DNA from: a virus | Taxonomy: Duplodnaviria; Caudoviricetes | IMG/VR virus record: IMGVR_UViG_3300036770_007283 | Strand: one strand, 5' to 3' | Length of the DNA stretch: 64,000 nt | In this document: one piece after another, positions 1 to 64,000 of the stretch | Position numbering within the stretch: position 1 is the stretch's first letter | Layout of the letters: every line of letters starts with the position of its first letter | The notes under the pieces: generated by a model | Database searches by the model: none | What the model was told of the DNA's origin: nothing | What the model saw: the letters and a program-made list of their open reading frames with translations, nothing else | Translations under genes and position numbers: made by a program

Positions 1-2
1 CT

Positions 3-200
3 TTTACATCTAACAAAAGCGTGTACATTCTTTCTCTTTGTTTCGAGAACCCTCCTTCTTCCGCCTGGTTGAACTACTAACTGACAATCTTCTGCCAGAA
101 TCTTTAGAGGATGTAAAATCACCCTGCCTTTGTCTTTAACACTCCAGCAACCCAGGTGCAGATTCCAATAAATATCTAATTTTGAACCTTTGGAACCCAA
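3..200 (-). CDS. conserved phage hypothetical protein (partial, runs off window start)
   Basis: Open frame LDIYWNLHLGCWSVKDKGRVILH...GRRRVLETKRKNVHAFVR; TTG start at 200 with GGAGG 8 nt upstream. Confidence 0.65.
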   Translation of the reverse strand, partial: MGSKGSKLDIYWNLHLGCWSVKDKGRVILHPLKILAEDCQLVVQPGGRRRVLETKRKNVHAFVRCK

Positions 201-1003
201 TGTGTTGTCCTCCCATCCTCTGTTTCTTCACGAATTACCTTATTACCTAGAGGATCTGTTTCTTGACCATAAACCATAAATCGACTCGTAAAATTGCCGA
301 CCTCACCATTGAAATCCTGATAGGTTCGGAAGGTGGAGCCACCAGTTCTATAACTCTCCCGAATTATACATGAAACTGCTTTATTTAGTGTGTTGATTTC
401 CAAGTCTGATAGACTAGACATTTTTCTATGTGGTGATATCTTGGCTAGATATAATGCCTCTGCTTTAATATAATTGCCTACCCCAGATAAAATAGACTGA
501 TCCATTAAAAACTCTGGAAGGGTTTTCTTTCCATGTTTTTTAACCTTGGATCTAAAATCCAAATCTGAAACATCTTCTACTAACACATCTGGCCCTAGTG
601 ATTTAAGCTTTGCATTTAATTCTTTTTTAGAATTAACAAACTTAATAGTTCCAAAGTTTCTAATGTCTTTAAAGTGAACTGTATAACCATCATCGAAAGT
701 TAATGAAAGCCTAAGATGTGTAGCATCCGGGTCTGTAACAGCTGATTCTTTTTTTAGCCAAGAACCCGACATACCTAGCGTATTCCAAATGTTCCATTCG
801 CTATCTGTAAGAAAATAAATAAACTTACCCTTGCATTTAATCTCTTCTATCTTTAGGGGTAAGGCTTTTTCAAAGTTAGCTAAGCCTTCTGGCGGTTTTT
901 TAAGATATCGACCGCTCAGAACTTGAATCTGAGTTAAGGTTTTCCCCACCAGAACCTTCGACATTTGATCCACAATCTTCTTTACTTCCGGTCCCTCTGG
1001 CAT
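176..1003 (-). CDS. fpg: Fpg/Nei formamidopyrimidine-DNA glycosylase
   Basis: N-terminal MPEGPEV, KGKFIY, LGMSG, DIRNFG, H2TH GVGNYIKAEAL; zinc-less finger GRTTHWVP. Start trimmed to ATG 1003. Confidence 0.95.
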   Translation of the reverse strand: MPEGPEVKKIVDQMSKVLVGKTLTQIQVLSGRYLKKPPEGLANFEKALPLKIEEIKCKGKFIYFLTDSEWNIWNTLGMSGSWLKKESAVTDPDATHLRLSLTFDDGYTVHFKDIRNFGTIKFVNSKKELNAKLKSLGPDVLVEDVSDLDFRSKVKKHGKKTLPEFLMDQSILSGVGNYIKAEALYLAKISPHRKMSSLSDLEINTLNKAVSCIIRESYRTGGSTFRTYQDFNGEVGNFTSRFMVYGQETDPLGNKVIREETEDGRTTHWVPKVQN

Positions 1004-1349
1004 CTTTACCTCCAACCCAACTCGGCATTTCAAAGTTTTTGAAGATTTTCCAACTATCTCTTACTTTAACAGCAGTTATTTCCGTACATTCCTGCTTGTC
1101 ATAAAAAGCATATACAATTTTTGTAAACCCTGCCTCAGAAACCTTTGCTTCTATAAGATTAATGGTGCCAATACCCCGATAGAAACCAACCGGCAGTTCT
1201 TCTAAAGAAATAACATCCCAGCCTTTTTGTGGATGTGGCACCAAAACATTATTTTTATCTAAGCATAGAATGTGTTTATGACTCACATAGTTTTGTCCTG
1301 GCTTCCAACAGAAAATAGTTTCGCCAGGATTAGGCTTAGAATATTCCAT
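900..1349 (-). CDS. hypothetical protein
   Basis: 149-aa ORF between fpg and the glycosidase; 3' end overlaps fpg. Confidence 0.55.
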   Translation of the reverse strand: MEYSKPNPGETIFCWKPGQNYVSHKHILCLDKNNVLVPHPQKGWDVISLEELPVGFYRGIGTINLIEAKVSEAGFTKIVYAFYDKQECTEITAVKVRDSWKIFKNFEMPSWVGGKDARGTGSKEDCGSNVEGSGGENLNSDSSSERSIS

Positions 1350-2053
1350 CAGGGAATGACAATTCCAAAACGATATGTTAGTGGTGTGTCTAGATTCCAG
1401 TTGTCTGCTGCCGCAACCTTAAGGATTGCAGTAACACGCTCTGCGGATCTTTGAACTAGAGGATTTGGATAAGCTTTTAGCCAAGAATATCTAGCATTCA
1501 GAAATGCTTTTGCCCAAGCCTTCTCTTCACCGCCAGTAGCAGGGGGACGCTCTGGAAATACTTTTCTGAGTGAATCAATACGACCGGGTCCAGAGTGAAT
1601 AGAAGTATCATACAAAGCCAGATAGGTAAATGGCAAAGTTAACTTCATGGCAGTCCCTCTCTGAAGAACAGGAACCCAATATAACTCTTCAAAAACCTGG
1701 TCTTGTGCTTGTTGCATTAAAGGATCTTTTCCAGCCAAAGATAGAAGCTGCATTAATTCTTTAACTTCTGCAGGAGGATTTTTCGGGTCCACCTTGGAAG
1801 AGAAATTGGCAGTTAACTTTGGCAGAAACTTATCAAACTTATCAGAATGTGCCCCGCCAAGATCTAAATAGCGCATTACAATAGCATCTAAGGAGCCGCT
1901 TCTGTCAGTAGACTGATGTTTGCCATAAGAAATTCCTGCACCATCTGCTAGAACTGTAACAGTGGAATAAGCAGTAGGCGAAGGAAGCTTGCCAGTCTCG
2001 TTAATAGATAAGACGGAATCAATAACCCTTTTTTGTGTGGCACTAAGTTGCAT
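1349..2053 (-). CDS. GH46 chitosanase-like / lysozyme-fold glycosidase (candidate lysin)
   Basis: SINETG (catalytic Glu) ... ADGAGISYG (catalytic Asp) spacing, YDTSIHSG; AAGGAG RBS before ATG 2053. Confidence 0.75.
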   Translation of the reverse strand: MQLSATQKRVIDSVLSINETGKLPSPTAYSTVTVLADGAGISYGKHQSTDRSGSLDAIVMRYLDLGGAHSDKFDKFLPKLTANFSSKVDPKNPPAEVKELMQLLSLAGKDPLMQQAQDQVFEELYWVPVLQRGTAMKLTLPFTYLALYDTSIHSGPGRIDSLRKVFPERPPATGGEEKAWAKAFLNARYSWLKAYPNPLVQRSAERVTAILKVAAADNWNLDTPLTYRFGIVIP

Positions 2054-2063
2054 TAAAAACTCC

Positions 2064-2795
2064 TTATTTTCCAGCAGAATTAGATGTATAGGTAATTCTT
2101 GCGCCATATAATTTTGTGTTTCCAACCGAGTCATCTGTGATCGATACTTGGATCACATAACTGTAATCTTCATAGTCTATCGTTACATTTGTTCCCAAGA
2201 CAATCTCTGCATATTCAACCGTTCCTACTATATTGAAAACACCACCACCACCAACGGAAGTAAAGGCACCAGTTGTATTATTAATCTTTCCAATGGCTAC
2301 GCTAAACACATCGCCGGTATCTGACCTCTCATAAGTAAGTCCTACAGTAGAAATAACAGAGCCATCTGGAAGATCTGTAATCGGTGCCCAAACCTTTCTA
2401 GTTGTAGTGGAACGAATTTGTAAGTAAGGTGGATCTTCGATCCTAAATGAAGTGGCACCATATTCTGGCACAAAAGCAACAGCAGGATAGCTTTTATATC
2501 TAGTAACTGCATCGCCAGGTGAAATAACCGTAGGAATTCTTTCAAAGTTAAGCGCCTGTCCTCCGATCAAAACACCTTGTGCTTCGATGGTGATTGCACT
2601 ATAAGCTAGAATATCTATCTCACCACTAGGGTTGACAGCATTAATTTCTAAAGTAGAATCTGTGCTAATTAACTCAGTCTTAACTTCAGGTGAGGTGACC
2701 AAATCAGAAACTGATAAATTATCTTTAATATTTACAGTTTTAGTATCACCTACCACCTCTAGCGTGTGATCATCTGAATATCTATCCTTTGCCAT
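2064..2795 (-). CDS. hypothetical protein, beta-rich, possibly virion-associated
   Basis: 243-aa ORF with RBS; S/T/V/G-rich. Confidence 0.7.
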   Translation of the reverse strand: MAKDRYSDDHTLEVVGDTKTVNIKDNLSVSDLVTSPEVKTELISTDSTLEINAVNPSGEIDILAYSAITIEAQGVLIGGQALNFERIPTVISPGDAVTRYKSYPAVAFVPEYGATSFRIEDPPYLQIRSTTTRKVWAPITDLPDGSVISTVGLTYERSDTGDVFSVAIGKINNTTGAFTSVGGGGVFNIVGTVEYAEIVLGTNVTIDYEDYSYVIQVSITDDSVGNTKLYGARITYTSNSAGK

Positions 2796-2809
2796 TCATT
2801 CTCCTGGGA

Positions 2810-3031
2810 TTAAAAAATCTCTCCTTTATATTTAATATTAGCATTATATCCCTCAGGAAAGATTTTAACTGACAAGTTGTTTCCCCAACATTGTCTTGCA
2901 TCAAAGATCACTTGCGCAATCTTTTGATAAGAACCGCCAAGATTCCTAACCCACTCTACGCCATTAAAAAGATCTGCTGTCCAAAGACAGCTGTTTTTAG
3001 GATCCAAGCTAACACAAATCCAGTTCTTCAT
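2810..3031 (-). CDS. hypothetical protein
   Basis: MKNWICVSLD...; GGAG RBS. Confidence 0.6.
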   Translation of the reverse strand: MKNWICVSLDPKNSCLWTADLFNGVEWVRNLGGSYQKIAQVIFDARQCWGNNLSVKIFPEGYNANIKYKGEIF

Positions 3032-3032
3032 T

Positions 3033-3572
3033 TTAACTCCTATTTGCATATTGACGGCAATATTCATTAACAAAGGCAGTTCCAGTCTGACTTGTATTTA
3101 GACAAAAGCCTAAACCCCACATCGGGATATGAATCTTGTCAGAATTCAAAAGAATCTCTGTTGGAACACCAGACGTCTCGTTTCCTAATACAATACAATT
3201 ATGGGTTTGAAAATCAAAACTATAATCGTAAAGACTTACCGAACCTTCTGTTAGCTCAGCAGAAACCAACTGCCAATTAGATAGTTTAGCTAAAGCTAAA
3301 AAATCTGAAGGTTTGTTGTACTGCCTAAGTTCAACAAAGTCAACCAAACTACCTGAGGAATTAAACAAGGCTTTTCTAGAAGGAATTGAACCAATAACAT
3401 GAATTGTACGAATACCATAACATGCTGCAGTTCTAATCAAAAAAGCTAAGTTTTCATCCAGTTGAAAGTTTACAGTAACTAGTGAGGCTGGTAAAGTTAC
3501 TGCTTCTTTTTGCTTACCTAAGTATCTCTCAATTCTTGTCTCTGACCGCTTCAGCCTGCTCGCTTGCAACAT
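3033..3572 (-). CDS. SpoU/TrmH-family RNA 2'-O-methyltransferase
   Basis: ENLAFLIRTAACYG, IVLGNETSGV, IHIPM..G..CLN SPOUT motifs. Confidence 0.92.
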   Translation of the reverse strand: MLQASRLKRSETRIERYLGKQKEAVTLPASLVTVNFQLDENLAFLIRTAACYGIRTIHVIGSIPSRKALFNSSGSLVDFVELRQYNKPSDFLALAKLSNWQLVSAELTEGSVSLYDYSFDFQTHNCIVLGNETSGVPTEILLNSDKIHIPMWGLGFCLNTSQTGTAFVNEYCRQYANRS

Positions 3573-3978
3573 TTACAACCTCATAGCTAAACTCACCCTT
3601 TTTAAAGTGGTGAGAAAATCCTTTGCCCTCTTGGATTAATGAAGCTAATTTAATCATAAACTCATGAGTACCCTCTTCCGCCTTAGGTTGGTTAGAATAC
3701 CAATATAAGCTAAGCTCTCTTGGTGAAGGCAACCATCGCTTTAAAAACTGCTCTGGTGTCATTGAGGCTAAGCTTGTAAAGTATCTTTTATAATCAGATA
3801 ATAAAGTAACATTATCAAATTCAGAATTGCCCATCTGCCTAGCAACAACCAAAGGTTTTGTATAATCAATCAAATCGGAAGGAATCCATCCATATTCAAC
3901 CACACCCTTTTCTTTGACAACCTGATGATACACATACGATTTACTTACACCAAGCTTGCTTTTGTAACCTTCCGACAT
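3529..3978 (-). CDS. hypothetical protein
   Basis: 149-aa ORF tiling the operon. Confidence 0.65.
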   Translation of the reverse strand: MSEGYKSKLGVSKSYVYHQVVKEKGVVEYGWIPSDLIDYTKPLVVARQMGNSEFDNVTLLSDYKRYFTSLASMTPEQFLKRWLPSPRELSLYWYSNQPKAEEGTHEFMIKLASLIQEGKGFSHHFKKGEFSYEVVNVASEQAEAVRDKN

Positions 3979-4887
3979 TTACATCCACCTTGCATAAAAG
4001 AAATTGCTCCATGCTGTATGAAACTGTTTAACCAAAACCTCGGCTAAGGTGGTAACAAAATTAGAACTAAGCTTGTCTACAAAGCCCCTCTTTTCGCCCA
4101 AGTATTTAATCTTAACAATCTCATATTTACTAATGTTCTCTAAAATATATTCATCAGAAGTCTTTAACTCATCCACAAGCTTTAGCCTAAAGGCATCTAA
4201 TCCATTCCAATGCTCACCAGTAGCAATCTCGCTAATATGCTCTGTTAAACAAGGTCGATTATGAATGATATGTTGACAAAAAGCTTGATATACGCCTAAC
4301 AAATTTTCTTTAAACTTTGCTTCGCCTTCTTGCGTCAAAGGACCAAGTGGTGAAACAGTTCTTTTAAAGGCACCTGCGGTATATTGCTTATATTCCACAC
4401 CTAAATTTTGCAATAGCTGAAAAAAGTTAGGAAATTCAGAAACCACACCAACCGAACCAATAATGGCCCAAGGTGAAGCTAAAATCTTGTCGGAAACACA
4501 AGCCATTAAGTATCCGCCAGATGCAGCGATTTTATCAACAGCGATAACCAACGGAATCTTGGCATTTTTAATTCTAGCAAGCTGAGCGGCAGCATAACCA
4601 TAAGTATGTGCTGCACCACCGGGAGAATTTAATCTAACAAGAACCTGATCCCCATCTTTAGCATTACAGATTACTGCTGTGATCTCGGAGGCTAGTGCAG
4701 AAGCCTGACTAGCTAGTGTATCACCCTCAAAGTCTAATACAAAGATCCTGTTAGCTTTATATTTACGACGCAAGAACTTAGGTTCTTCCCCAAGAGCTAA
4801 GCTTACATCATTAACAGTAGAAGCATAAATATCATTTAGACTAGTTACAGAGATAAAGTTCTTTTTATATTTTCCCCAATTAAACAT
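3979..4887 (-). CDS. sohB: S49 family serine peptidase, SohB-like
   Basis: VLDFEGD, RLNSPGG, VDKIAASGGYLMAC, AIIGSVGVV, TAGAFKRT. Confidence 0.9.
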   Translation of the reverse strand: MFNWGKYKKNFISVTSLNDIYASTVNDVSLALGEEPKFLRRKYKANRIFVLDFEGDTLASQASALASEITAVICNAKDGDQVLVRLNSPGGAAHTYGYAAAQLARIKNAKIPLVIAVDKIAASGGYLMACVSDKILASPWAIIGSVGVVSEFPNFFQLLQNLGVEYKQYTAGAFKRTVSPLGPLTQEGEAKFKENLLGVYQAFCQHIIHNRPCLTEHISEIATGEHWNGLDAFRLKLVDELKTSDEYILENISKYEIVKIKYLGEKRGFVDKLSSNFVTTLAEVLVKQFHTAWSNFFYARWM

Positions 4888-4905
4888 AACCTATCTCCTG
4901 TTAGA

Positions 4906-4934
4906 ATTATAGCCGTGCCAAATTTTTTTCTCAA
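4906..4934 (-). promoter_or_regulatory. sigma70-type promoter for sohB
   Basis: TTGAGA-17 nt-TATAAT on minus strand, followed by AGGAG RBS. Confidence 0.75.
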
Positions 4935-5020
4935 ATATTTTTTACATTTTTTTTCAAAAATAAAATTGTTCAAGAAAAAACTGGAAAATTAAACGGCTAA
5001 ATTTATTTTAAAAATTTTGC

Positions 5021-5049
5021 TTGCAAAAATGTTGCGGTGCTAGTACTAA
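5021..5049 (+). promoter_or_regulatory. divergent sigma70-type promoter
   Basis: TTGCAA-17 nt-TACTAA, with A/T tracts upstream. Confidence 0.6.
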
Positions 5050-5055
5050 GCAGAC

Positions 5056-5205
5056 ACCAGTAATCCCCGACTGGTGAAAAGGCCAGGGATGATAGTTTTC
5101 CCCACCATCCCTGGCCTTAAAAAGCGAATCACTAAGTATATCAAAGTTGGATGGACCTGGCTGAGATTATCCTAGTAGTCGCAGAACTATTTGTTCTATT
5201 TTTTT
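5056..5205 (+). ncRNA. candidate small RNA
   Basis: Downstream of + promoter; hairpins CACCAG/CTGGTG and GGCCAGGGATG/CATCCCTGGCC; ends AGAAC-TATTT-GTTCT-A-T7; no ORF. Confidence 0.4.
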
Positions 5206-5270
5206 ATAGGGTTTTTGTTGTATTGGTGCCCGAGTTTAACCACCAAAATCACGGGCGGTGGGTTTCAGAA

Positions 5271-5477
5271 TCAGCCTAGATTGTTGTTTAGGAAGTTCTG
5301 AAGTGCGCGGGCTTGACGAAGGGTTAGCCGAACCTCTACATCGGAGCGATCACCGGGAACGCGGACGACTAGGCAGTTTGATAGCATCTGCTTACGTTTT
5401 GACCCTGTGGTTAGCGCAACTTCTAGACCAGAATAATTCTTTGACTTCTCACTTGATGTTTTTGATGATGTCATCAT
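5271..5477 (-). CDS. hypothetical protein
   Basis: 68-aa ORF, AGGAGG RBS, start overlaps upstream stop. Confidence 0.7.
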   Translation of the reverse strand: MMTSSKTSSEKSKNYSGLEVALTTGSKRKQMLSNCLVVRVPGDRSDVEVRLTLRQARALQNFLNNNLG

Positions 5478-5770
5478 TTACCTCCTAGGTTAAATGGGTT
5501 GATTGAATTTGAAAAATTCTTCTTTTTAGTTTGTTTTGGTAGTTCTTTGCACAGATCTAATTCTGGCTTTTGCATTACTGGTCGGGGAGGGCTTAAAAAA
5601 ACGTCAACTGGTGTTCCCTCTGCGATTGCTTTTTCTCTCAGGGTTGGGTGTAATAAGACTGCTACCGGAAGTCCATCTTGCCCTACCCAGGTTACTATCT
5701 CGCCCATCTTTTTATAGTGATAAACCTTTGTGCCATTTTTAACTGATGCTAAAACTTGCGAAATGCTCAA
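5474..5770 (-). CDS. hypothetical protein
   Basis: 98-aa ORF with GGAGG RBS. Confidence 0.65.
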   Translation of the reverse strand: MSISQVLASVKNGTKVYHYKKMGEIVTWVGQDGLPVAVLLHPTLREKAIAEGTPVDVFLSPPRPVMQKPELDLCKELPKQTKKKNFSNSINPFNLGGK

Positions 5771-5844
5771 TCCGCCCTCCGATGCTAGTAGTATAACACT
5801 TGCAATTTTTTTATTAAAACAAATTCTGTATATAAGTTGGTAAA

Positions 5845-6186
5845 TTATGTTTTTGTTTTTTTGAATTTTTTCTCAAGTTCGTTTGCTAAACTTGTGAAGT
5901 CCATTTTTAAATTGTCATTATGAACTATCAGAAATGCTGTGATGCTGCTACACTCTGAATCGGAAATGCCAGCCCATTCCCTTACCTTTTGGGGTAGGTA
6001 GTTCACTTGGTTTAGATAAACCATTTTGTTGGAATAAGGATCTTGTTCCCAACTTCCCAACTCAGAAATATCGCATAGAACTCCCAAAGCACAGTAGCAA
6101 TCACCGACCCGTAAAGCACCTCTTACTTTTTTATACTTTTGTGAACGTAAGGCTTCTAGCCATTTTTCAAGGCAGGATTTTTTCAT
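5845..6186 (-). CDS. conserved phage hypothetical protein
   Basis: WLEALRSQKY...YCALGVLCDI motif. Confidence 0.75.
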   Translation of the reverse strand: MKKSCLEKWLEALRSQKYKKVRGALRVGDCYCALGVLCDISELGSWEQDPYSNKMVYLNQVNYLPQKVREWAGISDSECSSITAFLIVHNDNLKMDFTSLANELEKKFKKTKT

Positions 6187-6481
6187 GGATGACTCTAAGA
6201 ATTATATTTATATCATAACTAATGGTGAAGATTATAAAGTTGGATTTAGCAAGAATCCTAACAAAAGATTAAAGCAATTACAGACTGGCAATTCTAAAAA
6301 ACTAAAATTGATAAACGTATATCAAGTGCCAGATCGATTAGTTAGGATTATAGAAAAAGAAGCACATCGAGAAATTCGCATCAGATATGAAAAACGTGGC
6401 GAATGGTTCAAGGGTGCTTCTGAATTTTATGTTAAGCTTTTGGTAGATATGGTCTGTGAAAAATACTATCCACAGACCTAG
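6185..6481 (+). CDS. GIY-YIG superfamily (T5orf172/MUG113-like) protein
   Basis: YIYII...YKVGFSKNPNKRLKQLQTGN...IEKEAH...RGEWF. Confidence 0.88.
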   Translation: MDDSKNYIYIITNGEDYKVGFSKNPNKRLKQLQTGNSKKLKLINVYQVPDRLVRIIEKEAHREIRIRYEKRGEWFKGASEFYVKLLVDMVCEKYYPQT

Positions 6482-6510
6482 TGCATTATCTACAATAAAA
6501 ACGTTGGGGT

Positions 6511-6822
6511 TTAGGCAGCCGAAATGTTTTCAATTTGCGGAAGTGACTTAACCTTTTCAATCGTATCTTTTGGAATCTTAATCTTGATTGTAGGTTGAAA
6601 CATTCTATATTCAGAGTCTAGGGTGTATTTATCTAAACAAAAACTTCCGCCTAGATCCACTACCGCATTAAGTACCTTAAAGAAGTCAGTTTCATAAATC
6701 TTCTTTAATTCTTCGGTTCTTTTTTGACGAAGCTTGTAGTCTGAGCTGTAATTATAGGGGACTTGCTCCTGCTTGATTCTAATGGTGCAGTAGACGTACT
6801 TCTGCTCAATTTCTTGTGTCAT
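6511..6822 (-). CDS. hypothetical protein
   Basis: 103-aa ORF. Confidence 0.65.
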   Translation of the reverse strand: MTQEIEQKYVYCTIRIKQEQVPYNYSSDYKLRQKRTEELKKIYETDFFKVLNAVVDLGGSFCLDKYTLDSEYRMFQPTIKIKIPKDTIEKVKSLPQIENISAA

Positions 6823-7088
6823 TGTTTAATCACTCCTAGTACTAGTGGGTGTGCCAGAACAACATCAGTTTCTTCGTTAGTTAGCTTGGCGTAAAAAAAT
6901 GGGGCGATGAAAATATTTAGTTCCCAAGAATCAAGCCAGGCGGTTCCACCAATTGCTACAATTGAATTTGTAATATTTAAAATTGTATTCAATCTATTAT
7001 CTAAAAATTCTTCATAGTTTGGGGTTAGCTTTGATTCTTCTAAAATTTGGATGATATAGCAATTGCGTTCAACCATCCCGCCCCCCAT
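6819..7088 (-). CDS. hypothetical protein
   Basis: 89-aa ORF; stop overlaps next start. Confidence 0.6.
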   Translation of the reverse strand: MGGGMVERNCYIIQILEESKLTPNYEEFLDNRLNTILNITNSIVAIGGTAWLDSWELNIFIAPFFYAKLTNEETDVVLAHPLVLGVIKQ

Positions 7089-7150
7089 GCAATAGGTATA
7101 GCAACATGGAAATAAAAATTAAAGCATTTTATCACCATGCTTCATTAAGC

Positions 7151-7184
7151 AAGAATGGGCCAGATTTGCTGACCCATTCTTTTT
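7151..7184. terminator. intrinsic terminator-like hairpin downstream of hsp20
   Basis: AAGAATGGG/CCCATTCTT stem with T-tract. Confidence 0.6.
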
Positions 7185-7196
7185 TAGGATTAAAAA

Positions 7197-7700
7197 CTAA
7201 GAGATTTTAATCTGTCTTGGTCTTGGCGATTCTTGTGGCTTTAGCTTTGGGATGGTTAAATACAACATTCCATCCTCAAATTTGGCCGAAATATTGGTAG
7301 CGTCTAATGTTTCAGTTAGGGTCCAAGACCTTCTAAAAGAAGACCTCTTTAATTCCCGATACAAATAGGAAGCACCACCTTTGGCCTGATCACCACCTCG
7401 CTTTTCGCCAGAGATAGTAAGTACACCTTCATGCACATCAACCGAAATATCTTCTTTCGACATTCCGGGTACTGCTGCTTCAATTACCAAAGATTCTTTG
7501 GTTTCTAAAATATCTACCTTGGGGTAGGCACCTTTTTCAAAGAAGTCTGCTCCAAATTTAGTTTGAAGACCGGGAAACTTTGATCTTACAAACTCATCAA
7601 AGATTCTATCAAACGGCATCATAAATTCAACAAACAGATCATCTCTTTTGGTATTGTTTAGTTTATTTTGACCTCTTTGAATATCATTTCTTACTGACAT
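7197..7700 (-). CDS. Hsp20/alpha-crystallin small heat-shock protein
   Basis: YPKVDILET, EAAVPGM, GVLTISGE, SFRRSW, AKFEDGMLYLTIPK. Confidence 0.96.
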   Translation of the reverse strand: MSVRNDIQRGQNKLNNTKRDDLFVEFMMPFDRIFDEFVRSKFPGLQTKFGADFFEKGAYPKVDILETKESLVIEAAVPGMSKEDISVDVHEGVLTISGEKRGGDQAKGGASYLYRELKRSSFRRSWTLTETLDATNISAKFEDGMLYLTIPKLKPQESPRPRQIKIS

Positions 7701-7760
7701 TTTTACTCCTAATTACCTCTTTTGAGTGTAATTTAGCTACACCATCACTATGATTGGTTC

Positions 7761-7775
7761 GCTATTTTCGTGCCA
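7761..7775 (-). promoter_or_regulatory. possible sigma54 (-24/-12) promoter for hsp20
   Basis: TGGCACG-AAAA-TAGC vs consensus TGGCACG-N4-TTGC, about 60 nt upstream of ATG. Confidence 0.4.
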
Positions 7776-7797
7776 TAATGGTCACGAAAGTTTAATG

Positions 7798-8421
7798 CTA
7801 GTCTTGGACTTCTACCACCTCAGATTGCTCTAATAGCGGTTCTGGGACGACTGGATCATCTGGGGTTCCATCACCCCAAGCATCCCATCCCTCAGCCCTC
7901 TGCCTAGCAAATAATTCAATCCTGGGCAGATCCCCAAACAGCTTGGTTATCCGCTCCCTTGTAATAGGTGGCTTAACGCTATGTCCACGTCTTGGCTCCA
8001 TCATAATCTGTGGAATGGTTTTATCCACCGCTTTAATATGCCCCCTCATTCCAAGCAAACAAATCTCTATATTGGATTTGGTATAGCTGCCCATTCCATT
8101 TAAGGGTTGACCATCCTTTTTAACCTTGACCCAAGTAAAGGCACAAGTCTTATATTTAAAGCCCCAAGACTTCATAACCTCAATAGAATCTGGTAAGGTT
8201 GGCATTGTTGCCCATAAAAATAAGGCGCAGTTTTTATCCCTTAAATCTTTGATGGGTAAATTGCAAATCTGCTGCGTAGTCATGGTATTATAATGTCTTT
8301 CTGGTGCAAAGTTTCCACCATCCTTTCCGGTTCCCCATAGGTAAGACCAAGGTGGATCTGCATAGATAATGCTATATTTGTTAGTTATTTTGCTTAGATC
8401 TTTATATCTTTTTCCTGACAT
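7798..8421 (-). CDS. MT-A70 family adenine methyltransferase
   Basis: IIYADPPW, LFLWAT, WGFKYKT, HSVKP, RIELFAR...GWDAWG. Confidence 0.95.
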   Translation of the reverse strand: MSGKRYKDLSKITNKYSIIYADPPWSYLWGTGKDGGNFAPERHYNTMTTQQICNLPIKDLRDKNCALFLWATMPTLPDSIEVMKSWGFKYKTCAFTWVKVKKDGQPLNGMGSYTKSNIEICLLGMRGHIKAVDKTIPQIMMEPRRGHSVKPPITRERITKLFGDLPRIELFARQRAEGWDAWGDGTPDDPVVPEPLLEQSEVVEVQD

Positions 8422-8422
8422 T

Positions 8423-8725
8423 TTACACCATCTTTTTTATCTTTATTAATAAATTACTATCGCCTGATATGATACGATGCCAAGTTAATTTATTAATAAA
8501 GATTTCTTCACCTTGAATAAGTAATCTTGGAACTTGGTTGTCAAACTGAATTTTCCATCCACCTGGCTCCACAATAGTAATCAGCCTGTCTTCAAAGTCA
8601 ACATGCCACTCTAATTCTTGTTCTTGATTACCAGGAAGAAACAACCTAAAACTTCCATATTCTATATATGGCTCAGTCTCGCTTGGAGTGACTATCCCTA
8701 ATTGGTTTTCTTCCCTTTCCTTCAC
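8423..8725 (-). CDS. cupin-like conserved phage protein
   Basis: WHVDFEDR...WKIQFDN...TWHRIISG pattern. Confidence 0.7.
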   Translation of the reverse strand: MKEREENQLGIVTPSETEPYIEYGSFRLFLPGNQEQELEWHVDFEDRLITIVEPGGWKIQFDNQVPRLLIQGEEIFINKLTWHRIISGDSNLLIKIKKMV

Positions 8726-10583
8726 TTTTTCTTTTCCTTTGTTTTCTTCTTTTTTGTGATATTGCAGACTTCTTCTCTTTGGCCGTCATTTCTTTGGTAG
8801 TCTGTGGTGTTTTCTTATTAACTCTTTTAGAGGGCCTACACTTAGGATACTTGCCAGGTTTAGCATCAGATCGACCACAGGGAGCATATTTACCAGATTT
8901 ATCCTTTCTAGAAATATCAACCCACTTTTCTTTAAACCAGCGGCCTAATCCACTATCCTTATAAACTGCAGTTTTTAAGAAATCATCTGATAGATATTCG
9001 CTCCATCTTTCTAAGAAGTAATCTATTGGGTTGTGAATCTTTGATGCTTTCTTGTGATGGTGACCATGATTCATATAATCTAGAACGTGACCAATATCAC
9101 TTACCATATCAGATATTAATGATTCTACCCACTCTGGAACTTCTTCTTCTTTGAGGGCATTCATTATATCTAATAGCATTCCAGAAGATTCTATAAGTTC
9201 TGAAAGTTGTGATAGATACATTTCATCGTTAGATTCATTTCTATGCTTCATGTAGTCAATCACATGAGACATATCTCTAGCCACTTGTGAAATAAGCGAC
9301 TCTACCCATTCTGGTATTTCATTTTCGCTAAGTGTTTCTAGGTTATCATAAAGCTCTTCAGAAGACTGTTGCAAATTAGATAACTGTCCTAAAAACATTC
9401 TATCTTCTGCTTTGTTACGCTTCTTTTTAACCTTTGATTTTCGCCATTTACCGCCTCTTTCCTTATACCATCGGCTTGCCCACGCATTGCTGTTGCCAGT
9501 GATTGTTACAGTATGCCCTTGCTTCATAACCCAAGTACCATATTCAGTCTCTGGGCACCAAACATCTCTAAGTCCTTCCACCTCACTCTTCTCTAATTTA
9601 CTACATAAAATAATCCTTCTAGATTTTATGTGGAGAGGCTTACAACTACTGCCCTTAATAATATCGCCCTCAGAAACCATATGTCCAGTTAAAAATCCAG
9701 CAAGCCTAACCGCTTCTAGGTTTGATAAATCTTTTTGACTAAATCCATAACTACAAGAATATTCTGAGTCGTTAGTTTGCCAACCATCACACATTATTGC
9801 GGAATATAAAAATGATTCAAGCTGGCTGTAAGACATAGATAGGACCATCTTTACAGGATCTGTTTTGTATTTTATATATCTATCCAAAGATGAATTTTCA
9901 TATTTTTCATCAAGCTTCGCAGATACAACCAAGAATCCATTTCCGTTTGGCAAACTTTCAACTTCACGAAGTTTGGGCATGTCAGATTTTATATTTAGCA
10001 AAAATTCTTTTAGATTTAAATCACCATATTTTTCAGACCAGTGCTGTATTGATGGAAATATTTCTCTTGCTTTATTGTATGTTAAAATTCCAGACTTTAC
10101 ATTTGAAATTATTGTATGCTTTTCTTTAGAATCTTTTATAAAAGATTCTCTTTTTTCAAACCAACTTCTAGAATATCCTAGAACTTTTTTATGATTAGGT
10201 GTGCATTCTACAGAATAAAGAAGTCCCGGAGATTCAATTTTTATAACCTTTTGACTTTTAAATCTATGCAATGATTTTACTGGTGAATATTTTAAAGAAT
10301 CACTCAAAATATCATAGCATAAAATTTCATCACTAATATTTAATTCACCTGCCCATTTCCACCCATCCCGAGTTAATGCCTGTGAATTATCTTCAGGAAC
10401 ACAATAAGCGCTGGGATATACGTCAAATTTGGCCTTTGCCGCCGCTTTTGCCCGACTCCATAAGGCTTTGTTTGTTGGTACGTTTTTAGATTTGGCAATT
10501 GTGATTATAGTATCTTCAAATAAGTCTAAGTTATTTGAATCATAATTAATACTGGCTAATTTTAATAATCTTTCTTTTGACAT
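8673..10583 (-). CDS. conserved large-phage basic protein (DUF5872-like), intein-containing
   Basis: LWSRAKAAAKAKFDVYPSAY|intein|SNAWASRWYKERGGKW; C-terminal GLGRWFKEKWVDI...PCGR...YPKCRP; two internal ~55-aa repeats (PEWVESLIS). Confidence 0.85.
   Translation of the reverse strand: MSKERLLKLASINYDSNNLDLFEDTIITIAKSKNVPTNKALWSRAKAAAKAKFDVYPSAYCVPEDNSQALTRDGWKWAGELNISDEILCYDILSDSLKYSPVKSLHRFKSQKVIKIESPGLLYSVECTPNHKKVLGYSRSWFEKRESFIKDSKEKHTIISNVKSGILTYNKAREIFPSIQHWSEKYGDLNLKEFLLNIKSDMPKLREVESLPNGNGFLVVSAKLDEKYENSSLDRYIKYKTDPVKMVLSMSYSQLESFLYSAIMCDGWQTNDSEYSCSYGFSQKDLSNLEAVRLAGFLTGHMVSEGDIIKGSSCKPLHIKSRRIILCSKLEKSEVEGLRDVWCPETEYGTWVMKQGHTVTITGNSNAWASRWYKERGGKWRKSKVKKKRNKAEDRMFLGQLSNLQQSSEELYDNLETLSENEIPEWVESLISQVARDMSHVIDYMKHRNESNDEMYLSQLSELIESSGMLLDIMNALKEEEVPEWVESLISDMVSDIGHVLDYMNHGHHHKKASKIHNPIDYFLERWSEYLSDDFLKTAVYKDSGLGRWFKEKWVDISRKDKSGKYAPCGRSDAKPGKYPKCRPSKRVNKKTPQTTKEMTAKEKKSAISQKRRKQRKRKSEGKGRKPIRDSHSKRD
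9492..10403 (-). mobile_element. intein (304 aa) with degenerate LAGLIDADG remnant
   Basis: Starts CVPEDNSQALTRDGW; block B ECTPNH; block F DVWCPETEYGTW; ends TITGN followed by Ser+1. Confidence 0.92.
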
Positions 10584-10666
10584 GAAGAACCCGGTATCCA
10601 TAAATTATTTGTTGCATTGCCAAAACAAAACATATCAATTATCAGCCGATGCTTTAGCATATAAAA

Positions 10667-11671
10667 TTACACATTAGCAGAATGAACAGTTACATGGTAA
10701 TGTGGTCCAGAGGTCCATGTTTCATCAATTATACTTATATTAAATCTTCCACCATCTCGTATGGCGTGCAAGACTGGCAAAATCTTATCGGTATTCCATC
10801 TAATATCTAAAGCTTGTCCTGGCTCTTTGGTATGTGAGCTGCCAACAATCTCTTTTAGGTAATTAAAAAGTTCTTCGATGCAGCCCTTTCTATCCTCACC
10901 TTCTTCACCAATTTTATATTTAGCAATTATAGAGGAATATTTAGCGCCATTAGTAGTTCCATATAAACTGATTAAGTACTGGTCACCACCATTTTTACCA
11001 CCGTTAGACTTCCAATTATCAATGATAACTCTAGCCTGAGAACGCTTGCTTCTGTATCCGCTAGTTATAACCGGTCTTTCGGCACCCATTACCTGTGCTA
11101 CACGACCCAACTCATTAATAAACTTTCTTGTATCAGGTGTGATATTTTCAATATCAACATTCTGCTTGACCTTTACTAAGTTATTTGCAATAGCATCTAT
11201 TAATTCAATAGATTCATCGGGTCTGGTGCTAGCTGGTTCCACCATGCTATCTGGTGTGGATTCTGGCAAGGGTTGACTGACTGTGCCTTTATCTTTGCCA
11301 TATTCTTTAACCAAGGTCATTACAGAACCTAGCCCAGTATTCATTAGCTTTTTATATCCAGAATTATCTGGACCCATCTTAAAACCAACGCGTTGAATAT
11401 TATCATCTTTTAAGTCGGTAACAACTTCAAAGTAATCACCACCACCATGAGAGGGATCACCTTTTCCTGGTGGGATATATTTATAAGTATATTTATTATC
11501 CCCTGGCAAAGTGATAGGACCAAGTTCTGAAGGTTGCTCCGATTGTCCTTCAGAATTATCTGTGGGTAAAGATTGATTAGCCAAAGAAATTAGTTTGCTA
11601 ATTCTAAGGGCTGAATCTTTTTCTGAAAGCCAGGATAAGCTTTTTTGTAATCTAACAAGACTTCCTATCAT
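10667..11671 (-). CDS. protein with C-terminal peptidase M15 (zinc D,D-peptidase) domain
   Basis: VITSGYRS...SSH...GQALDIR...GPHYHV. Confidence 0.75.
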   Translation of the reverse strand: MIGSLVRLQKSLSWLSEKDSALRISKLISLANQSLPTDNSEGQSEQPSELGPITLPGDNKYTYKYIPPGKGDPSHGGGDYFEVVTDLKDDNIQRVGFKMGPDNSGYKKLMNTGLGSVMTLVKEYGKDKGTVSQPLPESTPDSMVEPASTRPDESIELIDAIANNLVKVKQNVDIENITPDTRKFINELGRVAQVMGAERPVITSGYRSKRSQARVIIDNWKSNGGKNGGDQYLISLYGTTNGAKYSSIIAKYKIGEEGEDRKGCIEELFNYLKEIVGSSHTKEPGQALDIRWNTDKILPVLHAIRDGGRFNISIIDETWTSGPHYHVTVHSANV

Positions 11672-11674
11672 TTA

Positions 11675-12322
11675 TCACCAATTTGGTGGGTATCTACAAG
11701 CCCAATAACCTGCTGTAGTTCTATCTTTTTTAAGGTGGCATTTGTGCCTGGCTCTAAAAGATTTCCTTGCTTTAGGGCTACTTGGCTTTGCTCTAAGGGT
11801 GGCGTCACCAAACGAAATTCTTTTCACCCTATCTCCATCCTTAACAAAGACAACATATTGCTTTTTGCCATAGCCCGGCTCGCCCTTTCTTAAGTTTCTA
11901 GGTTTGCCTAATTGAACTTTTCGACCTTTATATTCGGCAGCAGATTTGATAATCCTTTCTTCTTCTTCCATAGCCATAGGAAAGTCCAAGGGAACTAATT
12001 CACCATTCCATTCCGCAAATTCTCCTAAATTTCCTTCTAACATCCATTCTGAGTCAGAAGATACAACCAATTTTCCAGCGGTATGTAAGCTTCTAGCTTC
12101 TTTTAATAGCTCAAAGTAGGCTTCTGAAAACTTTCTATAAACTGGCTGAGTTAGTGGAATGTTATTTTCAATGTGATATCTTAAGCCATCAGAAATATCT
12201 TGATTGCCAACCAAAATTGGACCAAGCAAACCTTCTTCTAGGACATCTTTGATTTGCGCAATTTTGTCTTGTTGACCAACCTTTTGCAAGGTTTCAATAA
12301 GGGCACCTAACTTTTTCTCCAT
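11675..12322 (-). CDS. conserved large-phage protein
   Basis: C-terminal AEYKGRKVQLGKP...ARKSFRARHKC...AGYWAC motif. Confidence 0.8.
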   Translation of the reverse strand: MEKKLGALIETLQKVGQQDKIAQIKDVLEEGLLGPILVGNQDISDGLRYHIENNIPLTQPVYRKFSEAYFELLKEARSLHTAGKLVVSSDSEWMLEGNLGEFAEWNGELVPLDFPMAMEEEERIIKSAAEYKGRKVQLGKPRNLRKGEPGYGKKQYVVFVKDGDRVKRISFGDATLRAKPSSPKARKSFRARHKCHLKKDRTTAGYWACRYPPNW

Positions 12323-12360
12323 AATTAACCTCTCACAGTAAAAGAGATTAATTAGTAAAA

Positions 12361-12555
12361 TTATTCATCTTCATGAATTTCTGTCAAAAGATTGACTAAT
12401 AATTTTAACTCTTTGATTAAAGCTAATATGGCTAATTCTTCTGTCTCACCTTCCGCAGTCAAAATAGAAGATGTGGCCACCCATTTCTTTTTCTTTTTTT
12501 GAATGACTGAAACTTTTACATTAGCCTTCATGTCATCAAAGAAAATCTCTCTCAT
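12361..12555 (-). CDS. hypothetical protein
   Basis: Short ORF MREIFFDD... Confidence 0.55.
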   Translation of the reverse strand: MREIFFDDMKANVKVSVIQKKKKKWVATSSILTAEGETEELAILALIKELKLLVNLLTEIHEDE

Positions 12556-12560
12556 GAGAA

Positions 12561-12605
12561 CCCCCAAATAAAGCTAGGCAGACTATTAGCAGCTTTATTT
12601 GGGGG
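12561..12605. terminator. perfect 15-bp inverted repeat downstream of infC
   Basis: CCCCCAAATAAAGCT-15 nt-AGCTTTATTTGGGGG. Confidence 0.65.
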
Positions 12606-12618
12606 CCTGTTATTTGAA

Positions 12619-13122
12619 TTATTTTCTTGGGCCTAAAATCATAAAGATATGATCGCCCATATATTTAGGTGGTGATTCTAACTCAGCCACATCTTGAAGA
12701 TCATTGAAGATTTTTTCGCAACGTGTGATGATCAAATTAGAATGGCTGGCTTGCCGACCCAAAAAGCGAATAGAAAATTTAACACGATTTCCATCTGTTA
12801 GAAATTCTCTAGCCTGCTTTGTTTTTAACTCTACATAACTATCATCGGTCTGAAAATTAAATTTAATTTCTTTATTCTTGATAGTAGGTGTAGTGTTATT
12901 TTTTGACTTCTTCTTTAAGGCATATAGATACTTTCCATAGTCCATCAACTTACAGGTGGGCTTCTGTCCCTCGCTTACCATTACTAAATCTAGCCCAATT
13001 TCTTCGGCCATCTTTAGAGCATCTGAGCGGTGGAATTCACCGCGAAGATTTCCATCCTGATCAATTAGGATGAGTCTGTTGGCTCGAATTTCATCATTTA
13101 CAGGTAAACCTTCTGACTTCAA
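12619..13122 (-). CDS. infC: translation initiation factor IF-3
   Basis: NDEIRA..LILID..G, GLDLVMV, CKLMDYGKY, KEIKF, GNRVKFSIRFLGR; TTG start. Confidence 0.96.
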   Translation of the reverse strand: MKSEGLPVNDEIRANRLILIDQDGNLRGEFHRSDALKMAEEIGLDLVMVSEGQKPTCKLMDYGKYLYALKKKSKNNTTPTIKNKEIKFNFQTDDSYVELKTKQAREFLTDGNRVKFSIRFLGRQASHSNLIITRCEKIFNDLQDVAELESPPKYMGDHIFMILGPRK

Positions 13123-13133
13123 AATATCTTCTC

Positions 13134-14078
13134 CTATGCTAGTGTTACTTTGTCTTGGTGTGTTTTGTAATATTTGAAAAGGGCCAATTCCTTTTCTTTT
13201 GCTTCAATCATAATATCGACATCAAAACCGTGGGTGTTGATGTATTTGTAAACATAATCAGAATGTGCTTGCGGTTTAATGGTGGGATCTCCCTGTTCAG
13301 CAGACCGGGACTCGGAATAGTGAACTACTGGCTTGATACCATTCCAAGTAGAATAAGCCAAAGCCAAAGCTTCACTTTCTGTCTGGCCACCATCACAAAA
13401 AGTATGATGGTGGTAATCAAAAACAATAGGAATTCCAATTTCTTGATAAATATATTTGTACAATTCTTGTGTAGAATAAAGGGATGCTTTATCATCATTT
13501 TCTACAGTCAGTCTGCTTCTAACAGAACTTGATAAGTTTTTAAAATTCTTGATGAAGTTTTTGCAAGCTTTGGGCTTATCATCATATGCTGCACCAACAT
13601 GAATATTGATTTTGGCATAGGGTGACTGTGGAAGTTGCAAAAGATCAAAAAACTCACCATGAATTTCCAAATCCCTTGCGGTGTTTTTAATAACCGTAGG
13701 ATCTTCGGAAGGTAGTTTGTTAAAGGGTCCGGGGTGTGAGGTAAGCCTTTGGCCGACTTTTTTTGCATAAGCACCAGTTAGTTCAAGCGATTCTCGAATG
13801 GCTCGATAATCTGGCAATGATGCGATATCATAATCTGACGCCCAAGGGAACAAATCAGAGCTAATTCTAAAGAATTTTATACCTTGTTTTTCATTCCATT
13901 GCACAATTTTATTTAAGTCTTTGCAGTTTTCAAGTGCTAATTGTGATGCGTAAACCTTTCCTTTGCTTGCAAAGGTTTTCTTAATCATAGACCGGTTAGT
14001 AGTAATTCTGGAGCTTTTGGGAAGTGAGTCTAGAGTCATATTAATACAAGCATATCCTAGAGCCATATATTCCTCCAT
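13134..14078 (-). CDS. uvsE: UV damage endonuclease UvsE/UVDE
   Basis: LGYACIN, FFRISSDLFP, RLTSHPG, INIHVG, LTVENDD, PIVFDYHHH, VVHYSES, AHSDY, MIEAKEKE. Confidence 0.96.
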   Translation of the reverse strand: MEEYMALGYACINMTLDSLPKSSRITTNRSMIKKTFASKGKVYASQLALENCKDLNKIVQWNEKQGIKFFRISSDLFPWASDYDIASLPDYRAIRESLELTGAYAKKVGQRLTSHPGPFNKLPSEDPTVIKNTARDLEIHGEFFDLLQLPQSPYAKINIHVGAAYDDKPKACKNFIKNFKNLSSSVRSRLTVENDDKASLYSTQELYKYIYQEIGIPIVFDYHHHTFCDGGQTESEALALAYSTWNGIKPVVHYSESRSAEQGDPTIKPQAHSDYVYKYINTHGFDVDIMIEAKEKELALFKYYKTHQDKVTLA

Positions 14079-14096
14079 TCAATTTTGAATAAAATC

Positions 14097-14783
14097 TTAC
14101 CTGATTGATTGTAGCCACCGATATGTTACACCTAAGTTTACTTGAGTATCTCCTTCATTTATATATTCTATTTTTAGTGAGAAACCTTCCTCTATAAAGT
14201 GTCTATTTATTTCAAAATAGGACTGGCCATAATTAGCTGGCATTACAGGAACTTCAGATAAAAACTGATGAATGGTGGCACCAGTTTCCGTATTGATAAC
14301 AGACAAGCTGATCTTATCACCGACATTAGAATTGCTAGTCCAATAATAAATACCCTCAATATAAATTGAAGCATCAAGTACAAGCTCATGCGAAGTTGTG
14401 CCACTATTGCAATAATATAAATTGCCAACTAATTTTGACTCAAAAAGTTCACCGTTATCAAATTCTTCTCTAACCGGTAATATGTCTGATTTAAAGTTTG
14501 TTTCAAAATCTATTTGGTCTTCAGACTTTGGCTTTACCATAGGAACAACTACGGTCCTCAATACATTTCCGTCAAGTGCTACTACTTTATAGAAAGACCT
14601 CTCATCCTGGTAACTTATAATTCCCGCATCTTCATAGATGGAATCCATATAACCGTTACCAAAGTTACCCCAAACATATCTCAGGGTGGCGTATTGACCA
14701 TTTATCCATTTTTTAAATTCGGACCATCCCTTGTTATGATCTATTATAACCGAGCCGTCACGAATCGTAAGTGAATCAATCAT
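14097..14783 (-). CDS. hypothetical protein (likely virion-associated)
   Basis: ATGA-coupled to upstream fibre-like gene. Confidence 0.7.
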   Translation of the reverse strand: MIDSLTIRDGSVIIDHNKGWSEFKKWINGQYATLRYVWGNFGNGYMDSIYEDAGIISYQDERSFYKVVALDGNVLRTVVVPMVKPKSEDQIDFETNFKSDILPVREEFDNGELFESKLVGNLYYCNSGTTSHELVLDASIYIEGIYYWTSNSNVGDKISLSVINTETGATIHQFLSEVPVMPANYGQSYFEINRHFIEEGFSLKIEYINEGDTQVNLGVTYRWLQSIR

Positions 14784-16372
14784 AATCCCTCCGACCAATC
14801 AAAATTGCAAGTTGCTACGCTATTGTTATTGGCAGGTGTTACATAAGCAACTAATACTAACGGTCCTGTTAAAGTAACTGAAACTTGATAAGTTCTGGTA
14901 AGCGAGTTACCTTGCGCAGCATTTAAAAAGTCGCTAACAACTACAAATGGACTGTTTGGATCAGTAGGGTTTCTAGACCTAATCACTGTAACACTTGATC
15001 CACCACCCGCTGCCGCAATAATACCTGCAACTACTGAATACCCTCTAATTCCTACGCCAGAAGGAACATAGTGATGACAGTAAAATGTTTGATTATCTCC
15101 AATGCCAGTAGCCACAGCACCCGTTCCAATTGCAGCAAATATAACGCCAGTGGCATTGATTCCTGTATATAAGTTTAAAGTTCCTACATTAGACCCGTTA
15201 CTACCAACAGATATAACATCCATTCTTTCTATAAAGCAGATATTTGTAGCTACTGTGTTTACTGCCGTCGTACCGTTTAAAGTTACTGTTTCGTAAAATG
15301 GTCCAGCACAGGTTTGGTCATAATAAGTTATTCTTACTGTTCTGGCTCCAGTTCCAAGCGCCGTATCGGATGCGGAGGTACTAACCAAGCTTCTTTGAGC
15401 ATTTGTAGTCTGCTCAACATATGTAGTTTGTCTTACCGGAACGAAAACGTTGGCTGATAAGTTAGATGCTCTTCCGATGGAAGAACCAGCTGTATCTGTA
15501 GCTGGAACAACTGTTGTTGGAATAGGAACTTGGTTTGGTGAAATATAAACAACCAAAGCTTTGTCTGTAACAGAACCTACAGTAGATGCTGGCAAAACTC
15601 TTGCCGGACCATTTGTACCATCAGATATTTGTGTAAAAATAGACCTAGCAGAAGCATCGCCTGTTGGCAGAAAGTTTGTTCCATCCGTTACTTGTACAGG
15701 CCAACGATTTGCTGCTGTGTTTGGAGAGCCCTGTGCAGCAGTAGCATTTAAATTTGCAGCAGTAGGTTGAACTGCTGTAACTGTACCAATCGAATTGGTT
15801 CCGGTTGGCAAGGGCGAATTAGGCGATAAGCCAACGACAATAGACGTATCTGTTGCTTGTGCGGCGGTAGATGCAGCCTTTATTGTTACATTGTTAGTCC
15901 CATCAGTGGGTTTTACAAATATAGCCCTAGTTTTATCATCACCTGTTGGTAGAGTGTTTGTACCGTCCGTAACCTCCACAGACCAAGCGTTGGCTAAGGC
16001 AGCAGGTGTTCCTTGATTTGCTGTAACGGTTCCATCTACAGTTAGGGAACTTCCACCATCAGAAACTGGTTGCGCAGTAGTTCCGGTAGGATCTATCCTA
16101 ATTGGATTAGCTGCATCCCCTAGATCGACTGTATCCCCAGGGTTTCTTATTTGAACTTTACCAATAAGATTGGAACCATCTGGTAAAGGCGAGTTTGGTG
16201 ATAGCCCTACGACCAGCGCACTATCCGTAGCCTGGGCCGCTGTTGAAGGACTAGTCACTATCGCAGTATCTACACCATCTGTAACCTTAACAGGCCAAGC
16301 ATCTGATGATGACGCTGGATTGCCTTGATCTGCAAGGCCAGAGCTTGATTGTGTTGGAATTATTCTTGACAT
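14780..16372 (-). CDS. T/A/G/V-rich repeat protein, probable virion fibre/decoration
   Basis: Repeats W.V.VTDG(T)N.LPTGD and STAAQATD...VVGLSPNSPLP.G.N.IG. Confidence 0.75.
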   Translation of the reverse strand: MSRIIPTQSSSGLADQGNPASSSDAWPVKVTDGVDTAIVTSPSTAAQATDSALVVGLSPNSPLPDGSNLIGKVQIRNPGDTVDLGDAANPIRIDPTGTTAQPVSDGGSSLTVDGTVTANQGTPAALANAWSVEVTDGTNTLPTGDDKTRAIFVKPTDGTNNVTIKAASTAAQATDTSIVVGLSPNSPLPTGTNSIGTVTAVQPTAANLNATAAQGSPNTAANRWPVQVTDGTNFLPTGDASARSIFTQISDGTNGPARVLPASTVGSVTDKALVVYISPNQVPIPTTVVPATDTAGSSIGRASNLSANVFVPVRQTTYVEQTTNAQRSLVSTSASDTALGTGARTVRITYYDQTCAGPFYETVTLNGTTAVNTVATNICFIERMDVISVGSNGSNVGTLNLYTGINATGVIFAAIGTGAVATGIGDNQTFYCHHYVPSGVGIRGYSVVAGIIAAAGGGSSVTVIRSRNPTDPNSPFVVVSDFLNAAQGNSLTRTYQVSVTLTGPLVLVAYVTPANNNSVATCNFDWSEGL

Positions 16373-16459
16373 TATATATTCTCTCTAGAGATATGTGTCT
16401 TATTAGCAGACAAAATAATTTGTTCTATATTTCTTTTGCATAACTTTGTGGTAATTTTA

Positions 16460-16642
16460 TTATGTAATAACCCAGCACCAATGAATTGCAACAAAATCTT
16501 GTACCAATTCATCATTATCCAAATTACAAACATCTTGATATAGATTTTTCATATGCTTTATTATCTGTTCCTCTGTAATATCAATCGTACAATGACCACC
16601 TGTATAATGTGGCTCTACAAACCTATAAGTTTTCATCATCAC
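16460..16642 (-). CDS. hypothetical protein
   Basis: 60-aa ORF. Confidence 0.55.
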   Translation of the reverse strand: MMMKTYRFVEPHYTGGHCTIDITEEQIIKHMKNLYQDVCNLDNDELVQDFVAIHWCWVIT

Positions 16643-16868
16643 CTTCCGGTATGGGCGTCGTTAGTGTGTTGAGTATCATATCATAGTTACAATTTGCACT
16701 CACACAATAAATAGATAAAGAGTCTGGTGGATAATATAAGTCCCTATAAAATGGCGAATGATTATTAGTCATTGCACCATTCCTAATGGCTCTAGATGTC
16801 ATCATTGCTGCAGCTACCCTACCACCACACCAAGGGCAAATAGGATAATCTCTACGTTTTGTTTTCAT
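16623..16868 (-). CDS. small Cys-rich (zinc ribbon) protein
   Basis: CPWC ... C...C. Confidence 0.6.
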   Translation of the reverse strand: MKTKRRDYPICPWCGGRVAAAMMTSRAIRNGAMTNNHSPFYRDLYYPPDSLSIYCVSANCNYDMILNTLTTPIPEGDDENL

Positions 16869-17238
16869 CTTTTACCTTTGAGACTGTAAACCCAGATCTA
16901 TCACCAAACTCATCCCAGATCTCTGTTTCGTGAAGATAAACTGCATCACCTTCTTTCAAGGTGAGCCTCCTCACTAATTCATCTGGAATTGGTAAGAAAA
17001 ACTTACCATCATCTAGTTGAACTATTTTAGTCTGTTTTTCTATTTGTTTTTTATTTTCATCTTGCAAATCAAAGGCACCACAATTACAAGCGTGCCAGTC
17101 CCTATGCCAAGGACAGTTTGGTGGATGTTCTTCATACTTTTTCATTTGGCATCCTACAGAACAATACCGCATCCAGGAATCTGTATAGGTCTGAAACTCC
17201 CTTCCACATTCTGCACAATTTAGCTTGATTGCTGCCAT
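16852..17238 (-). CDS. zinc-finger plus AbrB/MazE/SpoVT-like DNA-binding domain protein
   Basis: CAECG...YCSVGC; C-terminal FLPIPDELVRRLTLKEGDAV. Confidence 0.7.
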   Translation of the reverse strand: MAAIKLNCAECGREFQTYTDSWMRYCSVGCQMKKYEEHPPNCPWHRDWHACNCGAFDLQDENKKQIEKQTKIVQLDDGKFFLPIPDELVRRLTLKEGDAVYLHETEIWDEFGDRSGFTVSKVKDENKT

Positions 17239-17241
17239 TAT

Positions 17242-17682
17242 TTATGCTCCTATTGGCCTTAAGGTATCTGGACTTAATTCCTTGTCCTCTACATCAACTA
17301 CGACTAGCGTACCATAAGTATCAGGCTTCATACCAAAGTTATTAAATTTGGAAATAATATTTTTGGCATAATTACCTTTACCATTTATCAATGGCCACTC
17401 AAAAGGAAGCGAAGAATACCTTCTCCAGAAAAAATCTAGACCGGAATACTCTGGCTTTCCATCCCAGGCGAAAATTAAACCAAAGGTATGAAAATTAGAA
17501 TCAATCTGGCTATCTGGATAATATCGACACCATTTTGCTGGCAAATCAGAATATCTTTTTTCAAAATAAGCCTGTGGTGGTAGAAAACCAGAATTATATG
17601 GATCCAAAATAGACTTATCTTTTGGAATCATAATTATTTTACTTATCATAAAAATATAGTCCCTCAAGATATTTGGCAGCAT
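17242..17682 (-). CDS. hypothetical protein
   Basis: 146-aa ORF. Confidence 0.65.
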   Translation of the reverse strand: MLPNILRDYIFMISKIIMIPKDKSILDPYNSGFLPPQAYFEKRYSDLPAKWCRYYPDSQIDSNFHTFGLIFAWDGKPEYSGLDFFWRRYSSLPFEWPLINGKGNYAKNIISKFNNFGMKPDTYGTLVVVDVEDKELSPDTLRPIGA

Positions 17683-17926
17683 CTTCTAAGTTATCAAATG
17701 TTTTAACCTCAGAGTTGTAAGGCGCACTAATCCATAAATTATGAAACCAAACCTTACCTAAGTAATAATTTTCTTTTGTTGAATAAAGCTCAAAACCTTT
17801 GCCGTGGATAGATTTTCTCCAATTACAAAATCTAGTAAAGAGCCAAAGAAAAATTCTTTCTCTCAGGATTGCTTCCTCTAATTCCGCTTGCGATAAGTTT
17901 GGTAAGTCCTTTGGTAATCCTTCCAT
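17639..17926 (-). CDS. hypothetical protein
   Basis: 95-aa ORF. Confidence 0.6.
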   Translation of the reverse strand: MEGLPKDLPNLSQAELEEAILRERIFLWLFTRFCNWRKSIHGKGFELYSTKENYYLGKVWFHNLWISAPYNSEVKTFDNLEDAAKYLEGLYFYDK

Positions 17927-17933
17927 ATAACAC

Positions 17934-18161
17934 CTAAATAACTAAAATTTTTTCTGCAACACTTAGCTCAATAGCAAATGTTGCATTACGTATCCTTACA
18001 ATTAGTTGTCCTAATATGGGTTTCTTTTGTATTACCATAACTGGGGTGCCAGAAACAAAGCCTAATTCCAATAATCTTGTTCTGAAGGAACCAGGCAAAT
18101 CAACCTTTTGTAGTGTATAACTTTCCAAGATTGGCAGATCAACTAATCTATTCAAACACAA
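17934..18161 (-). CDS. feoA: FeoA (SH3-like) domain protein
   Basis: RTRLLELGFVSGTPV.V...P.LG...V.IR...FAI. Confidence 0.85.
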   Translation of the reverse strand: MCLNRLVDLPILESYTLQKVDLPGSFRTRLLELGFVSGTPVMVIQKKPILGQLIVRIRNATFAIELSVAEKILVI

Positions 18162-18804
18162 AACTCCAGTAACGAGTATTTTCCTGTTCTTGGATTTGGT
18201 CCCAATATATTGATCTTGCGATATAAGAAGGTACTTTATTTCTACTGCAATGATAGACCCAATTGCTCTCCATCTTCTTATAGGCTTCTCGACCTTGCTT
18301 ATTATTATACTTTAGATCTTCTAGGCCATAAAGTCTAAGCTGATGAATATCCCCACAAAGAACGCGAGCATCATTGGGATGGATCATCTCTAGGGCAAAG
18401 CTAACTTTTGCCATACCCAAACCATTGATTTTATCAACAATCTGGTCACGCTTTGTAAGGTGACATTTTTTGCTTGTAAAGTAATAGTCTTTGGTCGAAT
18501 TCCAGAACTGATTCTTAAAGTCCCAAATATAATTTGAACGGTTATTGTATAACCCTGAACCGGAATTTTTTAATTTTTCCAAAAGTAGTTCTTTGCTGTG
18601 AAACCATTCTTCGAAATTTTGAATGGCTTGGTAGCCTTTAATATTACCTTGGAAGGTGGTATGCACGGAACAAAAGGCAAAGAGGTATCTTTTAAAGATT
18701 TCTTCATGGGTCGTTGGTGTAATAGAATCCCAATACTCACAATACCCATCTACCTTGTCTTTTGGAAACTTGTTGAAAAAACTTTTTACCGCCTCTACTT
18801 TCAT
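18148..18804 (-). CDS. HhH-superfamily DNA glycosylase, Ogg2 (8-oxoG)-like
   Basis: HhH INGLGMAKVSFAL followed by CGDIHQLR (cf. IKGIGYKEASHFL...IIDRHILR). Confidence 0.65.
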   Translation of the reverse strand: MKVEAVKSFFNKFPKDKVDGYCEYWDSITPTTHEEIFKRYLFAFCSVHTTFQGNIKGYQAIQNFEEWFHSKELLLEKLKNSGSGLYNNRSNYIWDFKNQFWNSTKDYYFTSKKCHLTKRDQIVDKINGLGMAKVSFALEMIHPNDARVLCGDIHQLRLYGLEDLKYNNKQGREAYKKMESNWVYHCSRNKVPSYIARSIYWDQIQEQENTRYWSFVFE

Positions 18805-18807
18805 GTT

Positions 18808-19059
18808 TTAGACCTCTGGATCTAATGGTAAAGCTTCAGATAATCTACGGGCTTGATTGGCAACGGTTAAATATAACTGGCTAAAATATAAATTATTTTT
18901 GGCCAAAGATTCAAATCTAGTTGACGACAAATCATTATCTTCAATCTTTTTAGAAATCTTTTCATATTCTAATTGATAAATCTTTGCCTGCTCATCAGCC
19001 CATTTGGCTAGAGATAATAAACCGTCACGATTCCCGCGTTGATAATCAGTAAGATTCAT
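18808..19059 (-). CDS. hypothetical protein
   Basis: 83-aa ORF, GAGG RBS. Confidence 0.65.
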   Translation of the reverse strand: MNLTDYQRGNRDGLLSLAKWADEQAKIYQLEYEKISKKIEDNDLSSTRFESLAKNNLYFSQLYLTVANQARRLSEALPLDPEV

Positions 19060-19126
19060 TGTAACCTCATAAAAGCAGAAGGTGTAGCAGCCTAAACCAC
19101 CACACCTTTAGAATATAATTTTAGAA

Positions 19127-19717
19127 TCAAAATCCGATAATATATCCGCGTTCTCGAAGTTTGCCCTCAGCAAAAGATTTAACATCACCTTCTGCACGTT
19201 GCCCATGATGAACAAAGGGGGTGTCAATTTGGTATTCACCGGCAACAATAACCCGCCACTTAGGAGAGCCCTTGATAATCTGGGCTACCTCATCCCCAAA
19301 GATAGTGGTAAGTCTAAAGCCACTAATGTGGGTAGTGCTGGTGGCTACTTTTACAAACTCTTTTGGTGACTGCCCTGGTGGAACGGGAACTTCATTAACT
19401 GGATTACCATCAGTTCCAATAGGCTCCCAAGGCTTTGTAATCTTACCCAGCACTTGGATTAAAGATAGAGCTTGCGAAGGCTGTGTTCTTAGTTCTTCAA
19501 CAAGTTGAGTGATGATTGATGGTGTTGAACTAGTAACCTCTGGATAATCAAAAATTTGATGTGTAGGGATTACTGGTTCTACTTCAATAGAAAGGGCACC
19601 CATCTCAATAGGTGTTTTTTCAATCTCTTCTGCTGTGCTCATATAAGTCTCCTGTCTTGATACTTTTTGACCTTTTTGTTTTTTTGAAAATTTAACTTCA
19701 TCTGTGCTTTCTTCCAT
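19127..19717 (-). CDS. hypothetical protein
   Basis: Start trimmed to MEESTDE (GAGGT RBS). Confidence 0.65.
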   Translation of the reverse strand: MEESTDEVKFSKKQKGQKVSRQETYMSTAEEIEKTPIEMGALSIEVEPVIPTHQIFDYPEVTSSTPSIITQLVEELRTQPSQALSLIQVLGKITKPWEPIGTDGNPVNEVPVPPGQSPKEFVKVATSTTHISGFRLTTIFGDEVAQIIKGSPKWRVIVAGEYQIDTPFVHHGQRAEGDVKSFAEGKLRERGYIIGF

Positions 19718-19724
19718 GTTTACC

Positions 19725-20387
19725 TCACTTAATTTTAGTGCTAGCTTTCTTGATTGTATTCGTGCTGCCGTGAACTTCAAACATTACTGTTTTACTTCGT
19801 GTATGATCATTTACCTTGCACAAAGTACAGGTATTGCAAGTTATATCTTGCTTGCCGGGAACATCATGTCTGGCAGGACAAAGATATGCCATTTCACCAT
19901 TAGAAAGCTTCTTTGACTTTGGTGAGTTAGGCGGAACAATCAATGTAGTTGCCCACCCCATACCCCTAGCCTCAGAAACTTCTTCTTCTGTTTGACAAGA
20001 AGCACGAAACCATTTCTTTAAAGGCTGCGAAGCTTCTTCCTTCCAAGTGTGGGTATAGCCAATATTGATTAGGCCAGCTTCCACTACCTCATCACATTCT
20101 TTTAGTGTTTGTTCTACATCACCGACGACATCACCAGCAATACGATGCCGTACAATTCGACAACTATTTAATCTTTCAGAAACTGCTTCCTTAAGTGAGG
20201 CATATTTGATTGCACCACGCTCCAACTTGCCACCCAAGATATTAATGTAAAATAGTCCCCAGGCGTAGCAACCACCTGTCTTTAGGGTGCAACTATCTGG
20301 ACAAGTACTTTTAGGCGAGTAAGAAGCTACTACCATTCCTGTCTTCTTATCTTTTGACCTTGGAACCCAATGCACTTTTCTTGTCAT
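19725..20387 (-). CDS. Cys-rich conserved phage protein (gp88-like, possible Fe-S)
   Basis: TCPDSC...GCYA, RHRIAGD, CPA...TCNTCTLC, FEVHG. Confidence 0.75.
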   Translation of the reverse strand: MTRKVHWVPRSKDKKTGMVVASYSPKSTCPDSCTLKTGGCYAWGLFYINILGGKLERGAIKYASLKEAVSERLNSCRIVRHRIAGDVVGDVEQTLKECDEVVEAGLINIGYTHTWKEEASQPLKKWFRASCQTEEEVSEARGMGWATTLIVPPNSPKSKKLSNGEMAYLCPARHDVPGKQDITCNTCTLCKVNDHTRSKTVMFEVHGSTNTIKKASTKIK

Positions 20388-20388
20388 A

Positions 20389-20604
20389 TTAATCCTCAAC
20401 AAATTTATCAATTTCTTCACACCAGACTAAATAAAGTTTGCCTTTATACTTCAAGTGATATAGGTTTTTGTCTGTAAAGACAACGGATTCAAATCCAACA
20501 ACCTCCATAGGCTTTGGAACTAAATCCCAAAGCGAGTCTATTAAATCTGGTTCGTTCTTAAGGAATTCTTTCCAAGAACGATATTTTAAAATTACTTTTG
20601 CCAC
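20389..20604 (-). CDS. hypothetical protein
   Basis: 71-aa ORF. Confidence 0.6.
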   Translation of the reverse strand: MAKVILKYRSWKEFLKNEPDLIDSLWDLVPKPMEVVGFESVVFTDKNLYHLKYKGKLYLVWCEEIDKFVED

Positions 20605-20637
20605 TATTATTATTTAACATAAGGATTGGGGGTAATC

Positions 20638-21102
20638 ATGGGACAATACTTTGATACATATTTTTCACCAAATGGTGGTGCTGCTGATTATATAGTTAAA
20701 TTTATAGATAAAACATCAGCGACCTTAGATATCGCAGTTTATAGTCTAACCCATGATTTAATTTCAGATGCCATTATTAGAGCGCAAAAACGTGGTGTTA
20801 AGATTAGATTTTTAACGGACGATTTGCAATCTAAAGGTGGCGGTTCTGATGATGAAAAATTAGAAGCAGCAGGTGTTTTGGTTAGAAGAGATACGCAATC
20901 TGGACTTATGCATCATAAGTTTGTGATTAGCGATCAAAATGCTTTAGGTCTAGGTAGTTTTAATTGGTCTATTAACGCTGACAAACGCAATATGGAAAAC
21001 TGGAATGTTTGCAGAATTAAGTATGTAATAGAAGACTACCAGAAAGAATTTGAGAAGATTTGGGACTTAAACAAACCTAAAGCCGCCCCACCAACTATAT
21101 AG
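20638..21102 (+). CDS. phospholipase D-family (single HKD) nuclease
   Basis: YFSP, LDIAVYSLT, MHHKFVISD, GSFNWS...N.EN. Confidence 0.93.
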   Translation: MGQYFDTYFSPNGGAADYIVKFIDKTSATLDIAVYSLTHDLISDAIIRAQKRGVKIRFLTDDLQSKGGGSDDEKLEAAGVLVRRDTQSGLMHHKFVISDQNALGLGSFNWSINADKRNMENWNVCRIKYVIEDYQKEFEKIWDLNKPKAAPPTI

Positions 21103-21123
21103 CTGTAGCAATCCAAATATTAA

Positions 21124-21489
21124 TCAGTTTTTCTTGATCTTGTCTGAAAGAATATCTAGGTGAAAAAGTAAACTTTCTACTTTGGCCGGATCACAAAGAT
21201 CAAATATTTGGTCTAAATCCCAAGTGGAATTGGGGACAATCTTTCCTTCTAAATTTTTCTTGGTAGAAAGGTGGTATCCAAACCATTGCGTTTCAAAAGA
21301 CCCATCATCTAGCTTATTGATAAAGCAACCATAAATGGTTCCATCTAAAATATAAGCTTGAATACCAACTTCTTTTAATCTAGATACTAGGTTGTTATTA
21401 GGATGCCAAAACAACTCCCAATCCTGCCTAGATAATCCAGAAATACTAATATAATCGTCGTTTACTTTAGAAGTTTGGATTGTATCCAA
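21124..21489 (-). CDS. C-terminal-motif paralogue family member (divergent)
   Basis: Ends LDQIFDLCDPAKVESLLFHLDIL. Confidence 0.7.
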   Translation of the reverse strand: MDTIQTSKVNDDYISISGLSRQDWELFWHPNNNLVSRLKEVGIQAYILDGTIYGCFINKLDDGSFETQWFGYHLSTKKNLEGKIVPNSTWDLDQIFDLCDPAKVESLLFHLDILSDKIKKN

Positions 21490-21613
21490 AATCGGACTCC
21501 TGATGTTGCAAATAGAAATACTATTTGCTTGTAGTATACTCTTTTTGTATTTTTACTACAAAACTTTAAGAACCCTATAATAATTCTAAAGTAATTTTCA
21601 GATATTATTAGTT

Positions 21614-22897
21614 TTAAAACCCAACAAAGCTCTTTGACTTTTCTTTAATATTTTGATTAATCAAAATATCATCGTCTAAGCTCTCTTTTAAAGAATAGAT
21701 TTCTGCTAATGAGTACTGAGTTTTGTTATCATTAATCTCTACACCAATATTTTTGGCAAGCTTTTTAGCATCTTCCCTGTCTAGGGGGCCGAATTCATAT
21801 TTGGAAATCAGCCTTCCTTTTCTAAGCAGAGCTTCGTCAATACAATTGATTTCAGTATTAAAAGTTAAAATAACTTGAATATTAAAAATATCATTTAGAA
21901 TACCATCTGTAATATTTAGAAGTGTAGAAACAACGGCACTTCTAAATCCGCCATTGGAATCTCGCTTAGAGATAATAGACTCTGCATCCTCAATAATAAA
22001 AACAGATTGTTCGTCGCCAAAAGTTTCAACCATAAAGGAGTTAAAGTCTGGTGACTCTAGGCTCTCTAAAACATGCTTGGGAATAAGGACTACTCTTTTA
22101 CCTAGCTCTACCAGCTTAGGAATAATACTTCTAATGTAGTAGGTCTTACCAGTTCCAGGCAGGCCATGAAACATAACAATGCCCTTGCTTCGACTAGCGA
22201 TTCTGTTGATTAGTTTGTTGTGATAATTTTCAAACCCTTCGCCATAATGAAGATCTAAATCGTAAAGCCCTGGATGTTCTAAGTCCACATTTCTTAGAAA
22301 TAGTCCGGTGGGTGATGTAGCAATCATATCAATATGAGAAGCAGACTTAGTATGCTTAAGATAAGTGATAGTCTTTAGATTATTAACAAGTTGACTTACA
22401 ACTGTGTTAGAAGTCTTATAAATTATTGAAACATCAAAGCAAGATAAAATAGTTCCCTGAAAAGTTTCATCATCAGAAATATTGGAGTATTCGCTGGCTG
22501 GAGCGTATTCAATCTGACCTAGAGAAATAAAGATGGACTCATCACCAATCTTTAAAAGAAGCACACACCCAATTGGCAAACCACCCATAGTATGGTTTGA
22601 CATAAGATGATATACAACACCACTTTCTTTTAGGATCTTAATAAATGAATTTAGCTTGACAGGCTGAAAGAATAAAACAGATGGTGAAGAACCAAAATAT
22701 TTTTCAGCACCCAACTTAACCCAATCAGAAAATGAACACTCAACCACACTATGGTTAAAATAATCAACATCCAAGTTCTGGATACCATAGTGATTGTCCA
22801 AGAATAAGAATGGTGAATTAATCTTATCAAATACACTTACTTCGGCGGCATCTCTGTTGCGCTTGGACACCTTCACACCTCGTAATAATCTAGGCAT
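21614..22897 (-). CDS. AAA+ ATPase (BCS1-like)
   Basis: Walker A GLPGTGKT, Walker B FIIEDAE, LLNITDG, IDEALLRKGR. Confidence 0.93.
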   Translation of the reverse strand: MPRLLRGVKVSKRNRDAAEVSVFDKINSPFLFLDNHYGIQNLDVDYFNHSVVECSFSDWVKLGAEKYFGSSPSVLFFQPVKLNSFIKILKESGVVYHLMSNHTMGGLPIGCVLLLKIGDESIFISLGQIEYAPASEYSNISDDETFQGTILSCFDVSIIYKTSNTVVSQLVNNLKTITYLKHTKSASHIDMIATSPTGLFLRNVDLEHPGLYDLDLHYGEGFENYHNKLINRIASRSKGIVMFHGLPGTGKTYYIRSIIPKLVELGKRVVLIPKHVLESLESPDFNSFMVETFGDEQSVFIIEDAESIISKRDSNGGFRSAVVSTLLNITDGILNDIFNIQVILTFNTEINCIDEALLRKGRLISKYEFGPLDREDAKKLAKNIGVEINDNKTQYSLAEIYSLKESLDDDILINQNIKEKSKSFVGF

Positions 22898-24347
22898 CTT
22901 TTACCTTCCTTGTTGGAAATAAAATTACATCACGAATACTAGACTTATTTGTTAATAACATTACTAATCTATCAATTCCAATTCCTTGACCAGCAGTAGG
23001 AGGCATACCGTAAGACAAGGCTCTAATGTAGTCTTGATCAAAATACATAGCCTCATCATCACCATTAGACTTTCTAACAGACTGTAAGTTGAACCTTTCT
23101 GCTTGGTCTACTGGATCGTTTAATTCTGAAAAACCATTGGCAATTTCAAAACCATTGATAAATAACTCAAAACGATCTGTAAGTCTTGGATCATCATCAT
23201 TCCTTCTAGCTAAGGGGCTTAGTTCTGCTGGATATAGAGTAATAAAAGTTGGATTAATTAGATTTGGTTCAACAAAAAGATCAAAGACCTTTTGTTGCAA
23301 ATCACCCAAACTTCCTTCCAGATTGGCAAAACCTTTTTGATTTAGGAATGAAATAATCGAATCTTGTGACCAAGGATCTTGAACACCAGCCTCAATTAAG
23401 GATTGACAAAATGGCAAAGTGGTCCAGCTAGAAAAATCAATACACCTATCTTCATAGGTTAGATTTAAGGAGCCATTAATTTCAAGGACCAGATCATTGA
23501 TAAGTGATGTAGTAAAAGAAATTAAGTCTTGATAAGTAGCGTGGGCTTGATAAAACTCCACCATTGTAAATTCTGGATTATGCTTCTGTGAGATTCCTTC
23601 GTTTCTAAAATTCTTTCCAATCTCAAAGACTCTCTCGAATCCGCCTACGATTAACCTTTTTAGATAAAGCTCTGGAGCAATACGCATATAAAGCTCTGTA
23701 TCAAGAGCATTATGGTGCGTTTGAAATGGTTTTGCAGTTGCCCCGCCCGGAATTGTTTGAAGAATTGGTGTTTCTACTTCAACAAAACTATGATCTTCTA
23801 GGTAGTGACGGATAAACTTGATAATTTTAAAACGTAGCTCAAATGTCTTTCGTGAGTCTTGATTTACAATTAGATCAAGATATCGCATTCTATGTCTTGT
23901 TTCGATATCTGTTAGGCCAGCAACCTTATCCGGCATACCTTGCATACACTTTGAATAAAGAGAAAGCTCCTTACATTCAAAGGTTAATTCTCCGGTTCTG
24001 GTTCGCGTAAAAAAACCTGTTACAAAAATCCAATCGCCCACATCAACCTTCTTCCAGGCATGAAAAGATTCAGCAGTTACCAGATTCTTTTTTACAGATA
24101 GCTGGATTGACTCACCAGAAACATCTGCTCGGGCAAAGCCAAGATTTCCCATTTCATTTTTAAATCTAACTCTTGCAGCAAAAGTAAAAATACCATCTGC
24201 CTCCAAGGTTAGAATAGACTCTTCACGAATTGATCTAATCTGTTCTGCAATATCTTCACAGACCTTCTTTCCAGATGGATATGGATTAATTCCCGATGCT
24301 CTTAACTCTTGGAGCTTCTTTAATTGAGCAGAATCAAATTCAAACAT
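22890..24347 (-). CDS. lysS: lysyl-tRNA synthetase, class II
   Basis: OB domain; RMRYLDLI, FVEVETPILQ, YMRIAPELYLKRL, FRNEGIS..HNPEFT, YGMPPTAGQGIGIDRL. Confidence 0.98.
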   Translation of the reverse strand: MFEFDSAQLKKLQELRASGINPYPSGKKVCEDIAEQIRSIREESILTLEADGIFTFAARVRFKNEMGNLGFARADVSGESIQLSVKKNLVTAESFHAWKKVDVGDWIFVTGFFTRTRTGELTFECKELSLYSKCMQGMPDKVAGLTDIETRHRMRYLDLIVNQDSRKTFELRFKIIKFIRHYLEDHSFVEVETPILQTIPGGATAKPFQTHHNALDTELYMRIAPELYLKRLIVGGFERVFEIGKNFRNEGISQKHNPEFTMVEFYQAHATYQDLISFTTSLINDLVLEINGSLNLTYEDRCIDFSSWTTLPFCQSLIEAGVQDPWSQDSIISFLNQKGFANLEGSLGDLQQKVFDLFVEPNLINPTFITLYPAELSPLARRNDDDPRLTDRFELFINGFEIANGFSELNDPVDQAERFNLQSVRKSNGDDEAMYFDQDYIRALSYGMPPTAGQGIGIDRLVMLLTNKSSIRDVILFPTRKVKDA

Positions 24348-24349
24348 CT

Positions 24350-24706
24350 TTACCCCAATACAAGTTCAAGTTCGACAATAATAAAACAGATGGCATCTTT
24401 ATCCATAAGAGTTCGACCATCTAAGATTTCTTGAATTGCTGTTTCCCTAATATTTTTGATTGTGGAAACAATCTCCAAAACCTCAGTTTTATTGCAAAGG
24501 TTGTTGTTTAAAAGATTATAGTATTCTTTGTGTTTTTTGAGGAATTGGCTTCTGTAGGCGGAAGTATCTGAAGATTTCTCGCAATCTTCAATTACCTTTT
24601 TCCACCTATCATATAAAGATTGAAGGCGACTCAAAACTGAATCGCCTTTTAATTTTGTTTTAGATCTAAAATTATCAAGGTAACTATCAATTTCAACGAA
24701 GTGCAT
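24350..24706 (-). CDS. hypothetical protein
   Basis: 118-aa ORF. Confidence 0.65.
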   Translation of the reverse strand: MHFVEIDSYLDNFRSKTKLKGDSVLSRLQSLYDRWKKVIEDCEKSSDTSAYRSQFLKKHKEYYNLLNNNLCNKTEVLEIVSTIKNIRETAIQEILDGRTLMDKDAICFIIVELELVLG

Positions 24707-24768
24707 TTACCCCTCTGCTTTAGTATAGCAGATACTATTTTAAAATTAAACTATTTTTAGAGCTACCC

Positions 24769-25290
24769 TTATTTTAGTAATCCTGGGTTTTCTTTAACCA
24801 GCAGCTTATATTTATTTTTGGTTAGCTTGCCAGCTTTGGAATAAAGAGTTACACCGTCTAGATGCTCCATTTCGTGCAAAATAATTCTGGCTTGCCAATC
24901 TTCAAATTCCTGCTCAGTGACTTCTCCAGACAAAGTTTGGTAAGAAACCTTGATGCTAAGGGGTCTTTCTACCTGAACCTTTAGGCTTGGAAAAGAAAGA
25001 CATTGTTCTTCGGCCTTTACAGTTTCTTCAGATGTGCTAAGCAATCTTGGATTAATCATTTTAAGCAATTCATTACCATATTGTTTATTGACGCAGTAAC
25101 CAATATCAGCTACCAAAACCCGAATAGATAATCCGACTTGTGGTGCCGCCAAGCCTACGCCACGGGAAGCATACATTGTTACGGCCATATCTGATAAGGT
25201 TTTATCTAGTTCTGGACCAAACTCTTCTGGTGTAACTTCACGGCACAAGGTGGATAGTGATTTGTCTTTATATTTTTTAATTTGAAACAT
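24769..25290 (-). CDS. def: peptide deformylase
   Basis: GVGLAAPQVG, EQCLS, HEMEHLDG. Confidence 0.97.
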   Translation of the reverse strand: MFQIKKYKDKSLSTLCREVTPEEFGPELDKTLSDMAVTMYASRGVGLAAPQVGLSIRVLVADIGYCVNKQYGNELLKMINPRLLSTSEETVKAEEQCLSFPSLKVQVERPLSIKVSYQTLSGEVTEQEFEDWQARIILHEMEHLDGVTLYSKAGKLTKNKYKLLVKENPGLLK

Positions 25291-25303
25291 TTAAAATCCT
25301 ATT

Positions 25304-25642
25304 TTATGATTCTTTCTTCTTTGACTTCTTGGTTTCAACCACTTCGGGAGGTAATGGCTCTGGCTTGGGGGCAGGAGGTGACATAACTTGCTGTAAAGCT
25401 TGTGCTTGTTGGGCGGTCTGCTGAACAGTTTGCTGTACAGACTGTTGAGCGGCCTGTTGTAGTTTTAAAACCTCCGCCTCATATTTTCTTAGGTCAACAA
25501 CACTGTCTGCCAAATGCTTTAGCCAACCGATTCTAGTCATGTGAGTTTCGTAATTAGTTTCTTGCTGCTTAATTAGCTGCTCCAAAGATTTTAGCATAGT
25601 AATACTTTTATTGTACCTTTCTTCAATTTCTTGTGGACTCAT
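25304..25642 (-). CDS. coiled-coil Q/P-rich hypothetical protein
   Basis: 112-aa ORF with RBS. Confidence 0.7.
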   Translation of the reverse strand: MSPQEIEERYNKSITMLKSLEQLIKQQETNYETHMTRIGWLKHLADSVVDLRKYEAEVLKLQQAAQQSVQQTVQQTAQQAQALQQVMSPPAPKPEPLPPEVVETKKSKKKES

Positions 25643-25705
25643 TTTTTCTCCTTTTGTTAAGATAACATACTAATTTATATTAGTAAAGTCAAGGGGTGTT
25701 CTTCG

Positions 25706-26083
25706 ATGCCAAAAATAACGAGATTTTTTAATGATATAAGTATTACCACATCTGGAATTGAAATATTAGATATTTTAAGTGGTATTAAAAATATACACAA
25801 TGGAATAATAGAACAAATTATTATACAAAGAAAATCTGGTTCCGCAACATTAATGAATGTAGAAATTAGATATGAAGCTGGGTACTCAGGTCGTGAAAAA
25901 TTAATTTACTTATTTGAGGATGCAGAACTCCCAACATTCGTAGATAGTGATATCCATGCGCCATTCAGCTTATCTAGCAGAAAAGAAAACGACGGTGATA
26001 TTCATCTTTATATTTTACCAGATGCTAATTGTACCGTCAGTATCAGGCTGGATATAAATCTAGAAGATAAGCTGGGAATTTAG
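25706..26083 (+). CDS. hypothetical protein (possible virion protein)
   Basis: Isolated + strand 125-aa ORF. Confidence 0.7.
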   Translation: MPKITRFFNDISITTSGIEILDILSGIKNIHNGIIEQIIIQRKSGSATLMNVEIRYEAGYSGREKLIYLFEDAELPTFVDSDIHAPFSLSSRKENDGDIHLYILPDANCTVSIRLDINLEDKLGI

Positions 26084-26352
26084 TACAGTTCTTCAAAGCG
26101 TAAGGCTAGGGCTTTAGCTTCGTAATAGTAATAAACTGCAGACTTACCGTTTTCCAGCTTACATTCTACCAGGGTGGGTTGTGTAGTTCTGTTATTGCAG
26201 GGAGATATTATTTTGGTCACAATACCTAGTGATTCTGATACCCTATTTTTTACTAAGTCATAATCTATATCATAACTGGCAAAATCTATAGAATACTTGG
26301 ATGCTTTCAAAATAACAGCCACGCCAATCTCAAAAGGCTCTATGGAATGCAT
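26080..26352 (-). CDS. hypothetical protein
   Basis: 90-aa ORF, GGAGG RBS. Confidence 0.65.
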   Translation of the reverse strand: MHSIEPFEIGVAVILKASKYSIDFASYDIDYDLVKNRVSESLGIVTKIISPCNNRTTQPTLVECKLENGKSAVYYYYEAKALALRFEELY

Positions 26353-26368
26353 AATACCTCCGAAACTA

Positions 26369-26677
26369 TTATTCTGGTTCTAGATCAATGTTTTTAAATA
26401 CAGGTTCTTTTATTTCATCTTTATAGTAGCAGTTTTTACATGAATATCCTGCATAATGCACGGGCCACTCATTAGGGCTAATTCCTTCAGAGACTTTTAA
26501 GGCAGAAAAATGAAAGTCTTTTTTGCAATCGGGGCATTTACCAAAAGAATTAAATGGAAAAATAGAATCTTTTATTTTAAAGTATAATTCTTTTTTGGTT
26601 TCTGAGCATTTATATATCTTAGGATTTTCACCTACTTTCTTTGCTCTTTTCATGGCCATATCTTTCCAATCAATCAT
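26369..26677 (-). CDS. Cys-rich hypothetical protein
   Basis: CPDC...CKNC. Confidence 0.65.
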   Translation of the reverse strand: MIDWKDMAMKRAKKVGENPKIYKCSETKKELYFKIKDSIFPFNSFGKCPDCKKDFHFSALKVSEGISPNEWPVHYAGYSCKNCYYKDEIKEPVFKNIDLEPE

Positions 26678-26876
26678 GACTGCCCCCTCCTCTTATTTTA
26701 TTTATAACAACAAAAGCAATTAGCGAAGTTAAACTAGCTGACATTATAGTAAAAAAAGCACTTTGATCAAAGGTAAATCCAATAATAAATGTTAGCCCCC
26801 AAACAAACTTCCAGTCCGATAAAAGATTGTAAACCAAAAGTTTAAAATCAACTTTGTCATCTATAAACTTTTTCAT
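26670..26876 (-). CDS. small membrane protein (2 TM)
   Basis: Two hydrophobic segments; GGAGG RBS. Confidence 0.6.
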   Translation of the reverse strand: MKKFIDDKVDFKLLVYNLLSDWKFVWGLTFIIGFTFDQSAFFTIMSASLTSLIAFVVINKIRGGGSHD

Positions 26877-26884
26877 ACTACCTC

Positions 26885-27556
26885 CTAAGGTAACTGTTCT
26901 ATAATACTCCAAGGTTCTGTAATACAAATATCAATAATGATTTGACTTACTAAGTGATAAGATTCAGCAGCATCCGCACAAGAAGTAACTTGTGGTGATA
27001 ACTCCCTTGGACCTACTATACTGGCAGCAATAAAAGTACTGCCCCATAAATTTTGAAAATCTTGTGCAGATATATTAGACTGTTCGCTTTCATCAGAAAC
27101 AAAAATAATTAAAGTTTGTGCTTCCGTTCTGAACCAATCACCATGAATTGTCTTGGCAGTAAGTGCTGATGAAAATCCTTCTTCTAAGCCACCAGCATTA
27201 GTTCTTAAAAGATCAATCAAGGATATAATCTCCCAACCCAAATCTGGCAAGCTAGAATCTAATTCTAAGAATAAACCATCAGTAGGATCCATGCTGATTA
27301 AAGATAATTTCCAATCAATACTTTTGTCGTCTAACTCTTGCGGAACTTTGGTTAGACCATAAGAAATAAAGCTCCAATCTTCCAACATAGAACAGCTATT
27401 ATCTAACACCAACAATACATCAAGCTTCGATGATTCTTGCAAAACATCAGTATCATGCTTTATATTTGGAATTTCGCGTAATTCATTCTCAGAATTACAT
27501 GACGCAACAATAACAAATAGTGTCAGCATAAATATATACTTAATATATTTTAGCAT
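26885..27556 (-). CDS. lipoprotein with vWA-like domain
   Basis: Lipobox VASC; LDVLLVLDNSCSM (DxSxS-like), IIFVSDE. Confidence 0.75.
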   Translation of the reverse strand: MLKYIKYIFMLTLFVIVASCNSENELREIPNIKHDTDVLQESSKLDVLLVLDNSCSMLEDWSFISYGLTKVPQELDDKSIDWKLSLISMDPTDGLFLELDSSLPDLGWEIISLIDLLRTNAGGLEEGFSSALTAKTIHGDWFRTEAQTLIIFVSDESEQSNISAQDFQNLWGSTFIAASIVGPRELSPQVTSCADAAESYHLVSQIIIDICITEPWSIIEQLP

Positions 27557-27738
27557 TTTCCCTCTCTATGTTTTAGATGTTACCTCGCTTTAAATTAACT
27601 ATTTTAGAATGGGGTGTTGAATTTAGAGACTAAAGCTATTATTTAAAATAGTAGATTATTATATCATAAAGTATTATACAATTAATTTTAATAAAATAGT
27701 TGCTAATTTTAGATAGTAAATTGTCATTGGAGATTATT

Positions 27739-30700
27739 ATGGAAGACAAGTTAGTAAAGCTTTATAATACAATCAAAAAATCATCGGGCAATCAAAAGGT
27801 TTTAAATAATTTATCCGATTTAATATCGGAATTCTCTGATGGAAGCATTATTAAAAATGCTTCTGATACAAAAGAAGCTCTTCGTGATAAGCTTAGGCGT
27901 CGGAACGAAGCACCTGCTAAGGTAGAAGAAGCAGGAAGAGAAAAAGAACTTATTGGTGGAGGCGAAAGTAGCCCACTACCAGACAGTAATGAAGATAAGC
28001 CTGAAGCTATACCTGCACCTAAAGATGAGCCTAAGAACCAAACTGATAGCACCAAATCAAATGTGAATACTAGTGATGTAAAAAAACCAGAAGGCAAAGG
28101 TAAAGGTGGGGATACATCTTTTAATCCATTTTCAAAAGGCTCTAAAGCTAAGGGTCTATTTCCCAAATCAGACGTACCAAAGGCGAGTGTAGGTTCTGAA
28201 GGTAAAACCCCAACCCCAAAAATGGAAATACCAAAAGGTAAAGAAAAGACGCAGATAGAAATGGAGTTTGAAGAATTTCTAAAAGACAGACTTAATGATC
28301 CTATGCTTAAAATCTATGAAGATGTTATAAGAAGGGACCGCCAGTTTTATCCTTATGGCAAGACTCTAGAAGAAATATTTCCTGAACATTATAAAGAAGT
28401 ATCAGTAGGCAAAGGAGCAACCGGCAAACAAGTGCCTTCAACAAAAGATGCGCCAAAAGATGCACCAAAAGATGATGAAAAGAAAGTTGTACCTGCGGCA
28501 CCTAAGGTTGAAGAAGTTGTTACAGAATACATTGAAGCAAAGGGCCCAAAGCCCATAACTATTGATAATGATGAACGATTATATAAACTCGACAGTGGTA
28601 TTTTAAGTATATATACTGTTGGTGGTAAATTTCTCTATAATCTAGATATAAAAACTATTGTACATTTAGAAGAGCCTCGTATTTTATACGAAAAAAATGT
28701 ATTTACATTGGTTAACGAAAATAATGAGCCGTATAATATTGTGCTTGATGAAAATACACAACAAATTTATAATGAAGCACAAGAAAATATAACTCAACCT
28801 GAATACATTAAAGAGGATGATGAGGGCCAGTTTAATGATGTAAGATTACCGCCAGCCCCTGCAGAAGGTGTTCAAGAAGCCGGCATTGCACCACCACAAG
28901 ATGAAAAGAACAAAGAAGTGGATGATAAAATAAGTGAGCTAAGAAATCACATCAAAGATACAATAGGCCCAAATACAGCGCTATTCAATGTGGCAACAGA
29001 AATAGTTAATAACTACGAAGAACAGATGAGAATAAATCCAAAATCTAAAAAACTAAAAATAGAAGATATTAATAATATAATAAATTTGAAAAACTATGAT
29101 GAAGGCCGAGGTGGTCGTCTTATCCCAAGTATTAAGAACATGAATATTGCAGGAAAAATAAAAGCGGCAATACCGGCAATTAATGATATGAAAATCAATG
29201 AATTCAGGCAGTCGCTACTTTCTGAAAAGCCTACAGAAACAGCCGAAGTAAATGAATCACCACCAGCCGAAGATGTGGCTGTCGCAGAAAAGCCTAGTGG
29301 AGCAGCACAGCCTAATAAGGAAGTAACCTTTGCTGAAGGTGAATCCCCTGTTGAAGAAATACTGGGCCATAGATTATACATGGACTTTCAAATTGTGAAC
29401 GCCGGTGTTCCGCCAACTGAACCCGCGGTAAAAGAAAAATATGATAAAATATATGAATTAGAAGGATTTGATACTTCTTATCATACTAAATATAAAGAAA
29501 ATAAAGAACTTATAGATAGTATTTACCATTTAAATATGGACAATGACGCGTACGCTTCAAGTGTTAATTTTTCTGTAGAAAGTGCATTTAATCGTGCATA
29601 TACAGTCTTTGTCTTGCTGGGTATCATAAAGGATGATTCAGATTTAAATGAGATGATTAGAGGAATTAATAAAGTTAGTATTAAAAATAATAATGAAGAT
29701 TCAAAAATATATACGACCTATTTGAATATGACAAAAGATATACAACTTTTAAAAGATTTTAATGTAGATGACCTAAGTGAACAAGACAAACGAGCACAAA
29801 ATAAGTTGGACTTTTGTAGGCTTTATCTATCAGAGAGTGATAGCCTAGAGGATATATTACCTTTCAATATAGATGACGCTGTTATTAATATCTACCAACC
29901 AGTTGGAGAAGGTCGTCTTTCATTTGCTATTAAAGACGTTATTGATCGCGTTTTTAATATAGCAAAAATATACGAATTTTATAACAACCATAATAGTGAG
30001 AGAGGTTATGCTTCTAATGTTTCTGCCGAACTTTTTATATCTAGATTTAATCTAGATTTAATTAGATTTAATTATATCAACCATATTAAACTTAGTAATC
30101 ACTGGCGCTCTAAGTATGATAAAATAAAAAAAATCAAAGACGCAGAAGGTTTTGATAATGCTATTATTCAAGAAGCATATAAAAATAATAAAACAAAAGC
30201 TGATAAAATATACTCAACAGAATTGGAAGATAGTTCAAGTATCCTAATGCGAAGAAGTAATCAAGACGTTATTAACCGCCTATTTGAAGTATTTAAATTT
30301 TCAAATTTGGTTGATGAGTCCGATATTCCTGCCGAAGAAAATGTGGGGGCTTATGAACAAACTTTTGATGAAGATATTATATCGTCAGAATTTGAGTCAG
30401 TATTATTGCGCATAAATAAAGACGTAACTACATTGGGCAAGATAAATGCCGATACTCTTTCGCCCGAATTGAAAGTTAATTATGAAGATATTATTAAATC
30501 TCGTAACTTGCTTGATTCAAAAAATATTATAGCAACATTTATGAACCATAAAGATAAGAAAATTATTATAAGTGATCTACTAAAGATAGTTAGTGACACC
30601 AAAGAATATTATACTGGAGAAGAAACAGACAAACAGCTTATTGAACGTATGTCCAAATACCTTAATTTTATTAAGAATAAAATTTCAAATACTCCCCCAA

Positions 30701-32745
30701 CAGAGAAAGAACTTACCGAAGTTAAAACTCCAGCTGATATAAACCCTGAATTGGTGACTGAATTTTCAGAACAAGAACAAACAGCAGAACCTGCTCAAAG
30801 TACAACAGAAACTGTATACAATGAAAATGATGAAGTAAAAGAAAAACTCTCGAAAAGAATAAACGATGACTTCGATAAATTAAAGAAAATTAATACAGAT
30901 GAACTTAACCAAGATAAACTAAAAAAATATAATGATGTTGAAAAACTTAATATAAGTAAGGCTTTAGCAGCAGTTAGTAATATATTCGAAGAAAAAAAGT
31001 ATGAACTTTCAAGTCTGTATCTTTTAGAAGAAAAAAATATCCAACAACACATGACAGATACTGACGTTATTGACCGACTATTTAAATTGTCTAACCTAAT
31101 CCAAACAGAACCTACTTCTGAACCTGCAGCTGAAGCTGCAACTACTGTTAGGATTCCAGCGCAGTCGAATGACCTAGGGCTATCTGGTGATATCAGTCAG
31201 GCCACTATGCTAGGTTTGGTTGGCTATATAAATAGGCTTAATGGCTTAGGCGGCAGTAGGGATACAGACGTTATAAATTATCATAATAGTACAAAAGAAA
31301 AAATCATTCCAATAATAAATGAAATATTTAGACTAGCCAAGAAACGTGGTGATTATTACTCAACATTTAAGACCCTTAAAAAAGAGATTGATGAATTAGC
31401 TGAAAAACCAAATGCCAGTAAGACAGTACAAGTTGCTAAATATTTAAATGATTTAATCTCACAATTTGAAACTGCAAAAAATGATTTAGAAGCAAAAATC
31501 AAAGAAAAGGAAGAACAAGACTCAAAAGCTAAGCAAGAAGCTGAGTCCACCAAGACTTCAGAGTTACAAAATAAGATTCAACAACTACCAGAATATTTTT
31601 CCAATGCTTTTAATACTTTAATTAGTATGTCTGATGATCAAAAAATAATACAATTAAAAAGCGGCAAGGATGTAAACGTTGAAGATTATTTTAAGAATAC
31701 AATCTTCGTCATTCCAAGTATCCCTAATATAGATGATTTTGTTGAAAAAATGAGTCATGAAATTTCCAATAGTACAAAACTTGGAGATAAACTTGTAGAA
31801 ATCTGGATCGACAAAAGAAGTAATGAATTTTATAATAGAAAAATTAATGAAAAAATTTATAATACCGGATTCTTGGTCCAAAAGTACATGCGGCCTAGAC
31901 CTACTAAAAAACAAGAGGATACAACCGATCCATCTGGTACAAAACAAGAAACGCATCCTGCACCTAGTGAAAAAGCTGAAAAAGCTGAAGAAGCTACAAG
32001 AACTAGCATGGATGATTTACTTAATATGATTGGTCAAACACCGGAGAAAAGTGTAGCAGAACCAACTGCATCTGAAACTGCAACTGAAGATAGGCCACCT
32101 GCAACCAAAGAAGTCAATCAACCAGAGAAAGAAGGTAGAACAAGACAAAATCAAAATCAAAATCAAAACCAAAGAGCACTTGGTAGATTGCTTAGTACTA
32201 GAACAGAAGGAGCACCTGGGGGCCTTGCTGAAAAGATTGTGACGCCAGTAGTCGAACCAGAAGTAACAGCACCGCCAGCAGAACCTTCCGAACCACCATC
32301 AAAACCAGCAGAGTTACCACCAACACCACAACCACCACCCGAAATTCAAGAGCCCAAGGTGGTTAAGAAAGCTGATAAACTATTAAAATTTATAAAAGAT
32401 ACCAATCAAAATCGTGACATTGTTATTGTAGGAAATGATAAAGGTAATAAAAAATATTCACTTTATAGGGGTGAAGACACTAATAATGAATGGGTGTATT
32501 TTGAGGGTGTTATTATCGAAAATAAGAAAGCAAAATACAACAACATAAGCCAACCAGAAGGTGTAAATACAGCTTTAGAACAGCTTCGTGAGATAGCAGA
32601 TCTTGATAAATATATAAAAGATAGCAATGTCGAAGTAAATGAAGTTAATACGGCAAAAAAACAAGGGCTTATAGACTTAAACAGTATCTTAATTAGTGAG
32701 AGAACAATTAACAATACAAATACATTTAACAAGCTATTAGTTTAA
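27739..32745 (+). CDS. very large acidic low-complexity protein (about 1670 aa), possible internal virion protein
   Basis: Long ORF; GGAG RBS at MEDKLVKL; P/E/K-rich linkers; repeated DVI[DN]R[VL]F blocks. Confidence 0.85.
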   Translation: MEDKLVKLYNTIKKSSGNQKVLNNLSDLISEFSDGSIIKNASDTKEALRDKLRRRNEAPAKVEEAGREKELIGGGESSPLPDSNEDKPEAIPAPKDEPKNQTDSTKSNVNTSDVKKPEGKGKGGDTSFNPFSKGSKAKGLFPKSDVPKASVGSEGKTPTPKMEIPKGKEKTQIEMEFEEFLKDRLNDPMLKIYEDVIRRDRQFYPYGKTLEEIFPEHYKEVSVGKGATGKQVPSTKDAPKDAPKDDEKKVVPAAPKVEEVVTEYIEAKGPKPITIDNDERLYKLDSGILSIYTVGGKFLYNLDIKTIVHLEEPRILYEKNVFTLVNENNEPYNIVLDENTQQIYNEAQENITQPEYIKEDDEGQFNDVRLPPAPAEGVQEAGIAPPQDEKNKEVDDKISELRNHIKDTIGPNTALFNVATEIVNNYEEQMRINPKSKKLKIEDINNIINLKNYDEGRGGRLIPSIKNMNIAGKIKAAIPAINDMKINEFRQSLLSEKPTETAEVNESPPAEDVAVAEKPSGAAQPNKEVTFAEGESPVEEILGHRLYMDFQIVNAGVPPTEPAVKEKYDKIYELEGFDTSYHTKYKENKELIDSIYHLNMDNDAYASSVNFSVESAFNRAYTVFVLLGIIKDDSDLNEMIRGINKVSIKNNNEDSKIYTTYLNMTKDIQLLKDFNVDDLSEQDKRAQNKLDFCRLYLSESDSLEDILPFNIDDAVINIYQPVGEGRLSFAIKDVIDRVFNIAKIYEFYNNHNSERGYASNVSAELFISRFNLDLIRFNYINHIKLSNHWRSKYDKIKKIKDAEGFDNAIIQEAYKNNKTKADKIYSTELEDSSSILMRRSNQDVINRLFEVFKFSNLVDESDIPAEENVGAYEQTFDEDIISSEFESVLLRINKDVTTLGKINADTLSPELKVNYEDIIKSRNLLDSKNIIATFMNHKDKKIIISDLLKIVSDTKEYYTGEETDKQLIERMSKYLNFIKNKISNTPPTEKELTEVKTPADINPELVTEFSEQEQTAEPAQSTTETVYNENDEVKEKLSKRINDDFDKLKKINTDELNQDKLKKYNDVEKLNISKALAAVSNIFEEKKYELSSLYLLEEKNIQQHMTDTDVIDRLFKLSNLIQTEPTSEPAAEAATTVRIPAQSNDLGLSGDISQATMLGLVGYINRLNGLGGSRDTDVINYHNSTKEKIIPIINEIFRLAKKRGDYYSTFKTLKKEIDELAEKPNASKTVQVAKYLNDLISQFETAKNDLEAKIKEKEEQDSKAKQEAESTKTSELQNKIQQLPEYFSNAFNTLISMSDDQKIIQLKSGKDVNVEDYFKNTIFVIPSIPNIDDFVEKMSHEISNSTKLGDKLVEIWIDKRSNEFYNRKINEKIYNTGFLVQKYMRPRPTKKQEDTTDPSGTKQETHPAPSEKAEKAEEATRTSMDDLLNMIGQTPEKSVAEPTASETATEDRPPATKEVNQPEKEGRTRQNQNQNQNQRALGRLLSTRTEGAPGGLAEKIVTPVVEPEVTAPPAEPSEPPSKPAELPPTPQPPPEIQEPKVVKKADKLLKFIKDTNQNRDIVIVGNDKGNKKYSLYRGEDTNNEWVYFEGVIIENKKAKYNNISQPEGVNTALEQLREIADLDKYIKDSNVEVNEVNTAKKQGLIDLNSILISERTINNTNTFNKLLV

Positions 32746-33185
32746 TAATCTCTAAAACTTTTAGAGAGTAAATAACCAATAGAGTCGCCAGCATTTTCTT
32801 CGTTCAAATGCCGCCCTTCTAAAATTAGATTTGATGGACCCAAAAAGTAATAACATGCTTGGTTGGGTCCATTATTTGTTTTGCCACCCTTTGTTAGACG
32901 ATACCATTCTCGATAAGCATCTTGTTGATACAAATCCTTAGTTACCTTAGACCAAGAATCACCATTAAAATACCAAACCACATAAGGGTCTTTGATTTTT
33001 GAACTCCGACTCCTCCAATTTCCAAAAGCTTTTGCAATATCTAAGACCAACTCTTCATCGAAACCTAACTCTGAATTGGAACCATTTTCCAATCCAGAAG
33101 ACAAGCTGTTATAAATATCCATAGAATATAAAGAAATTAATTCCATCGCCTCTTTGATTGACTTATTAGACATTGTTTTCTCCAA
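32742..33185 (-). CDS. hypothetical protein
   Basis: 147-aa ORF. Confidence 0.7.
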   Translation of the reverse strand: MEKTMSNKSIKEAMELISLYSMDIYNSLSSGLENGSNSELGFDEELVLDIAKAFGNWRSRSSKIKDPYVVWYFNGDSWSKVTKDLYQQDAYREWYRLTKGGKTNNGPNQACYYFLGPSNLILEGRHLNEENAGDSIGYLLSKSFRDY

Positions 33186-33212
33186 AAACTATTTATATTT
33201 TTCTATAAAATC

Positions 33213-33581
33213 ATGAAAGATAAACTAAAAAAACTAGCTCAAGAAATTAAACAATGGGATTTGGAAAGATGCTATCAAATTGAAAAATTAGCTGGCAGAT
33301 ATGACAAAGCAATTTCACCACCTCCTGAAGGTTTACAGCATTGTATTAAATATATAATCTATCTAAAACTAATGAGAAATTTAGATGATGCTTCATTCCA
33401 CGCCTTAAAAAGAAAGTATCGAGATACCAAAACCGAAATACAGCTAGAATGTCAAAAAGAATTAGATAAATTAATTTTAGAAGATGCTATTAAACAGAAA
33501 ATCCCTTCTTCGACCATAAGAAGGGAGTTTCAAGATAGATTTGAAAAGTATTTTCCAACATATATAAAAGAAGATTCTTAA
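33213..33581 (+). CDS. hypothetical protein
   Basis: 122-aa ORF, LKKLA/EKLA motifs. Confidence 0.7.
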   Translation: MKDKLKKLAQEIKQWDLERCYQIEKLAGRYDKAISPPPEGLQHCIKYIIYLKLMRNLDDASFHALKRKYRDTKTEIQLECQKELDKLILEDAIKQKIPSSTIRREFQDRFEKYFPTYIKEDS

Positions 33582-33591
33582 AAATAAGATA

Positions 33592-33745
33592 AAGTCAGGA
33601 TGGGATTTTAACCCACCTCCTCTCCTAAAAGAACGTTAGTATTGCAAATTGAAAGAAAATCAAATAAAGATTAATTTGCAATTAATTTTATATTTTGCGA
33701 GCGCTCTGTAGTTCTTTCTACTAGGTATCATTGAGCTACTGACTT
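33592..33745 (-). ncRNA. tRNA-framed structured RNA, copy 1 (154 nt)
   Basis: Acceptor AAGTCAG/CTGACTT, D-stem GCTC/GAGC, T-arm GGTGGG-TTAAAAT-CCCATC; structured insert in place of the anticodon loop. Confidence 0.75.
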
Positions 33746-34107
33746 TACTTATTGTTTAAGAATGTTCTCAAATTAAACACAATTTCTTCTTTAGCTTTAT
33801 TAGAAATAAGATTACTGTCCAAAACTTCTTCCAGCGAAGTGTCTAAAAACTTTTTCTTATTTTTCTGTTTTAACTTCCAAATAAGTTTAATATCAACAAA
33901 CTCACCAATCCCACTTGGCCAAAAAACTTTTTTAACTATCAGAAAGAATCTACTTCCACGGATGTTAAATATTTCTGCATCTGGTGAATAGGCTGGACCT
34001 ATTTTTGTTAGTACAAAAGTATTCAAACTATTTAATTCATTTATTTTCTTCTGAAATCTGTCTTGGGCATCTTCATAGCTCTCAAATAAATTGTCTAATG
34101 AAATCAT
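33745..34107 (-). CDS. C-terminal-motif paralogue family member, between the two tRNA-like RNAs
   Basis: MISLDNLF...SLEEVLDSNLISNKAKEEIVFNLRTF; start trimmed to 34107. Confidence 0.7.
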   Translation of the reverse strand: MISLDNLFESYEDAQDRFQKKINELNSLNTFVLTKIGPAYSPDAEIFNIRGSRFFLIVKKVFWPSGIGEFVDIKLIWKLKQKNKKKFLDTSLEEVLDSNLISNKAKEEIVFNLRTFLNNK

Positions 34108-34117
34108 GTTGCACCAA

Positions 34118-34281
34118 AAGCCGGGGCGGGATTTTAACCCGCCTCCTCTCCTAACTATTAGGTATATAATACAAACTGGAAGAAGCCTATCGGCTAATCT
34201 GTATCTCAAATGCTTAAAAACATAGAATCTTATGGAGCGCTCTGTAGTTCCTCCTACTAAGTATCATTGAGCTACCGGCTT
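34118..34281 (-). ncRNA. tRNA-framed structured RNA, copy 2 (164 nt)
   Basis: Acceptor AAGCCGG/CCGGCTT, D-stem GCTC/GAGC, T-arm GGCGGG-TTAAAAT-CCCGCC; compensatory changes vs copy 1. Confidence 0.75.
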
Positions 34282-34319
34282 TTTAAATGGTACCAATTTT
34301 GCTTTGGGCTTTCAAAAAA

Positions 34320-34706
34320 TTATATTTCTACCAGATTATATAAAATAGTGACTAAGGTAATTCTGTATTGCAATTCTATTTTAAGAGGCCCAGAAACATA
34401 CGCAATCTTCTCACCTAATGTTATTTCTGAAATATAAGTAGTAAACCATACTTCTATCTTATGGCAGACCAATTCTATATATTTTTCCATTTCACCATCA
34501 TCGTAGTCGAAGACTTCATATGAATGAACTGGAACTATTACCTTAGCCTCTCTAATTGGCTCTAGCGGAAGGCTAGTATCAAATGTAATATGACGATCAT
34601 AAATGGCTGGATTAAGCCAAGCCATTTTATGATCGCCACCTCTTTGCTCTAATTTTAGGATTACTTTACCTCTTATTTCTTGCTCTACTTGCTCTCTGTA
34701 TGACAT
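34320..34706 (-). CDS. hypothetical protein
   Basis: 128-aa ORF. Confidence 0.7.
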   Translation of the reverse strand: MSYREQVEQEIRGKVILKLEQRGGDHKMAWLNPAIYDRHITFDTSLPLEPIREAKVIVPVHSYEVFDYDDGEMEKYIELVCHKIEVWFTTYISEITLGEKIAYVSGPLKIELQYRITLVTILYNLVEI

Positions 34707-34867
34707 TGATTTTCTCGCTCAATACGAAGCAAAACATCTTTTTTTTCTTCATCTGTCATACCTCGCCATGTGCGAAATTCATCAACGGTTCTTTTGCAGC
34801 CAAGACAGGTGTTTGTTACTTCGTCAAAGTTACAATTTTTAATGCAGGGTGATTTTACCATTTCCAC
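34685..34867 (-). CDS. DUF1289-like Cys-rich protein
   Basis: SPCIKNC...CLGCKRTVDEF..W..MTDEEK. Confidence 0.85.
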   Translation of the reverse strand: MEMVKSPCIKNCNFDEVTNTCLGCKRTVDEFRTWRGMTDEEKKDVLLRIERENQCHTESK

Positions 34868-34957
34868 ATCCTTATTTGGTTTGGGAAGTAATAAAACAAC
34901 AGATGCACAACACCTTTATTATAAAAATTCCCAGATATTTTAGTCTGGGAATAATTA

Positions 34958-35239
34958 TCAATGGGCTGGAGTGGTTGGTACGGCAGTAGTAGTTGGTGTA
35001 ACTGTGGTTGTAGTTGGGGTAACAGTTGTAACACCATCTACAACTACTGGAGTAACTTCAGTAGTGGTAACTGCTTCTGATACACCGGTGGTTACATCAG
35101 TAGATGAAACTGGGGTTACAACAGGTGCAGGGGTAACTACTGCTGCGGCATCGGTATCTTGCACACTTGGGGTCTGCTCACTTACCTCAACGCCACCACA
35201 AGCAGTTAAAAATAGTGTCATCCATACTAACTTAGTCAT
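34958..35239 (-). CDS. Thr/Val/Pro-rich lipoprotein
   Basis: Lipobox LTAC; mucin-like TTP repeats. Confidence 0.8.
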   Translation of the reverse strand: MTKLVWMTLFLTACGGVEVSEQTPSVQDTDAAAVVTPAPVVTPVSSTDVTTGVSEAVTTTEVTPVVVDGVTTVTPTTTTVTPTTTAVPTTPAH

Positions 35240-35362
35240 CTTGTCTCCTTTTATTTATTAACTTATTTTTGCAAGTTAATAATCTATTGTTAAAACTTGA
35301 ACAGACTTTAAAGTCCGAACAAGACCATCATACCAACTTTAAAAATATTTTTTAAAGTATTT

Positions 35363-35453
35363 TGGCGGGGCCAGAAAGATTTGAACTTTCGCCACCCTTA
35401 CGGATGCTAAGTGCTTAGCAAGCACTCCTCTTAGACCACTTGAGTATGACCCC
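35363..35453 (-). tRNA. tRNA-Ser(GCU)
   Basis: Full cloverleaf, anticodon loop TT-GCT-AA, long variable arm, G73, encoded CCA. Confidence 0.95.
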
Positions 35454-35462
35454 TTAAAATTA

Positions 35463-35789
35463 TCATTCCTTATATGATATCAATTCTACCTGCGCTAGTC
35501 CTTTTAATAGTGGCACAACATCTATTGGAATTTTAGCCATAATAATAGATGTTGTACCTATACCATCGTTATTGCAATATTCATAGATAGTATCTTCTGA
35601 TATTATTCCGCCATGCTTAGTAATAAAATTACAAACAATAAAAAAATTTGTAGTGGTGTCAAATCTAGATTTTCTTATTTGTTCTGCAAATTCCGAAGCC
35701 TGCTTGTTTAGATCTGAAGTTTTCTTTATTTTTTTTAGGTCTATAGAAACTTTTAAGATCTGAATTTTACAATTTAAAAAGTTATTCAT
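35463..35789 (-). CDS. hypothetical protein
   Basis: 108-aa ORF. Confidence 0.6.
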   Translation of the reverse strand: MNNFLNCKIQILKVSIDLKKIKKTSDLNKQASEFAEQIRKSRFDTTTNFFIVCNFITKHGGIISEDTIYEYCNNDGIGTTSIIMAKIPIDVVPLLKGLAQVELISYKE

Positions 35790-35799
35790 AATAAATAAA

Positions 35800-35869
35800 A
35801 AGAGGGTCTGGATTTCGAGCCAGAATCTCCTAGATACAACCTAGGGCTTTGAAGATTAAGCTACCCTCT
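35800..35869 (-). tRNA. atypical/pseudo tRNA with UGU (Thr) anticodon
   Basis: AGAGGGT/ACCCTCT acceptor, CCTAG-GTTGTAT-CTAGG arm, 4-bp T-stem with 8-nt loop, no D-loop GG, no CCA. Confidence 0.5.
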
Positions 35870-35932
35870 ATGATATTTATACGATAAGGTCTATACCCTT
35901 TCAATAAAAGATTAAACTTTAAAATTATATTT

Positions 35933-38900
35933 TTAAAATCCAACTCCGAACTCACCAGACTTCTGCCTGGCAAGAAGCAGTTTTGCATTTTTATAAGTTT
36001 CTTTTGCCACCTTGATTTGTTGTTGTATAGAGAAATTATCTAAAATCTTATCAATGTATTTTGATACCATATCAGGTGTAACTACGGTTCCAGTCTCAGA
36101 GATCATTCCCTTGATGGTTTCTCGGTCTTCATTTGTTAGATCAGAAATCTCAAAGGCTGCACCATATTTTCCATGAATAAAGCCAAGGATTGTTTCTGCA
36201 TGTTCTTTGTAGTTTACAACGAAACCCCTAATTAAATCTAACCACAGTTCATCAATTCCTTTTCTAATAACGTCACCAGTAGCACCTTCAAGTTTACTTA
36301 CCCACAAATCATAGTCTGATTCTTTTAGGTCTTTAACTGGCAAGAATGTCTCCAAGTAATACTTTAAGATAGACTTAGCATCTTCCTTGGACAATTCACC
36401 GACCACCATAACCTTAGCGAAGCGTCTAAGCATGGGGGTTGGAATTCTTTTTGGATGGTTTGTAGCACCCCAAATTGAAATGCCTGGATAGGCAACAACA
36501 CCATCCATTAGATTCTGGAATTCTAAGGAAAGGTTAATCTTGGATGTTGATTGGTCATCATTTAAGATCATATCAATTTCATCAATTAAAATATATACTG
36601 GACGACCAGAAGACTTATGAAGTTTAATTGCTTCATCAAACAACCTCTTTGGATTCTTTTGTGCTTCACCTAGCCAGCAGGTTAAAAAATCGGATCCTAC
36701 AGCAAAGATTGCAATGCTATCTGGATCTGAAGAAAGTGACCTCAGAACCTCGGTATTATGATTCATCATTCCGTTTGCAGCAAAGCTTTCTGCACCTGGG
36801 ACAACAAGATCATACACTGGATGCTCACCAGTGTTTTCTACTGATACGATCTTTGACCAACGATACTGTGTTGAGCCTAAAGAATCTGTGATCTCCTTTG
36901 ACTTTTGGGATGGATTTAATAAAGAGAGTAGTTGAGCAAGAGTTTCTCGACTCGGCAGAGCCTTACCAGAAGAATAATTCCAAAGCTTCTTGTGAGTAGA
37001 TCTAGGAAGCTCTCCAGATTCTGACTTTAGAATCTTCCATAGATCTTTCGAAATGGGTACTTGATCATAGTTATGGTTAGCCTTGACTTCTAATTCACTA
37101 ACTTTTGCTTGTTTTCTTGGAAGTCTAAATCCAATCTTTTGATAGAAGGACCGTGCATCATCACCATAAATATTAAGTCTCCATGCTTTTTCGGTGTGTC
37201 TAGATACTCTAGAAATAATCCCAAATGAAGTAAGCATTAGTTGAACCTGTCTAATAAGTTTTTCACTATTAGTTCCAAACTCAATTCTTTGACCATAGCT
37301 AGAGCCATCAGAGTCAAACAATCCTGACAAGTATGCTCTCCACGATTCTTTATTTCCCTCCAAAATATACTTTGGAGTTACTTTATTTGCTGCAAGTCTG
37401 CCGCAATCTGCTAGTAATTCTTTGTTTTCTGATGAAAGCTTCATAGCCCTTACAGAATATGCCTGTCCATCATACTTATATACCTTTGGTTCACAAAAGT
37501 GCTTTGAGATTAGTCCAACAACTTTTTCATTAAAGTAATCCCAATCTTGATCTCCAACGGTAATATTCATACTCTTATAAAGACCTTCTTTATTATACTC
37601 TCCATTTCCATCTCCCACGTAATAACCCAAAACATAAGCTTTGTCTGGATCAACTAGGTTTGGTCCGGCTGGAAGTTCTTCTCTTACAATTGCAACGTAA
37701 TCACCTTCTTTAATTTGATCTAATCTCTTCCAGTCTGGACCGGAATCGGTTGCTACAATTACACGGTGCTTTGCAGTTCCTTCTATTTTGAATCCAAAAC
37801 GATCTTCAATCTTAATACAAGGCTGAATACCGGAATCATAAAAGTGGCTTGATTGAGTCATTCCAATAGTAGATCTTACCCCGACCTTTATAGGATGGTA
37901 GCCATCTGAGTCAACTGGTCCTGGCTGTAGTTCTAAAATTGTTTTTAGACCACGATCAGTAAAGATCATAGTATCTCCACGAACGCACTTTCCGCATCCC
38001 TGAGGCCCTACTAACAGGACGTTTGCTTTATCTGTAGACTTAGATGGTGAGGTTGCTAAGAATAGTGGGCTCCATTTCTTTGCCTCATCCATTCCTGAAA
38101 TAAAAGTACGAACTTCATCAAAGCCACTACCCCAAATATTGTTTAAATTTACATGAGGCTTTTCACCGGGAATAATCTCAATAGCACCTGGGGACTCACC
38201 AGTAAACATATTTCCGGTTCCAATTCTACAAACATAGAATGAGTTTTCAAGAACGAAGAAGTTTCTTTCAATTACTTTTAGTTTAAGTACCTCACTTACA
38301 ATGTCCTGCACACTTTCGCCTTCTGCCATTAGGTCAGCAACCTTTTGGATGGACTTGTTTTGATGTTCTAAAGCAAACTTTTCGGTCTTAGAGAAAGCAC
38401 GCTCTGGTGGCCTTTGTGTAATCTGTGATAGATCTAGGCTTTCCACAACGTCAATAAAATCACGATGTACCTTTTTTAGGTCAACAGATAGCAATTTCCA
38501 GACAGGCTCGCCTATAATTTGCTTTAATTTAATAACTAGTCTTAGAACTGAGTCAACAGTCGGCATAGAAATTTCCGACCATCTGATTAGTTGACTTCCT
38601 GGAACTGTAATCCACTTCCAAATTTCATCATTTTTGGCGGCCTCAATCATGGCATTTGCACGATGAATTGTATAAGCGCTCAACTCATCTTTAGAATGAC
38701 CTGATTCAATTTCACCAACCTTATCTAGGTTTTCCCAAATTAAAATAGAAACGTCGGTAAGTGTAGCGGAATTCTGACCCTCATACTTACATAGTACCAT
38801 TCCATTAGAATGGCGGTGTCTTAGACGTTCATAATAATGTTCAAAATTCCTACTCTGGGCTTGAAGATATTGCTCGTATAACCTAGGAATCTTTTCTAAG

Positions 38901-39481
38901 ATTGCCAAGCCCTGCATAAAAGTTGCGCTGGCACCACGATTAATTTGCTGCTCTAAGGCAAGCCCTTTGATGGTATCCTCAGAGCCTTGCTGTAAAGAGT
39001 TAAATAGTGCCTTTACTCTTTCTTCACCCAGCTCTAGCGAAGCACCATTTAGTTGTGTAGACCATTTATTTAATGTTTCATCCAAAGAAACCATTTTAGA
39101 ACTACAAAGCAGTTCAGAGCCTTGAACCAAGGCTGAATAAATATTTACAATGTGTTCATAATGTGAAGAGATGATAACAGAAATATCAATAGGACTAGAG
39201 TTATTGGATACTACATCTTGCTGCTTATCTAAGCCGTCAAAAATCTTCTTTGCTTCCTTGCGTCTTTTGGCATACCCTTCGCCACTTACTTGCTTCCTAA
39301 ACTCCTTAGCTTGCTTAGCGATCTTTTCATATCTATCAAGATTTTCCTTCATCATAGGAAGTAGTTCGCGGATCTGACCAATCTCATCAGCTTTTGTGGC
39401 TCTAATAATATTAGCGTATTTAATTGGGTTGTCTGATGCTGTTTGACTTAGGATAACTGCCGCAAGCTCTTGAGTATCCAT
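35933..39481 (-). CDS. AAA+ ATPase (classical clade) with long helical N-terminus, intein-containing
   Basis: GPQGCGK|intein|T Walker A, ILIDEID Walker B, WGATNHP..I.....RRF. Confidence 0.93.
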   Translation of the reverse strand: MDTQELAAVILSQTASDNPIKYANIIRATKADEIGQIRELLPMMKENLDRYEKIAKQAKEFRKQVSGEGYAKRRKEAKKIFDGLDKQQDVVSNNSSPIDISVIISSHYEHIVNIYSALVQGSELLCSSKMVSLDETLNKWSTQLNGASLELGEERVKALFNSLQQGSEDTIKGLALEQQINRGASATFMQGLAILEKIPRLYEQYLQAQSRNFEHYYERLRHRHSNGMVLCKYEGQNSATLTDVSILIWENLDKVGEIESGHSKDELSAYTIHRANAMIEAAKNDEIWKWITVPGSQLIRWSEISMPTVDSVLRLVIKLKQIIGEPVWKLLSVDLKKVHRDFIDVVESLDLSQITQRPPERAFSKTEKFALEHQNKSIQKVADLMAEGESVQDIVSEVLKLKVIERNFFVLENSFYVCRIGTGNMFTGESPGAIEIIPGEKPHVNLNNIWGSGFDEVRTFISGMDEAKKWSPLFLATSPSKSTDKANVLLVGPQGCGKCVRGDTMIFTDRGLKTILELQPGPVDSDGYHPIKVGVRSTIGMTQSSHFYDSGIQPCIKIEDRFGFKIEGTAKHRVIVATDSGPDWKRLDQIKEGDYVAIVREELPAGPNLVDPDKAYVLGYYVGDGNGEYNKEGLYKSMNITVGDQDWDYFNEKVVGLISKHFCEPKVYKYDGQAYSVRAMKLSSENKELLADCGRLAANKVTPKYILEGNKESWRAYLSGLFDSDGSSYGQRIEFGTNSEKLIRQVQLMLTSFGIISRVSRHTEKAWRLNIYGDDARSFYQKIGFRLPRKQAKVSELEVKANHNYDQVPISKDLWKILKSESGELPRSTHKKLWNYSSGKALPSRETLAQLLSLLNPSQKSKEITDSLGSTQYRWSKIVSVENTGEHPVYDLVVPGAESFAANGMMNHNTEVLRSLSSDPDSIAIFAVGSDFLTCWLGEAQKNPKRLFDEAIKLHKSSGRPVYILIDEIDMILNDDQSTSKINLSLEFQNLMDGVVAYPGISIWGATNHPKRIPTPMLRRFAKVMVVGELSKEDAKSILKYYLETFLPVKDLKESDYDLWVSKLEGATGDVIRKGIDELWLDLIRGFVVNYKEHAETILGFIHGKYGAAFEISDLTNEDRETIKGMISETGTVVTPDMVSKYIDKILDNFSIQQQIKVAKETYKNAKLLLARQKSGEFGVGF
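36755..37987 (-). mobile_element. intein (411 aa) with LAGLIDADG homing endonuclease, inserted in Walker A
   Basis: CVRGDTMIFT...; YVLGYYVGDG, YLSGLFDSDG; VYDLVVPG.ESFAANGMMNHN|T. Confidence 0.97.
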
Positions 39482-39615
39482 ATATTCTCCTTATATCTTC
39501 TTTGTTTGTTTCACTTATTTTAATCAGTTTAATTATTTTGTCAAGTGCCTTTAATATTAAATTAACTTACAGAGAATCTTTCAGCACTATAAAGAAACTA
39601 TAAAAATGATAGAAT

Positions 39616-40005
39616 CTACTTCTTGGCTAGACTAGGTGGTGGCCCTAGAATGTTAAGAAACTGTGGTTCTACAAACACTACTGGCATTTCAGACTGCAGA
39701 CTTTCTTTGTTAGAGACTTCTTGTGTAGGATCTATAATTAAGGTTAGCTGATCCCACTTCTTATTGTCATCATCTTTAAACTTTTTAATATCTTCAAGGG
39801 TTACTTTTTGACACCAATTTTGGTAGGCATTAAAAACTCTTCTTGATTTTGTGATTACCCTTCCGGTTTTATCCATAACCAACTGAAGCTTTAACAAAGG
39901 ACCATAGGTATTCTTCTTTTGGTCATTTACCTCTAGAACACGCCACCATCCAGAACGACCAGAAGTTACAATATCATCTACCTTAATTACTTTAGGATTT
40001 GACAT
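39616..40005 (-). CDS. hypothetical protein
   Basis: 129-aa ORF, GGAG RBS. Confidence 0.7.
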   Translation of the reverse strand: MSNPKVIKVDDIVTSGRSGWWRVLEVNDQKKNTYGPLLKLQLVMDKTGRVITKSRRVFNAYQNWCQKVTLEDIKKFKDDDNKKWDQLTLIIDPTQEVSNKESLQSEMPVVFVEPQFLNILGPPPSLAKK

Positions 40006-40022
40006 GTTTGCTCCAAAATGAT

Positions 40023-40044
40023 AAACCCAGGAATACCTGGGTTT
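40023..40044 (-). terminator. hairpin downstream of tRNA-Arg
   Basis: AAACCCAGG-TATT-CCTGGGTTT perfect stem. Confidence 0.65.
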
Positions 40045-40068
40045 AGTTTAATACAACTACTGTTTAAA

Positions 40069-40143
40069 TGGTGAGCCTGTCAGGAATCGAACCTGAAACG
40101 AGAGCTTAGAAGGCTCTAGTGATATCCTTTTCACCACAAGCTC
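40069..40143 (-). tRNA. tRNA-Arg(UCU)
   Basis: Canonical cloverleaf, CT-TCT-AA loop, A20, TTCGATT, encoded CCA. Confidence 0.96.
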
Positions 40144-40213
40144 CAATCATGTGTCATAGTATACCGTATGATGTATATCACGTACAATCTAAATATTAAA
40201 CATTTTTATGTAC

Positions 40214-40729
40214 CTAAATAATACTCGATTCTTTTACATTAGGTGTTATTATATTGTTGAGCTGTTTGTAAAATTTATCAGCTTCTTCTAATGCTATAAT
40301 TAAGGCAACACCTTCTATTCTAGAGTCACCTAGCAAGCAAGACATCCATCCTAGTGGTTTTAAACTATTTTCTTCTCGAATCTTTTCAATCACATGAGAT
40401 ACCACGCCCCACTCTACAGAGTCATAGCCATCAAAATGACAGATGTAAGCATAATCATCTCTTGAGATCATTCTCACTAATTCTAATATAGCACCCCTCG
40501 TGGCTGAATCAGACAAGTCAGGTATGCTATCAAATATAGAAGCAGTCTCGGTATCCCTCAAGGAGAGAATTCTAATCTCTGGTTTTAGATAGTCTTTTTT
40601 ATCTGAGGATGTGTTTCTTACACCTAGCATCCCAGGCATCCACTTCCAGCACTTAAGCTTAACTGCCTTCTTAGCATAAGAAACCATAAAATCATCCATC
40701 TTCTCATTGTATTTTAACCAGCTATTCAT
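40214..40729 (-). CDS. hypothetical protein
   Basis: 171-aa ORF (WKWMPGML...PDLSDSATRGAIL). Confidence 0.75.
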   Translation of the reverse strand: MNSWLKYNEKMDDFMVSYAKKAVKLKCWKWMPGMLGVRNTSSDKKDYLKPEIRILSLRDTETASIFDSIPDLSDSATRGAILELVRMISRDDYAYICHFDGYDSVEWGVVSHVIEKIREENSLKPLGWMSCLLGDSRIEGVALIIALEEADKFYKQLNNIITPNVKESSII

Positions 40730-41379
40730 TCTTCCTCCGCCCTGTAATCATTGGTATTACCCTGCACCCAAATATCAGTAGGTATAAAATTATAATTTTC
40801 GAATTCAATATACTCTTTTTCTTTTGTTTCGTCATCTTTATCTAATTCATGATTTGAATCATTAGGTACTTGATAGGGATTATTTGGTTCATAAACTTGA
40901 GAGTCATCATATCTATAAGGATTTCTTTCACCATAATAGTCTGGTTTTGGCAATCTGTAACCTAAGGGGTCTCTTTTTACCTTGGTTGTTGGTGCCGGCA
41001 CAAATCTTTTATAAATCCAACCATCTTTTTCTATTGTATCATCTTTTGAGGATTCTTCTACTTTTAAATTATTTAAATCGGAATTAAAGTTATCTTCGCT
41101 ATTCTCGCCTAAATCTACAGCCTCAAGTATCGCAGTATCTAAAGGCTCCACTTCCTCAAAAGCATCGCTTGGCAATGGTGCCAAGCCTTGAGGAATATTA
41201 GGCATTTGTATTGAATTATTTAAATCCAAGTTGTCTGGAACTTCTAAGCTAGGAGGTTTTGTCAATAATGAAGGAATTTCACCAACCATTTCAGGTGTGC
41301 ATCTTGAAAAGTAAAAATATATAATTAAAGATATGGACAAGTATAAAGTTATCTTTAGGTTTCGATAATTGATTATCAT
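40726..41379 (-). CDS. membrane-anchored acidic/Pro-rich protein
   Basis: N-terminal hydrophobic segment. Confidence 0.7.
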   Translation of the reverse strand: MIINYRNLKITLYLSISLIIYFYFSRCTPEMVGEIPSLLTKPPSLEVPDNLDLNNSIQMPNIPQGLAPLPSDAFEEVEPLDTAILEAVDLGENSEDNFNSDLNNLKVEESSKDDTIEKDGWIYKRFVPAPTTKVKRDPLGYRLPKPDYYGERNPYRYDDSQVYEPNNPYQVPNDSNHELDKDDETKEKEYIEFENYNFIPTDIWVQGNTNDYRAEEE

Positions 41380-41460
41380 AGCTCACCTCACAGTATAGCC
41401 TGTACTATTAGGTTATATTAGCCTTCTATTATTTTTATTTTTATTTAGAAAGGGGAAATA

Positions 41461-42234
41461 ATGATACCTGTAAGAACTAGCTTAGTTAATGTAGATTCAA
41501 CTATCCCATCAATCTATAAAGATAAAGCTGGAAAATATATTCCACTTATTAAGGCTGGCGGAAAAATGACCCCTGAGGCAGCAGAGGCTCTTTTAAAACT
41601 TCATCAAGCTGTACTAGCAGAAGGTTCACCACATCGAATTACAGATTGTTTTAGATCTTATGATCAGCAAAAAGCTGCACGAGAAAAATATGATAGATGG
41701 AAAGCAGCAGGATCACCATCCTCACCTCCCTCCTTTAATTCTACCACAATGAAAAAAGATTTCGTGGCTCCACCTGGCTTTTCAAATCACGAAGCTGGTA
41801 TCGCAATTGATGCCGCAGTTTCTCAGTTAGCATTTCCAAACCTACCCGCCAATAAACAGCTAGATAGATATTGGGAGTTAGCCATTCCTCTTGGATGGAC
41901 TCCAATAATTAAAGAAGCTACAGAAGGTGCATCAGAGAGCTGGCACTTTGATTATTGGGGTGAGTGGAGGAGAGTAAAAAATGTCTTTGGATATTCTATT
42001 GCTTCAATGTGCGCCCATCTAGATATCGGGATTGCCTGCTATGGTGATGATCAAGATAAACTTCTACAATCTCAACTACATAGAGTTGGTGTAGATATTG
42101 GTCCTATTGATGGAATGGTCGGAGCCAAAACAAAAGCTGGAGCCACTTATGTTGGGATTAATTCAACTAATCCTGATTGGGATAAGTTATTTAAAATGGA
42201 ATCTGCTCCAGAAGTTATTTGGAAACCTAGCTAA
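41461..42234 (+). CDS. peptidase M15 (VanY-like) endolysin with C-terminal PG-binding motif
   Basis: CFRSYDQQ, APPGFSNHEAGIAID, ESWHFDY; IDGMVGAKT. Confidence 0.88.
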   Translation: MIPVRTSLVNVDSTIPSIYKDKAGKYIPLIKAGGKMTPEAAEALLKLHQAVLAEGSPHRITDCFRSYDQQKAAREKYDRWKAAGSPSSPPSFNSTTMKKDFVAPPGFSNHEAGIAIDAAVSQLAFPNLPANKQLDRYWELAIPLGWTPIIKEATEGASESWHFDYWGEWRRVKNVFGYSIASMCAHLDIGIACYGDDQDKLLQSQLHRVGVDIGPIDGMVGAKTKAGATYVGINSTNPDWDKLFKMESAPEVIWKPS

Positions 42235-42257
42235 ATTTAGCATTGTTGATATTTCAT

Positions 42258-42545
42258 TCATCTTGTTACCTTGAAATAGTTAATATTAAACAGGATATCA
42301 TCTTGAGCTTCTTTTGGAATGTTATCTAGAAACTCTTCTATCTCTACCTTTCGCCACATCGTTATTGAATCTTGTAAACTTAACCTTTGTGTCATCAACT
42401 TATAATCATCAAACCCCCAAGAATACAAGATTATCCTATAATTATCATTTGCCATAAAAGCATAGTCATTTAATCTCGAGACTTTCAATGACTTCATATT
42501 CATAAGTATCTTCCGCATATCTTGTAAGCTAGGTTTTTGATTCAT
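42258..42545 (-). CDS. C-terminal-motif paralogue family member
   Basis: Ends IEEFLDNIPKEAQDDILFNINYF. Confidence 0.75.
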   Translation of the reverse strand: MNQKPSLQDMRKILMNMKSLKVSRLNDYAFMANDNYRIILYSWGFDDYKLMTQRLSLQDSITMWRKVEIEEFLDNIPKEAQDDILFNINYFKVTR

Positions 42546-42569
42546 TGTAATCTGATGCCACTTAATATT

Positions 42570-42788
42570 TTATTCCAGCTCAATTTTTGTAGTAATTACA
42601 ACTTTTCTTATCCTGCATGGATTATGTTCATTTTCTACAAAATCACACCATTCTTGAGCTTCTTTTTCTGACATATATTTCCGCGCAGACATTATATCTT
42701 CTGTAAGGCCTGTAGAATAAGTAACAAACTGAATTGGTGTTCCAATTTTTTGGACTACCCAAAAGGCTGAATAGGTTTCTTTAATCAT
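42570..42788 (-). CDS. hypothetical protein
   Basis: 72-aa ORF. Confidence 0.65.
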   Translation of the reverse strand: MIKETYSAFWVVQKIGTPIQFVTYSTGLTEDIMSARKYMSEKEAQEWCDFVENEHNPCRIRKVVITTKIELE

Positions 42789-43099
42789 GTATGTCCTCTC
42801 TCCGTCTTTCTTGCAGCCCTTTTTTCCTGACGTTCCTTTTTTCGCTCCTCTCGCCTAGCCTTTCTGACCTCTCTTTCTTCTGGTGTCCCTCTAGCTTTCT
42901 GAATAGCTTTTACAATCAAAAGAATTGTTGGACCATCAATTAATTCTAAAATCTGACCAATAGGACCAAAATCACCTAATGGAATCAGGGCATCTAAAAT
43001 ATCTGCAACTTCTTTTGCTGCATCTTCTTCCGACAATCCCTTGTCTAGTAAATGCTCAATCAAATCTTCCAAACCATATGTGTTAATACCGTGTTCCAT
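42785..43099 (-). CDS. hypothetical protein, acidic N-terminus and basic tail
   Basis: 104-aa ORF. Confidence 0.7.
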   Translation of the reverse strand: MEHGINTYGLEDLIEHLLDKGLSEEDAAKEVADILDALIPLGDFGPIGQILELIDGPTILLIVKAIQKARGTPEEREVRKARREERKKERQEKRAARKTERGHT

Positions 43100-43506
43100 T
43101 AGGCCCCCTCTTTTGCATATTTTTCCTGAAGTTCTTTAAGCTTCTTTAGTTCTTTATCTTTCTTTTTCTTCTCGGCAGCTTCTTCTCTTTTCTTCTGATC
43201 TGCTTTACTCTTTTCTTCTGCCTCTTTTCGTTTCTTTATTGATTCGTTTAAAAGCTCTTTGATTGAAACTAAAGCTTCAGGCACCTTAACAACATCTTGG
43301 GCGACAATAGAAATGCGCTGATTCCAATTTATAATTTTTTTATCTTTTAAGTGTCGCTCAAATATATCCAACCAAGAAATTAACAGGTTATAATCTTCCA
43401 TAGAAAGATCTTCCCATTCCGTAAGATCGCGTCTAAGAATATTTTCATATTCATCTCTGCTAGCTTCATATAAATCATCAACAACAAAAAGTTTTACCTT
43501 AGGCAT
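43099..43506 (-). CDS. hypothetical coiled-coil protein
   Basis: 135-aa ORF. Confidence 0.7.
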   Translation of the reverse strand: MPKVKLFVVDDLYEASRDEYENILRRDLTEWEDLSMEDYNLLISWLDIFERHLKDKKIINWNQRISIVAQDVVKVPEALVSIKELLNESIKKRKEAEEKSKADQKKREEAAEKKKKDKELKKLKELQEKYAKEGA

Positions 43507-43508
43507 AG

Positions 43509-43832
43509 TTACTCCAAACTTAAATCTTCAATATAGTAATCTTTAATATAATATAGCTTTACTTCAGGGAGAGGCTCTACAGAAAACATCTTTCTAGCAA
43601 TTTCATCATAACCAACACGCTTTGAGATTGGCTTTGCAATCTGTAGCAATCGCCATTTTAGTTCTAGATATTTTACTGCCTTCTTCTTTCTTAATCTTTT
43701 GCGACCACGAAACTTTCTAATCGCTTCTGAAAGATATGTTTTTATATATTCTTCTTTGGAGAGTGAGATAGAATTCTGAGACTTAATTACATTAGCAATA
43801 ATATAAGGATTGTTAAAACCACCTGATAGCAT
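43509..43832 (-). CDS. hypothetical protein with capsid-like segment
   Basis: AKPISKRVGYDEIARKMFSVEPLP. Confidence 0.65.
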   Translation of the reverse strand: MLSGGFNNPYIIANVIKSQNSISLSKEEYIKTYLSEAIRKFRGRKRLRKKKAVKYLELKWRLLQIAKPISKRVGYDEIARKMFSVEPLPEVKLYYIKDYYIEDLSLE

Positions 43833-43959
43833 GGTAAACCTCCAAAGTTTTCCTACTCATCATTCTACTTAGAGGCAATTAACTGTTCTGTAAACTTTGC
43901 TTTTATTTTTTAATTTACTTCATTAAGTAATTAAATATCAGCAATAATTTTCCTTAAAA

Positions 43960-44889
43960 TCACAGAAAAGATTTATCAAACGATGGATTTAAAATTAAAT
44001 TTTTCATAATTAGTTTTATTTCAAATGCGTTTTCATTATACATTTTGCATTTTTGACATATCAATATCTGGCTTTCTTTATTTAGCGATTCATTTTTGGC
44101 AAGTATTGCTAAAACTTTAAAATCTTTCTTTTTAAAGCACTCTTCTATAAAGAGAGATTGCACCTTTGGTTTTAACATTTTATTTTTAGCCATTTCTGAA
44201 CGAACGAGAATATCTTGATCTTTAATGATCATCTCTTGAATTTCTTCTACATTTCCTTTAAAAGAGATTATATTCTGATGTGATATAGACTCACCAATAT
44301 GTATTGCTAAAATTTTTCTAACCTCTACATCTGGATCATCTAATAAAATCTTAGCGATTGTTGGGTTGATTGGCCTCTGCCAAGATACCATAGCGATTCT
44401 TACGCTAACATCTTCTGACCTTGCTAAAACCTTCAATACATTTAAAGATGTACCTATTTTGGCAGCCAGAACAACCCTTAAGTTTAAGATGTTATATTCT
44501 TCTTCTGTCGCTATTATGTATTGAATGGTTTCATCTAAAAATTTATTACTTGCAAGTCTATACAATATTTCAGGTTCTTTTAATTTAAAAAGTGTATTTT
44601 GCAACAAAGGATCTCTTGTGGTGGCAGCAATCTTTCTTTTTAAGTCATCGTCAGATTTTAATAATGTATCACGTAACCTTAGTGAATCTTCTAACGTTCT
44701 TTCTTCTTCTATATCTTGAAGAGAATTTAAATTTATAATCGCAGAAGCATTATTATTTTTATCAACCACGAAAGGCTTGCTAAAGGCAAGTATCTCTTTA
44801 TTATCTTTAATGATAATAGCCTTAGGCTTGTCTTTTTTAATAAACAAACTTAAGGCCATTAAGTATATTTTTCTGAGATAATTTATCAT
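43960..44889 (-). CDS. LRV/HEAT-like helical repeat protein
   Basis: Repeats LA.SEDVSVRIAM, LLDDPDVEVRKILA, DQDILVRSEMAKN. Confidence 0.7.
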   Translation of the reverse strand: MINYLRKIYLMALSLFIKKDKPKAIIIKDNKEILAFSKPFVVDKNNNASAIINLNSLQDIEEERTLEDSLRLRDTLLKSDDDLKRKIAATTRDPLLQNTLFKLKEPEILYRLASNKFLDETIQYIIATEEEYNILNLRVVLAAKIGTSLNVLKVLARSEDVSVRIAMVSWQRPINPTIAKILLDDPDVEVRKILAIHIGESISHQNIISFKGNVEEIQEMIIKDQDILVRSEMAKNKMLKPKVQSLFIEECFKKKDFKVLAILAKNESLNKESQILICQKCKMYNENAFEIKLIMKNLILNPSFDKSFL

Positions 44890-44925
44890 AATTATCCCTG
44901 ACCGCTATTCATTGCGATCATTTAT

Positions 44926-45087
44926 TTAAGAATTTTGTTTTAAAACTTCAGCCAAAAGCTCAACTAATTCTGCTAAAATTTCTTCACCCTCTTCCTTGGT
45001 AAAGCCGCTTTTAGACTTGATTATTAATTTGGATGCAAAAGAAGCAACTTTTCCAAAGGGAATTTTTATTTTTAATTGTTCGCCCAT
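44926..45087 (-). CDS. small hypothetical protein (53 aa)
   Basis: MGEQLKIKIPFG..., GGAG RBS; below ORF-track cutoff. Confidence 0.55.
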   Translation of the reverse strand: MGEQLKIKIPFGKVASFASKLIIKSKSGFTKEEGEEILAELVELLAEVLKQNS

Positions 45088-45111
45088 AGATTCTCCTTGA
45101 GAATTAAATTC

Positions 45112-45420
45112 TCAAAATAAATTATTTTTATTAGCAGAATCATTTTTAAGGTGGTTTATGTTAAATATTAAAAACACCTTTAAATCGTCATTGATATTTT
45201 CAAATAATTCTTCTAGAGAAGACTCAAACCAAGTATCCATACCATAGCTATTTTTAAGTATTTTTCCATAAGAAATATTATACTTATCATCATCTATTTG
45301 ATGCAATATAATTCTAAAGTTTGACCCCTTAATTGTGCAGTAAGAACCAAAACCTTTGATGCTTTCATAGGTAAAGAATTCATTATTATTAAAAAACTCT
45401 TCCATAGAATAGTAATTCAT
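45112..45420 (-). CDS. C-terminal-motif paralogue family member
   Basis: SLEELFENINDDLKVFLIFNINHL. Confidence 0.7.
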   Translation of the reverse strand: MNYYSMEEFFNNNEFFTYESIKGFGSYCTIKGSNFRIILHQIDDDKYNISYGKILKNSYGMDTWFESSLEELFENINDDLKVFLIFNINHLKNDSANKNNLF

Positions 45421-45465
45421 CTAATGAGCACCTCAATAAGTTTAATCTTTGCTATAATTATTCTT

Positions 45466-45945
45466 TTAAAACTTAGCTGCTTCGCCAATGGGAATGGTTT
45501 GTATGCCGGGCGATTCATTTATTTTATCAATTTCTTCTAAATCATTTTCATAATGGATAGTACTACCCAGCTTTCTTAGGGTGGTGTCTTTGAGCTGTCC
45601 GTTAGTAAACGTAATCTTAGGTATATCTCTATCTTTAGAGCCAAGTAAATTATATATACCCCATTCTATTGCGCAAGACTTTACATCTTGTGGTACACCA
45701 TATATTTGTTTTTTAGCTGACTCTGCATTCTCAATTCTGCTGGTAACTATGCAGACTATATCACCAGAATTATAATGCCCTTGAAGTTTTTGGATTACTG
45801 TTGAATTAGGTCCGCTTGTAAACATTCCGTAATCATCATCAGATTCGATCTCAGCTAAGGTACCATCAAAATCAAAGGTTACAATTTTTGGATCTGACTC
45901 CATTGCTATCTTGAGTAATCTTATTATTTTATCTTTTCTTTTCAT
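45466..45945 (-). CDS. HAD-superfamily-like protein
   Basis: IVTFDFDGTL, IVTSR, HYENDLEEI. Confidence 0.75.
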   Translation of the reverse strand: MKRKDKIIRLLKIAMESDPKIVTFDFDGTLAEIESDDDYGMFTSGPNSTVIQKLQGHYNSGDIVCIVTSRIENAESAKKQIYGVPQDVKSCAIEWGIYNLLGSKDRDIPKITFTNGQLKDTTLRKLGSTIHYENDLEEIDKINESPGIQTIPIGEAAKF

Positions 45946-45981
45946 AATGCCCTCTGCAAAATATTTTTAAATGATAGATTA

Positions 45982-46266
45982 TTACCTAAAGGCATTTAGG
46001 TTGAATATTACTTTTTCTTTTGTTTCTTCATTTAAAGAATCGAAAACTTCTTCAAACGAAACAAACCCTGAGTGAGTAAATCTATTTGGCATATCATATA
46101 TCGTTTTTTTTGAAAAAAGCAAACGACCAAAAGATGTTACGCTATAATCTGTTCCGACAATATTCCACCATGTAATTAAGGTGTAGTTGCAGCTCTCACA
46201 CCCGCAAGGTTCGTTTGGTAAAACTTTTAATACAGCATTTAGTCGTTCCATATCTTGAGGATCCAT
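45982..46266 (-). CDS. C-terminal-motif paralogue family member (CxCxxC subtype)
   Basis: CGCESC...WNIVGT; ends SFEEVFDSLNEETKEKVIFNLNAFR. Confidence 0.8.
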   Translation of the reverse strand: MDPQDMERLNAVLKVLPNEPCGCESCNYTLITWWNIVGTDYSVTSFGRLLFSKKTIYDMPNRFTHSGFVSFEEVFDSLNEETKEKVIFNLNAFR

Positions 46267-46713
46267 CTATTCCTCTGTAATTGCTGCAAGATCTAAATCT
46301 GGATATTTTTTCTTAGCAACCTTGATGACATCTTTCTTCATTACATTATCGCCACGATGATAAAGATGCTTCCAATGCTCAATCCATCGAGCCTTTTCTC
46401 TCTCCCAGGTCTTGATGGGAATCTCACCAGATAATTCTTTGAGAATTTCTCTCAGTTCACTCCATGCTTGCTCCTTAGATTTTGCGGAAAAATCTTTAGG
46501 ATGCTCATATGCCAGCATTAATCTGATCCCTAGTAAGTTTTTGACATTTAGAATTCCAGCAGCCCATTCGCAAGATTTAAAATCTTTATCTTTCATTTTT
46601 AAAGTAACCTCAGAAACCTTGGGGTAAAGCCACTCTACAAACTTCTGGCTCTCTCCCTCAAATTCTAGGGTTTGAATAGCTGTAGCTGCCAAGTCAATAA
46701 TTTTCTTCTTCAT
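46267..46713 (-). CDS. hypothetical protein
   Basis: Start trimmed to MKKKII. Confidence 0.7.
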   Translation of the reverse strand: MKKKIIDLAATAIQTLEFEGESQKFVEWLYPKVSEVTLKMKDKDFKSCEWAAGILNVKNLLGIRLMLAYEHPKDFSAKSKEQAWSELREILKELSGEIPIKTWEREKARWIEHWKHLYHRGDNVMKKDVIKVAKKKYPDLDLAAITEE

Positions 46714-46756
46714 AAATATTCCAATAGTTTTACCCACCATGCAGAGCAGGGCGGGT

Positions 46757-47356
46757 TCAGTGTTTAATATTTTTGAGAGTTTGAATTGTGTTCTCTAGTG
46801 TGTTTTGTCTCTCAAGAAGTGCAAAGAAAAACCTGAGTGTATTATAGGCATCAATATCTGCCCTGTGAGCCTTGCCCTCAAACTTTACTTTATATCGACC
46901 CATAGAGGATGATAGACCTCCTGCGGGCGATCTTCCGTTAGCCATTTCTAGAAATACAAAAAGAGTCTTTACATCCACCACCCTTCGACCAAAATGTGGA
47001 AAAGGAATATCTGCATCACGAAATTCTTTTAGAAGTTGGTCTGCATCACCCACACCCCATTGTAGGGGGTTAACAAAAACATTATTATCATTAATTACTT
47101 TAGATAGCTCCTCTGCCACTTGAGATAGAGGAACAGATTGTTCTTTAATAATTTTATCGTCAATTCCAGTTAGTCCAACGATAAATGGATGAATAGCCTC
47201 ACCCGGATCTAGATACCAACTCCAAGTCTGAATGTTCATTGGAGAATTTGGGTTGCCTACAGCTATGCCCACCTGAATAATCTTGGTAAGCTGATCGTTA
47301 TCATCTTTGTTTAGTTCTAGATCTAGTGCTAGATAATTTTGACTTCTAACAAACAT
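46757..47356 (-). CDS. DEDDh 3'-5' exonuclease
   Basis: LALDLEL, WGVGDA, VDVK, AHRADIDA. Confidence 0.9.
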   Translation of the reverse strand: MFVRSQNYLALDLELNKDDNDQLTKIIQVGIAVGNPNSPMNIQTWSWYLDPGEAIHPFIVGLTGIDDKIIKEQSVPLSQVAEELSKVINDNNVFVNPLQWGVGDADQLLKEFRDADIPFPHFGRRVVDVKTLFVFLEMANGRSPAGGLSSSMGRYKVKFEGKAHRADIDAYNTLRFFFALLERQNTLENTIQTLKNIKH

Positions 47357-47462
47357 GTGCCGCCTTTATATTGAGCATTACTATAAAGTTTAAGCTTGCA
47401 AAATTTAGTTATGGCTCCGCCCATTATAGTTATAGCAAGTTTAACTTTGATATTATTTTGGT

Positions 47463-47642
47463 TTAAAATCGTTCTTGATTTTCTTCTTTTACTTCAAGCA
47501 AATTTGTTTTTTTAATCTGAGCACGTAAAAAATCTATTTCTTCCAATAGATGAATTATATCATCCTTACTAAAAGCAACATCTTTTTCACCCGATGCTTC
47601 TACAATATTACGAATTCTTTTTTCCAATTTAGAAATTTTCAT
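47463..47642 (-). CDS. small hypothetical protein (59 aa)
   Basis: MKISKLEKRIRNIV..., GGAG RBS. Confidence 0.5.
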   Translation of the reverse strand: MKISKLEKRIRNIVEASGEKDVAFSKDDIIHLLEEIDFLRAQIKKTNLLEVKEENQERF

Positions 47643-47694
47643 TTAATGGCTCCGGTTTCTTTTACTAATAAGATTATTTAAAATAGAGGCAGAT

Positions 47695-48585
47695 ATGAAT
47701 AAAAGCATTGAACTACTAGAAAGATATTTAGTTACCAATAATAAAATTAAAAAAATAAATGATCTTAAAACCATCCAAAAGAAAAGTCTTGAATATCTAC
47801 AGCTTTTAAAGAAGGCTTATTCTTACGGAGAACTTGAAAAATTATTTGAGGAAGCATCGAGAGAAATGGGTGGAGCAAGTAACACGCCCACCAATACATC
47901 TGAAAGTTCAGAATTTGAAACATTAAATCAATTATTTGCAGATGCAGAAAAAGAAATTGGAGCAACAAACCCTAACGCCAATGTTAATCCAGAGCCTACA
48001 GCAAATACTGCACCTTCACAGCCTGCTAGTGGTGCACCAACACCTCCGGTACCAACAAATACTTCGTCTGGAAATTCTGGAAAAATTAGTCCAGGTGGAA
48101 CAGAAAAACTTAAAAGTGCAGAGGCATATCGTGGTATCCCTGATTTAGTCGCTTATTCAGACCCGCCAAGATATAGCATAGCATATGGAAATACTTATTA
48201 TCCAAAGGGATGGAAAGGTTGGCCCGTAGATAAAGATTGTGGAAATAATAATCGGTGCGTCAAAAAGGGTGATACCCTGCGTGATAAACAAGAAGCCGAT
48301 GCCTTATTTGATGGTGTTGTGGATGATTTTAATGATGTAGTACGTAATTCTGTTACCTCATCAATAAATCAAAATCAATTTGATGCACTAGTTATTTTCG
48401 CCTATAACATGGGGCCTGGTGCTTTTAAGAGAAGCAATCTACTTAAACTAATAAATGAAAATCCTAATGATCGTGAAAGAATAAGCGCAGATTGGCCTAC
48501 CTATACCAAAAATCTATTTTTTAGAAATGGTGTACCACAGCTAGCCTCAAGAAGACAAATGGAACTAGATCTTTATTTTAAATGA
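47695..48585 (+). CDS. GH24 phage lysozyme with long N-terminal leader/linker
   Basis: LKSAEAYR...YSD...SIAYG; NQNQFDALVIFAYNMGPGAFKRSNLLKLIN; LASRRQME. Confidence 0.9.
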   Translation: MNKSIELLERYLVTNNKIKKINDLKTIQKKSLEYLQLLKKAYSYGELEKLFEEASREMGGASNTPTNTSESSEFETLNQLFADAEKEIGATNPNANVNPEPTANTAPSQPASGAPTPPVPTNTSSGNSGKISPGGTEKLKSAEAYRGIPDLVAYSDPPRYSIAYGNTYYPKGWKGWPVDKDCGNNNRCVKKGDTLRDKQEADALFDGVVDDFNDVVRNSVTSSINQNQFDALVIFAYNMGPGAFKRSNLLKLINENPNDRERISADWPTYTKNLFFRNGVPQLASRRQMELDLYFK

Positions 48586-48612
48586 TAAAACATTATATTG
48601 TTTAATTAAAAA

Positions 48613-48876
48613 CTAAAATAATTTCATAATTATAGAATCAACTAAGTCTGCCACCTCATTTAGTCGAATGGAATCTAGATGATTAGCCAACTTAATTAGT
48701 TCTTTAATGTCCTCTAGCGAAGACTTATATCCTCCGCCTCTAGCTTTCCTTTTGCAATATTGCTTCTGTGAAAAACCTTTTGGATTGGAACAATTAATAT
48801 TTTTCTTATATTTTGTTGACCAACGTTTTTTGCCAACCCTAGGTGAATTATATTTAGAAATCTTTTCCATAGCCAC
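48613..48876 (-). CDS. conserved large-phage small basic protein
   Basis: WSTKYKKNINCSNPKGFSQKQYC; LIKLANHLD. Confidence 0.75.
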   Translation of the reverse strand: MAMEKISKYNSPRVGKKRWSTKYKKNINCSNPKGFSQKQYCKRKARGGGYKSSLEDIKELIKLANHLDSIRLNEVADLVDSIIMKLF

Positions 48877-48998
48877 CTCAACTCATGGGTAGATATTAAT
48901 AGCGCGTATCTTACAAAGATATTTTATAATCCTCTGTTGCTAGGAAAGATTACTATTTAATTCAGGTGTTGCGTCAAAGTTTAATTGTTTCGAAAAAT

Positions 48999-49940
48999 TT
49001 AATTAGCTAAAGTTGCAGTACCTACAATACCTACTTGACCCACTCCTTCTAAGGTAGAACCATTTGCAGGAATCATAGTTTCTGTAATTTCGTAACGATA
49101 CATATAAATAGCTAATAAAGACCCAACGGGGAATTGTGATAATCCGGTAACGAACATAGAACCGTTATCATCACCCACACAAAGCGAGCCGCCTAAATAA
49201 TAGTACCCATATTCATCATATACATCAACTATGACAAAAAACAATCCACTACCTGTTGGCTCCCATGCAAAGCTAGTCCCACTTCTATAAACCACAGGTG
49301 GAAATGCAGTATTCACAGTACTTAAAATTTCTACAGGTGTTAGTAGGAATAGTTGTTCAGGTGTATGCAAGGCATTTTCAATAAAGAATTCGCCTAATGA
49401 ATTGTTAGGATAAGTCTCCAATCCATAAAAACTATAATATGAAAAATCATTTGGATACTGACTTTCCATCCTATATTCTGGCTGCCCTTGATTATAAACT
49501 CTGGATAAGGTTAGTGTGTTGACCTGGTCAGATATCTGCGCAGATGCACCTATGTTATAAAATTGTGTTGAAGGATCAGTCTGTGAAACAAACCCGGTAC
49601 AAGTTCCTGCTGGTGGAATCCATTCGTTCCAAGACCTATTTACAGGTGGGTGTAAGGCTAAAACAGAAGATACTCTTGTTGTTGTAGTATATTCATAAAA
49701 GCATTCTGGACATGGCACATCTAATCTTGTAAACCTTAATACACCACCATATAATCCGGTTGGGGTAATAACAGTAGTATCCGTATCAGAAAAAGAAGTA
49801 TCGCTAACAACATCTGTTTCAAAAACATAGTCTGTTTCTACCACTTCTGTATCCAAGGATATGCCCGTCTCAACCTCATCAATCATATAGTCTACAGATA
49901 AACCACCACAAGAAAGTAATAATAAGAGAAAGCTATTCAT
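48999..49940 (-). CDS. lipoprotein
   Basis: Lipobox LLSC followed by D/T-rich linker. Confidence 0.75.
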   Translation of the reverse strand: MNSFLLLLLSCGGLSVDYMIDEVETGISLDTEVVETDYVFETDVVSDTSFSDTDTTVITPTGLYGGVLRFTRLDVPCPECFYEYTTTTRVSSVLALHPPVNRSWNEWIPPAGTCTGFVSQTDPSTQFYNIGASAQISDQVNTLTLSRVYNQGQPEYRMESQYPNDFSYYSFYGLETYPNNSLGEFFIENALHTPEQLFLLTPVEILSTVNTAFPPVVYRSGTSFAWEPTGSGLFFVIVDVYDEYGYYYLGGSLCVGDDNGSMFVTGLSQFPVGSLLAIYMYRYEITETMIPANGSTLEGVGQVGIVGTATLAN

Positions 49941-50037
49941 AAAATCTCCATAATTAAAGAAAATAACTAAGTTAGCTTGTAGAATTAATAGTTCTTCATC
50001 TGGGTAGAAAAGAACTGGGGCTATTATTTTTGCAACT

Positions 50038-51138
50038 TTATTTTCTGGTTAGGTAATCATTGCCGACCAATTTATAAGCAATTCGATTTGGAATTGTGAT
50101 TGCATCTCTTCCTGCATAAAAAACTTGTTCACCATCCCAACGTAAAACAATACCTTCTCGGATGTTATCTCCGCTTAGTAAAGTTTTACCTTCTGCCATA
50201 CTGACAATAGCAGATGGAATTCCTTCACCGGCTTGCCAAATGACCCTATCTACAACAGGAACAGTTGGAATAGAAATATTCTGGCAGAAAGCTAATAACT
50301 CCTCCCAAGTCAAATATCTATTCTTATTTGAATCCCAGCAATCAAATGCTACAAATCTCGCCGTATCTTGTCCGTACTTTAAGTCTTGGACTGGACCATA
50401 GACTTCGCCATATAAAGCATACCCAGGATAATCTTTTAATTTATCTGCTAGTCCTTCCCTTTGAGCCACTTCCCACCACAGACCTCCAGTATCTTCACCT
50501 TCCGGTTCCTTCTTGAATAGGGTTCTGGATCTGGCCCAGAATTTTAATTCTCCCTGGTATGGAAGCCAACCATAACAAGCATTTGTACCATGGATCTTTT
50601 CTGTAATCCAGACCTGAGAACCATCAGGGATATACTTCCAGCCTTTACTGAGCGATTCTACATCGTACTTTGCCGTACCCAAAAGGCCATGTGGTCCGCT
50701 GGTTGGACGACCAGATTGAAAACCAAAGCGTCCCCCACTTTGAATCGGAGCAATATATTTTTTTAATTCCAAAAGTGCAGTAACTTCTCGGTTAGTTTTA
50801 AACTTCCATTCATCAGGCAATGGCACCATCAAACCACGACTGATAATGCCGCGAAGCTTTACAGTTTTAATTCTGGCATATCCATCGCTCTTTGCCATCT
50901 TCTGCATGTGGGCAAAGTAAGGATGGGACACTGGCACCATAGGGTCATTAACAGAGTCAATCCAGATACCTTGATCACCCTCTGAGAATTGACCTTTCTT
51001 TACTACGGCAAAGTTTACACCAGACCCATCGGGTGAAACTAGATCTAGTAAATCAGCATTGGGATGCTTAATTACCTTTTGAATAGTAACCACCTCTGCT
51101 AGAGGATTTGCATCGGAATATTCTTCAACAGTAAACAT
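50038..51138 (-). CDS. RNA ligase, Rnl2/DRB0094-like, with N-terminal OB (tRNA-binding-like) domain
   Basis: HPNADLL; TEKIHGTN, YGEVYG, FVAFD, REGIV, YKLV. Confidence 0.92.
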   Translation of the reverse strand: MFTVEEYSDANPLAEVVTIQKVIKHPNADLLDLVSPDGSGVNFAVVKKGQFSEGDQGIWIDSVNDPMVPVSHPYFAHMQKMAKSDGYARIKTVKLRGIISRGLMVPLPDEWKFKTNREVTALLELKKYIAPIQSGGRFGFQSGRPTSGPHGLLGTAKYDVESLSKGWKYIPDGSQVWITEKIHGTNACYGWLPYQGELKFWARSRTLFKKEPEGEDTGGLWWEVAQREGLADKLKDYPGYALYGEVYGPVQDLKYGQDTARFVAFDCWDSNKNRYLTWEELLAFCQNISIPTVPVVDRVIWQAGEGIPSAIVSMAEGKTLLSGDNIREGIVLRWDGEQVFYAGRDAITIPNRIAYKLVGNDYLTRK

Positions 51139-51139
51139 T

Positions 51140-51442
51140 TTATACTCCAAATATATCTAGGTTCCAGATTATTTTTTCCTTGATATCTTCTGGGCAAAGA
51201 TCAAAGAATTCTTCAAAAGTTACTGGCTTATATAGAAATTCAATATCTAGCTCGTTAATATGCCTTAGGTATTTTATTTTAATCCCTCCTTCTATTAGGA
51301 GGTAGACTTGAAACTTTAATTTTTGATCTTTAATATAGAAGTGATTGTAGAATTCACCAGGAGTGATAAAGTCTAAATCTGCTATTTTATCTAGGGCTTC
51401 GTAATATTTCTTGGTGTAGTCATCAGAACTATCATGACTCAT
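51140..51442 (-). CDS. C-terminal-motif paralogue family member
   Basis: TFEEFFDLCPEDIKEKIIWNLDIF. Confidence 0.8.
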   Translation of the reverse strand: MSHDSSDDYTKKYYEALDKIADLDFITPGEFYNHFYIKDQKLKFQVYLLIEGGIKIKYLRHINELDIEFLYKPVTFEEFFDLCPEDIKEKIIWNLDIFGV

Positions 51443-51626
51443 TGGAAATATCTAGATTTAGAAGCGTTTGAATTAGCTCATATTTTTTGATCGGAGGTAA
51501 AGATCTATAGTAGGAATTAATTTCTGCCGGGATTACCTTAACAGAATCATTATGATTTAGGCATGATATTGAATCATCACCCTTACAATTGGGGCAAGGT
51601 TCAAAAACATAAATATCGTAATTCAT
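51432..51626 (-). CDS. small Cys-containing protein
   Basis: CPNC...C. Confidence 0.55.
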   Translation of the reverse strand: MNYDIYVFEPCPNCKGDDSISCLNHNDSVKVIPAEINSYYRSLPPIKKYELIQTLLNLDISNES

Positions 51627-51953
51627 TTACCACAAATCCACGTATGGATTGCTTGGCCTTGTATAACCACAAATTTTATAAACCTGGCCCTTTAAGAATC
51701 CATATTGGCGATTCCATTCTGGCATAATTTTACCCTTATCTAGATTGTAGTTTTTACGCAATTTATCTAAGGTAGCCTCGCAGAACTGAGACTCCAGATC
51801 TGAAATCTTATTCATTAGAGATTCTCTTTGCTCTGGAGTGCCTGAAAAAGAACTACTCATAAGCATCTGCCTTAGGTGCCTTGAATCAGAATGAAATGAC
51901 TGCTCTAAGGTCATAGAAACTAGTTCTAGCTCCGTTTGATTATCTTGTTCCAT
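51627..51953 (-). CDS. hypothetical protein
   Basis: 108-aa ORF, GGAGG RBS. Confidence 0.7.
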   Translation of the reverse strand: MEQDNQTELELVSMTLEQSFHSDSRHLRQMLMSSSFSGTPEQRESLMNKISDLESQFCEATLDKLRKNYNLDKGKIMPEWNRQYGFLKGQVYKICGYTRPSNPYVDLW

Positions 51954-51961
51954 AATTCCTC

Positions 51962-52321
51962 CTATTTAAATAACTCGAGATTAAAAACAATCTTTTCCCT
52001 TAGATGGTCTGGAAGGAAATCGAATACTTCTTCCAGGCTATATTCGACCACCATAGTTTTTGGCATCATCGGGCATATATTGGTGAGTCGGATCTTTTGA
52101 TAGACATAAGAAGCGTAAATTACTTTTTGTGTAAGCCCTGAGATATTAGTCTTATAAGATGTTTGCTTAAACTTAACTACATCCACTGGGAGTGTAAAGC
52201 TACAAATATCACACTTACATTCAACAAATGAATCGCTTAGTAATAAAGCCTTTGCATCTTCATCTCTTTGAATTAGGTCACTTATATAGCTAACTTGTAG
52301 CTTGTTATTTATAGTTGGCAT
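51962..52321 (-). CDS. C-terminal-motif paralogue family member
   Basis: SLEEVFDFLPDHLREKIVFNLELFK. Confidence 0.8.
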   Translation of the reverse strand: MPTINNKLQVSYISDLIQRDEDAKALLLSDSFVECKCDICSFTLPVDVVKFKQTSYKTNISGLTQKVIYASYVYQKIRLTNICPMMPKTMVVEYSLEEVFDFLPDHLREKIVFNLELFK

Positions 52322-52326
52322 TTGAT

Positions 52327-52608
52327 CTACAATTCCTCTCTAGGAAGAAATTCATTCAGGTTAAAAATCAAAATATCTTTAAACTCTCCATCGACACCAT
52401 CAAAAAATTCTTCAAAGCAAATATATTGACAGTGCCTTGCAGGACTTGACCATCCACCTACTGGATAACTTACCGCATATGAAAATCCTCCATCATCTTT
52501 GGTAATCCAATATTTGGTTCCGATTATATTAAACCAAATAATATCTGATGGCTCTTCGCAACCTCCGCAATAACACTGTGCCAGTAATTCTTTTGGAAAG
52601 ATTTCCAT
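52327..52608 (-). CDS. C-terminal-motif paralogue family member (CxCxxC subtype)
   Basis: CYCGGC...WFNIIGT; CFEEFFDGVDGEFKDILIFNLNEF. Confidence 0.78.
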   Translation of the reverse strand: MEIFPKELLAQCYCGGCEEPSDIIWFNIIGTKYWITKDDGGFSYAVSYPVGGWSSPARHCQYICFEEFFDGVDGEFKDILIFNLNEFLPREEL

Positions 52609-52613
52609 TATTC

Positions 52614-52925
52614 CTACTTGAAGATATCTAAGTTGAATATAATCTTGTCCTGCCACTCTTGAGGTAGTATTTCAAACCATTCATTCATATCAATTGATTC
52701 CTGCATGATATTGCCACGATTAATGATAATAAAATATCTTTCACTTATAAAGTATCTCATACCATCATACGTAGAATCTAAACAATTTTTTCCATAAATA
52801 ACTATTCCAAAATCTGTCTTTGGAATACATAAATGGTCATATGTTACTCCGCTTTTATAAATAACAAAGCCCATATCTAGAAGTATAGCTTTGTACTCAT
52901 CGTATGTGAACTTTGTAAAATTCAT
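52614..52925 (-). CDS. C-terminal-motif paralogue family member
   Basis: DMNEWFEILPQEWQDKIIFNLDIFK. Confidence 0.8.
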   Translation of the reverse strand: MNFTKFTYDEYKAILLDMGFVIYKSGVTYDHLCIPKTDFGIVIYGKNCLDSTYDGMRYFISERYFIIINRGNIMQESIDMNEWFEILPQEWQDKIIFNLDIFK

Positions 52926-52928
52926 GCC

Positions 52929-53243
52929 TCACCGAAATAAATCTAAGTTAAATAAAATCTTTTCTTTAATATCATCAGGACACATATCAAAAAATTCTTC
53001 AAAAGGTGTGACGATATAATAGTTTGAAGAATGGTTGGATGGAATAAGATATTGAATCATTGGCCTGTTTACATCAACCTCAATAATTCTCATCCTTAGA
53101 TTCGACCCAATAAAAGAATATTGATTAGAAAACTCTCCCCTCTCAAGGAAATCTAAATTATCTAGCCGCCGATATAGTTTTGATAGAATATTTTTAGTTT
53201 TTTTCACAAGAGAATTTATATCATCAAATTCATCATCTATCAT
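52929..53243 (-). CDS. C-terminal-motif paralogue family member
   Basis: PFEEFFDMCPDDIKEKILFNLDLFR. Confidence 0.82.
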   Translation of the reverse strand: MIDDEFDDINSLVKKTKNILSKLYRRLDNLDFLERGEFSNQYSFIGSNLRMRIIEVDVNRPMIQYLIPSNHSSNYYIVTPFEEFFDMCPDDIKEKILFNLDLFR

Positions 53244-53246
53244 TTT

Positions 53247-53534
53247 TCACCTAAACATATCTAAATGAAAAGCAAAACAAGCTTGTGTTTCTGGCTTTGC
53301 AGATTCAAAAAATTCTTGGAATGTTTTGTGAGGTCGGCTTGGCAAATCCCATTGCATTATTGTAATCTTGCAACGTCGGTCTAGCGGATCTAGAGAGTTT
53401 CTCCTATCAACATAGAACATCCAATCATCACCCGCAACCTTAAAATGATTGGGCGATTCCACCAAACTCTTAAGGCAACTAATTGATTCTAAATATTCTC
53501 TAGCCTTAGAATATTCTAAGCTTTCAATCTTCAT
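53247..53534 (-). CDS. C-terminal-motif paralogue family member (MKIE subtype)
   Basis: MKIESLEY...TFQEFFESAKPETQACFAFHLDMFR. Confidence 0.82.
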   Translation of the reverse strand: MKIESLEYSKAREYLESISCLKSLVESPNHFKVAGDDWMFYVDRRNSLDPLDRRCKITIMQWDLPSRPHKTFQEFFESAKPETQACFAFHLDMFR

Positions 53535-53544
53535 AATTTATTTC

Positions 53545-53898
53545 TCACCTAAACATATCAATGTGAAAAATTAAATCAGCCTTGACTTCATCCGGTGCCA
53601 CTTCCCAAAATTCTTCAAAAGTATACATATAGCGATGCTTGGCGAAAAGCTTAGGATTCCAAAGCTTCTCTGTCAAAGATTCTTTGTAGCTTGGTGCCGG
53701 ATGTAATCCCATTATATATAGCCTATGTTTATCCTCTTGATTGTACAACTTTTGTAAACATAGTGACCAAGGATATCTACCAATGTCAATCCAGCACTCT
53801 CTTATGGTAAAATAATCATCACCAGATCCCTTAGATAAGCATGGAATCTTCAGTAAATAATCTACAGCATCTTCTAATGATAGTTTTTCAATCTTCAT
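53545..53898 (-). CDS. C-terminal-motif paralogue family member (MKIE subtype)
   Basis: MKIEKLS...TFEEFWEVAPDEVKADLIFHIDMFR. Confidence 0.82.
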   Translation of the reverse strand: MKIEKLSLEDAVDYLLKIPCLSKGSGDDYFTIRECWIDIGRYPWSLCLQKLYNQEDKHRLYIMGLHPAPSYKESLTEKLWNPKLFAKHRYMYTFEEFWEVAPDEVKADLIFHIDMFR

Positions 53899-54782
53899 AG
53901 AGAAGTCACCGTGCGTTGCGGCCAGTTAACACCAGCATAATCATTATCTGAATCCTCTCCAGAAATAGTACGAGTATCATTCCACATCAACACTCCACCA
54001 ATATAAATATTTACAGTTACATCATTAGCTGGCTGATAAACAGACCCAGGATAATCGTGAACCATTACTCTATACATTCCAGATAATGATGGCTCGGCAA
54101 TATTAATATTCTCTGGGCCTGTGCCTGGAATATCATCTATATCTAAAGCAGGATTGTCTGCACTACCAGCATTACCCCACTCCAATCCAGAACCGCCAAA
54201 TGCTGTGGTGCAGTTAGCATAATAACAATCTCCATTTGTCCTCTCGTTACCATTGGGACGAATTAAATGCAAATCCATATCATCACCGTTATGAACCCAA
54301 TACATTTCGATCCAAAGATTATCCCCAGGAACAGCATCCACAGAACAATCTACAGGATCAGAACGACGACCATCAGAGGTTTCTACAACCAATCTTGCAA
54401 TATACTGACCGGCAAGATCAGGTGTTACTTCCCGCTCCCAAGGTGATGTTGCCGCAAGAAAAGATGCCGAACCATTAGGCTGCGTTACTAATGACCAATC
54501 CCAAGTAACAATATTCATTCCTGCTGGATCATATGAATCACGACCGTAAAAGGTTGCTGTCTCAAATGGTGGTGTAACTTCAACTGGATCCACAGAGCAA
54601 ACAGCTACAGGAGAATCTCCAATAGTTTCTTCATCGGTATCTGGAATGTCTGTATCCTCGGGAATATCTATTGTAAATGCTGTATCAGAATCCTGTGTGT
54701 CCTCAGGTGGTAAGTCCTTTCCAAGATCGTAATCTGATATACAAGCTGATAATAATCCAAAAATAAAAAGTAGGTGTCGCAT
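53895..54782 (-). CDS. lipoprotein with PKD-like and YfaP-like beta domains
   Basis: Lipobox LSAC; DSYDP.G..IVTWDWSL; DMDLHL, LDIDD..GTGPENINI. Confidence 0.8.
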   Translation of the reverse strand: MRHLLFIFGLLSACISDYDLGKDLPPEDTQDSDTAFTIDIPEDTDIPDTDEETIGDSPVAVCSVDPVEVTPPFETATFYGRDSYDPAGMNIVTWDWSLVTQPNGSASFLAATSPWEREVTPDLAGQYIARLVVETSDGRRSDPVDCSVDAVPGDNLWIEMYWVHNGDDMDLHLIRPNGNERTNGDCYYANCTTAFGGSGLEWGNAGSADNPALDIDDIPGTGPENINIAEPSLSGMYRVMVHDYPGSVYQPANDVTVNIYIGGVLMWNDTRTISGEDSDNDYAGVNWPQRTVTSL

Positions 54783-54829
54783 TAATTTCTCCTATGATAT
54801 ATATATCATAATTAGCAGCCTGCATCATG

Positions 54830-55105
54830 TTAACGAAACATATCAAGGTGAAAAAGCATCTCCTGCTGAACCTCTAATGGGGCTATATCAATAAATTCTG
54901 CAAAAGATACTCTACGCCCATTAGTGTTTAAAATCTTAAGCTGACACTTATAAATATAATTATTATAAACAATTGGCACCAAAATGAACCACCAATCTGT
55001 TCCCCTAATCCTAAATGTATTCGAGTTTTGTTTCATATTTTCAAAAATTGAAATGCTTCTCAAAAACTGATTTGCAACATCAATATACAACTTTTCAATT
55101 TTCAT
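54830..55105 (-). CDS. C-terminal-motif paralogue family member (MKIE subtype)
   Basis: SFAEFIDIAPLEVQQEMLFHLDMFR. Confidence 0.82.
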   Translation of the reverse strand: MKIEKLYIDVANQFLRSISIFENMKQNSNTFRIRGTDWWFILVPIVYNNYIYKCQLKILNTNGRRVSFAEFIDIAPLEVQQEMLFHLDMFR

Positions 55106-55108
55106 AAG

Positions 55109-55372
55109 TCACCTAAATAGATCTAAATGATAAACTATTTTATCCTTGATGGTTTCCGGCAATTCATCAAAAACTTTTTCGAATGTAAAATTATCGTTAA
55201 AATTAACCGTAGAGATAAATTCTCCTTGCCCCATACCAGAATCATTTTTGAAAACATAAAATACATAATAAGTGCCGGTAACATAATATGAGATGTAATT
55301 TTTATTACGCAATCCTCTTGGTGTTAGAAAGTCTAATTCATCAAGATTTCTAACAAGATCTTCGTAGCTCAT
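55109..55372 (-). CDS. C-terminal-motif paralogue family member
   Basis: TFEKVFDELPETIKDKIVYHLDLFR. Confidence 0.82.
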   Translation of the reverse strand: MSYEDLVRNLDELDFLTPRGLRNKNYISYYVTGTYYVFYVFKNDSGMGQGEFISTVNFNDNFTFEKVFDELPETIKDKIVYHLDLFR

Positions 55373-55380
55373 AATTCACC

Positions 55381-55671
55381 TCACCGAAATAAATCAAAAT
55401 TGAAAAGAAGATCTTCCCTAGATCCTTCATCACAACTATTAAAAACTTCCTCAAAGGTTACAATGCTTCTATGCTGAGTTTTCCAATCCATAAATAAAAC
55501 CATACATTTACTTCCTTTAGGCGTCCAATATTTGTTTTCAGGCCCTACCCAAATAACATATTTGGTTTCCCCAACTCTAAAGTGCTGATCCGATGTTGGA
55601 GTTTCTTTAAAGCAGGAAATTGATTTCACAGCAGCCAAAGCTTCTTCGTAGGATAACTTATCAATCTTCAT
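55381..55671 (-). CDS. C-terminal-motif paralogue family member (MKID subtype)
   Basis: TFEEVFNSCDEGSREDLLFNFDLFR. Confidence 0.82.
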   Translation of the reverse strand: MKIDKLSYEEALAAVKSISCFKETPTSDQHFRVGETKYVIWVGPENKYWTPKGSKCMVLFMDWKTQHRSIVTFEEVFNSCDEGSREDLLFNFDLFR

Positions 55672-55674
55672 CCA

Positions 55675-55971
55675 TCACCTAAACATATCAATGTGAAAAA
55701 GAAATTCTTCTTGAATATGCTCGGGAACAGACTCTAAAAAATCTTCAAAATCTATACCGTATGCTACTCCACCGTCGTCATACGTTAGATTAATTATAAA
55801 CTTACAGCAAAACAATCCATTCATCGACGGAATCCTTACAACAATATTATAATTTTCCGCGCCAACTACTATAAACTGTTTCTCCAGAAGGTAAGAACCA
55901 ACTGGCTTTAAGCAGGATAGCTGAGAAAGAAAACTCTCTGCTTCGTTAATACTCATATCTTCAATCTTCAT
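55675..55971 (-). CDS. C-terminal-motif paralogue family member (MKIE subtype)
   Basis: DFEDFLESVPEHIQEEFLFHIDMFR. Confidence 0.82.
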   Translation of the reverse strand: MKIEDMSINEAESFLSQLSCLKPVGSYLLEKQFIVVGAENYNIVVRIPSMNGLFCCKFIINLTYDDGGVAYGIDFEDFLESVPEHIQEEFLFHIDMFR

Positions 55972-56003
55972 TTAGCCTCCTGTAAAATATCTTCTCACAA
56001 GAT

Positions 56004-56288
56004 CTATCCTAGCAAATCCATATGCCACAAAAATTCTTCCCTTGCTTCCTCAGGCAGTTCCTCAAAAAATTGTTCGCGGCTAAGATGCCCGCCGCTGATA
56101 AGATGCTCCTCCGCATTAAGCTTTCTCATAAAATTAAGCTTCGAGGTTTTGTTGTTAAAATTTAATCCAATAGAAATATATAGATCAGAATTTTTCACCC
56201 GCCAATCTGCAAATCCAACCGCAGGCTCCAAACATCTAATCTTGGCAAGCTCTTTGTTGTATGCGCTATATTCTCTAGATGTTTTCAT
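56004..56288 (-). CDS. C-terminal-motif paralogue family member
   Basis: SREQFFEELPEEAREEFLWHMDLLG. Confidence 0.78.
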   Translation of the reverse strand: MKTSREYSAYNKELAKIRCLEPAVGFADWRVKNSDLYISIGLNFNNKTSKLNFMRKLNAEEHLISGGHLSREQFFEELPEEAREEFLWHMDLLG

Positions 56289-56299
56289 AACTCCCTTCT

Positions 56300-56644
56300 T
56301 CACCTAAACATATCTAAATGGAAAACTAAATCATTCTGAATATGAGATGGTGCCGCCTCAAAAAATTCATCAAACAAATAAATAAATTTATTGTTAATAT
56401 ATGGTTGAGGGTGGAAAGCAGCAGCATTTTTTTTAAAATTATTGGTTGGCGAAGGAGCCGTCCCAAGAAAAAGCAATCTACACTTTTCTTTCTGATGATA
56501 TAATCTATATAGCTGAAGCTGCCATTGTGTACCAGAAACTTCAAGCCAACGTTCATCGACTGTAGAAAGTCTTACGCAAAATATAGAAGGAATTCCTACA
56601 AGATAATCGGACGCTTCTTCTAATGTCATGTATTCAATCTTCAT
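56300..56644 (-). CDS. C-terminal-motif paralogue family member (MKIE subtype)
   Basis: LFDEFFEAAPSHIQNDLVFHLDMFR. Confidence 0.82.
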   Translation of the reverse strand: MKIEYMTLEEASDYLVGIPSIFCVRLSTVDERWLEVSGTQWQLQLYRLYHQKEKCRLLFLGTAPSPTNNFKKNAAAFHPQPYINNKFIYLFDEFFEAAPSHIQNDLVFHLDMFR

Positions 56645-56712
56645 TTTAACCTCAGCAAATATTTTTAATCCTATTAATAAAATTAATTTTTACTGATATA
56701 TCTTATGAGATT

Positions 56713-57264
56713 ATGATATTTGGTAGGAGTGGAATTATGAATGTTAAATATAGATTGTTAAGATTATCCAAATTTCTTGGGGAAAATGGATTATACAAAG
56801 AGGCTTCCGCATTGAAATCTTTGGCAAGCTCCGTATACAGCGAGCCATCAAAAGATTTAATTGAATCCGCAAGAAATGTAAAAAATATAAAATGGAAAGA
56901 ACCAGATATCGAAGAAGAAATAGGAGAGATCGTTAGGACCGCCAAAGAATTTGACGTACCACTAGATGATATTATAGGTGCAGTAAAAGAGGCTAAATTA
57001 GAAGAGATTACTGATGATGTCTGGAGCCAGTTACAGAATACAGATTCTTATAATATATCAGTCGAACAAGCCCTTGAATTATCTAAAGAATACAATAGAA
57101 ATATATCCCGTATATATAAAGGCATTAAAAACGGAAAAACTCTACCTGCTCCAATAGTTCTCTCTATTAACGATGAAGAGTTCTATTTAATAGGTGGAAA
57201 CACTAGACTTATGGCTTGTGCTAGTTTGAATAAAGTTCCCAAGGTATTGATGATTAAAATATAA
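56713..57264 (+). CDS. ParB/sulfiredoxin-like domain protein
   Basis: LPAPIVL...YLIGGNTRL; start may be ATG 56737. Confidence 0.75.
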   Translation: MIFGRSGIMNVKYRLLRLSKFLGENGLYKEASALKSLASSVYSEPSKDLIESARNVKNIKWKEPDIEEEIGEIVRTAKEFDVPLDDIIGAVKEAKLEEITDDVWSQLQNTDSYNISVEQALELSKEYNRNISRIYKGIKNGKTLPAPIVLSINDEEFYLIGGNTRLMACASLNKVPKVLMIKI

Positions 57265-57453
57265 GACCTAGAATTTTTGCCTCTATAAGTAGCTGAGTCT
57301 TTAGAGGTAATCAAACAGTATTTTTTGATGACTAAATTCTCAGCAAATTACGACCCTAAGAAACAAATGATGGGGCGTAATTGCATCTGGTTTTTAATCC
57401 AAACGAACTACGCCCCAATCTTTGGGTTTTTATGCAGGATTTACCTTGGTAAT

Positions 57454-57537
57454 TGGTAGGGCGTGTAAGAATCGAACTTACCTATTTGTGATCCGAGGAT
57501 ATAAGCCCCGCGCTTTACACCAGTCAGCCAACGCCCC
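57454..57537 (-). tRNA. tRNA with UAU anticodon (nominal Ile) and 12-nt variable region
   Basis: GGGGCGT/ACGCCCT, CGGGG-CTTATAT-CCTCG, GTAAG-TTCGATT-CTTAC, A73, CCA; 84 nt. Confidence 0.88.
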
Positions 57538-57637
57538 ATTATAAGATTCTTTGATTACCGGCATTGATTGCCGCGATCCTTGTATGCTATTATATTACTG
57601 CGGGATCGTATTGGAGTCAAACGAAGTTTTAAAAAAT

Positions 57638-57880
57638 TTAATTATTGATGGGCCATTTTTGATCAATATAATTTTCGACATCAATAGGGGTTTGGAGGTT
57701 TCTTTTTACCGGATCAAGCCAGGTAGAAGGCTGAGCTGGATTGGGCCAATAAATAAGCCAGACCCAATCTAGCATTGAATCATTCCAAACTTGATGAGAA
57801 TAGTTTGATGATACTCTGAAGTAAACGCCATCGGATCTTCGACTACCACCAAGATTGATATCAAAATTCCAGTGATCCAT
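57638..57880 (-). CDS. hypothetical protein
   Basis: MDHWNF... portion of the track ORF; weak RBS. Confidence 0.45.
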   Translation of the reverse strand: MDHWNFDINLGGSRRSDGVYFRVSSNYSHQVWNDSMLDWVWLIYWPNPAQPSTWLDPVKRNLQTPIDVENYIDQKWPINN

Positions 57881-57956
57881 TTTCTTTTGACGGCCTTTTG
57901 ATTTGAGGTTTTTTATTTTTTTAGCGGGGGTTGTTGTCTCTGCCCTTGCCGCCCAT

Positions 57957-57985
57957 GCTCTATATATAGTGTGGCCAGTTTTTAT
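57957..57985 (-). promoter_or_regulatory. conserved upstream motif, copy 1
   Basis: ATAAAAACTGGCCACACTATATA(TA)GAGC. Confidence 0.65.
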
Positions 57986-58008
57986 ATTAAATAATTTTTG
58001 GTGTCTTT

Positions 58009-58280
58009 TTATCCTGCATTGAATGAAGCGCAAATTACTTTTTGCGTAACTCCTGGTAGAGCTGTTCCAATTTCTTCTACGGTTACATTCTGAGGATCAG
58101 TCCAATAACGATCATTGAACCACTTATCATCAGGTCCAAACCTCCAAACATATCCATTCCAAAAGAAGTCTGGATTAGGGTGAATAAGTCGAGCTTCCTC
58201 AGCAGAAGAAGCTATAACCACACAGGAATCGAAGGTGTCATAGCCTCGATTATGATTCTGCTTAAGGAGATAGATATTCA
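58009..58280 (-). CDS. conserved phage hypothetical protein
   Basis: MNIYLLKQ...GYDTFDSCVVIASSAEEARLIHP...VICASFNAG. Confidence 0.8.
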
Positions 58281-58283
58281 TCG

Positions 58284-58580
58284 TTAGCCTCTTGATTTTA
58301 GGTTTTTGATTTCCAGTCGAAGGAAAGGCACGCAGGAGCAATGTTTTTCATCTGGAGCGCAGGAGTTGCTTACAGTTTTTCTATAATCATCTTCCCAATC
58401 TTCTTTGAATTCTTTCAGGGAGATATTTTCTTGTTGTAGCCGGGTTAATTCTTCTTGTGAGATAAGAACGCAATTGGATTTATTGGAAATGAATTCATGG
58501 AGCTGATTAATCCAATCCGAATTTTTGGATAGATTATTGTCCAGAATATCTTTAAGTTGTTCTGCGGATAGGATAATCAT
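58284..58580 (-). CDS. hypothetical protein
   Basis: 98-aa ORF. Confidence 0.65.
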   Translation of the reverse strand: MIILSAEQLKDILDNNLSKNSDWINQLHEFISNKSNCVLISQEELTRLQQENISLKEFKEDWEDDYRKTVSNSCAPDEKHCSCVPFLRLEIKNLKSRG

Positions 58581-58598
58581 TGGTGTAACCTTTAAAAC

Positions 58599-58952
58599 TT
58601 AGTAGATATATCCTGACCACTCATCTACAATTTCTACTTCTGGATTTTGCCTACACCATTCGACAAAATTTCTAATGGAATAGAAGCTATTCTGAGCCAA
58701 GAATTGTAGATGAAGAACCCTATCATTATCAATTGAATCAGGGTTTGAATCTAGGTGATCAATGAAAAAATCAGACCAATCAGATTCTGTTGGATGAAAT
58801 CCATCGCTATAAGCTAAATATTTAGCCTTAACACTATCAATATCGGAGGAAGATGCAGTTGAACCATTCATCATAACATTCCAAATATCTTCAGTTACAA
58901 GGCTGATATTAACATCGCCTTGACCGGATGTTTCAATTAGAAATAGTTTCAT
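58599..58952 (-). CDS. hypothetical protein
   Basis: 117-aa ORF, AGGAG RBS. Confidence 0.7.
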   Translation of the reverse strand: MKLFLIETSGQGDVNISLVTEDIWNVMMNGSTASSSDIDSVKAKYLAYSDGFHPTESDWSDFFIDHLDSNPDSIDNDRVLHLQFLAQNSFYSIRNFVEWCRQNPEVEIVDEWSGYIY

Positions 58953-58969
58953 TGGATTTTCTCCTTTTA

Positions 58970-59179
58970 TTATTTTACAATCTGAATATCTGTAATTTCG
59001 TGGTCTACAAATTCAAGGTTTGGGTGAAGTTCTTTTGATTTTTCATAGGCTAATTCACTAACAATATCTTCGAGGGGAATTTTTGTGTTAGAGATTGTGA
59101 ATTGTAGATCAATTTCTACAGAGGCCATATCTTCTTCAGGTTTGCACATATAGGCTTTTACGTTTACCTTTTTTGTCAT
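58970..59179 (-). CDS. hypothetical protein
   Basis: 69-aa ORF, AAGGAG RBS. Confidence 0.7.
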   Translation of the reverse strand: MTKKVNVKAYMCKPEEDMASVEIDLQFTISNTKIPLEDIVSELAYEKSKELHPNLEFVDHEITDIQIVK

Positions 59180-59213
59180 TTTGATTCTCCTTGGCTTGGC
59201 CTCTGCATCCCAT

Positions 59214-59240
59214 GCTCTATATAGTGTGGCCAGTTTTTAT
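59214..59240 (-). promoter_or_regulatory. conserved upstream motif, copy 2
   Basis: ATAAAAACTGGCCACACTATATAGAGC, 35 nt before ATG 59179. Confidence 0.7.
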
Positions 59241-59251
59241 ATCAAATGATT

Positions 59252-59470
59252 TTAGAAGTACCCGGATTCAATCATATATAATATAGCTTTATCAATAGAG
59301 TTATGATATCCTGATGGGCCATATTCAGAATAACATTCATATCCATATTTGAAATCTCCATCATCTAACTTCCATACAAAACCCAATAATTTTTTATCAA
59401 AAAGAATAACCCATCCTTTTCGGGCATGGATTTCGCAAGATATTTTTTTGATATTATCCATTCTCATCAT
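59252..59470 (-). CDS. hypothetical protein
   Basis: 72-aa ORF. Confidence 0.6.
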   Translation of the reverse strand: MMRMDNIKKISCEIHARKGWVILFDKKLLGFVWKLDDGDFKYGYECYSEYGPSGYHNSIDKAILYMIESGYF

Positions 59471-59807
59471 CTCTTAGAAAATGCTCGCCTCGCTCAATAT
59501 AACCAGCAATAATATTTAGAGCTTCAGTAGTTTGGATTTCATCTACATCAGCAAGGGCAGCTTTTTCTCGAAGATATGCAATAACATATGAGCGTTCTTT
59601 TGCAAGTTTAGATTCTAGATTTTTAATTTCTTCTTGGAGTTGAAGAATCTTTTGTTCCATGGAGATTTGACTATCATTTTCTGGAGGTGTTTTGAGGGCG
59701 GTGCTTGATGGATAAACATGATCATTCTCGCAACGATCATCGCCATTAATTCTTCGTTCCCGAGATTTTCCTTTGGCTCCGCAAATGGGGCAATATCCAT
59801 AGCTCAT
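59454..59807 (-). CDS. hypothetical protein with N-terminal Cys motif
   Basis: MSYGYCPICG...C. Confidence 0.7.
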   Translation of the reverse strand: MSYGYCPICGAKGKSRERRINGDDRCENDHVYPSSTALKTPPENDSQISMEQKILQLQEEIKNLESKLAKERSYVIAYLREKAALADVDEIQTTEALNIIAGYIERGEHFLRDDENG

Positions 59808-60094
59808 TTTGAACTCCTGTAAAGGTTTTCCCAAGCGTAAGAATAACAATCTAGAAGAATATCCTTAGGGATGGTTCCGCCGCTATCTTCTAGACTTTTG
59901 ATAATTTTAACCTGGCTCTTTATTGATCGCAGGGGAAACCAGAGATCTGGATATAATCCACAATCCTCTGGAATGGAGATCTTGCAATATAGTGGCTCTA
60001 CTCCTGCGACTAAACCACCCTCATATTCTTTCCAACCAATTTGAATATTTCCTTTTGGATAGAGGCCAAACTCTTTAATTACTTTGACTTTCAT
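59804..60094 (-). CDS. hypothetical protein
   Basis: 96-aa ORF, GGAGG RBS. Confidence 0.7.
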   Translation of the reverse strand: MKVKVIKEFGLYPKGNIQIGWKEYEGGLVAGVEPLYCKISIPEDCGLYPDLWFPLRSIKSQVKIIKSLEDSGGTIPKDILLDCYSYAWENLYRSSK

Positions 60095-60287
60095 TTAGCC
60101 TCCTAATTACAGCGGCATCGGCCTTTAGATTTAGAACAGCATTTCTAATATGTAGAACTGCATGAAGCATTGATTTGTCACTCCAACCAAACAAATCAAC
60201 CAATTCTTCTAACAGATTATCGGCCATTAGTTTTTCGCGCTTTAGTTCTTCAATTTCTTTTAGAAGAACAGCTTCATTCCTTGTCAT
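60075..60287 (-). CDS. hypothetical protein
   Basis: 70-aa ORF. Confidence 0.6.
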   Translation of the reverse strand: MTRNEAVLLKEIEELKREKLMADNLLEELVDLFGWSDKSMLHAVLHIRNAVLNLKADAAVIRRLNESQSN

Positions 60288-60534
60288 GTTCGCTTACCTG
60301 CCAGCAATCCCTTTCGCTATCCCAATGGCGATGATCATATATGGTTAGATAGATGAAGAATATTTTTCTAATTCCGCAGCTAAAATAAAACCCGGCATGA
60401 TCCACCTTGCTTGTGAGCTTGATAGAAAATTCGAAAGGATTATAATCAGCTGATGAACCAAGCTCGATCTGATATTCAAAGGATTTATTTTTGGATATAC
60501 TAAAAGCTTTGTTCATAGTTAATCCTACCACCAC
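60274..60534 (-). CDS. conserved phage hypothetical protein
   Basis: DHAGF...IYDHRHWD. Confidence 0.7.
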   Translation of the reverse strand: MVVGLTMNKAFSISKNKSFEYQIELGSSADYNPFEFSIKLTSKVDHAGFYFSCGIRKIFFIYLTIYDHRHWDSERDCWQVSEHDKE

Positions 60535-61205
60535 GAAGGCAGATTCTTTTTCGAAGATTTGCCTTTTGCATTTTTCACTGATGGCCCATAGTCATCAGTT
60601 ACATAATTGGCACCACCACCTTCATATTCGGAATCTAGATTATATTCATCGTTACCAATAATCTTTCCGCCAGATCCACGCTTCCATTCTACGAGATTTA
60701 ATAGCGAAAATAACTTCTTTGCAATAGGGTGTGATCTAGCATTTTCTACTGCTCGATTATTTTCTTCCACATCCCAGGTGATAGAGTGGCTATCATTGTC
60801 TAATGTAATTGTGGCGTCTGGTAATTCAATGGTTGCACTCTTTGAAGTGGGATAAATCTTAAGGCTAGATTTCTTTGGAGACACTAAGCTATAAGACTTG
60901 TTAGCCTCCATAGATAAAATTAGCTCACGGATATTCTCAAACAATTCTGGATTATTTCCGCTGTACCATCCTGATGAATTATAGGTTCCTTTACAATAGG
61001 ATGCAATAGCAGAGAGAATCTCATTTTGACGATTTGTTCCGCGCTTACCCTTAGCTTTTTCTGATGCTAAATTATATGCTTCGACAGCCTGAGTAAACAA
61101 AGAAGTCTGCGATTCATTCCAGGCTGTGATTAGCTTAGTTCGAAAATTTGGCCATTGATCTTTCGGAATGATGATGGTTCCACGTTCCCAATTGTAACAA
61201 GACAT
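60525..61205 (-). CDS. hypothetical protein
   Basis: 226-aa ORF, AAGGAG RBS. Confidence 0.75.
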   Translation of the reverse strand: MSCYNWERGTIIIPKDQWPNFRTKLITAWNESQTSLFTQAVEAYNLASEKAKGKRGTNRQNEILSAIASYCKGTYNSSGWYSGNNPELFENIRELILSMEANKSYSLVSPKKSSLKIYPTSKSATIELPDATITLDNDSHSITWDVEENNRAVENARSHPIAKKLFSLLNLVEWKRGSGGKIIGNDEYNLDSEYEGGGANYVTDDYGPSVKNAKGKSSKKNLPSWW

Positions 61206-61230
61206 ATGATCTCCTTGCGGTTTTAGTCAC

Positions 61231-61257
61231 GCTCTATATAGTGTGGCCAGTTTTTAT
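61231..61257 (-). promoter_or_regulatory. conserved upstream motif, copy 3
   Basis: ATAAAAACTGGCCACACTATATAGAGC, 26 nt before ATG 61205. Confidence 0.7.
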
Positions 61258-61267
61258 CCTCGTTTAA

Positions 61268-62548
61268 AAAGAAAACTCTCCACTTTAGGGGAGGGATGAA
61301 TTTTTACATTTTTCTACTAATATTGTAAATATAGGTATGCCAACAACTCAGAAAGCATTTAAATTCAGAATCTACCCCACCAAAAATCAGCAAACATTTC
61401 TTGCTAAGCATTTTGGTGCGGTTAGATTTGTTTACAATTTCTTTCTGAATAAGAAAAAAGAAGAATATTTAAATAATAAAAAGACTACAAGCTATTTTGA
61501 TGATGCCAAAGCCCTTACTCAGTTAAAGTCTGAAGAAAAATATTTTTGGTTATATGAAATCAATTCTCAAACCCTGCAGAGTTCACTCAGAAATTTAGAG
61601 TCCTCCTACTTAAATTTCTTCCGTGGTAATGCCAAATTCCCAAAATTTCATTCTAAAAAAAATAAACAATGCTTTAAAATTCCTCAAAACTTCTCTATAG
61701 AAGATGGATTTCTTTATATCCCAAAATTAAAAGAAGGAATCAAAATAATGCTCCACCAGAAGTTGCTAGGGAAAGCAATTTCCTGTCACGTTTCTAAGTC
61801 AACGACAGGCAAATATTTTGTTTCAATCCTTTGCGAGCTAGACCAACCACATTTACCAAGGGTAGATTCTGCAGTGGGAATAGATTTGGGATTGAAAAGT
61901 TTGTTAGTTGAATCAAATGGCAATGTTGCTCCATCTATAAAAACTAATGAAAGGTTCCAAAAGAGAAAGGCTTTTGCCCAAAGGAATCTTGCTAAAAAGA
62001 AAATCGGATCAAATAATAGGGCTAAAAGCAGGGCCATTTTAGCAAAGCATTTTGAAAAAGAGGTTAATAAAAGGACAGATTATCTTCATAAGTTAAGTAG
62101 GCAATTAGTTAACGAAAACCAAGTTATAATTGCTGAAACACTTGCTGTAAAAAACATGATGCAAAATAGTTCCCTAGCCAAAGCTATAGGAGAGGTATCT
62201 TGGGGGGAGCTGCTGAGGCAAATTCAATATAAATCTGAATGGGCAGGGAGAGCCTTTCACAAAATAGATAGGTTTTTCCCATCAAGCAAAGCCTGTAATA
62301 ACTGCAAGTTTGTGGTTGACCATCTGCCTTTAGATGTGAGGAATTGGGATTGTCCTAGTTGCAAAAGTAGCCTGGATAGGGATTTAAATGCAGCAAAAAA
62401 TATATTAGAAAAGGGTCTTGTAGACTTAGGTTTGCAGGACATCTACGGGGTTTCGGAACGAAATCCTAAGTCAAAAACTTCTGGAGGCGATCCCGTTAGG
62501 GATGTCTAAGAAAGAAGAGGCCCTCCCTTAAAAGGGAGGGTAGTTCAC
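61268..62548 (+). mobile_element. IS200/IS605-family TnpB-only (IS1341-like) element
   Basis: Left-end hairpin CTCTCC..GGAGGG after TTTAA; right-end hairpin CCCTCCC-TTAAAA-GGGAGGG followed by TAGTTCAC; no tnpA; ends approximate. Confidence 0.8.
61337..62509 (+). CDS. tnpB: RNA-guided endonuclease TnpB
   Basis: HTH KFRIYP...RFVYN; RuvC GIDLG, AETL, DRDLNAAKNI; zinc finger C..C...C..C. Confidence 0.96.
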   Translation: MPTTQKAFKFRIYPTKNQQTFLAKHFGAVRFVYNFFLNKKKEEYLNNKKTTSYFDDAKALTQLKSEEKYFWLYEINSQTLQSSLRNLESSYLNFFRGNAKFPKFHSKKNKQCFKIPQNFSIEDGFLYIPKLKEGIKIMLHQKLLGKAISCHVSKSTTGKYFVSILCELDQPHLPRVDSAVGIDLGLKSLLVESNGNVAPSIKTNERFQKRKAFAQRNLAKKKIGSNNRAKSRAILAKHFEKEVNKRTDYLHKLSRQLVNENQVIIAETLAVKNMMQNSSLAKAIGEVSWGELLRQIQYKSEWAGRAFHKIDRFFPSSKACNNCKFVVDHLPLDVRNWDCPSCKSSLDRDLNAAKNILEKGLVDLGLQDIYGVSERNPKSKTSGGDPVRDV

Positions 62549-62561
62549 TTGTGGCCTATTA

Positions 62562-63173
62562 TTAGATATTTCTCGAAAGACGAAAGCCGAGGAAGTCGTA
62601 GCGGTTGGACGGCGAGAAGTCGAGGCGGTTGGCGACGCGAGCGTAGGCGGCGGAGGAGGCGCGGCTGCCGCCGCGTATTACTTTATCATTTTTGGCCGAA
62701 GAAAAATCTGAAGATGTCCATTCCCACACATTACCAAGCATATCATATAGTCCATAGCCATTGGACTTTAGTAAACCTACCTCATGTGTTCTTTTATCAC
62801 TGTTTTCTGCCACCCATGCTTCATCTAGGTTTGCCACCCTATCTTCCCAGGGGCCACCTCCTAATGCAGCCCACTCCCATTCCCAATCTGTAGGCAATCT
62901 AAAGGCTTTATCATGCGGTAGATTTAAGATCTGAGATAACTTTTTGGCATATTCAACAGCTTGATCATAGGTGATACTTTCTACCGGTAAATTACCACCT
63001 TTAAATTTAGAAGGATTTTTCCCCATTACCGCAGACCATTCCTTTTGAGTAACTAGGAATTTCTGCATTTGAAATGGTTTAATGATGGCAATCTTATGTT
63101 TTGTATTAGGATCAAGCAGAGGATAAATGTTTTCTGGTGGTTGTGGAATAGTTACCATTTGAGGAGGTTGCAT
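62562..63173 (-). CDS. FGE-sulfatase/C-type-lectin-fold protein, DGR target candidate 1
   Basis: LPTDWEWEWAA, NGYGLYDMLGNVWEW, VIRGGS...GFR; GC-rich variable 3' end. Confidence 0.92.
   Translation of the reverse strand: MQPPQMVTIPQPPENIYPLLDPNTKHKIAIIKPFQMQKFLVTQKEWSAVMGKNPSKFKGGNLPVESITYDQAVEYAKKLSQILNLPHDKAFRLPTDWEWEWAALGGGPWEDRVANLDEAWVAENSDKRTHEVGLLKSNGYGLYDMLGNVWEWTSSDFSSAKNDKVIRGGSRASSAAYARVANRLDFSPSNRYDFLGFRLSRNI
62583..62663 (-). repeat. DGR variable region VR1
   Basis: NNC-codon variation relative to VR2/VR3. Confidence 0.85.
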
Positions 63174-63186
63174 AGTTTGCCTATTA

Positions 63187-63798
63187 TTAAATGGTTTTAC
63201 AAAGACGAAAACCGAGGCCGCCGTTGCGGTCGGACAGCGAGCGGTCGTTGCGGAGGGCGACGCGAGCGAAGGCGGCGTCGCGGCACCAGCTGCCGCCGCG
63301 TATTACTTTATAAATTTTAGCCGAAGAAAAATCTGAAGAGTTCCATTCCCACACATTACCAAGCATATCATATAGTCCATAGCCATTAGGCTTTAGCAAG
63401 CCTACTTCATGTGTTTTATTATCACTGTTTTCTGCCACCCATGCTTCATCTAGGTTTGCCACCCTATCTTCCCAGGGGCCACCTCCTAATGCAGCCCACT
63501 CCCATTCCCAATCTGTAGGCAATCTAAAGGCTTTATCATGCGGTAGATTTAAGATCTGAGATAGCTTTTGAGCATATTCCACAGCTTCATCATAGGTAAT
63601 ATTTTCCACAGGTAAATCATCACCCTTGAATTTAGAGGGATTTTTCCCCATTACCGCAGACCATTCCTTTTGAGTAACTAGGAATTTCTGCATTTGAAAT
63701 GGTTTAATAAAGGCAATCTTGTGTTCTGTATTAGGATCAAGCAGAGGATAAATGTTTTCTGGTGGTTGGGGAATAGTTAACATTTGAGGAGGTTGCAT
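63187..63798 (-). CDS. FGE-sulfatase/C-type-lectin-fold protein, DGR target candidate 2
   Basis: Near-identical to copy 1 except the 3' variable region; 625-bp period. Confidence 0.92.
   Translation of the reverse strand: MQPPQMLTIPQPPENIYPLLDPNTEHKIAFIKPFQMQKFLVTQKEWSAVMGKNPSKFKGDDLPVENITYDEAVEYAQKLSQILNLPHDKAFRLPTDWEWEWAALGGGPWEDRVANLDEAWVAENSDNKTHEVGLLKPNGYGLYDMLGNVWEWNSSDFSSAKIYKVIRGGSWCRDAAFARVALRNDRSLSDRNGGLGFRLCKTI
63208..63288 (-). repeat. DGR variable region VR2
   Basis: NNC-codon variation. Confidence 0.85.
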
Positions 63799-63811
63799 GG
63801 TTTACCTATTA

Positions 63812-64000
63812 TTAAATGTTTTTACAAAGACGAAAGCCGAGGAAGCTGGCATGGTAGGAAGGCGAGCAGCTGCTGCGGAAGGCGATGCGAGCGTCGATCA
63901 GGCGACATCCCCAACTGCCGCCGCGTATTACTTTATTATTATCCGAAGAATATTCGGAAGATGTCCATTCCCACACATTACCAAGGATATCATGTAGCCC
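63812..64000 (-). CDS. FGE/C-type-lectin-fold protein, DGR target candidate 3 (partial, 3' end only)
   Basis: GLHDILGNVWEW...VIRGGSWGCRLIDARIAFRSSCSPSYHASFLGFRLCKNI*. Confidence 0.9.
   Translation of the reverse strand, partial: GLHDILGNVWEWTSSEYSSDNNKVIRGGSWGCRLIDARIAFRSSCSPSYHASFLGFRLCKNI
63833..63913 (-). repeat. DGR variable region VR3 (more diverged)
   Basis: Same frame and length as VR1/2; several non-C third positions. Confidence 0.7.

Follow-up and report, generated by a model that had tools for sequence, protein, structure and literature searches.

Bacteriophage T4 encodes two small stable RNAs, species 1 and 2 (rnaC and rnaD, 139 and 119 nt), which lie in or beside its tRNA cluster and whose function is, to our knowledge, still unassigned. 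In rnaC, a terminal helix and a canonical T-arm are kept and large hairpins replace the rest of the tRNA. The ends of tmRNA pair into an acceptor/T-arm stack, and its anticodon arm is replaced by other elements, including pseudoknots. The tRNA fold also recurs in other RNAs that do not decode: bacterial YrlA, a tRNA-like Y RNA, mammalian mascRNA and the MHV68 TMERs. RNase P and RNase Z cut out mascRNA and the TMERs, and the ends of YrlA sit in the Ro-binding stem, not in the acceptor. Complementarity between two loops of one phage RNA that covaries between related phages is known from the phi29 pRNA. A pairing of leader and trailer has been described in the MALAT1-mascRNA precursor (PMC8457004), and tRNA-Sec has a 13-bp acceptor/T-stem stack (PMC7609411).

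Here we analysed a window of 64,000 nt of viral DNA (IMG/VR record IMGVR_UViG_3300036770_007283), in which an initial annotation, made from the letters alone, had noticed two tRNA-framed elements and proposed an undescribed class of phage tRNA mimics. Our results support this proposal: the elements belong to a genuine, previously undescribed and conserved family of structured RNAs in a jumbo-phage clade, which is tRNA-derived and has a covarying tertiary contact. This kissing contact goes beyond the first reading and is the most distinctive feature of the RNA.

The T4 species 1 and 2 RNAs are the nearest functional analogues. However, rnaC has a UUCGAAU T-loop, its fold shows no tRNA-type D-stem, D-loop hairpin or bulge kiss, and our model R1 found no match in T4 positions 69000-76000 at E ≤ 1. 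In the comparison with tmRNA, the Rfam score for the window elements was 7.1 bits against a cut-off of 47 bits, the ARAGORN tmRNA search was negative, and G3-C70 (10 of 11 sequences) stands in place of G3-U70. It also has a full D-stem, measures only 104-191 nt, and no tag reading frame was identified short of a systematic search. Unlike the new family, YrlA, mascRNA and the TMERs have no insert that kisses a D-loop hairpin, and the family is without an Rfam match. The phi29 pRNA differs in that it lacks a tRNA core and its loops pair between molecules, forming a ring on the portal, whereas the gene context of the family is translation, not packaging. The 13-bp stack is shared with tRNA-Sec, but it is split 7+6 instead of 8+5 or 9+4, and neither the 6-bp D-stem nor the UCA anticodon is present.

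Two elements in the window and their relatives

The window belongs to a jumbo phage; the longest contig bearing ORF120, a gene for a small conserved protein, measures about 252.7 kb and comes from a subsurface metagenome. Recognised genes include those for a phage lysozyme, VanY, an S49 protease, UvdE, TnpB, a lysyl-tRNA synthetase (LysRS), an AAA protein with an intein and, as first reported, an RNA ligase with an OB domain (50038-51150, 16 kb from the element), to which nothing in the analysis tied the RNAs. The two RNAs flank the 120-aa ORF120 on the same strand (Table 1). A 128-aa ORF precedes copy 2, and a converging gene comes after copy 1.

Table 1. Positions of the two RNAs, their parts and the gene between them (window coordinates)
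Feature	Position	Strand	Remarks
Copy 1 RNA	33592..33745	minus	154 nt; between ORF120 stop codon and converging gene
Copy 1 acceptor	33745..33739 / 33598..33592	minus	
Copy 1 D-loop hairpin	33709..33723	minus	loop GAAAGA(A) (33718..33713) pairs with 33656..33651
Copy 1 pyrimidine bulge (U)UCUUUC	33651..33656	minus	kissing partner
Copy 1 T-arm	33617..33599	minus	
ORF120	33745..34107	minus	conserved small protein; directly downstream of the RNA in nine full-length relatives and L026
Copy 2 trailer	34108..34117	minus	weak ORF120 ribosome-binding site GGUG; can pair with leader UACC (34296..34293)
Copy 2 RNA	34118..34281	minus	164 nt; ancestral position, between ORF128 and ORF120
Copy 2 acceptor	34281..34275 / 34124..34118	minus	
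Copy 2 D-stem	34272..34269 / 34242..34239	minus	
Copy 2 D-loop hairpin	34245..34259	minus	stem UAGU/ACUA; purine loop GGAGGA (34254..34249) pairs with 34183..34178
Copy 2 long stem	34169..34204	minus	9 bp; encloses inner 4-bp hairpin and bulge
Copy 2 pyrimidine bulge UCUUCC	34178..34183	minus	kissing partner of D-hairpin loop
Copy 2 T-arm	34143..34125	minus	

Most of the first description held when we returned to the sequence. Both elements lie at the positions and have the lengths that had been given, and each comprises a 7-bp acceptor, U8-A9, a GCUC/GAGC D-stem and a 6-bp T-stem with a UUAAAAU T-loop, with no CCA encoded. Copy 1 begins on the final base of the upstream stop codon. In both copies 75-85 nt separate the D-stem from the T-arm. 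The 9-10-bp stem with its inner 4-bp hairpin and 3' pyrimidine bulge, which the initial annotation placed in this interval, was found in the sequence and by single-sequence folding, which in each copy gave back the terminal helix and T-arm as well as the long stem with its inner hairpin. The copies are 79% identical, and their differences in the acceptor and T-stem are compensatory, as had been noted. The window contains two occurrences of the 19-nt T-arm motif, versus 0.02 expected by chance, so the motifs shared by the copies are not a chance match. Promoter-like sites were no commoner than in shuffled sequence (12 versus 14.6), so that the -10-like box immediately before copy 2 does not count as evidence of a promoter. 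Both copies are AT-rich; a U-rich tract follows copy 1, with a terminator-like hairpin 66 nt downstream.

Homologues were reached through relatives of ORF120 on short metagenomic contigs. At least 11 further contigs of related jumbo phages carry a single copy of the RNA. Nine of them (L022, L023, L025, L032, L035, L037, L038, L039 and L040) hold a full-length homologue directly upstream of the ORF120 homologue, with L024 identical to L023 and L033 and L034 identical to L032. L026 and L036 have 5'-truncated copies at the contig end, and L041 has a 104-nt short form that lacks the long stem and has an anticodon-side loop of 24 nt. Two more variants, with differing inserts of 102-103 nt, occur in contigs of the source sample. 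Model R1 (a CM) scored copy 2 at 156.9 bits and copy 1 at 134.9 bits. The downstream copy is absent from all the relatives that were reached through ORF120. In an alignment with L037 and L026, which lack it at this site, copy 1 shows up as an insertion of about 190 nt, specific to its lineage, that replaces the overlap of ORF120 and the converging gene.

Searches elsewhere were negative. Exact-motif scans of IMG/VR, JGI metagenome contigs and GTDB genomes returned chance matches or ordinary tRNAs only, blastn against 50,697 records of cultured phages gave no homologue, and a search of IMG/VR with an ORF120 profile detected no related locus. The family is rare, with about 13 loci, and no homologue came from IMG/VR, the JGI contigs, the GTDB genomes or the cultured phages.

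Gene order around the RNA is conserved: a DUF1289 protein, ORF128, the RNA, ORF120, the converging ORF133 and ORF146, with peptide deformylase, LysRS and AAA genes farther along the block and tRNA-Thr(UGU) and tRNA-Ser(GCU) a few kb upstream. ORF120 itself belongs to a protein family with at least ten paralogues in the window, most of which share only its C-terminal module. Its AlphaFold model (AF2, pLDDT 87.5) had no convincing match among PDB entries or AlphaFold DB clusters (best E about 0.01, TM < 0.5). Neither ORF120, ORF128 nor the converging ORF received an informative match from Pfam, PHROGs or NCBIfam, and the protein search with ORF128 returned only ORF128 itself.

A tRNA core and a covarying kissing contact

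Covariation among homologues, proposed at the outset as a check, turned out to be strong. We aligned 11 distinct full-length sequences (the two window copies and nine relatives) with MAFFT, without use of structure, and scored a hand-written structure of 45 pairs, that is 494 pair cells, on this alignment. Standard pairs filled 94.1% of the cells (shuffled mean 85.2%), and 24 of the 45 pairs had changes on both sides (shuffled mean 11.7); none of 500 shuffles reached either value. When partners were slid by 1-3 columns, pairing dropped to 31-49%. Seven of the eight helices contain compensatory changes: 5/7 pairs in the acceptor, 2/4 in the D-loop hairpin, 1/5 in the anticodon stem, 5/9 in the long stem, 3/4 in the inner hairpin and 4/6 in the T-stem, including its sixth pair, which changes from G-C to A-U. 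The seventh is the kissing helix described below, and the D-stem is invariant across the 11 sequences. Many of the G-U pairs are compatible with the minus strand only.

The relatives also corrected several details of the first reading. The D-loop hairpin had been drawn as GUAG/CUAC, a register that is only 70.5% paired in relatives, whereas UAGN/NCUA (columns 23-26 with 34-37), two columns upstream, is 100% paired with compensatory changes. The lack of a D-loop GG is true of the window copies, but five of the nine full-length relatives have AAUGG. Likewise, the CUAA/UUAG hairpin is confined to the window copies, and relatives have another small hairpin with a UCUU-containing loop. The closing stem given as CUC/GAG is mostly CUCC/GGAG in relatives, with 4-5 bp.

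The part of the RNA that corresponds to tRNA is well preserved. The acceptor, D-stem and T-arm helices (helices 1, 2 and 8) are 99-100% paired, U8, A9 and A14 are invariant, and G18 and the pairs G10-C25, C11-G24, U12-A23 and C13-G22 are conserved. A purine-rich variable loop, AGGA or GGGA, is found in 10 of 11 sequences. Residues of this set build the base triples of the class I tRNA core, as in tRNA-Phe, and their conservation implies that the L-shape is under selection. As in a canonical tRNA, there is an acceptor, U8, a 4-bp D-stem and a 7-nt T-loop. The T-stem has 6 bp, so that the acceptor/T stack counts 13 bp (7+6), not 12, and A or U occupies position 56. In place of the outer elbow pair G19-C56 stands R19/A56 or A19/U56; we rejected covariation of the G19-C56 type, since no Watson-Crick covariation links positions 19 and 56. 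Instead of a 5-bp anticodon stem with a 7-nt loop, a short stem of 3-5 bp, typically CUCC/GGAG, opens into a module of 24-110 nt that replaces the anticodon loop.

Known-family searches agreed with this picture. Against Rfam 15 neither window copy matched at the gathering score, and E ≤ 10 gave noise only. The tRNA model RF00005 had no match at gathering or at E ≤ 10 on both copies, L023, L032, L037, L038, L039, L041 and the partial L036. ARAGORN found three ordinary tRNAs in the window and called neither element a tRNA or tmRNA. The Rfam and ARAGORN checks that the initial annotation had suggested for the two copies recognised no known family and no intron-containing tRNA. On the homologue set ARAGORN was negative as well, also with introns allowed at the default threshold. 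The sequences differ in the acceptor, the 1-72 pair and the discriminator, so that no aminoacylation identity is conserved. That the RNA is a substrate of LysRS was considered and rejected, as there is no UUU anticodon or conserved A73.

The hairpin that bears the kissing loop is inserted in the variable pocket of the D-loop. Its six-nt purine loop (columns 28-33) is complementary to a six-nt pyrimidine bulge (columns 131-136), flanked by the inner hairpin and by the 3' strand of the long stem, in all 11 sequences. In this kissing helix 66 of 66 cells are paired, 64 of them as Watson-Crick pairs; four of its six pairs show double changes, and eight different combinations of loop and bulge occur. 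When bulges were permuted among the sequences, none of 20000 permutations reached 64 Watson-Crick pairs (maximum 62). The codes include GGAGGA/UCUUCC in copy 2, GAAAGA/UCUUUC in copy 1 and, in relatives, GGGAGA/UCUCCC, GGAGGA/UCCUCC, GAGAGA/UCUCUC and GGAAGG/CCUUCC. Mimicry of an SD/anti-SD duplex was ruled out as an explanation of the kiss, since copy 1 and L038 use GAAAGA and GAGAGA. In the L041 short form the D-hairpin loop still reads GAAAG, and CUUUC is present in the 24-nt loop on the anticodon side. Because it exists here without the long stem, the kiss forms the conserved centre of the elaboration, to which the long stem is an add-on. A tRNA core together with a D-loop hairpin that kisses anticodon-side pyrimidines is found in 11 of 11 full-length sequences and in L041.

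Excision, leader-trailer pairing and competing explanations

A genuine tRNA with the anticodon CUA begins 3-4 nt after the end of the RNA in L036 and L041. This arrangement would put it inside a tRNA transcription and processing unit and suggests excision by tRNA-processing enzymes. In copy 1 and one sublineage, the end-to-end helix runs past position 1/72 by 8-15 bp. Such a terminal helix is a less than ideal substrate for RNase P and points to RNase III or to a role in cis.

The second possibility leads to the strongest of the competing explanations, namely that the tRNA-like fold is the 5' UTR of the ORF120 mRNA and its closing helix masks the ribosome-binding site. The helix would then be opened, and ORF120 translation turned on, when RNase P or RNase III cuts the RNA or a tRNA-recognising factor binds it; the fold may also protect the mRNA end. 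The RNA lies 8-20 nt before the ORF120 ATG in the nine full-length relatives, L026 and copy 2. In L023, L032 and L038 leader-trailer pairing extends the terminal helix by 9-15 bp, takes in the GGAG of ORF120 and beats shuffled leaders (p ≤ 0.01), and one compensatory change distinguishes UACC:GGUG in copy 2 from CUCC:GGAG elsewhere. However, against shuffled leaders the pairing is marginal in copy 2 (p about 0.07) and not significant in L022, L035, L037, L039, L040 and L041. The terminal helix of copy 1 is extended as well (p = 0.002), yet no gene lies downstream of this copy on its strand, and the next gene in L036 and L041 is a tRNA, not an ORF. Moreover, SD occlusion needs far less than a conserved tRNA core and a kiss. 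Since strong pairing with the SD is limited to one sublineage, occlusion looks like a lineage-specific addition and not the defining function. We consider a cis-acting leader improbable, though it is the alternative that deserves most attention.

Could the loop and bulge pair between molecules? The covariation fits pairing in cis or in trans. If the contact were intermolecular, the RNA might assemble into dimers, rings or, perhaps together with ORF120, a larger particle. The perfect covariation of loop and bulge cannot tell cis from trans, and the two window copies carry different pairing codes. On the other hand, an intramolecular fold-back suits the geometry of tRNA. The 9-10-bp long stem would be about as long as the D-stem plus anticodon stem; it could thus run back along that arm and bring the bulge to the hairpin in the D-loop pocket. 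The flexible 24-nt loop of L041 would also be able to reach back, and the neighbourhood contains no packaging genes. Self-association seems to us distinctly unlikely.

A third explanation, raised in the initial annotation, is that of an intron-bearing tRNA, in which the insert and perhaps the D-loop hairpin are spliced out to give a decoding tRNA. It draws on the intact tRNA core, on an insert at the usual site of anticodon-loop introns and on the RNA ligase encoded by the phage. But when ARAGORN, which found nothing at its default, was relaxed to 80% stringency with introns allowed, the 11 sequences yielded nine anticodon types (ten distinct triplets) and varying intron sites, and the sequence beside the anticodon stem is not conserved. 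Group I introns are longer than inserts of 24-110 nt, and the bulge-helix-bulge endonuclease is, as far as we know, absent from bacteria. The insert and the D-loop hairpin covary with each other and hence are both parts of the working molecule, and L041 has a loop of just 24 nt. Splicing to a decoding tRNA is very unlikely. That the elements are functionless decayed tRNA duplicates or transcription terminators, which the initial annotation had raised against its own proposal and which their AT-richness, the U-rich tract after copy 1 and the hairpin downstream might recall, is ruled out for practical purposes by compensatory changes in seven of eight helices, which are incompatible with neutral decay given that the flanking protein is only 43-64% identical.

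A probable non-decoding tRNA mimic and its possible role

With its anticodon loop replaced, the RNA cannot decode codons and probably acts as a tRNA mimic. Our leading model, to which we give roughly an even chance, is a processed, trans-acting, non-decoding mimic. The RNA would be transcribed together with the neighbouring small minus-strand genes and excised by host enzymes, with RNase P acting at the 5' end and endo- and exonucleases at the 3' end, and CCA would be added afterwards. The kiss would fold the anticodon side back onto the elbow. The product would accumulate as a stable L-shaped particle, barred from ribosomal decoding and without a cleavable anticodon loop, and would work in trans: its partner would be a protein that recognises acceptor and elbow, not the anticodon, for which it would act as decoy or scaffold.

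Copy 1, without a downstream gene on its strand, counts for autonomy from such a gene, and the conserved block with tRNA-Thr, tRNA-Ser, peptide deformylase and LysRS may be taken to favour tRNA-like processing. Against the leading model stand the altered G19-C56 elbow, as enzymes that read the elbow might refuse the RNA, as well as the 13-bp acceptor/T stack, the helix past 1/72 and the rarity of the family. More speculatively, and in our view rather unlikely, the family could be a mimic class sealed by the kiss so that only its acceptor-elbow face is shown, serving in anti-defence as a decoy or sponge that catches host factors able to attack or sense the acceptor ends or elbows of tRNAs, or as a self-assembling particle, and some lineages could have co-opted it to gate downstream translation.

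It is uncommon for a structured RNA family of this size to show clear covariation and yet be missing from Rfam. The family represents a new way to remodel the tRNA fold, in which an insertion in the D-loop pocket docks onto a module that replaces the anticodon loop, and as a small modular RNA with a programmable 6-bp tertiary contact it is an attractive structural target. It also offers a comparative handle on the role of non-decoding tRNA-like RNAs in large phages. Since the RNA lies in a translation-related block with tRNAs, peptide deformylase and LysRS, it may bear on how these phages manipulate or protect the tRNA pool.

Insert motif and sequence variants

In an alignment of 11 full-length members of the tRNA-like RNA family, built with MAFFT without structural information, we found the motif AUCUUU(U)A to be kept in nine sequences (columns ~150-158, in the 3' part of the insert). 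A small hairpin of variable sequence usually presents it in its loop, and we found no pairing partner for it. Copy 2 of the RNA (34118-34281) lacks the motif as such. Two other contigs of 2028 and 1819 nt, from the source sample, matched window positions 33591-33746 and 34116-34285. These matches covered only the conserved 5' and 3' portions of the RNAs; the inserts, 102-103 nt in length, differed. Further variants of the RNA thus exist in co-occurring related phages.

Origin of copy 1

Comparison of window 33592-33790 with positions 3320-3560 of the related phage contig L037 revealed that copy 1 represents an insertion of ~190 nt relative to the relatives, which shortened the converging gene to 122 aa (versus 133 aa in relatives). 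In its acceptor and T-stem, copy 1 is similar to the L023/L025 sublineage, but its long stem is closer to that of L022/L026. This mixed resemblance suggests recombination between phages.

Other genes in the window

Features of the window and their coordinates
Feature	Position	Strand	Remarks
tRNA-Thr(UGU)-like gene	35800-35870	-	71 nt; 7-bp acceptor, 5-bp anticodon stem
Lysyl-tRNA synthetase	22890-24347	-	full-length; NCBIfam lysS, 566 bits
AAA ATPase with intein	35933-39481	-	intein carries LAGLIDADG homing endonuclease domain
TnpB (IS605 OrfB / Cas12f-like) gene	61337-62509	+	
ORF120 paralogues (at least 10)	51143-55971, 42261-42569, 45985-46266	-	match ORF120 family profile

The tRNA-Thr(UGU)-like gene has an 8-nt T-loop and a D-loop without GG. 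It was detected neither by ARAGORN nor at the Rfam gathering score, and R1, the covariance model of the tRNA-like RNA family, matched it weakly (E 0.019). Its counterpart in a related contig (L038:464-533) passes as Rfam tRNA with 36.1 bits, and ARAGORN called a tRNA-Thr(UGU) at the syntenic site in L035 and L039.

In the four relatives with long contigs (L037-L040), the lysyl-tRNA synthetase is conserved downstream of the RNA at a distance of ~4-5 kb, where it adjoins peptide deformylase and an AAA ATPase. The L039 orthologue of the intein-containing ATPase of the window comprises 770 aa and shows no intein domain. Matches of the ORF120 paralogues were mostly confined to the C-terminal ~30 residues; among the members of this small-protein family in the window, the RNA adjoins ORF120 only.

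tRNA-like elements in distant relatives

In two more distant relatives, the tRNA-like RNA is followed after 3-4 nt by a CUA-anticodon tRNA (L036:31-108 and L041:2599-2673). The latter, an amber suppressor labelled Pyl by ARAGORN, hints at TAG recoding in these phages.

Directly upstream of the R1-family RNA in L041, we observed a second, distinct tRNA-like element (2372-2488). This element (fold z = -4.0) combines a 9-bp terminal helix and a canonical UUCGAGU T-arm with an insertion in the D region that forms a 10-bp hairpin. Phages of this group may thus repeatedly carry insertions in the D-loop.

Follow-up and report, generated by a model that had tools for sequence, protein, structure and literature searches.

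What do the products of a long run of small minus-strand genes in an uncultured giant phage have in common, and what might they do for the virus that carries them? The question is raised by a 64,000-nucleotide stretch of a Caudoviricetes genome (IMG/VR record IMGVR_UViG_3300036770_007283; hereafter, the window), in which an earlier note, made from the sequence alone, had listed about 18 small proteins sharing a C-terminal consensus and had read them as diversified effectors that carry a common docking tag.

An 18-copy family and its array

A full-length Hidden Markov Model (HMM) of 138 sequences, drawn from metagenomic relatives and lacking the copies at 21124, 33745, and 45112 in its alignment, was compared with the six-frame translation of the window. 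It recovered all 18 copies at exactly the sites that the earlier note had listed, with E values of 1e-22 to 8e-10 and most of the profile covered, far beyond chance; the best non-family ORF reached only E 0.24. Thirteen copies form a minus-strand array at 51140-56644, and five are dispersed (21124, 33745, 42258, 45112, and 45982). A simple regular expression recovered the 13 array genes and 21124, and a 31-residue HMM of the C-terminal module, derived from the 13 array genes, added 45982 and 42258 clearly and 21124 marginally. The array members, the ORFs inserted among them, and the dispersed members are as follows.

56300..56644, minus strand: member 1, 114 aa, MKIE subtype, first array gene; HMM E 5.7e-18
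56004..56288, minus strand: member 2, 94 aa from ATG; HMM E 9.6e-21; start per P0003
55675..55971, minus strand: member 3, 98 aa, MKIE; modelled representative (AlphaFold pLDDT 93.9, pTM 0.83)
55381..55671, minus strand: member 4, 96 aa, MKIE; HMM E 1.4e-22
55109..55372, minus strand: member 5, 87 aa, LDxLDFL; HMM E 2.3e-22
54830..55105, minus strand: member 6, 91 aa, MKIE; HMM E 3.2e-20
53895..54782, minus strand: non-family insert, 295 aa; lipoprotein-like signal, with a lipobox-type L-S-A-C near the N-terminus of the translation
53545..53898, minus strand: member 7, 117 aa, MKIE; HMM E 6.1e-20; member 1 is its nearest paralog in the tree
53247..53534, minus strand: member 8, 95 aa, MKIE; HMM E 2.2e-21
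52929..53243, minus strand: member 9, 104 aa, LDxLDFL; HMM E 1.4e-22
52614..52925, minus strand: member 10, 103 aa; HMM E 5.7e-16
52327..52608, minus strand: member 11, 93 aa from ATG, CxCxxC; second modelled member; HMM E 1.2e-12
51962..52321, minus strand: member 12, 119 aa; HMM E 2.5e-14
51432..51953, minus strand: two small non-family ORFs of 108 aa and 64 aa, within the array
51140..51442, minus strand: member 13, 100 aa, LDxLDFL, last array gene; HMM E 1.3e-22
45982..46266, minus strand: member 14, 94 aa, CxCxxC; HMM E 1.7e-16
45112..45420, minus strand: member 15, 102 aa, divergent C-terminus; HMM E 1.3e-10, outside the profile alignment
42258..42545, minus strand: member 16, 95 aa; HMM E 5.9e-18; start per P0020
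33745..34107, minus strand: member 17, ~120 aa from an internal ATG; HMM E 7.8e-10, outside the profile alignment
21124..21489, minus strand: member 18, 121 aa; HMM E 1e-11

Improved starts were assigned at 56288 for g56004, 52608 for g52327, and 42545 for g42258 (genes are named by their lower coordinate), and g33745 probably starts at 34107. Reading frames are intact in all 18 copies. A typical member has ~95 residues, and neither a signal peptide nor a transmembrane segment was found in family members. Fifteen of the 18 copies are acidic and two are basic; for member 17, which is basic, a pI of ~9.7 was computed for the longer ORF.

The 13 array genes constitute a minus-strand operon with translational coupling, placed in a part of the genome that is variable and non-structural. 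Signals for start, stop, and ribosome binding have been kept, and the terminal Arg-stop codons (NGG TGA) serve also as the ribosome-binding site of the next gene, providing a clean example of a coding sequence shaped by a neighbouring gene's ribosome-binding site. Member 13 and the start of an RNA ligase gene share 11 nt. Three non-family ORFs (51432-51626, 51627-51953, and 53895-54782) break the array, leaving the family with 13 of its 16 ORFs. The protein encoded at 53895..54782 has a weak PKD-like match (Pfam K319L-like_PKD, E 3.6e-4, under the curated cutoff) and no match to the family HMM; the 108-aa and 64-aa ORFs gave no family HMM match at E < 6 and likewise none in NCBIfam.

Column statistics agreed with the C-terminal consensus of the earlier note, which proved accurate: [VI]-[ST]-F-E-E-[VF]-[FL]-[DE]-x-[VL]-P-x-E-I-[QK]-E-x-[LI]-[LI]-F-[HN]-L-D-L-F-[RK]. 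The N-terminal subtypes that it described also exist (MKIE in six genes, LDxLDFL in three, and CxCxxC in two to three), and the N-terminal part is, as claimed, far more divergent than the C-terminal part (mean pairwise identity, 15% vs 39%). Nor could the proteins be assigned to a known family, sequence searches of Pfam, PHROG, PADLOC, and PDB yielding no relative. For ten window members, Pfam and PHROG gave no match below E 0.01, and all 138 aligned members together yielded only isolated single-member matches in Pfam-A and PHROGs v4. PADLOC-DB contained no match to the family, and nothing among known anti-defence, immunity, or defence families was matched in the family-database searches. The best PDB match by sequence was the Legionella SetA protein (E 0.044, 17 bits), and the best for the A5 subfamily had E 0.98.

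Approximately 253 relatives were identified, all of them metagenomic, nearly all 80-120 aa long and matching the profile end to end. They usually sit in tandem sets of 2-4 (2-4 copies at 10 of 10 JGI loci and 3-4 on other contigs), and their surroundings, where readable, are those of a large phage, with genes for aaRS, AAA, PrkA, RNR, and DnaB. The family is undescribed, and metagenomes are so far its only known source.

One fold with graded conservation

The earlier note had pictured a common tag joined to diversified domains, and AlphaFold models of two subtypes did not support this picture. Member 3 was predicted as a single compact alpha-beta4-alpha3 domain (pLDDT 93.9, pTM 0.83), in which an N-terminal helix that includes the MKIE N-terminus is followed by a four-stranded antiparallel sheet and three short C-terminal helices packed on the sheet; member 11, of the CxCxxC subtype, was predicted with the same beta4-alpha3 core (pLDDT 79). 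N-termini that all share one fold, set beforehand in the note as the result that would speak against it, were thus found in the models of two subtypes. An HMM of the N-terminal parts only, built exclusively from other phages' proteins, ranked all 18 window N-parts at the top, 16 of them with E < 0.01; the N-parts are homologous by themselves.

As modelled, the C-terminal module is a helical layer that covers one sheet face together with the N-terminal helix, and it is integral to the fold rather than a detachable tag. Its conserved positions are mostly hydrophobic with helical periodicity, which argues for core residues rather than a free tag, and in 11% of relatives the module lies internally, ahead of a further 8-107 residues. 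Column entropy was 1.87 bits in the module and 2.34 bits at inward-facing strand positions, which are conserved as hydrophobic, against 3.83 bits at outward-facing strand positions, where Tyr is the most frequent residue, and 3.90 bits in loops. We therefore describe the family as a single fold of graded conservation: the C-terminal helices and inward strand residues are conserved, and the exposed face of the sheet, like the loops, is hypervariable.

A repertoire of docking adaptors, in which the C-terminal helices bring every paralog to one phage or host hub while the variable part recruits targets, would draw on the conservation of exposed acidic or polar module positions (E76, in 85% of sequences; E/D77, D/E80, E85, E88, and H/N93; D95, in 84%), on a module 2-10 times better conserved than the rest in several ortholog pairs, and on the best, though noise-level, structural likeness of both models, namely the alpha/beta domain of lentiviral Vif, a viral adaptor. 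We consider such docking unlikely, because the module is integral to one domain in two models and not C-terminal in every relative, core packing and helix capping largely account for its conservation, no constant neighbour gene accompanies the family across the loci examined, and the Vif match (Z <= 6.3) lies within the tool's range for unrelated folds. A functional surface common to the family could be formed by the conserved acidic residues of the C-terminal helices.

The Vif alpha/beta domain was the top structural match for both models (8cx0_B, 8h0i_C, 8j62_C, and 6nil_C). Superposition gave Z 6.3 for the first model (rmsd 3.3, 90 residues aligned), and also Z 6.0, and Z 5.0 for the second, all within the background of the tool, for which best Z values of 7-8 are typical of models without true matches; sequence identity was 8-11%. 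Like Vif, family members are small alpha+beta viral proteins, and binding of host restriction factors is a feature of Vif. Vif hallmarks are an HCCH zinc-binding motif and a BC-box; apart from H/N93, the family alignment contained no column of conserved His or Cys and no Vif-type His/Cys zinc motif, and Cys occurs only in the CxCxxC subtype, N-terminally. We take the resemblance as a lead rather than a relationship. It seems quite unlikely that the family would be a new, phage-specific binder-scaffold adaptor whose conserved acidic helical face docks every paralog on one common machine, for example a phage or host protease or unfoldase, while the hypervariable sheet face captures different host defence proteins; if so, bacterial viruses would have a counterpart of Vif-like adaptors, its repertoire being reshuffled gene by gene between strains.

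The order of elements in the model (helix, four strands, C-terminal helices) is also that of UBC/E2, Atg10, and RWD-type folds. Foldseek listed many E2 and Atg10 chains, all weakly (E at least 0.25, TM 0.3-0.45, probability 0.25-0.63), and a second structural comparison gave Atg10 and Atg3 a VIA Z of only 3.2-3.3. Neither an E2-type catalytic Cys nor an HPN motif after strand 4 is conserved in the family; the loop that follows strand 4 (positions 62-72) belongs to the most variable stretches, and the WHPN of the g21124 subfamily is located before strand 1. Fold-library searches with the models found no relative.

Gene turnover and selection among members

Whole genes are gained or lost between strains of 95-99% identity, the units being g54830, g54830 together with g55109, g52614, and g56004. 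Member 6 (g54830) is missing in runs X4 and X5, with contig joints 54819->55104 and 54819->55380, the latter in X5, where member 5 is missing as well; member 10 (g52614) is probably also missing in X5 (joint 52602->52920, the letters between not known). In the related strain L010, member 2 (g56004) is absent, 20 nt replacing window positions 55983-56299 between flanks 97.5% identical to the window, and the region adjoining the array is also rearranged. Deletion junctions lie within the short spacers and contain a few bases of filler, and an additional family member is present on one related contig.

Selection differs between members: g56300 and its L010 ortholog are separated by nine synonymous and no nonsynonymous changes, and g55675 and its ortholog by six nonsynonymous and one synonymous, a dN/dS contrast of two genes only, with 7-9 differences each. 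In four ortholog pairs, the N-part diverged 2-10 times faster than the C-part; divergence was 41% and 4%, respectively, between member 8 and ortholog P0024, and 21% and 4% between member 9 and ortholog P0022. Paralogs are deeply diverged (>2 substitutions per site), and most are closer in the tree to an ortholog from another phage than to each other.

Tandem copies whose presence varies between strains might be what neutral or selfish amplification has left behind, the individual copies having no function of their own. This explanation is disfavoured as highly improbable, given the intact frames of all 18 copies and their deep divergence, the other-phage orthologs of individual paralogs, the maintained start, stop, and ribosome-binding signals, and the absence of nonsynonymous differences in g56300. 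Another conceivable role is that of a sponge or mimic whose conserved pocket binds a small molecule or nucleic acid, with copies serving dosage or ligand variants. Phage sponges and DNA mimics of known kinds are of similar size to these mostly small, soluble, and acidic proteins, and a few polar positions (T38, E76, H/N93, and D95) are strongly conserved family-wide. However, the paralogs are far too diverged for dosage, two copies are basic, and known sponges or mimics are unmatched by fold or sequence, making this role very doubtful.

Comparison of orthologs identified member 18 (g21124) as a uniformly conserved core gene with synteny kept downstream of an AAA ATPase gene, which suggests that at least this copy serves a constant, phage-internal function. 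A phage-internal role for the family would make its members regulators, chaperones, or specificity factors for phage machines such as AAA+ ATPases and proteases, with paralogs per client. In relatives, the g21124-type member lies downstream of the conserved AAA ATPase gene and an aaRS gene, and at another locus, members lie close to a phage FtsH-like protease and to an SPFH protein. Yet an unrelated gene lies between the AAA gene and the family member in relatives, and array members come and go between near-identical strains, which is atypical of essential phage machinery; we find such a role improbable. In a test for T4-type capsid internal proteins, which have an N-terminal capsid-targeting sequence that is cut off at a prohead-protease site, the candidate prohead cleavage motif [LIMF]-x-K-x-A occurred in 3 of 18 members, at non-equivalent places. 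The earlier view of a diversified family was upheld, in that the family behaves as an accessory, fast-turnover repertoire, a behaviour that fits a host-interaction role.

A putative repertoire of binders and its counterparts

ASFV MGF and poxvirus host-range families, which are multigene families of large eukaryotic DNA viruses, consist of diverged paralogs in variable regions that come and go from strain to strain, and they presumably tune the interaction with the host. The present family shares with them diverged paralog sets in variable regions and gain or loss between strains, but belongs to another virus realm and consists of unrelated proteins that are very small, single-domain, and encoded in a coupled operon. 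In the hyperplastic regions of T4-type phages, small accessory ORFs are shuffled as gene units (PMC2839356, PMC4122927). As in those regions, small genes of unknown function form blocks between conserved core genes, and whole genes are inserted, deleted, or replaced between phages >95% identical; unlike in those regions, one homologous family fills the block (13 of 16 ORFs), and no T4-type promoter-stem-loop cassette was seen at the array. Amplified anti-defence genes of T-even phages and poxvirus 'genomic accordions' (PMC9391042, PMC13096335; Elde 2012, as cited in the review PMC13359090) likewise comprise tandem multi-copy accessory genes of large viruses whose copy number changes between close strains. 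As expected of multigene sets of the accordion or cassette type, we found diverged tandem paralogs and presence/absence variation between close genomes; in contrast to the recent, near-identical copies of accordions, the paralogs here are ancient and individually conserved in other phages. Anti-defence activity is a property of the T-even amplified genes and is putative for this family.

With these precedents, in which large phages amplify or shuffle accessory and anti-defence genes (PMC9391042, PMC13096335, PMC2839356, PMC4122927; review, PMC13359090), the explanation we prefer, and to which we give about an even chance, is that the members are cytoplasmic binders that form an accessory repertoire with fast turnover, probably aimed at the host or its defences. 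In the infected cell, each paralog would use its variable sheet face to bind a separate protein target; the targets would most likely be host factors, for instance defence components or targets of takeover, and the phage would keep, swap, and lose paralogs as whole-gene units while its hosts change. We infer this function in all its parts: that the proteins bind, which targets they bind, and that they might counter defences.

Much of the extra DNA of large phages consists of genes of unknown function, and one undescribed family accounts for 18 of them in this genome; many other uncultured large phages also carry it in multiple copies. It combines a confidently predicted fold that has no recognisable relative with clear gene-by-gene turnover. 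Even if the members were not binders, they would constitute a sizeable new protein family for annotation; if each binds its specific target among the host's proteins, the family would offer a new source of factors for counter-defence or host takeover and a natural binder scaffold of compact size.

Copy number and domain architecture

An ORF listing showed a run of small minus-strand genes at 51140–56644 that share the C-terminal consensus described in the earlier note. A 31-residue Hidden Markov Model (HMM) of this module, trained on the 13 array genes, picked up the ORFs at 45982 and 42258 as well and, marginally, the one at 21124. A second profile came from 138 family sequences aligned after an exhaustive metagenome search; the copies at 21124, 33745 and 45112 were not among them. 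This full-length profile matched exactly 18 ORFs in the window over most of its length (E 1e-22 to 8e-10), the next-best window ORF lying at E 0.24. They are the very same 18 ORFs that the earlier note had listed, 13 in the array and five dispersed. Its three N-terminal subtypes (MKIE, LDxLDFL and CxCxxC) are all real, and its contrast in conservation holds, mean pairwise identity being 15% in the N-terminal part versus 39% in the C-terminal part. The observation is confirmed, save for small corrections at four start codons. Members are named here by their lower coordinate; the dispersed copy g33745, for instance, is encoded at about 33745–34107 (HMM E 7.8e-10) in the middle of the stretch 33592–34281, in which an Rfam search returned no significant match.

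We then considered how these proteins are built. An exhaustive profile search yielded 253 relatives (E ≤ 0.001); almost all have 80–120 residues and match the profile end to end. AlphaFold2, run on the 138-sequence alignment, predicted g55675 to be a single compact domain (pLDDT 93.9, pTM 0.83) composed of the following elements.

Predicted secondary structure of g55675 (residues)
8–16, helix
21–27, 30–35, 41–46 and 57–63, strands
75–81, 84–92 and 94–97, helices (C module)

The model of g52327, from the most deviant subtype (CxCxxC), has the identical set of four strands and three helices (pLDDT 79), with a short strand and Cys-rich loop in place of helix 1. Column statistics also revealed a conserved skeleton in the N-terminal part, comprising L15, [FCL]20-[LF]21, an aromatic residue at 33, [LIV]35, G37, T38 (71%), Y41, hydrophobic residues at 43 and 45, and W60 (64%).

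The earlier note had proposed a common C-terminal docking tag joined to different variable domains. We trimmed the C module from 123 metagenomic sequences, none of them from the window, built an HMM from the remaining N-terminal parts and ran it against all six-frame ORFs; its top 18 matches were the N-terminal parts of the 18 window genes, with E < 0.01 for 16. One fold is thus common to all the N-termini, an outcome that the earlier note itself had listed as refuting its proposal. Nor does the C module behave as a tag hanging free at the C-terminus. Hydrophobic residues at helical intervals make up most of its conserved positions (F75, [VF]78, [FL]79, I86, L90, L91, F92, L94, L96 and F97), as expected of a layer packing on the sheet, and in 17 of 148 relatives the module is internal, being followed by 8 to 107 residues. 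Conserved exposed acidic residues do occur on the helices and would fit the note's model, in which the helical part docks all paralogs on a common hub; we consider that model improbable, and its architectural premise of tag plus domains is wrong.

The variation itself is concentrated on particular surfaces. On the strands, the positions alternating with the conserved hydrophobics are almost maximally variable (3.83 bits), half of them polar with Tyr the commonest residue, and should point away from the helices. Loops reach 3.90 bits, compared with 2.34 for inward-facing strand positions and 1.87 for the C module. No hydrophobic membrane-spanning segment was found in the family proteins, and 15 of the 18 window members are acidic. 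From the variability pattern, the lack of a membrane segment and the acidity, we infer that the protein has two alpha/beta layers and that its diversified sheet face is free, which by analogy would make this face a putative binding surface.

Searches for known relatives gave no match to the family in Pfam, PHROGs, PADLOC or PDB sequence profiles; a weak PDB sequence match to Legionella SetA (E 0.044) was put down to chance. At the structural level, neither Foldseek (PDB, AFDB clusters and BFVD) and the ESM Atlas (shape and features) nor VIA-align, run with both models against 48,161 chains and followed by a second look, produced a match above background. The top row for both models was the lentiviral Vif alpha/beta domain (Z 6.3, 6.0 and 5.0), which lies within noise by the tool's calibration and serves as a lead only. 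The E2 and Atg10 folds have their element order in common with the family, at Z of just 3.2–3.3. The protein family is undescribed, and its fold probably so.

Turnover, selection and organization of the array

In a maximum-likelihood tree of 169 family members, most window paralogs were nearer to another phage's protein than to any paralog, and paralog distances exceeded 2 substitutions per site, except for g56300/g53545 at 1.3. Because the paralogs diverge so deeply and have nearer orthologs, the family must be old, with each paralog individually maintained. Contigs of other habitats lack whole genes between flanks that are 95–99% identical, as seen in two related strains (sequencing runs X4 and X5) and in the JGI contig L010.

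Gene absences in related strains (window coordinates)
54819 joined to 55104, X4, g54830 removed
54819 joined to 55380, X5, g54830 and g55109 removed
52602 joined to 52920, X5, g52614 probably removed
55983–56299 replaced by 20 bases, L010, g56004 absent

In a further contig, the counterparts of g53545 and g53247 are separated by an additional member of the MKIE type. As a source of this turnover, unequal crossing-over within the conserved 3′ block is not supported, since the X4, X5 and L010 deletion junctions fall in spacers, outside that block, and carry 5–20 filler bases.

Selection is heterogeneous among members. At the DNA level, where the comparison covers two ortholog pairs, g56300 and its L010 ortholog show 9 differences, all synonymous (dS 0.14), and g55675 and its L010 ortholog show 7, of which 6 are nonsynonymous and affect four codons of the N-part and one of the C-part. 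At the protein level, N-part divergence was 2–10 times that of the C-part in four ortholog pairs.

Stop-to-start distances within the array are mostly 3–11 bases. Seven of the eight Arg-ending array genes use NGG and then TGA, spelling (A/C)GGTGA 3–11 bases before the next ATG, and these gene ends double as the Shine-Dalgarno sequence for the following gene. Elsewhere, NGG makes up 20% of Arg codons (15 long window genes). The exception, g54830, ends in CGT TAA and is followed by a 47-base gap; in the L010 ortholog of g56300, which no longer has a gene close behind, the last Arg codon is AGA. The last residues are accordingly conserved in part for the translation initiation of the next gene, a view that the codon-usage test supports. 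The T4 late-promoter motif TATAAATA was not enriched (12 found versus 9.6 expected), and scans for sigma-70-like promoters and terminators were at background, so that no expression class can be assigned.

Several non-family genes interrupt or adjoin the array.

Non-family genes at the array
51432–51953, minus strand, two ORFs of 108 and 64 aa that interrupt the array
53895–54782, minus strand, 295-aa ORF in mid-array after the 47-base gap, with a lipoprotein-type signal and a weak PKD-like match
57454–57537, tRNA-Ile gene, anticodon TAT

The 64-aa ORF (51432–51626) was considered as a decayed member and rejected: its tail bears a loose, non-significant resemblance (E 9.7) to the last helix pair of the family. 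The 295-aa ORF has a sigma-70-like site just upstream (54833–54805), is kept in the related strains X5 and X9, and could be a moron with a role at the cell envelope. The tRNA-Ile gene lies within 57264–57546, whose flanks are 95–97% identical to L010; at the same position, L010 carries ~1.7 kb (1673–3344) with a PF01171 (TilS-like ATP_bind_3) gene and a 254-aa ORF. The two segments may represent alternative, cassette-swapped solutions to AUA decoding.

Genome setting and distribution of relatives

The window is a portion of a large uncultured phage encoding a prohead protease, a phage lysozyme, a class II aminoacyl-tRNA synthetase (aaRS), an RNA ligase, three tRNA genes and two AAA ATPases, one with an intein. 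Its proteins occur on a ~253 kb contig. Near-identical DNA came from subsurface metagenomes, and 23–39% of the array's sampled words were present in freshwater and lake runs.

Relatives of the family were found in metagenomes only; one is assigned to an archaeal MAG, which is probably an error of binning. Their neighborhoods are those of large phages, with helicase, DnaB, PrkA, RNR, PhoH, lysozyme, aaRS, AAA, FtsH-like protease and SPFH genes. On one phage contig with two family members (L029, 3777–6628), a 674-aa FtsH-like AAA/M41 protease is encoded beside an SPFH/Band 7 protein. Multi-copy sets are the rule, and the 18 copies of the window form the largest observed.

Multi-copy sets in related loci
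L001, three copies in tandem
L002 (122-kb Tara contig), three copies, two of them longer forms of 196–201 residues
L008, four copies
L009, two copies
Ten JGI loci of 1–11 kb, two to four copies apiece
Another contig, six adjacent genes of 90–120 residues, at least two of them confirmed members

The longer L002 proteins (1632–2222 and 10001–10606) contain the family domain: the 201-aa protein has the domain followed by ~105 more residues, and the 196-aa ORF has it C-terminally with a partial second match ahead. No relatives were found in GenBank phages (blastn and tblastn) or in IMG/VR with two single proteins as query, pattern-limited searches that do not prove absence. The same applies to three further ones: a degenerate DNA pattern in IMG/VR (10 matches, all chance), a peptide pattern in GTDB genomes (no relatives) and a search of JGI metagenomes anchored on the flanking RNA ligase (nothing).

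A core member and a proposed accessory repertoire

The g21124-type member belongs to the core genes and sits in a conserved gene order: aaRS, AAA ATPase, an unrelated gene, the member itself and a convergent NucT/PLD-type nuclease. In g21124 itself (21124–21489) and its subfamily, conservation is even along the whole protein and many polar residues of the N-terminal part are invariant; the subfamily motifs include W-H-P-N, Y-G-C-F, E-T-Q-W-F-G-x-H and E-G-K-x-V-P. In this subfamily, the fold appears to serve a specific function that stays constant. The conserved g21124 copy is also the main pointer to a phage-internal role for the family as a whole, which we regard as unlikely. A capsid internal-protein role was considered separately; no consistent protease motif was found among the members.

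Support for this account of structure and evolution is good. The family is of an already-known kind, the diversified accessory multigene family of a large virus. Phage precedents exist for the amplification and cassette shuffling of such genes (PMC9391042, PMC13096335, PMC2839356, PMC4122927; reviewed in PMC13359090). Our favored reading, to which we give roughly even credence, is that the paralogs would form an accessory repertoire of protein binders, each aimed at a different target in the infected cell. It draws on the small soluble domain with its conserved scaffold and hypervariable exposed face, on ancient, individually conserved paralogs gained and lost as gene units between near-identical strains, and on mixed purifying and relaxed or positive selection at a variable, non-structural location. 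Binding and action against the host are the inferred steps of this reading, and the targets would most plausibly be host factors, defence proteins among them.

Follow-up and report, generated by a model that had tools for sequence, protein, structure and literature searches.

Four tandem C-type-lectin/FGE-fold genes of a giant phage carry variable blocks with the signature of diversity-generating retroelement mutagenesis

We describe a tandem array of four paralogous genes, predicted to encode small C-type-lectin-fold binders, at the end of a stretch of giant phage DNA. The stretch, referred to here as the window, is 64,000 nt long. Near its 3' end each gene (g1 to g4) has a GC-rich block that varies between copies in the manner expected of a diversity-generating retroelement (DGR). 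We put the probability that the blocks were written by DGR retrohoming at about 0.7. Both the retrohoming itself and the sequence of its template are what we infer from the pattern of substitutions set out below.

All four genes are on the minus strand. The last gene in the array, g1 (62562-63173), was recognised by ORF calling, Pfam and alignment as a stand-alone FGE-sulfatase/C-type-lectin-fold gene of 203 aa. Its neighbour, g2 (63187-63798), encodes a 203-residue paralogue that is 93.7% identical to g1 outside the block. Only the 3' part of g3 (63812-64000) falls within the window. A JGI metagenome contig of 6706 bp (L001; L003 is its reverse) is 100% identical to positions 58924-64000 and runs 1629 bp further. 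The extension supplies the remainder of g3 (L001 4889-5497), the whole of g4 (L001 5511-6137) and then two small unrelated ORFs. The g4 product is 208 amino acids long and its block has a five-codon insertion. Thus, the tandem array of at least three genes proposed in the initial annotation is real but larger, with four minus-strand genes of 203 to 208 amino acids on the extended contig. The proposed period also stands; the stop codons of g1, g2 and g3 are spaced by 625 bp. That the copies are near-identical outside the variable region was an overstatement, since the scaffolds differ by 6.3% (g1 compared with g2) to approximately 11%. Tandem Repeats Finder did not report the array in the window because the period exceeds the 500-bp limit of the program.

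Variants of one hypervariable gene, drawn from a population, could in principle be stacked by an assembler to give a false tandem array. Assemblies do break at the array, and Wu et al. voiced the same concern for an array of eight targets (PMC5758913). However, our copies differ by 6-11% along the whole scaffold, beyond the block alone. Furthermore, the junctions are the same, at 99.9-100% identity, in the contig of the window and in JGI contigs that come from two samples. The second sample's contig (L004) has the g3-g2-g1 junctions as well; over 1512 nt, 2 differences were seen, each in the loop of a hairpin outside the genes. Given matching junctions in contigs of two samples, we consider an assembly artefact extremely improbable.

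Records place the g1 and g2 proteins on a 252,699-bp contig; the window is its final 64 kb, and its end falls within the array. They also place the g4 protein on a JGI contig of 98,242 bp, which is probably the continuation of the larger one. Hence, the phage genome may be approximately 350 kb in length and split at the array repeat. The window has a phage-like composition of 36% GC, and the array is surrounded by small ORFs of early type and is distant from the structural module. The window also encodes a lysozyme, DNA-repair enzymes and small ORFs in long runs. Accessory genes typical of giant phages are an Fpg/Nei glycosylase (176-1033), a GH46 chitosanase-like protein (1349-2134), an S49 peptidase (3979-4887), UvdE (13134-14078), a lysyl-tRNA synthetase (22890-24347), an AAA protein split by a LAGLIDADG intein (35933-39481), a VanY-type peptidase (41461-42234) and an RNA ligase (50038-51150). 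For the 226-aa gene neighbouring the array, no IMG/VR relative was found. In related phages from freshwater metagenomes (L044-L047) the locus has one gene copy and lacks the TnpB element; the flanking genes are 95% identical.

The variable blocks extend from the codons CGC GGC GGC (RGG) through CGT CTT (after LGF). VR1 (62577-62675, minus strand) and VR2 (63202-63300, minus strand) are both 99 nt in length. The initial annotation had described a GC-rich 3' block of 81 nt; the block is present but longer, and the VR1 and VR2 strings quoted there match the sequence exactly. Third-position GC in the block is 91% for g1 (29% in its scaffold) and 88% for g2 (31%), and these differences are highly significant (Fisher p 5e-11 and 2e-9 respectively). 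The values for g4 are 76% (30% in the scaffold) and for g3, where VR3 occupies 63827-63925 (minus strand), 75% (27%). In the block of the single-copy relative the figure is 66%. In the order g1, g2, g4, g3, relative, third-position GC therefore forms a decay series. VR3 also has 5 adenines at invariant-class sites. Judged by these sequence features, the g3 and g4 blocks look older or written from another template, in keeping with an earlier suggestion that VR3 is inactive or derives from another template repeat (TR). The Arg/Gly/Ala-rich protein motif does not dictate synonymous composition, which argues that the block DNA differs in origin from the rest of the gene.

We compared g1 and g2 codon by codon. 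Across the 25 aligned codons of the block there were 10, 10 and 1 differences at codon positions 1, 2 and 3. Across the 169 codons of the scaffold there were 9, 5 and 18. The ratio of differences at positions 1 and 2 to those at position 3 is therefore 20:1 for the block and 14:18 for the scaffold (Fisher p 1e-4). Among changed codons, 13 are nonsynonymous and none synonymous in the block, compared with 14 and 15 in the scaffold (Fisher p 1e-3). VR1 contains 12 NNC codons, and in g1 as in g2 each of the 12 variable codons has the form NNC. The pattern of NNC-codon variation noted previously is thus borne out. The exceptions to the adenine pattern are TGG/CGC, CCG/CTG and GGC/GGT. The conserved Trp of the GGSW motif is replaced by Arg in g1 (VR1), a change that adenine mutagenesis cannot produce.

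The distribution of adenine points the same way. Adenine occupies 1 of 75 invariant-class sites in the block, compared with 34% of the scaffold (p ~1e-12, with site classes defined from the same data), and 7-8 of the 24 variable-class sites. The sole adenine outside the 24 variable sites is in an AGC codon, and g4 has TGC at this place. Every adenine in a DGR template is mutable; a purge of adenine from invariant sites is therefore expected of such a template. Variation at template-adenine sites was assessed by proxy, with paralogues compared to each other rather than to a TR, and conformed to the DGR pattern.

Blocks of this type might instead reflect diversifying selection on a binding tip, together with patches acquired from GC-rich homologues by ordinary recombination. 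The RGGSW...LGFR motif, with its many Arg, Gly and Ala residues, occurs throughout the FGE-sulfatase family. Tails mildly enriched in GC, with no reverse transcriptase (RT), are also seen in other phage homologues. However, amino acid composition cannot give 88-91% third-position GC, or variable codons that end in C. It also leaves the zero synonymous changes and the adenine purge at invariant sites unaccounted for. In addition, the bounds of the patch are those of a DGR variable region, and the flanks are AT-rich and phage-like. We consider an origin by selection and ordinary recombination improbable, and favour retrohoming by a DGR.

As a positive control, our scan for TR/VR pairs picked out an authentic DGR on two fragments from IMG/VR (L037 and L038). 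This DGR has one template and two variable regions, adjoined by a PF00078 reverse transcriptase. The template translates as RGGSW-NDN-AR-N-...-NHN-...-N-R-NDN-LGFR. Its Asn (AAC) places correspond to the variable codons of g1 and g2: three follow GGSW, a single one stands behind the Ala/Arg pair that comes next, three more form a run, a single one precedes Arg and a final three in a row precede LGFR. The variable codons of VR4, and of the single-copy orthologue, likewise fall at AAC places of the control template. Because the Asn codons and variable places match, the AAC-rich template architecture proposed in the initial annotation is reasonable.

We searched for the machinery that such a template would require. 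No RT was detected in the 64-kb window by scanning all six frames for YxDD, or by Pfam searches with the 20 ORFs of at least 231 aa plus tnpB. Similarly, a scan for repeat pairs with mismatches falling on adenines found no template-like copy in the window. These results agree with the earlier view that the TR and RT are not in the window. The place suggested to look first for an RT, Avd and AAC-rich TR was beyond position 64,000. The sequence covered there, the 1.7-kb extension of L001 and 2.4 kb from a relative, contains small ORFs only and neither an RT nor a TR. DGR cassettes usually sit downstream of their target; downstream of g1 are the TnpB element and then small early-type genes only. 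Using the block's non-adenine scaffold as a TR, we obtained zero true matches in viral, metagenome and species-genome collections. The matches to this pattern were chance only, in genomes of 61-77% GC (metagenome and species genomes), and the 185,579 species genomes yielded no host template. Elsewhere in the window there is one GC island of at least 58% over 80 nt (5291-5385; 0.60 GC). It contains AAC codons but was ruled out as a TR candidate, having no likeness to the blocks. Ten neighbouring small ORFs had no Pfam match to Avd. No GC-rich hairpin of the IMH type lies directly 3' of VR2-4 or of the relative's variable region, and that beside g1 is within the TnpB element. Avd/HRDC and IMH/hairpin elements are not universal in DGRs. 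Hence, the absence of these accessory parts lowers the likelihood of DGR membership but does not exclude it.

The element beside g1 is a TnpB-only IS200/IS605-type element (61258-62548, plus strand), in which tnpB (61337-62509) encodes 390 aa. It was identified using Pfam, and its bounds were set by comparing L044 with L003. The insertion point follows GGCCACAA and is 14 nt beyond the g1 stop codon, and the relatives L044 and L047 have an intact 80-nt spacer at this site. The element is not part of the DGR signature. Homologues of this TnpB, 58-65% identical, are found on contigs of 245-470 kb, which possibly represent other giant phages. The last four codons of g1 (62565-62576) are TCG AGA AAT ATC; g2, g4 and the relative have TGT AAA ACC ATT, a difference at 6 of 12 nt. 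The sequence just past the g1 stop is conserved. The divergent 3' patch of g1 abuts the right end of the TnpB element, where the guide would be templated, and divergence of the g1 tail from the paralogous tails might avoid self-targeting by TnpB. Over 1.5 kb, the only difference between samples (L004 compared with L003) is a TT/AA swap at 62530-62531, in the loop of a CCCTCCC...GGGAGGG hairpin at the right end of the element.

If the blocks do have a DGR origin, the odds are roughly even between machinery elsewhere in the same giant genome (a little under half) and machinery that was lost, or acts in trans from the host or a co-resident element (a little over half). The first case, in its active form, would place RT, Avd and TR in the rest of the genome, either in the first 189 kb of the 252.7-kb contig or on the 98-kb contig, and g1 and g2 would still be rewritten. 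Their blocks are almost free of AT drift despite a genome of 36% GC, which counts against complete fossilisation. With the contig broken in the array and the g4 protein also recorded on the contig of 98,242 bp, a large part of the genome lies outside the window. Phage DGRs with non-adjacent targets are known, although for nearly all such targets the RT gene is no more than 50 kb away (PMC5758913). Set against an active phage-encoded DGR, the 64 kb on the VR-proximal side contain neither RT nor TR, and nor do the 1.7-2.4 kb past the far end of the array. Moreover, the consensus sequences of VR1-3 are identical in the two samples, which are apparently from one study and are represented by assembled contigs. 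We therefore regard ongoing rewriting by the phage itself as possible but doubtful.

The locus is present in three subsurface runs (X1-X3). Variability was looked up in four sequencing runs using assembled Logan contigs, which fragment at repeats. In one freshwater run (X4, from 2024) a 134-nt contig over VR1 (62563-62696) had 17 differences; contigs covering tnpB and the g1 scaffold differed by 1-2%. The VR1 contig could be strain-level turnover of the variable region or a different paralogue. A search with the C-terminal 99 residues for fragmentary VR variants returned nothing above 53% identity.

A second account is that the targets are orphans, their blocks written in the past either by a DGR that was later lost or by a host or co-infecting element acting in trans. 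The genes would now be a fixed repertoire of four binders, subject to ordinary mutation and unequal recombination. The single-copy orthologue is informative here. Its block contains several non-C third positions and has 2 residue changes among three variants that differ by 7-8% overall; on this comparison the block appears frozen. Both g3 and g4 resemble the orthologue in showing drift, and the graded decay of third-position GC fits the same account. Between g1 and g2 there are 4 differences at non-adenine sites of the block, approximately the scaffold rate. The last writing may thus be as old as the duplication and, on this sequence evidence, could be other than recent. Among IMG/VR records with homologous small FGE genes, 8 of 10 have no RT anywhere, and three of these are rated 100% complete. 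One IMG/VR record (L029; 96,316 bp, 28% GC, rated complete) has a small FGE-fold gene at 9836-10498 with an AAC/AAT-rich tail, RGGSWCNNAENCRSAIRNSNSPDYRSSNFGFRL. The GC content of this tail is 0.53, compared with 0.34 upstream, and PF00078 has no match in the whole record. Taken together with the other records, L029 indicates that RT-less phages with such genes recur. In a distant AT-rich relative (L041) the tail is 38% GC. Conversely, the lack of a host template among the species genomes, and the fresh appearance of the g1 and g2 blocks under strong AT pressure, tell against orphan targets. We give this account somewhat less than an even chance.

We next consider the proteins encoded by the array. 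The products of g1 and g2 match PF03781 (FGE-sulfatase) with scores of 117.6 and 119.6 bits (cut-off 23.3) and E-values of ~1e-34, or 9.9e-34 for g1. A structural model of g2 has a mean pLDDT of 88.8 (48-sequence alignment). Its nearest PDB entry is TvpA from Treponema denticola (2Y3C; sequence E-value 5.5e-23, fold TMq 0.79), which outranks PvdO and true formylglycine-generating enzymes as a solved match. The C-type-lectin/FGE fold assigned initially is supported by both the Pfam matches and the position of TvpA as top solved structure. The variable region of TvpA aligns with residues 170-200 of g2. Hence, according to the model and this alignment, the variable region is at the C-type-lectin fold's C-terminal ligand-binding face.

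Catalytic FGE has a copper-binding pair of catalytic cysteines in the C-terminal segment. An identity of this kind was rejected for the array; no cysteine follows the RGG motif in g1, the single cysteine in the g2 block is at a variable codon, and the copies differ. With the cysteine pair absent, the proteins are better viewed as binders than as enzymes, and no formylglycine-generating chemistry is expected. Binding is accordingly their predicted function. No export signal is evident, the N-terminus having no hydrophobic stretch. There is also no fibre or trimerisation domain, as the initial annotation had said of these 203-aa proteins.

In our preferred reading, DGR mutagenic retrohoming would have written the C-terminal tips of four small, soluble C-type-lectin/FGE-fold binders encoded by paralogous genes. 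A cDNA copied from an adenine-bearing template repeat would replace the 99-nt block. Substitution would be random at the template adenines, which would number 24 in approximately 12 AAC codons. The g1 and g2 blocks would be those recently written. The blocks of g3, g4 and the single-copy orthologue would be older or differently templated and would be drifting towards the AT-rich composition of the genome. The RT and template would lie, or have lain, outside the 64-kb window and not adjacent to the array. A bolder proposal is that the phage maintains, in an early and non-structural part of its genome, a small germline-like set of soluble binders with the lectin fold. The tips would be rewritten in trans by a host or co-resident retroelement during infection, or by a phage DGR acting across more than 64 kb on intracellular targets absent from the virion, for example to bind variable host defence proteins. 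We think this unlikely.

Most phage DGR targets reported to date are tail proteins that bind receptors and are encoded near the RT. The features that set the array apart are its giant-phage setting, the early-gene neighbourhood, the lack of a virion or export domain and an RT that is distant or absent. Such a setting, with early genes in a genome of 250 kb or more, neither an export nor a fibre domain and no RT close by, would point to intracellular hypervariable binders or to use of a retroelement across genomes. The contrast between one copy and four, together with blocks that range from fresh to decayed, offers a natural time series for the birth, amplification and abandonment of DGR targets. 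Even with its RT and TR out of view, the array is a clean, if incomplete, example of a known phenomenon.

Tandem paralogous targets, such as the eight-target array of Stenotrophomonas, and minimal targets consisting of the C-type-lectin domain only have already been catalogued (Wu et al. 2018, PMC5758913). Such cassettes have their RT and TR next to the targets; the array has neither in 64 kb on one side or ~2 kb on the other. The DGR of T. denticola is similar in having paralogous targets, several per template, some of which are far from the RT. However, TvpA (2Y3C) is a bacterial surface lipoprotein of ~290 aa, whereas the array proteins belong to a giant phage, have 203 aa and show no export signal. 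The array genes also differ from those of TvpA in being arranged in tandem, and no RT or TR was located in the 64-kb window and flank. Mtd of Bordetella phage BPP-1 is, like the predicted products of the array, a phage-borne C-type-lectin-fold protein diversified at AAC codons. Mtd forms a trimeric tail-fibre tip and is encoded beside avd-TR-brt, whereas the array genes have no trimerisation or fibre domain and are located among small early-type ORFs. A further parallel is L029, in which a phage FGE-fold gene has a VR-like tail and the record contains no RT. The array differs from it in having four copies, two of them with very clean blocks.
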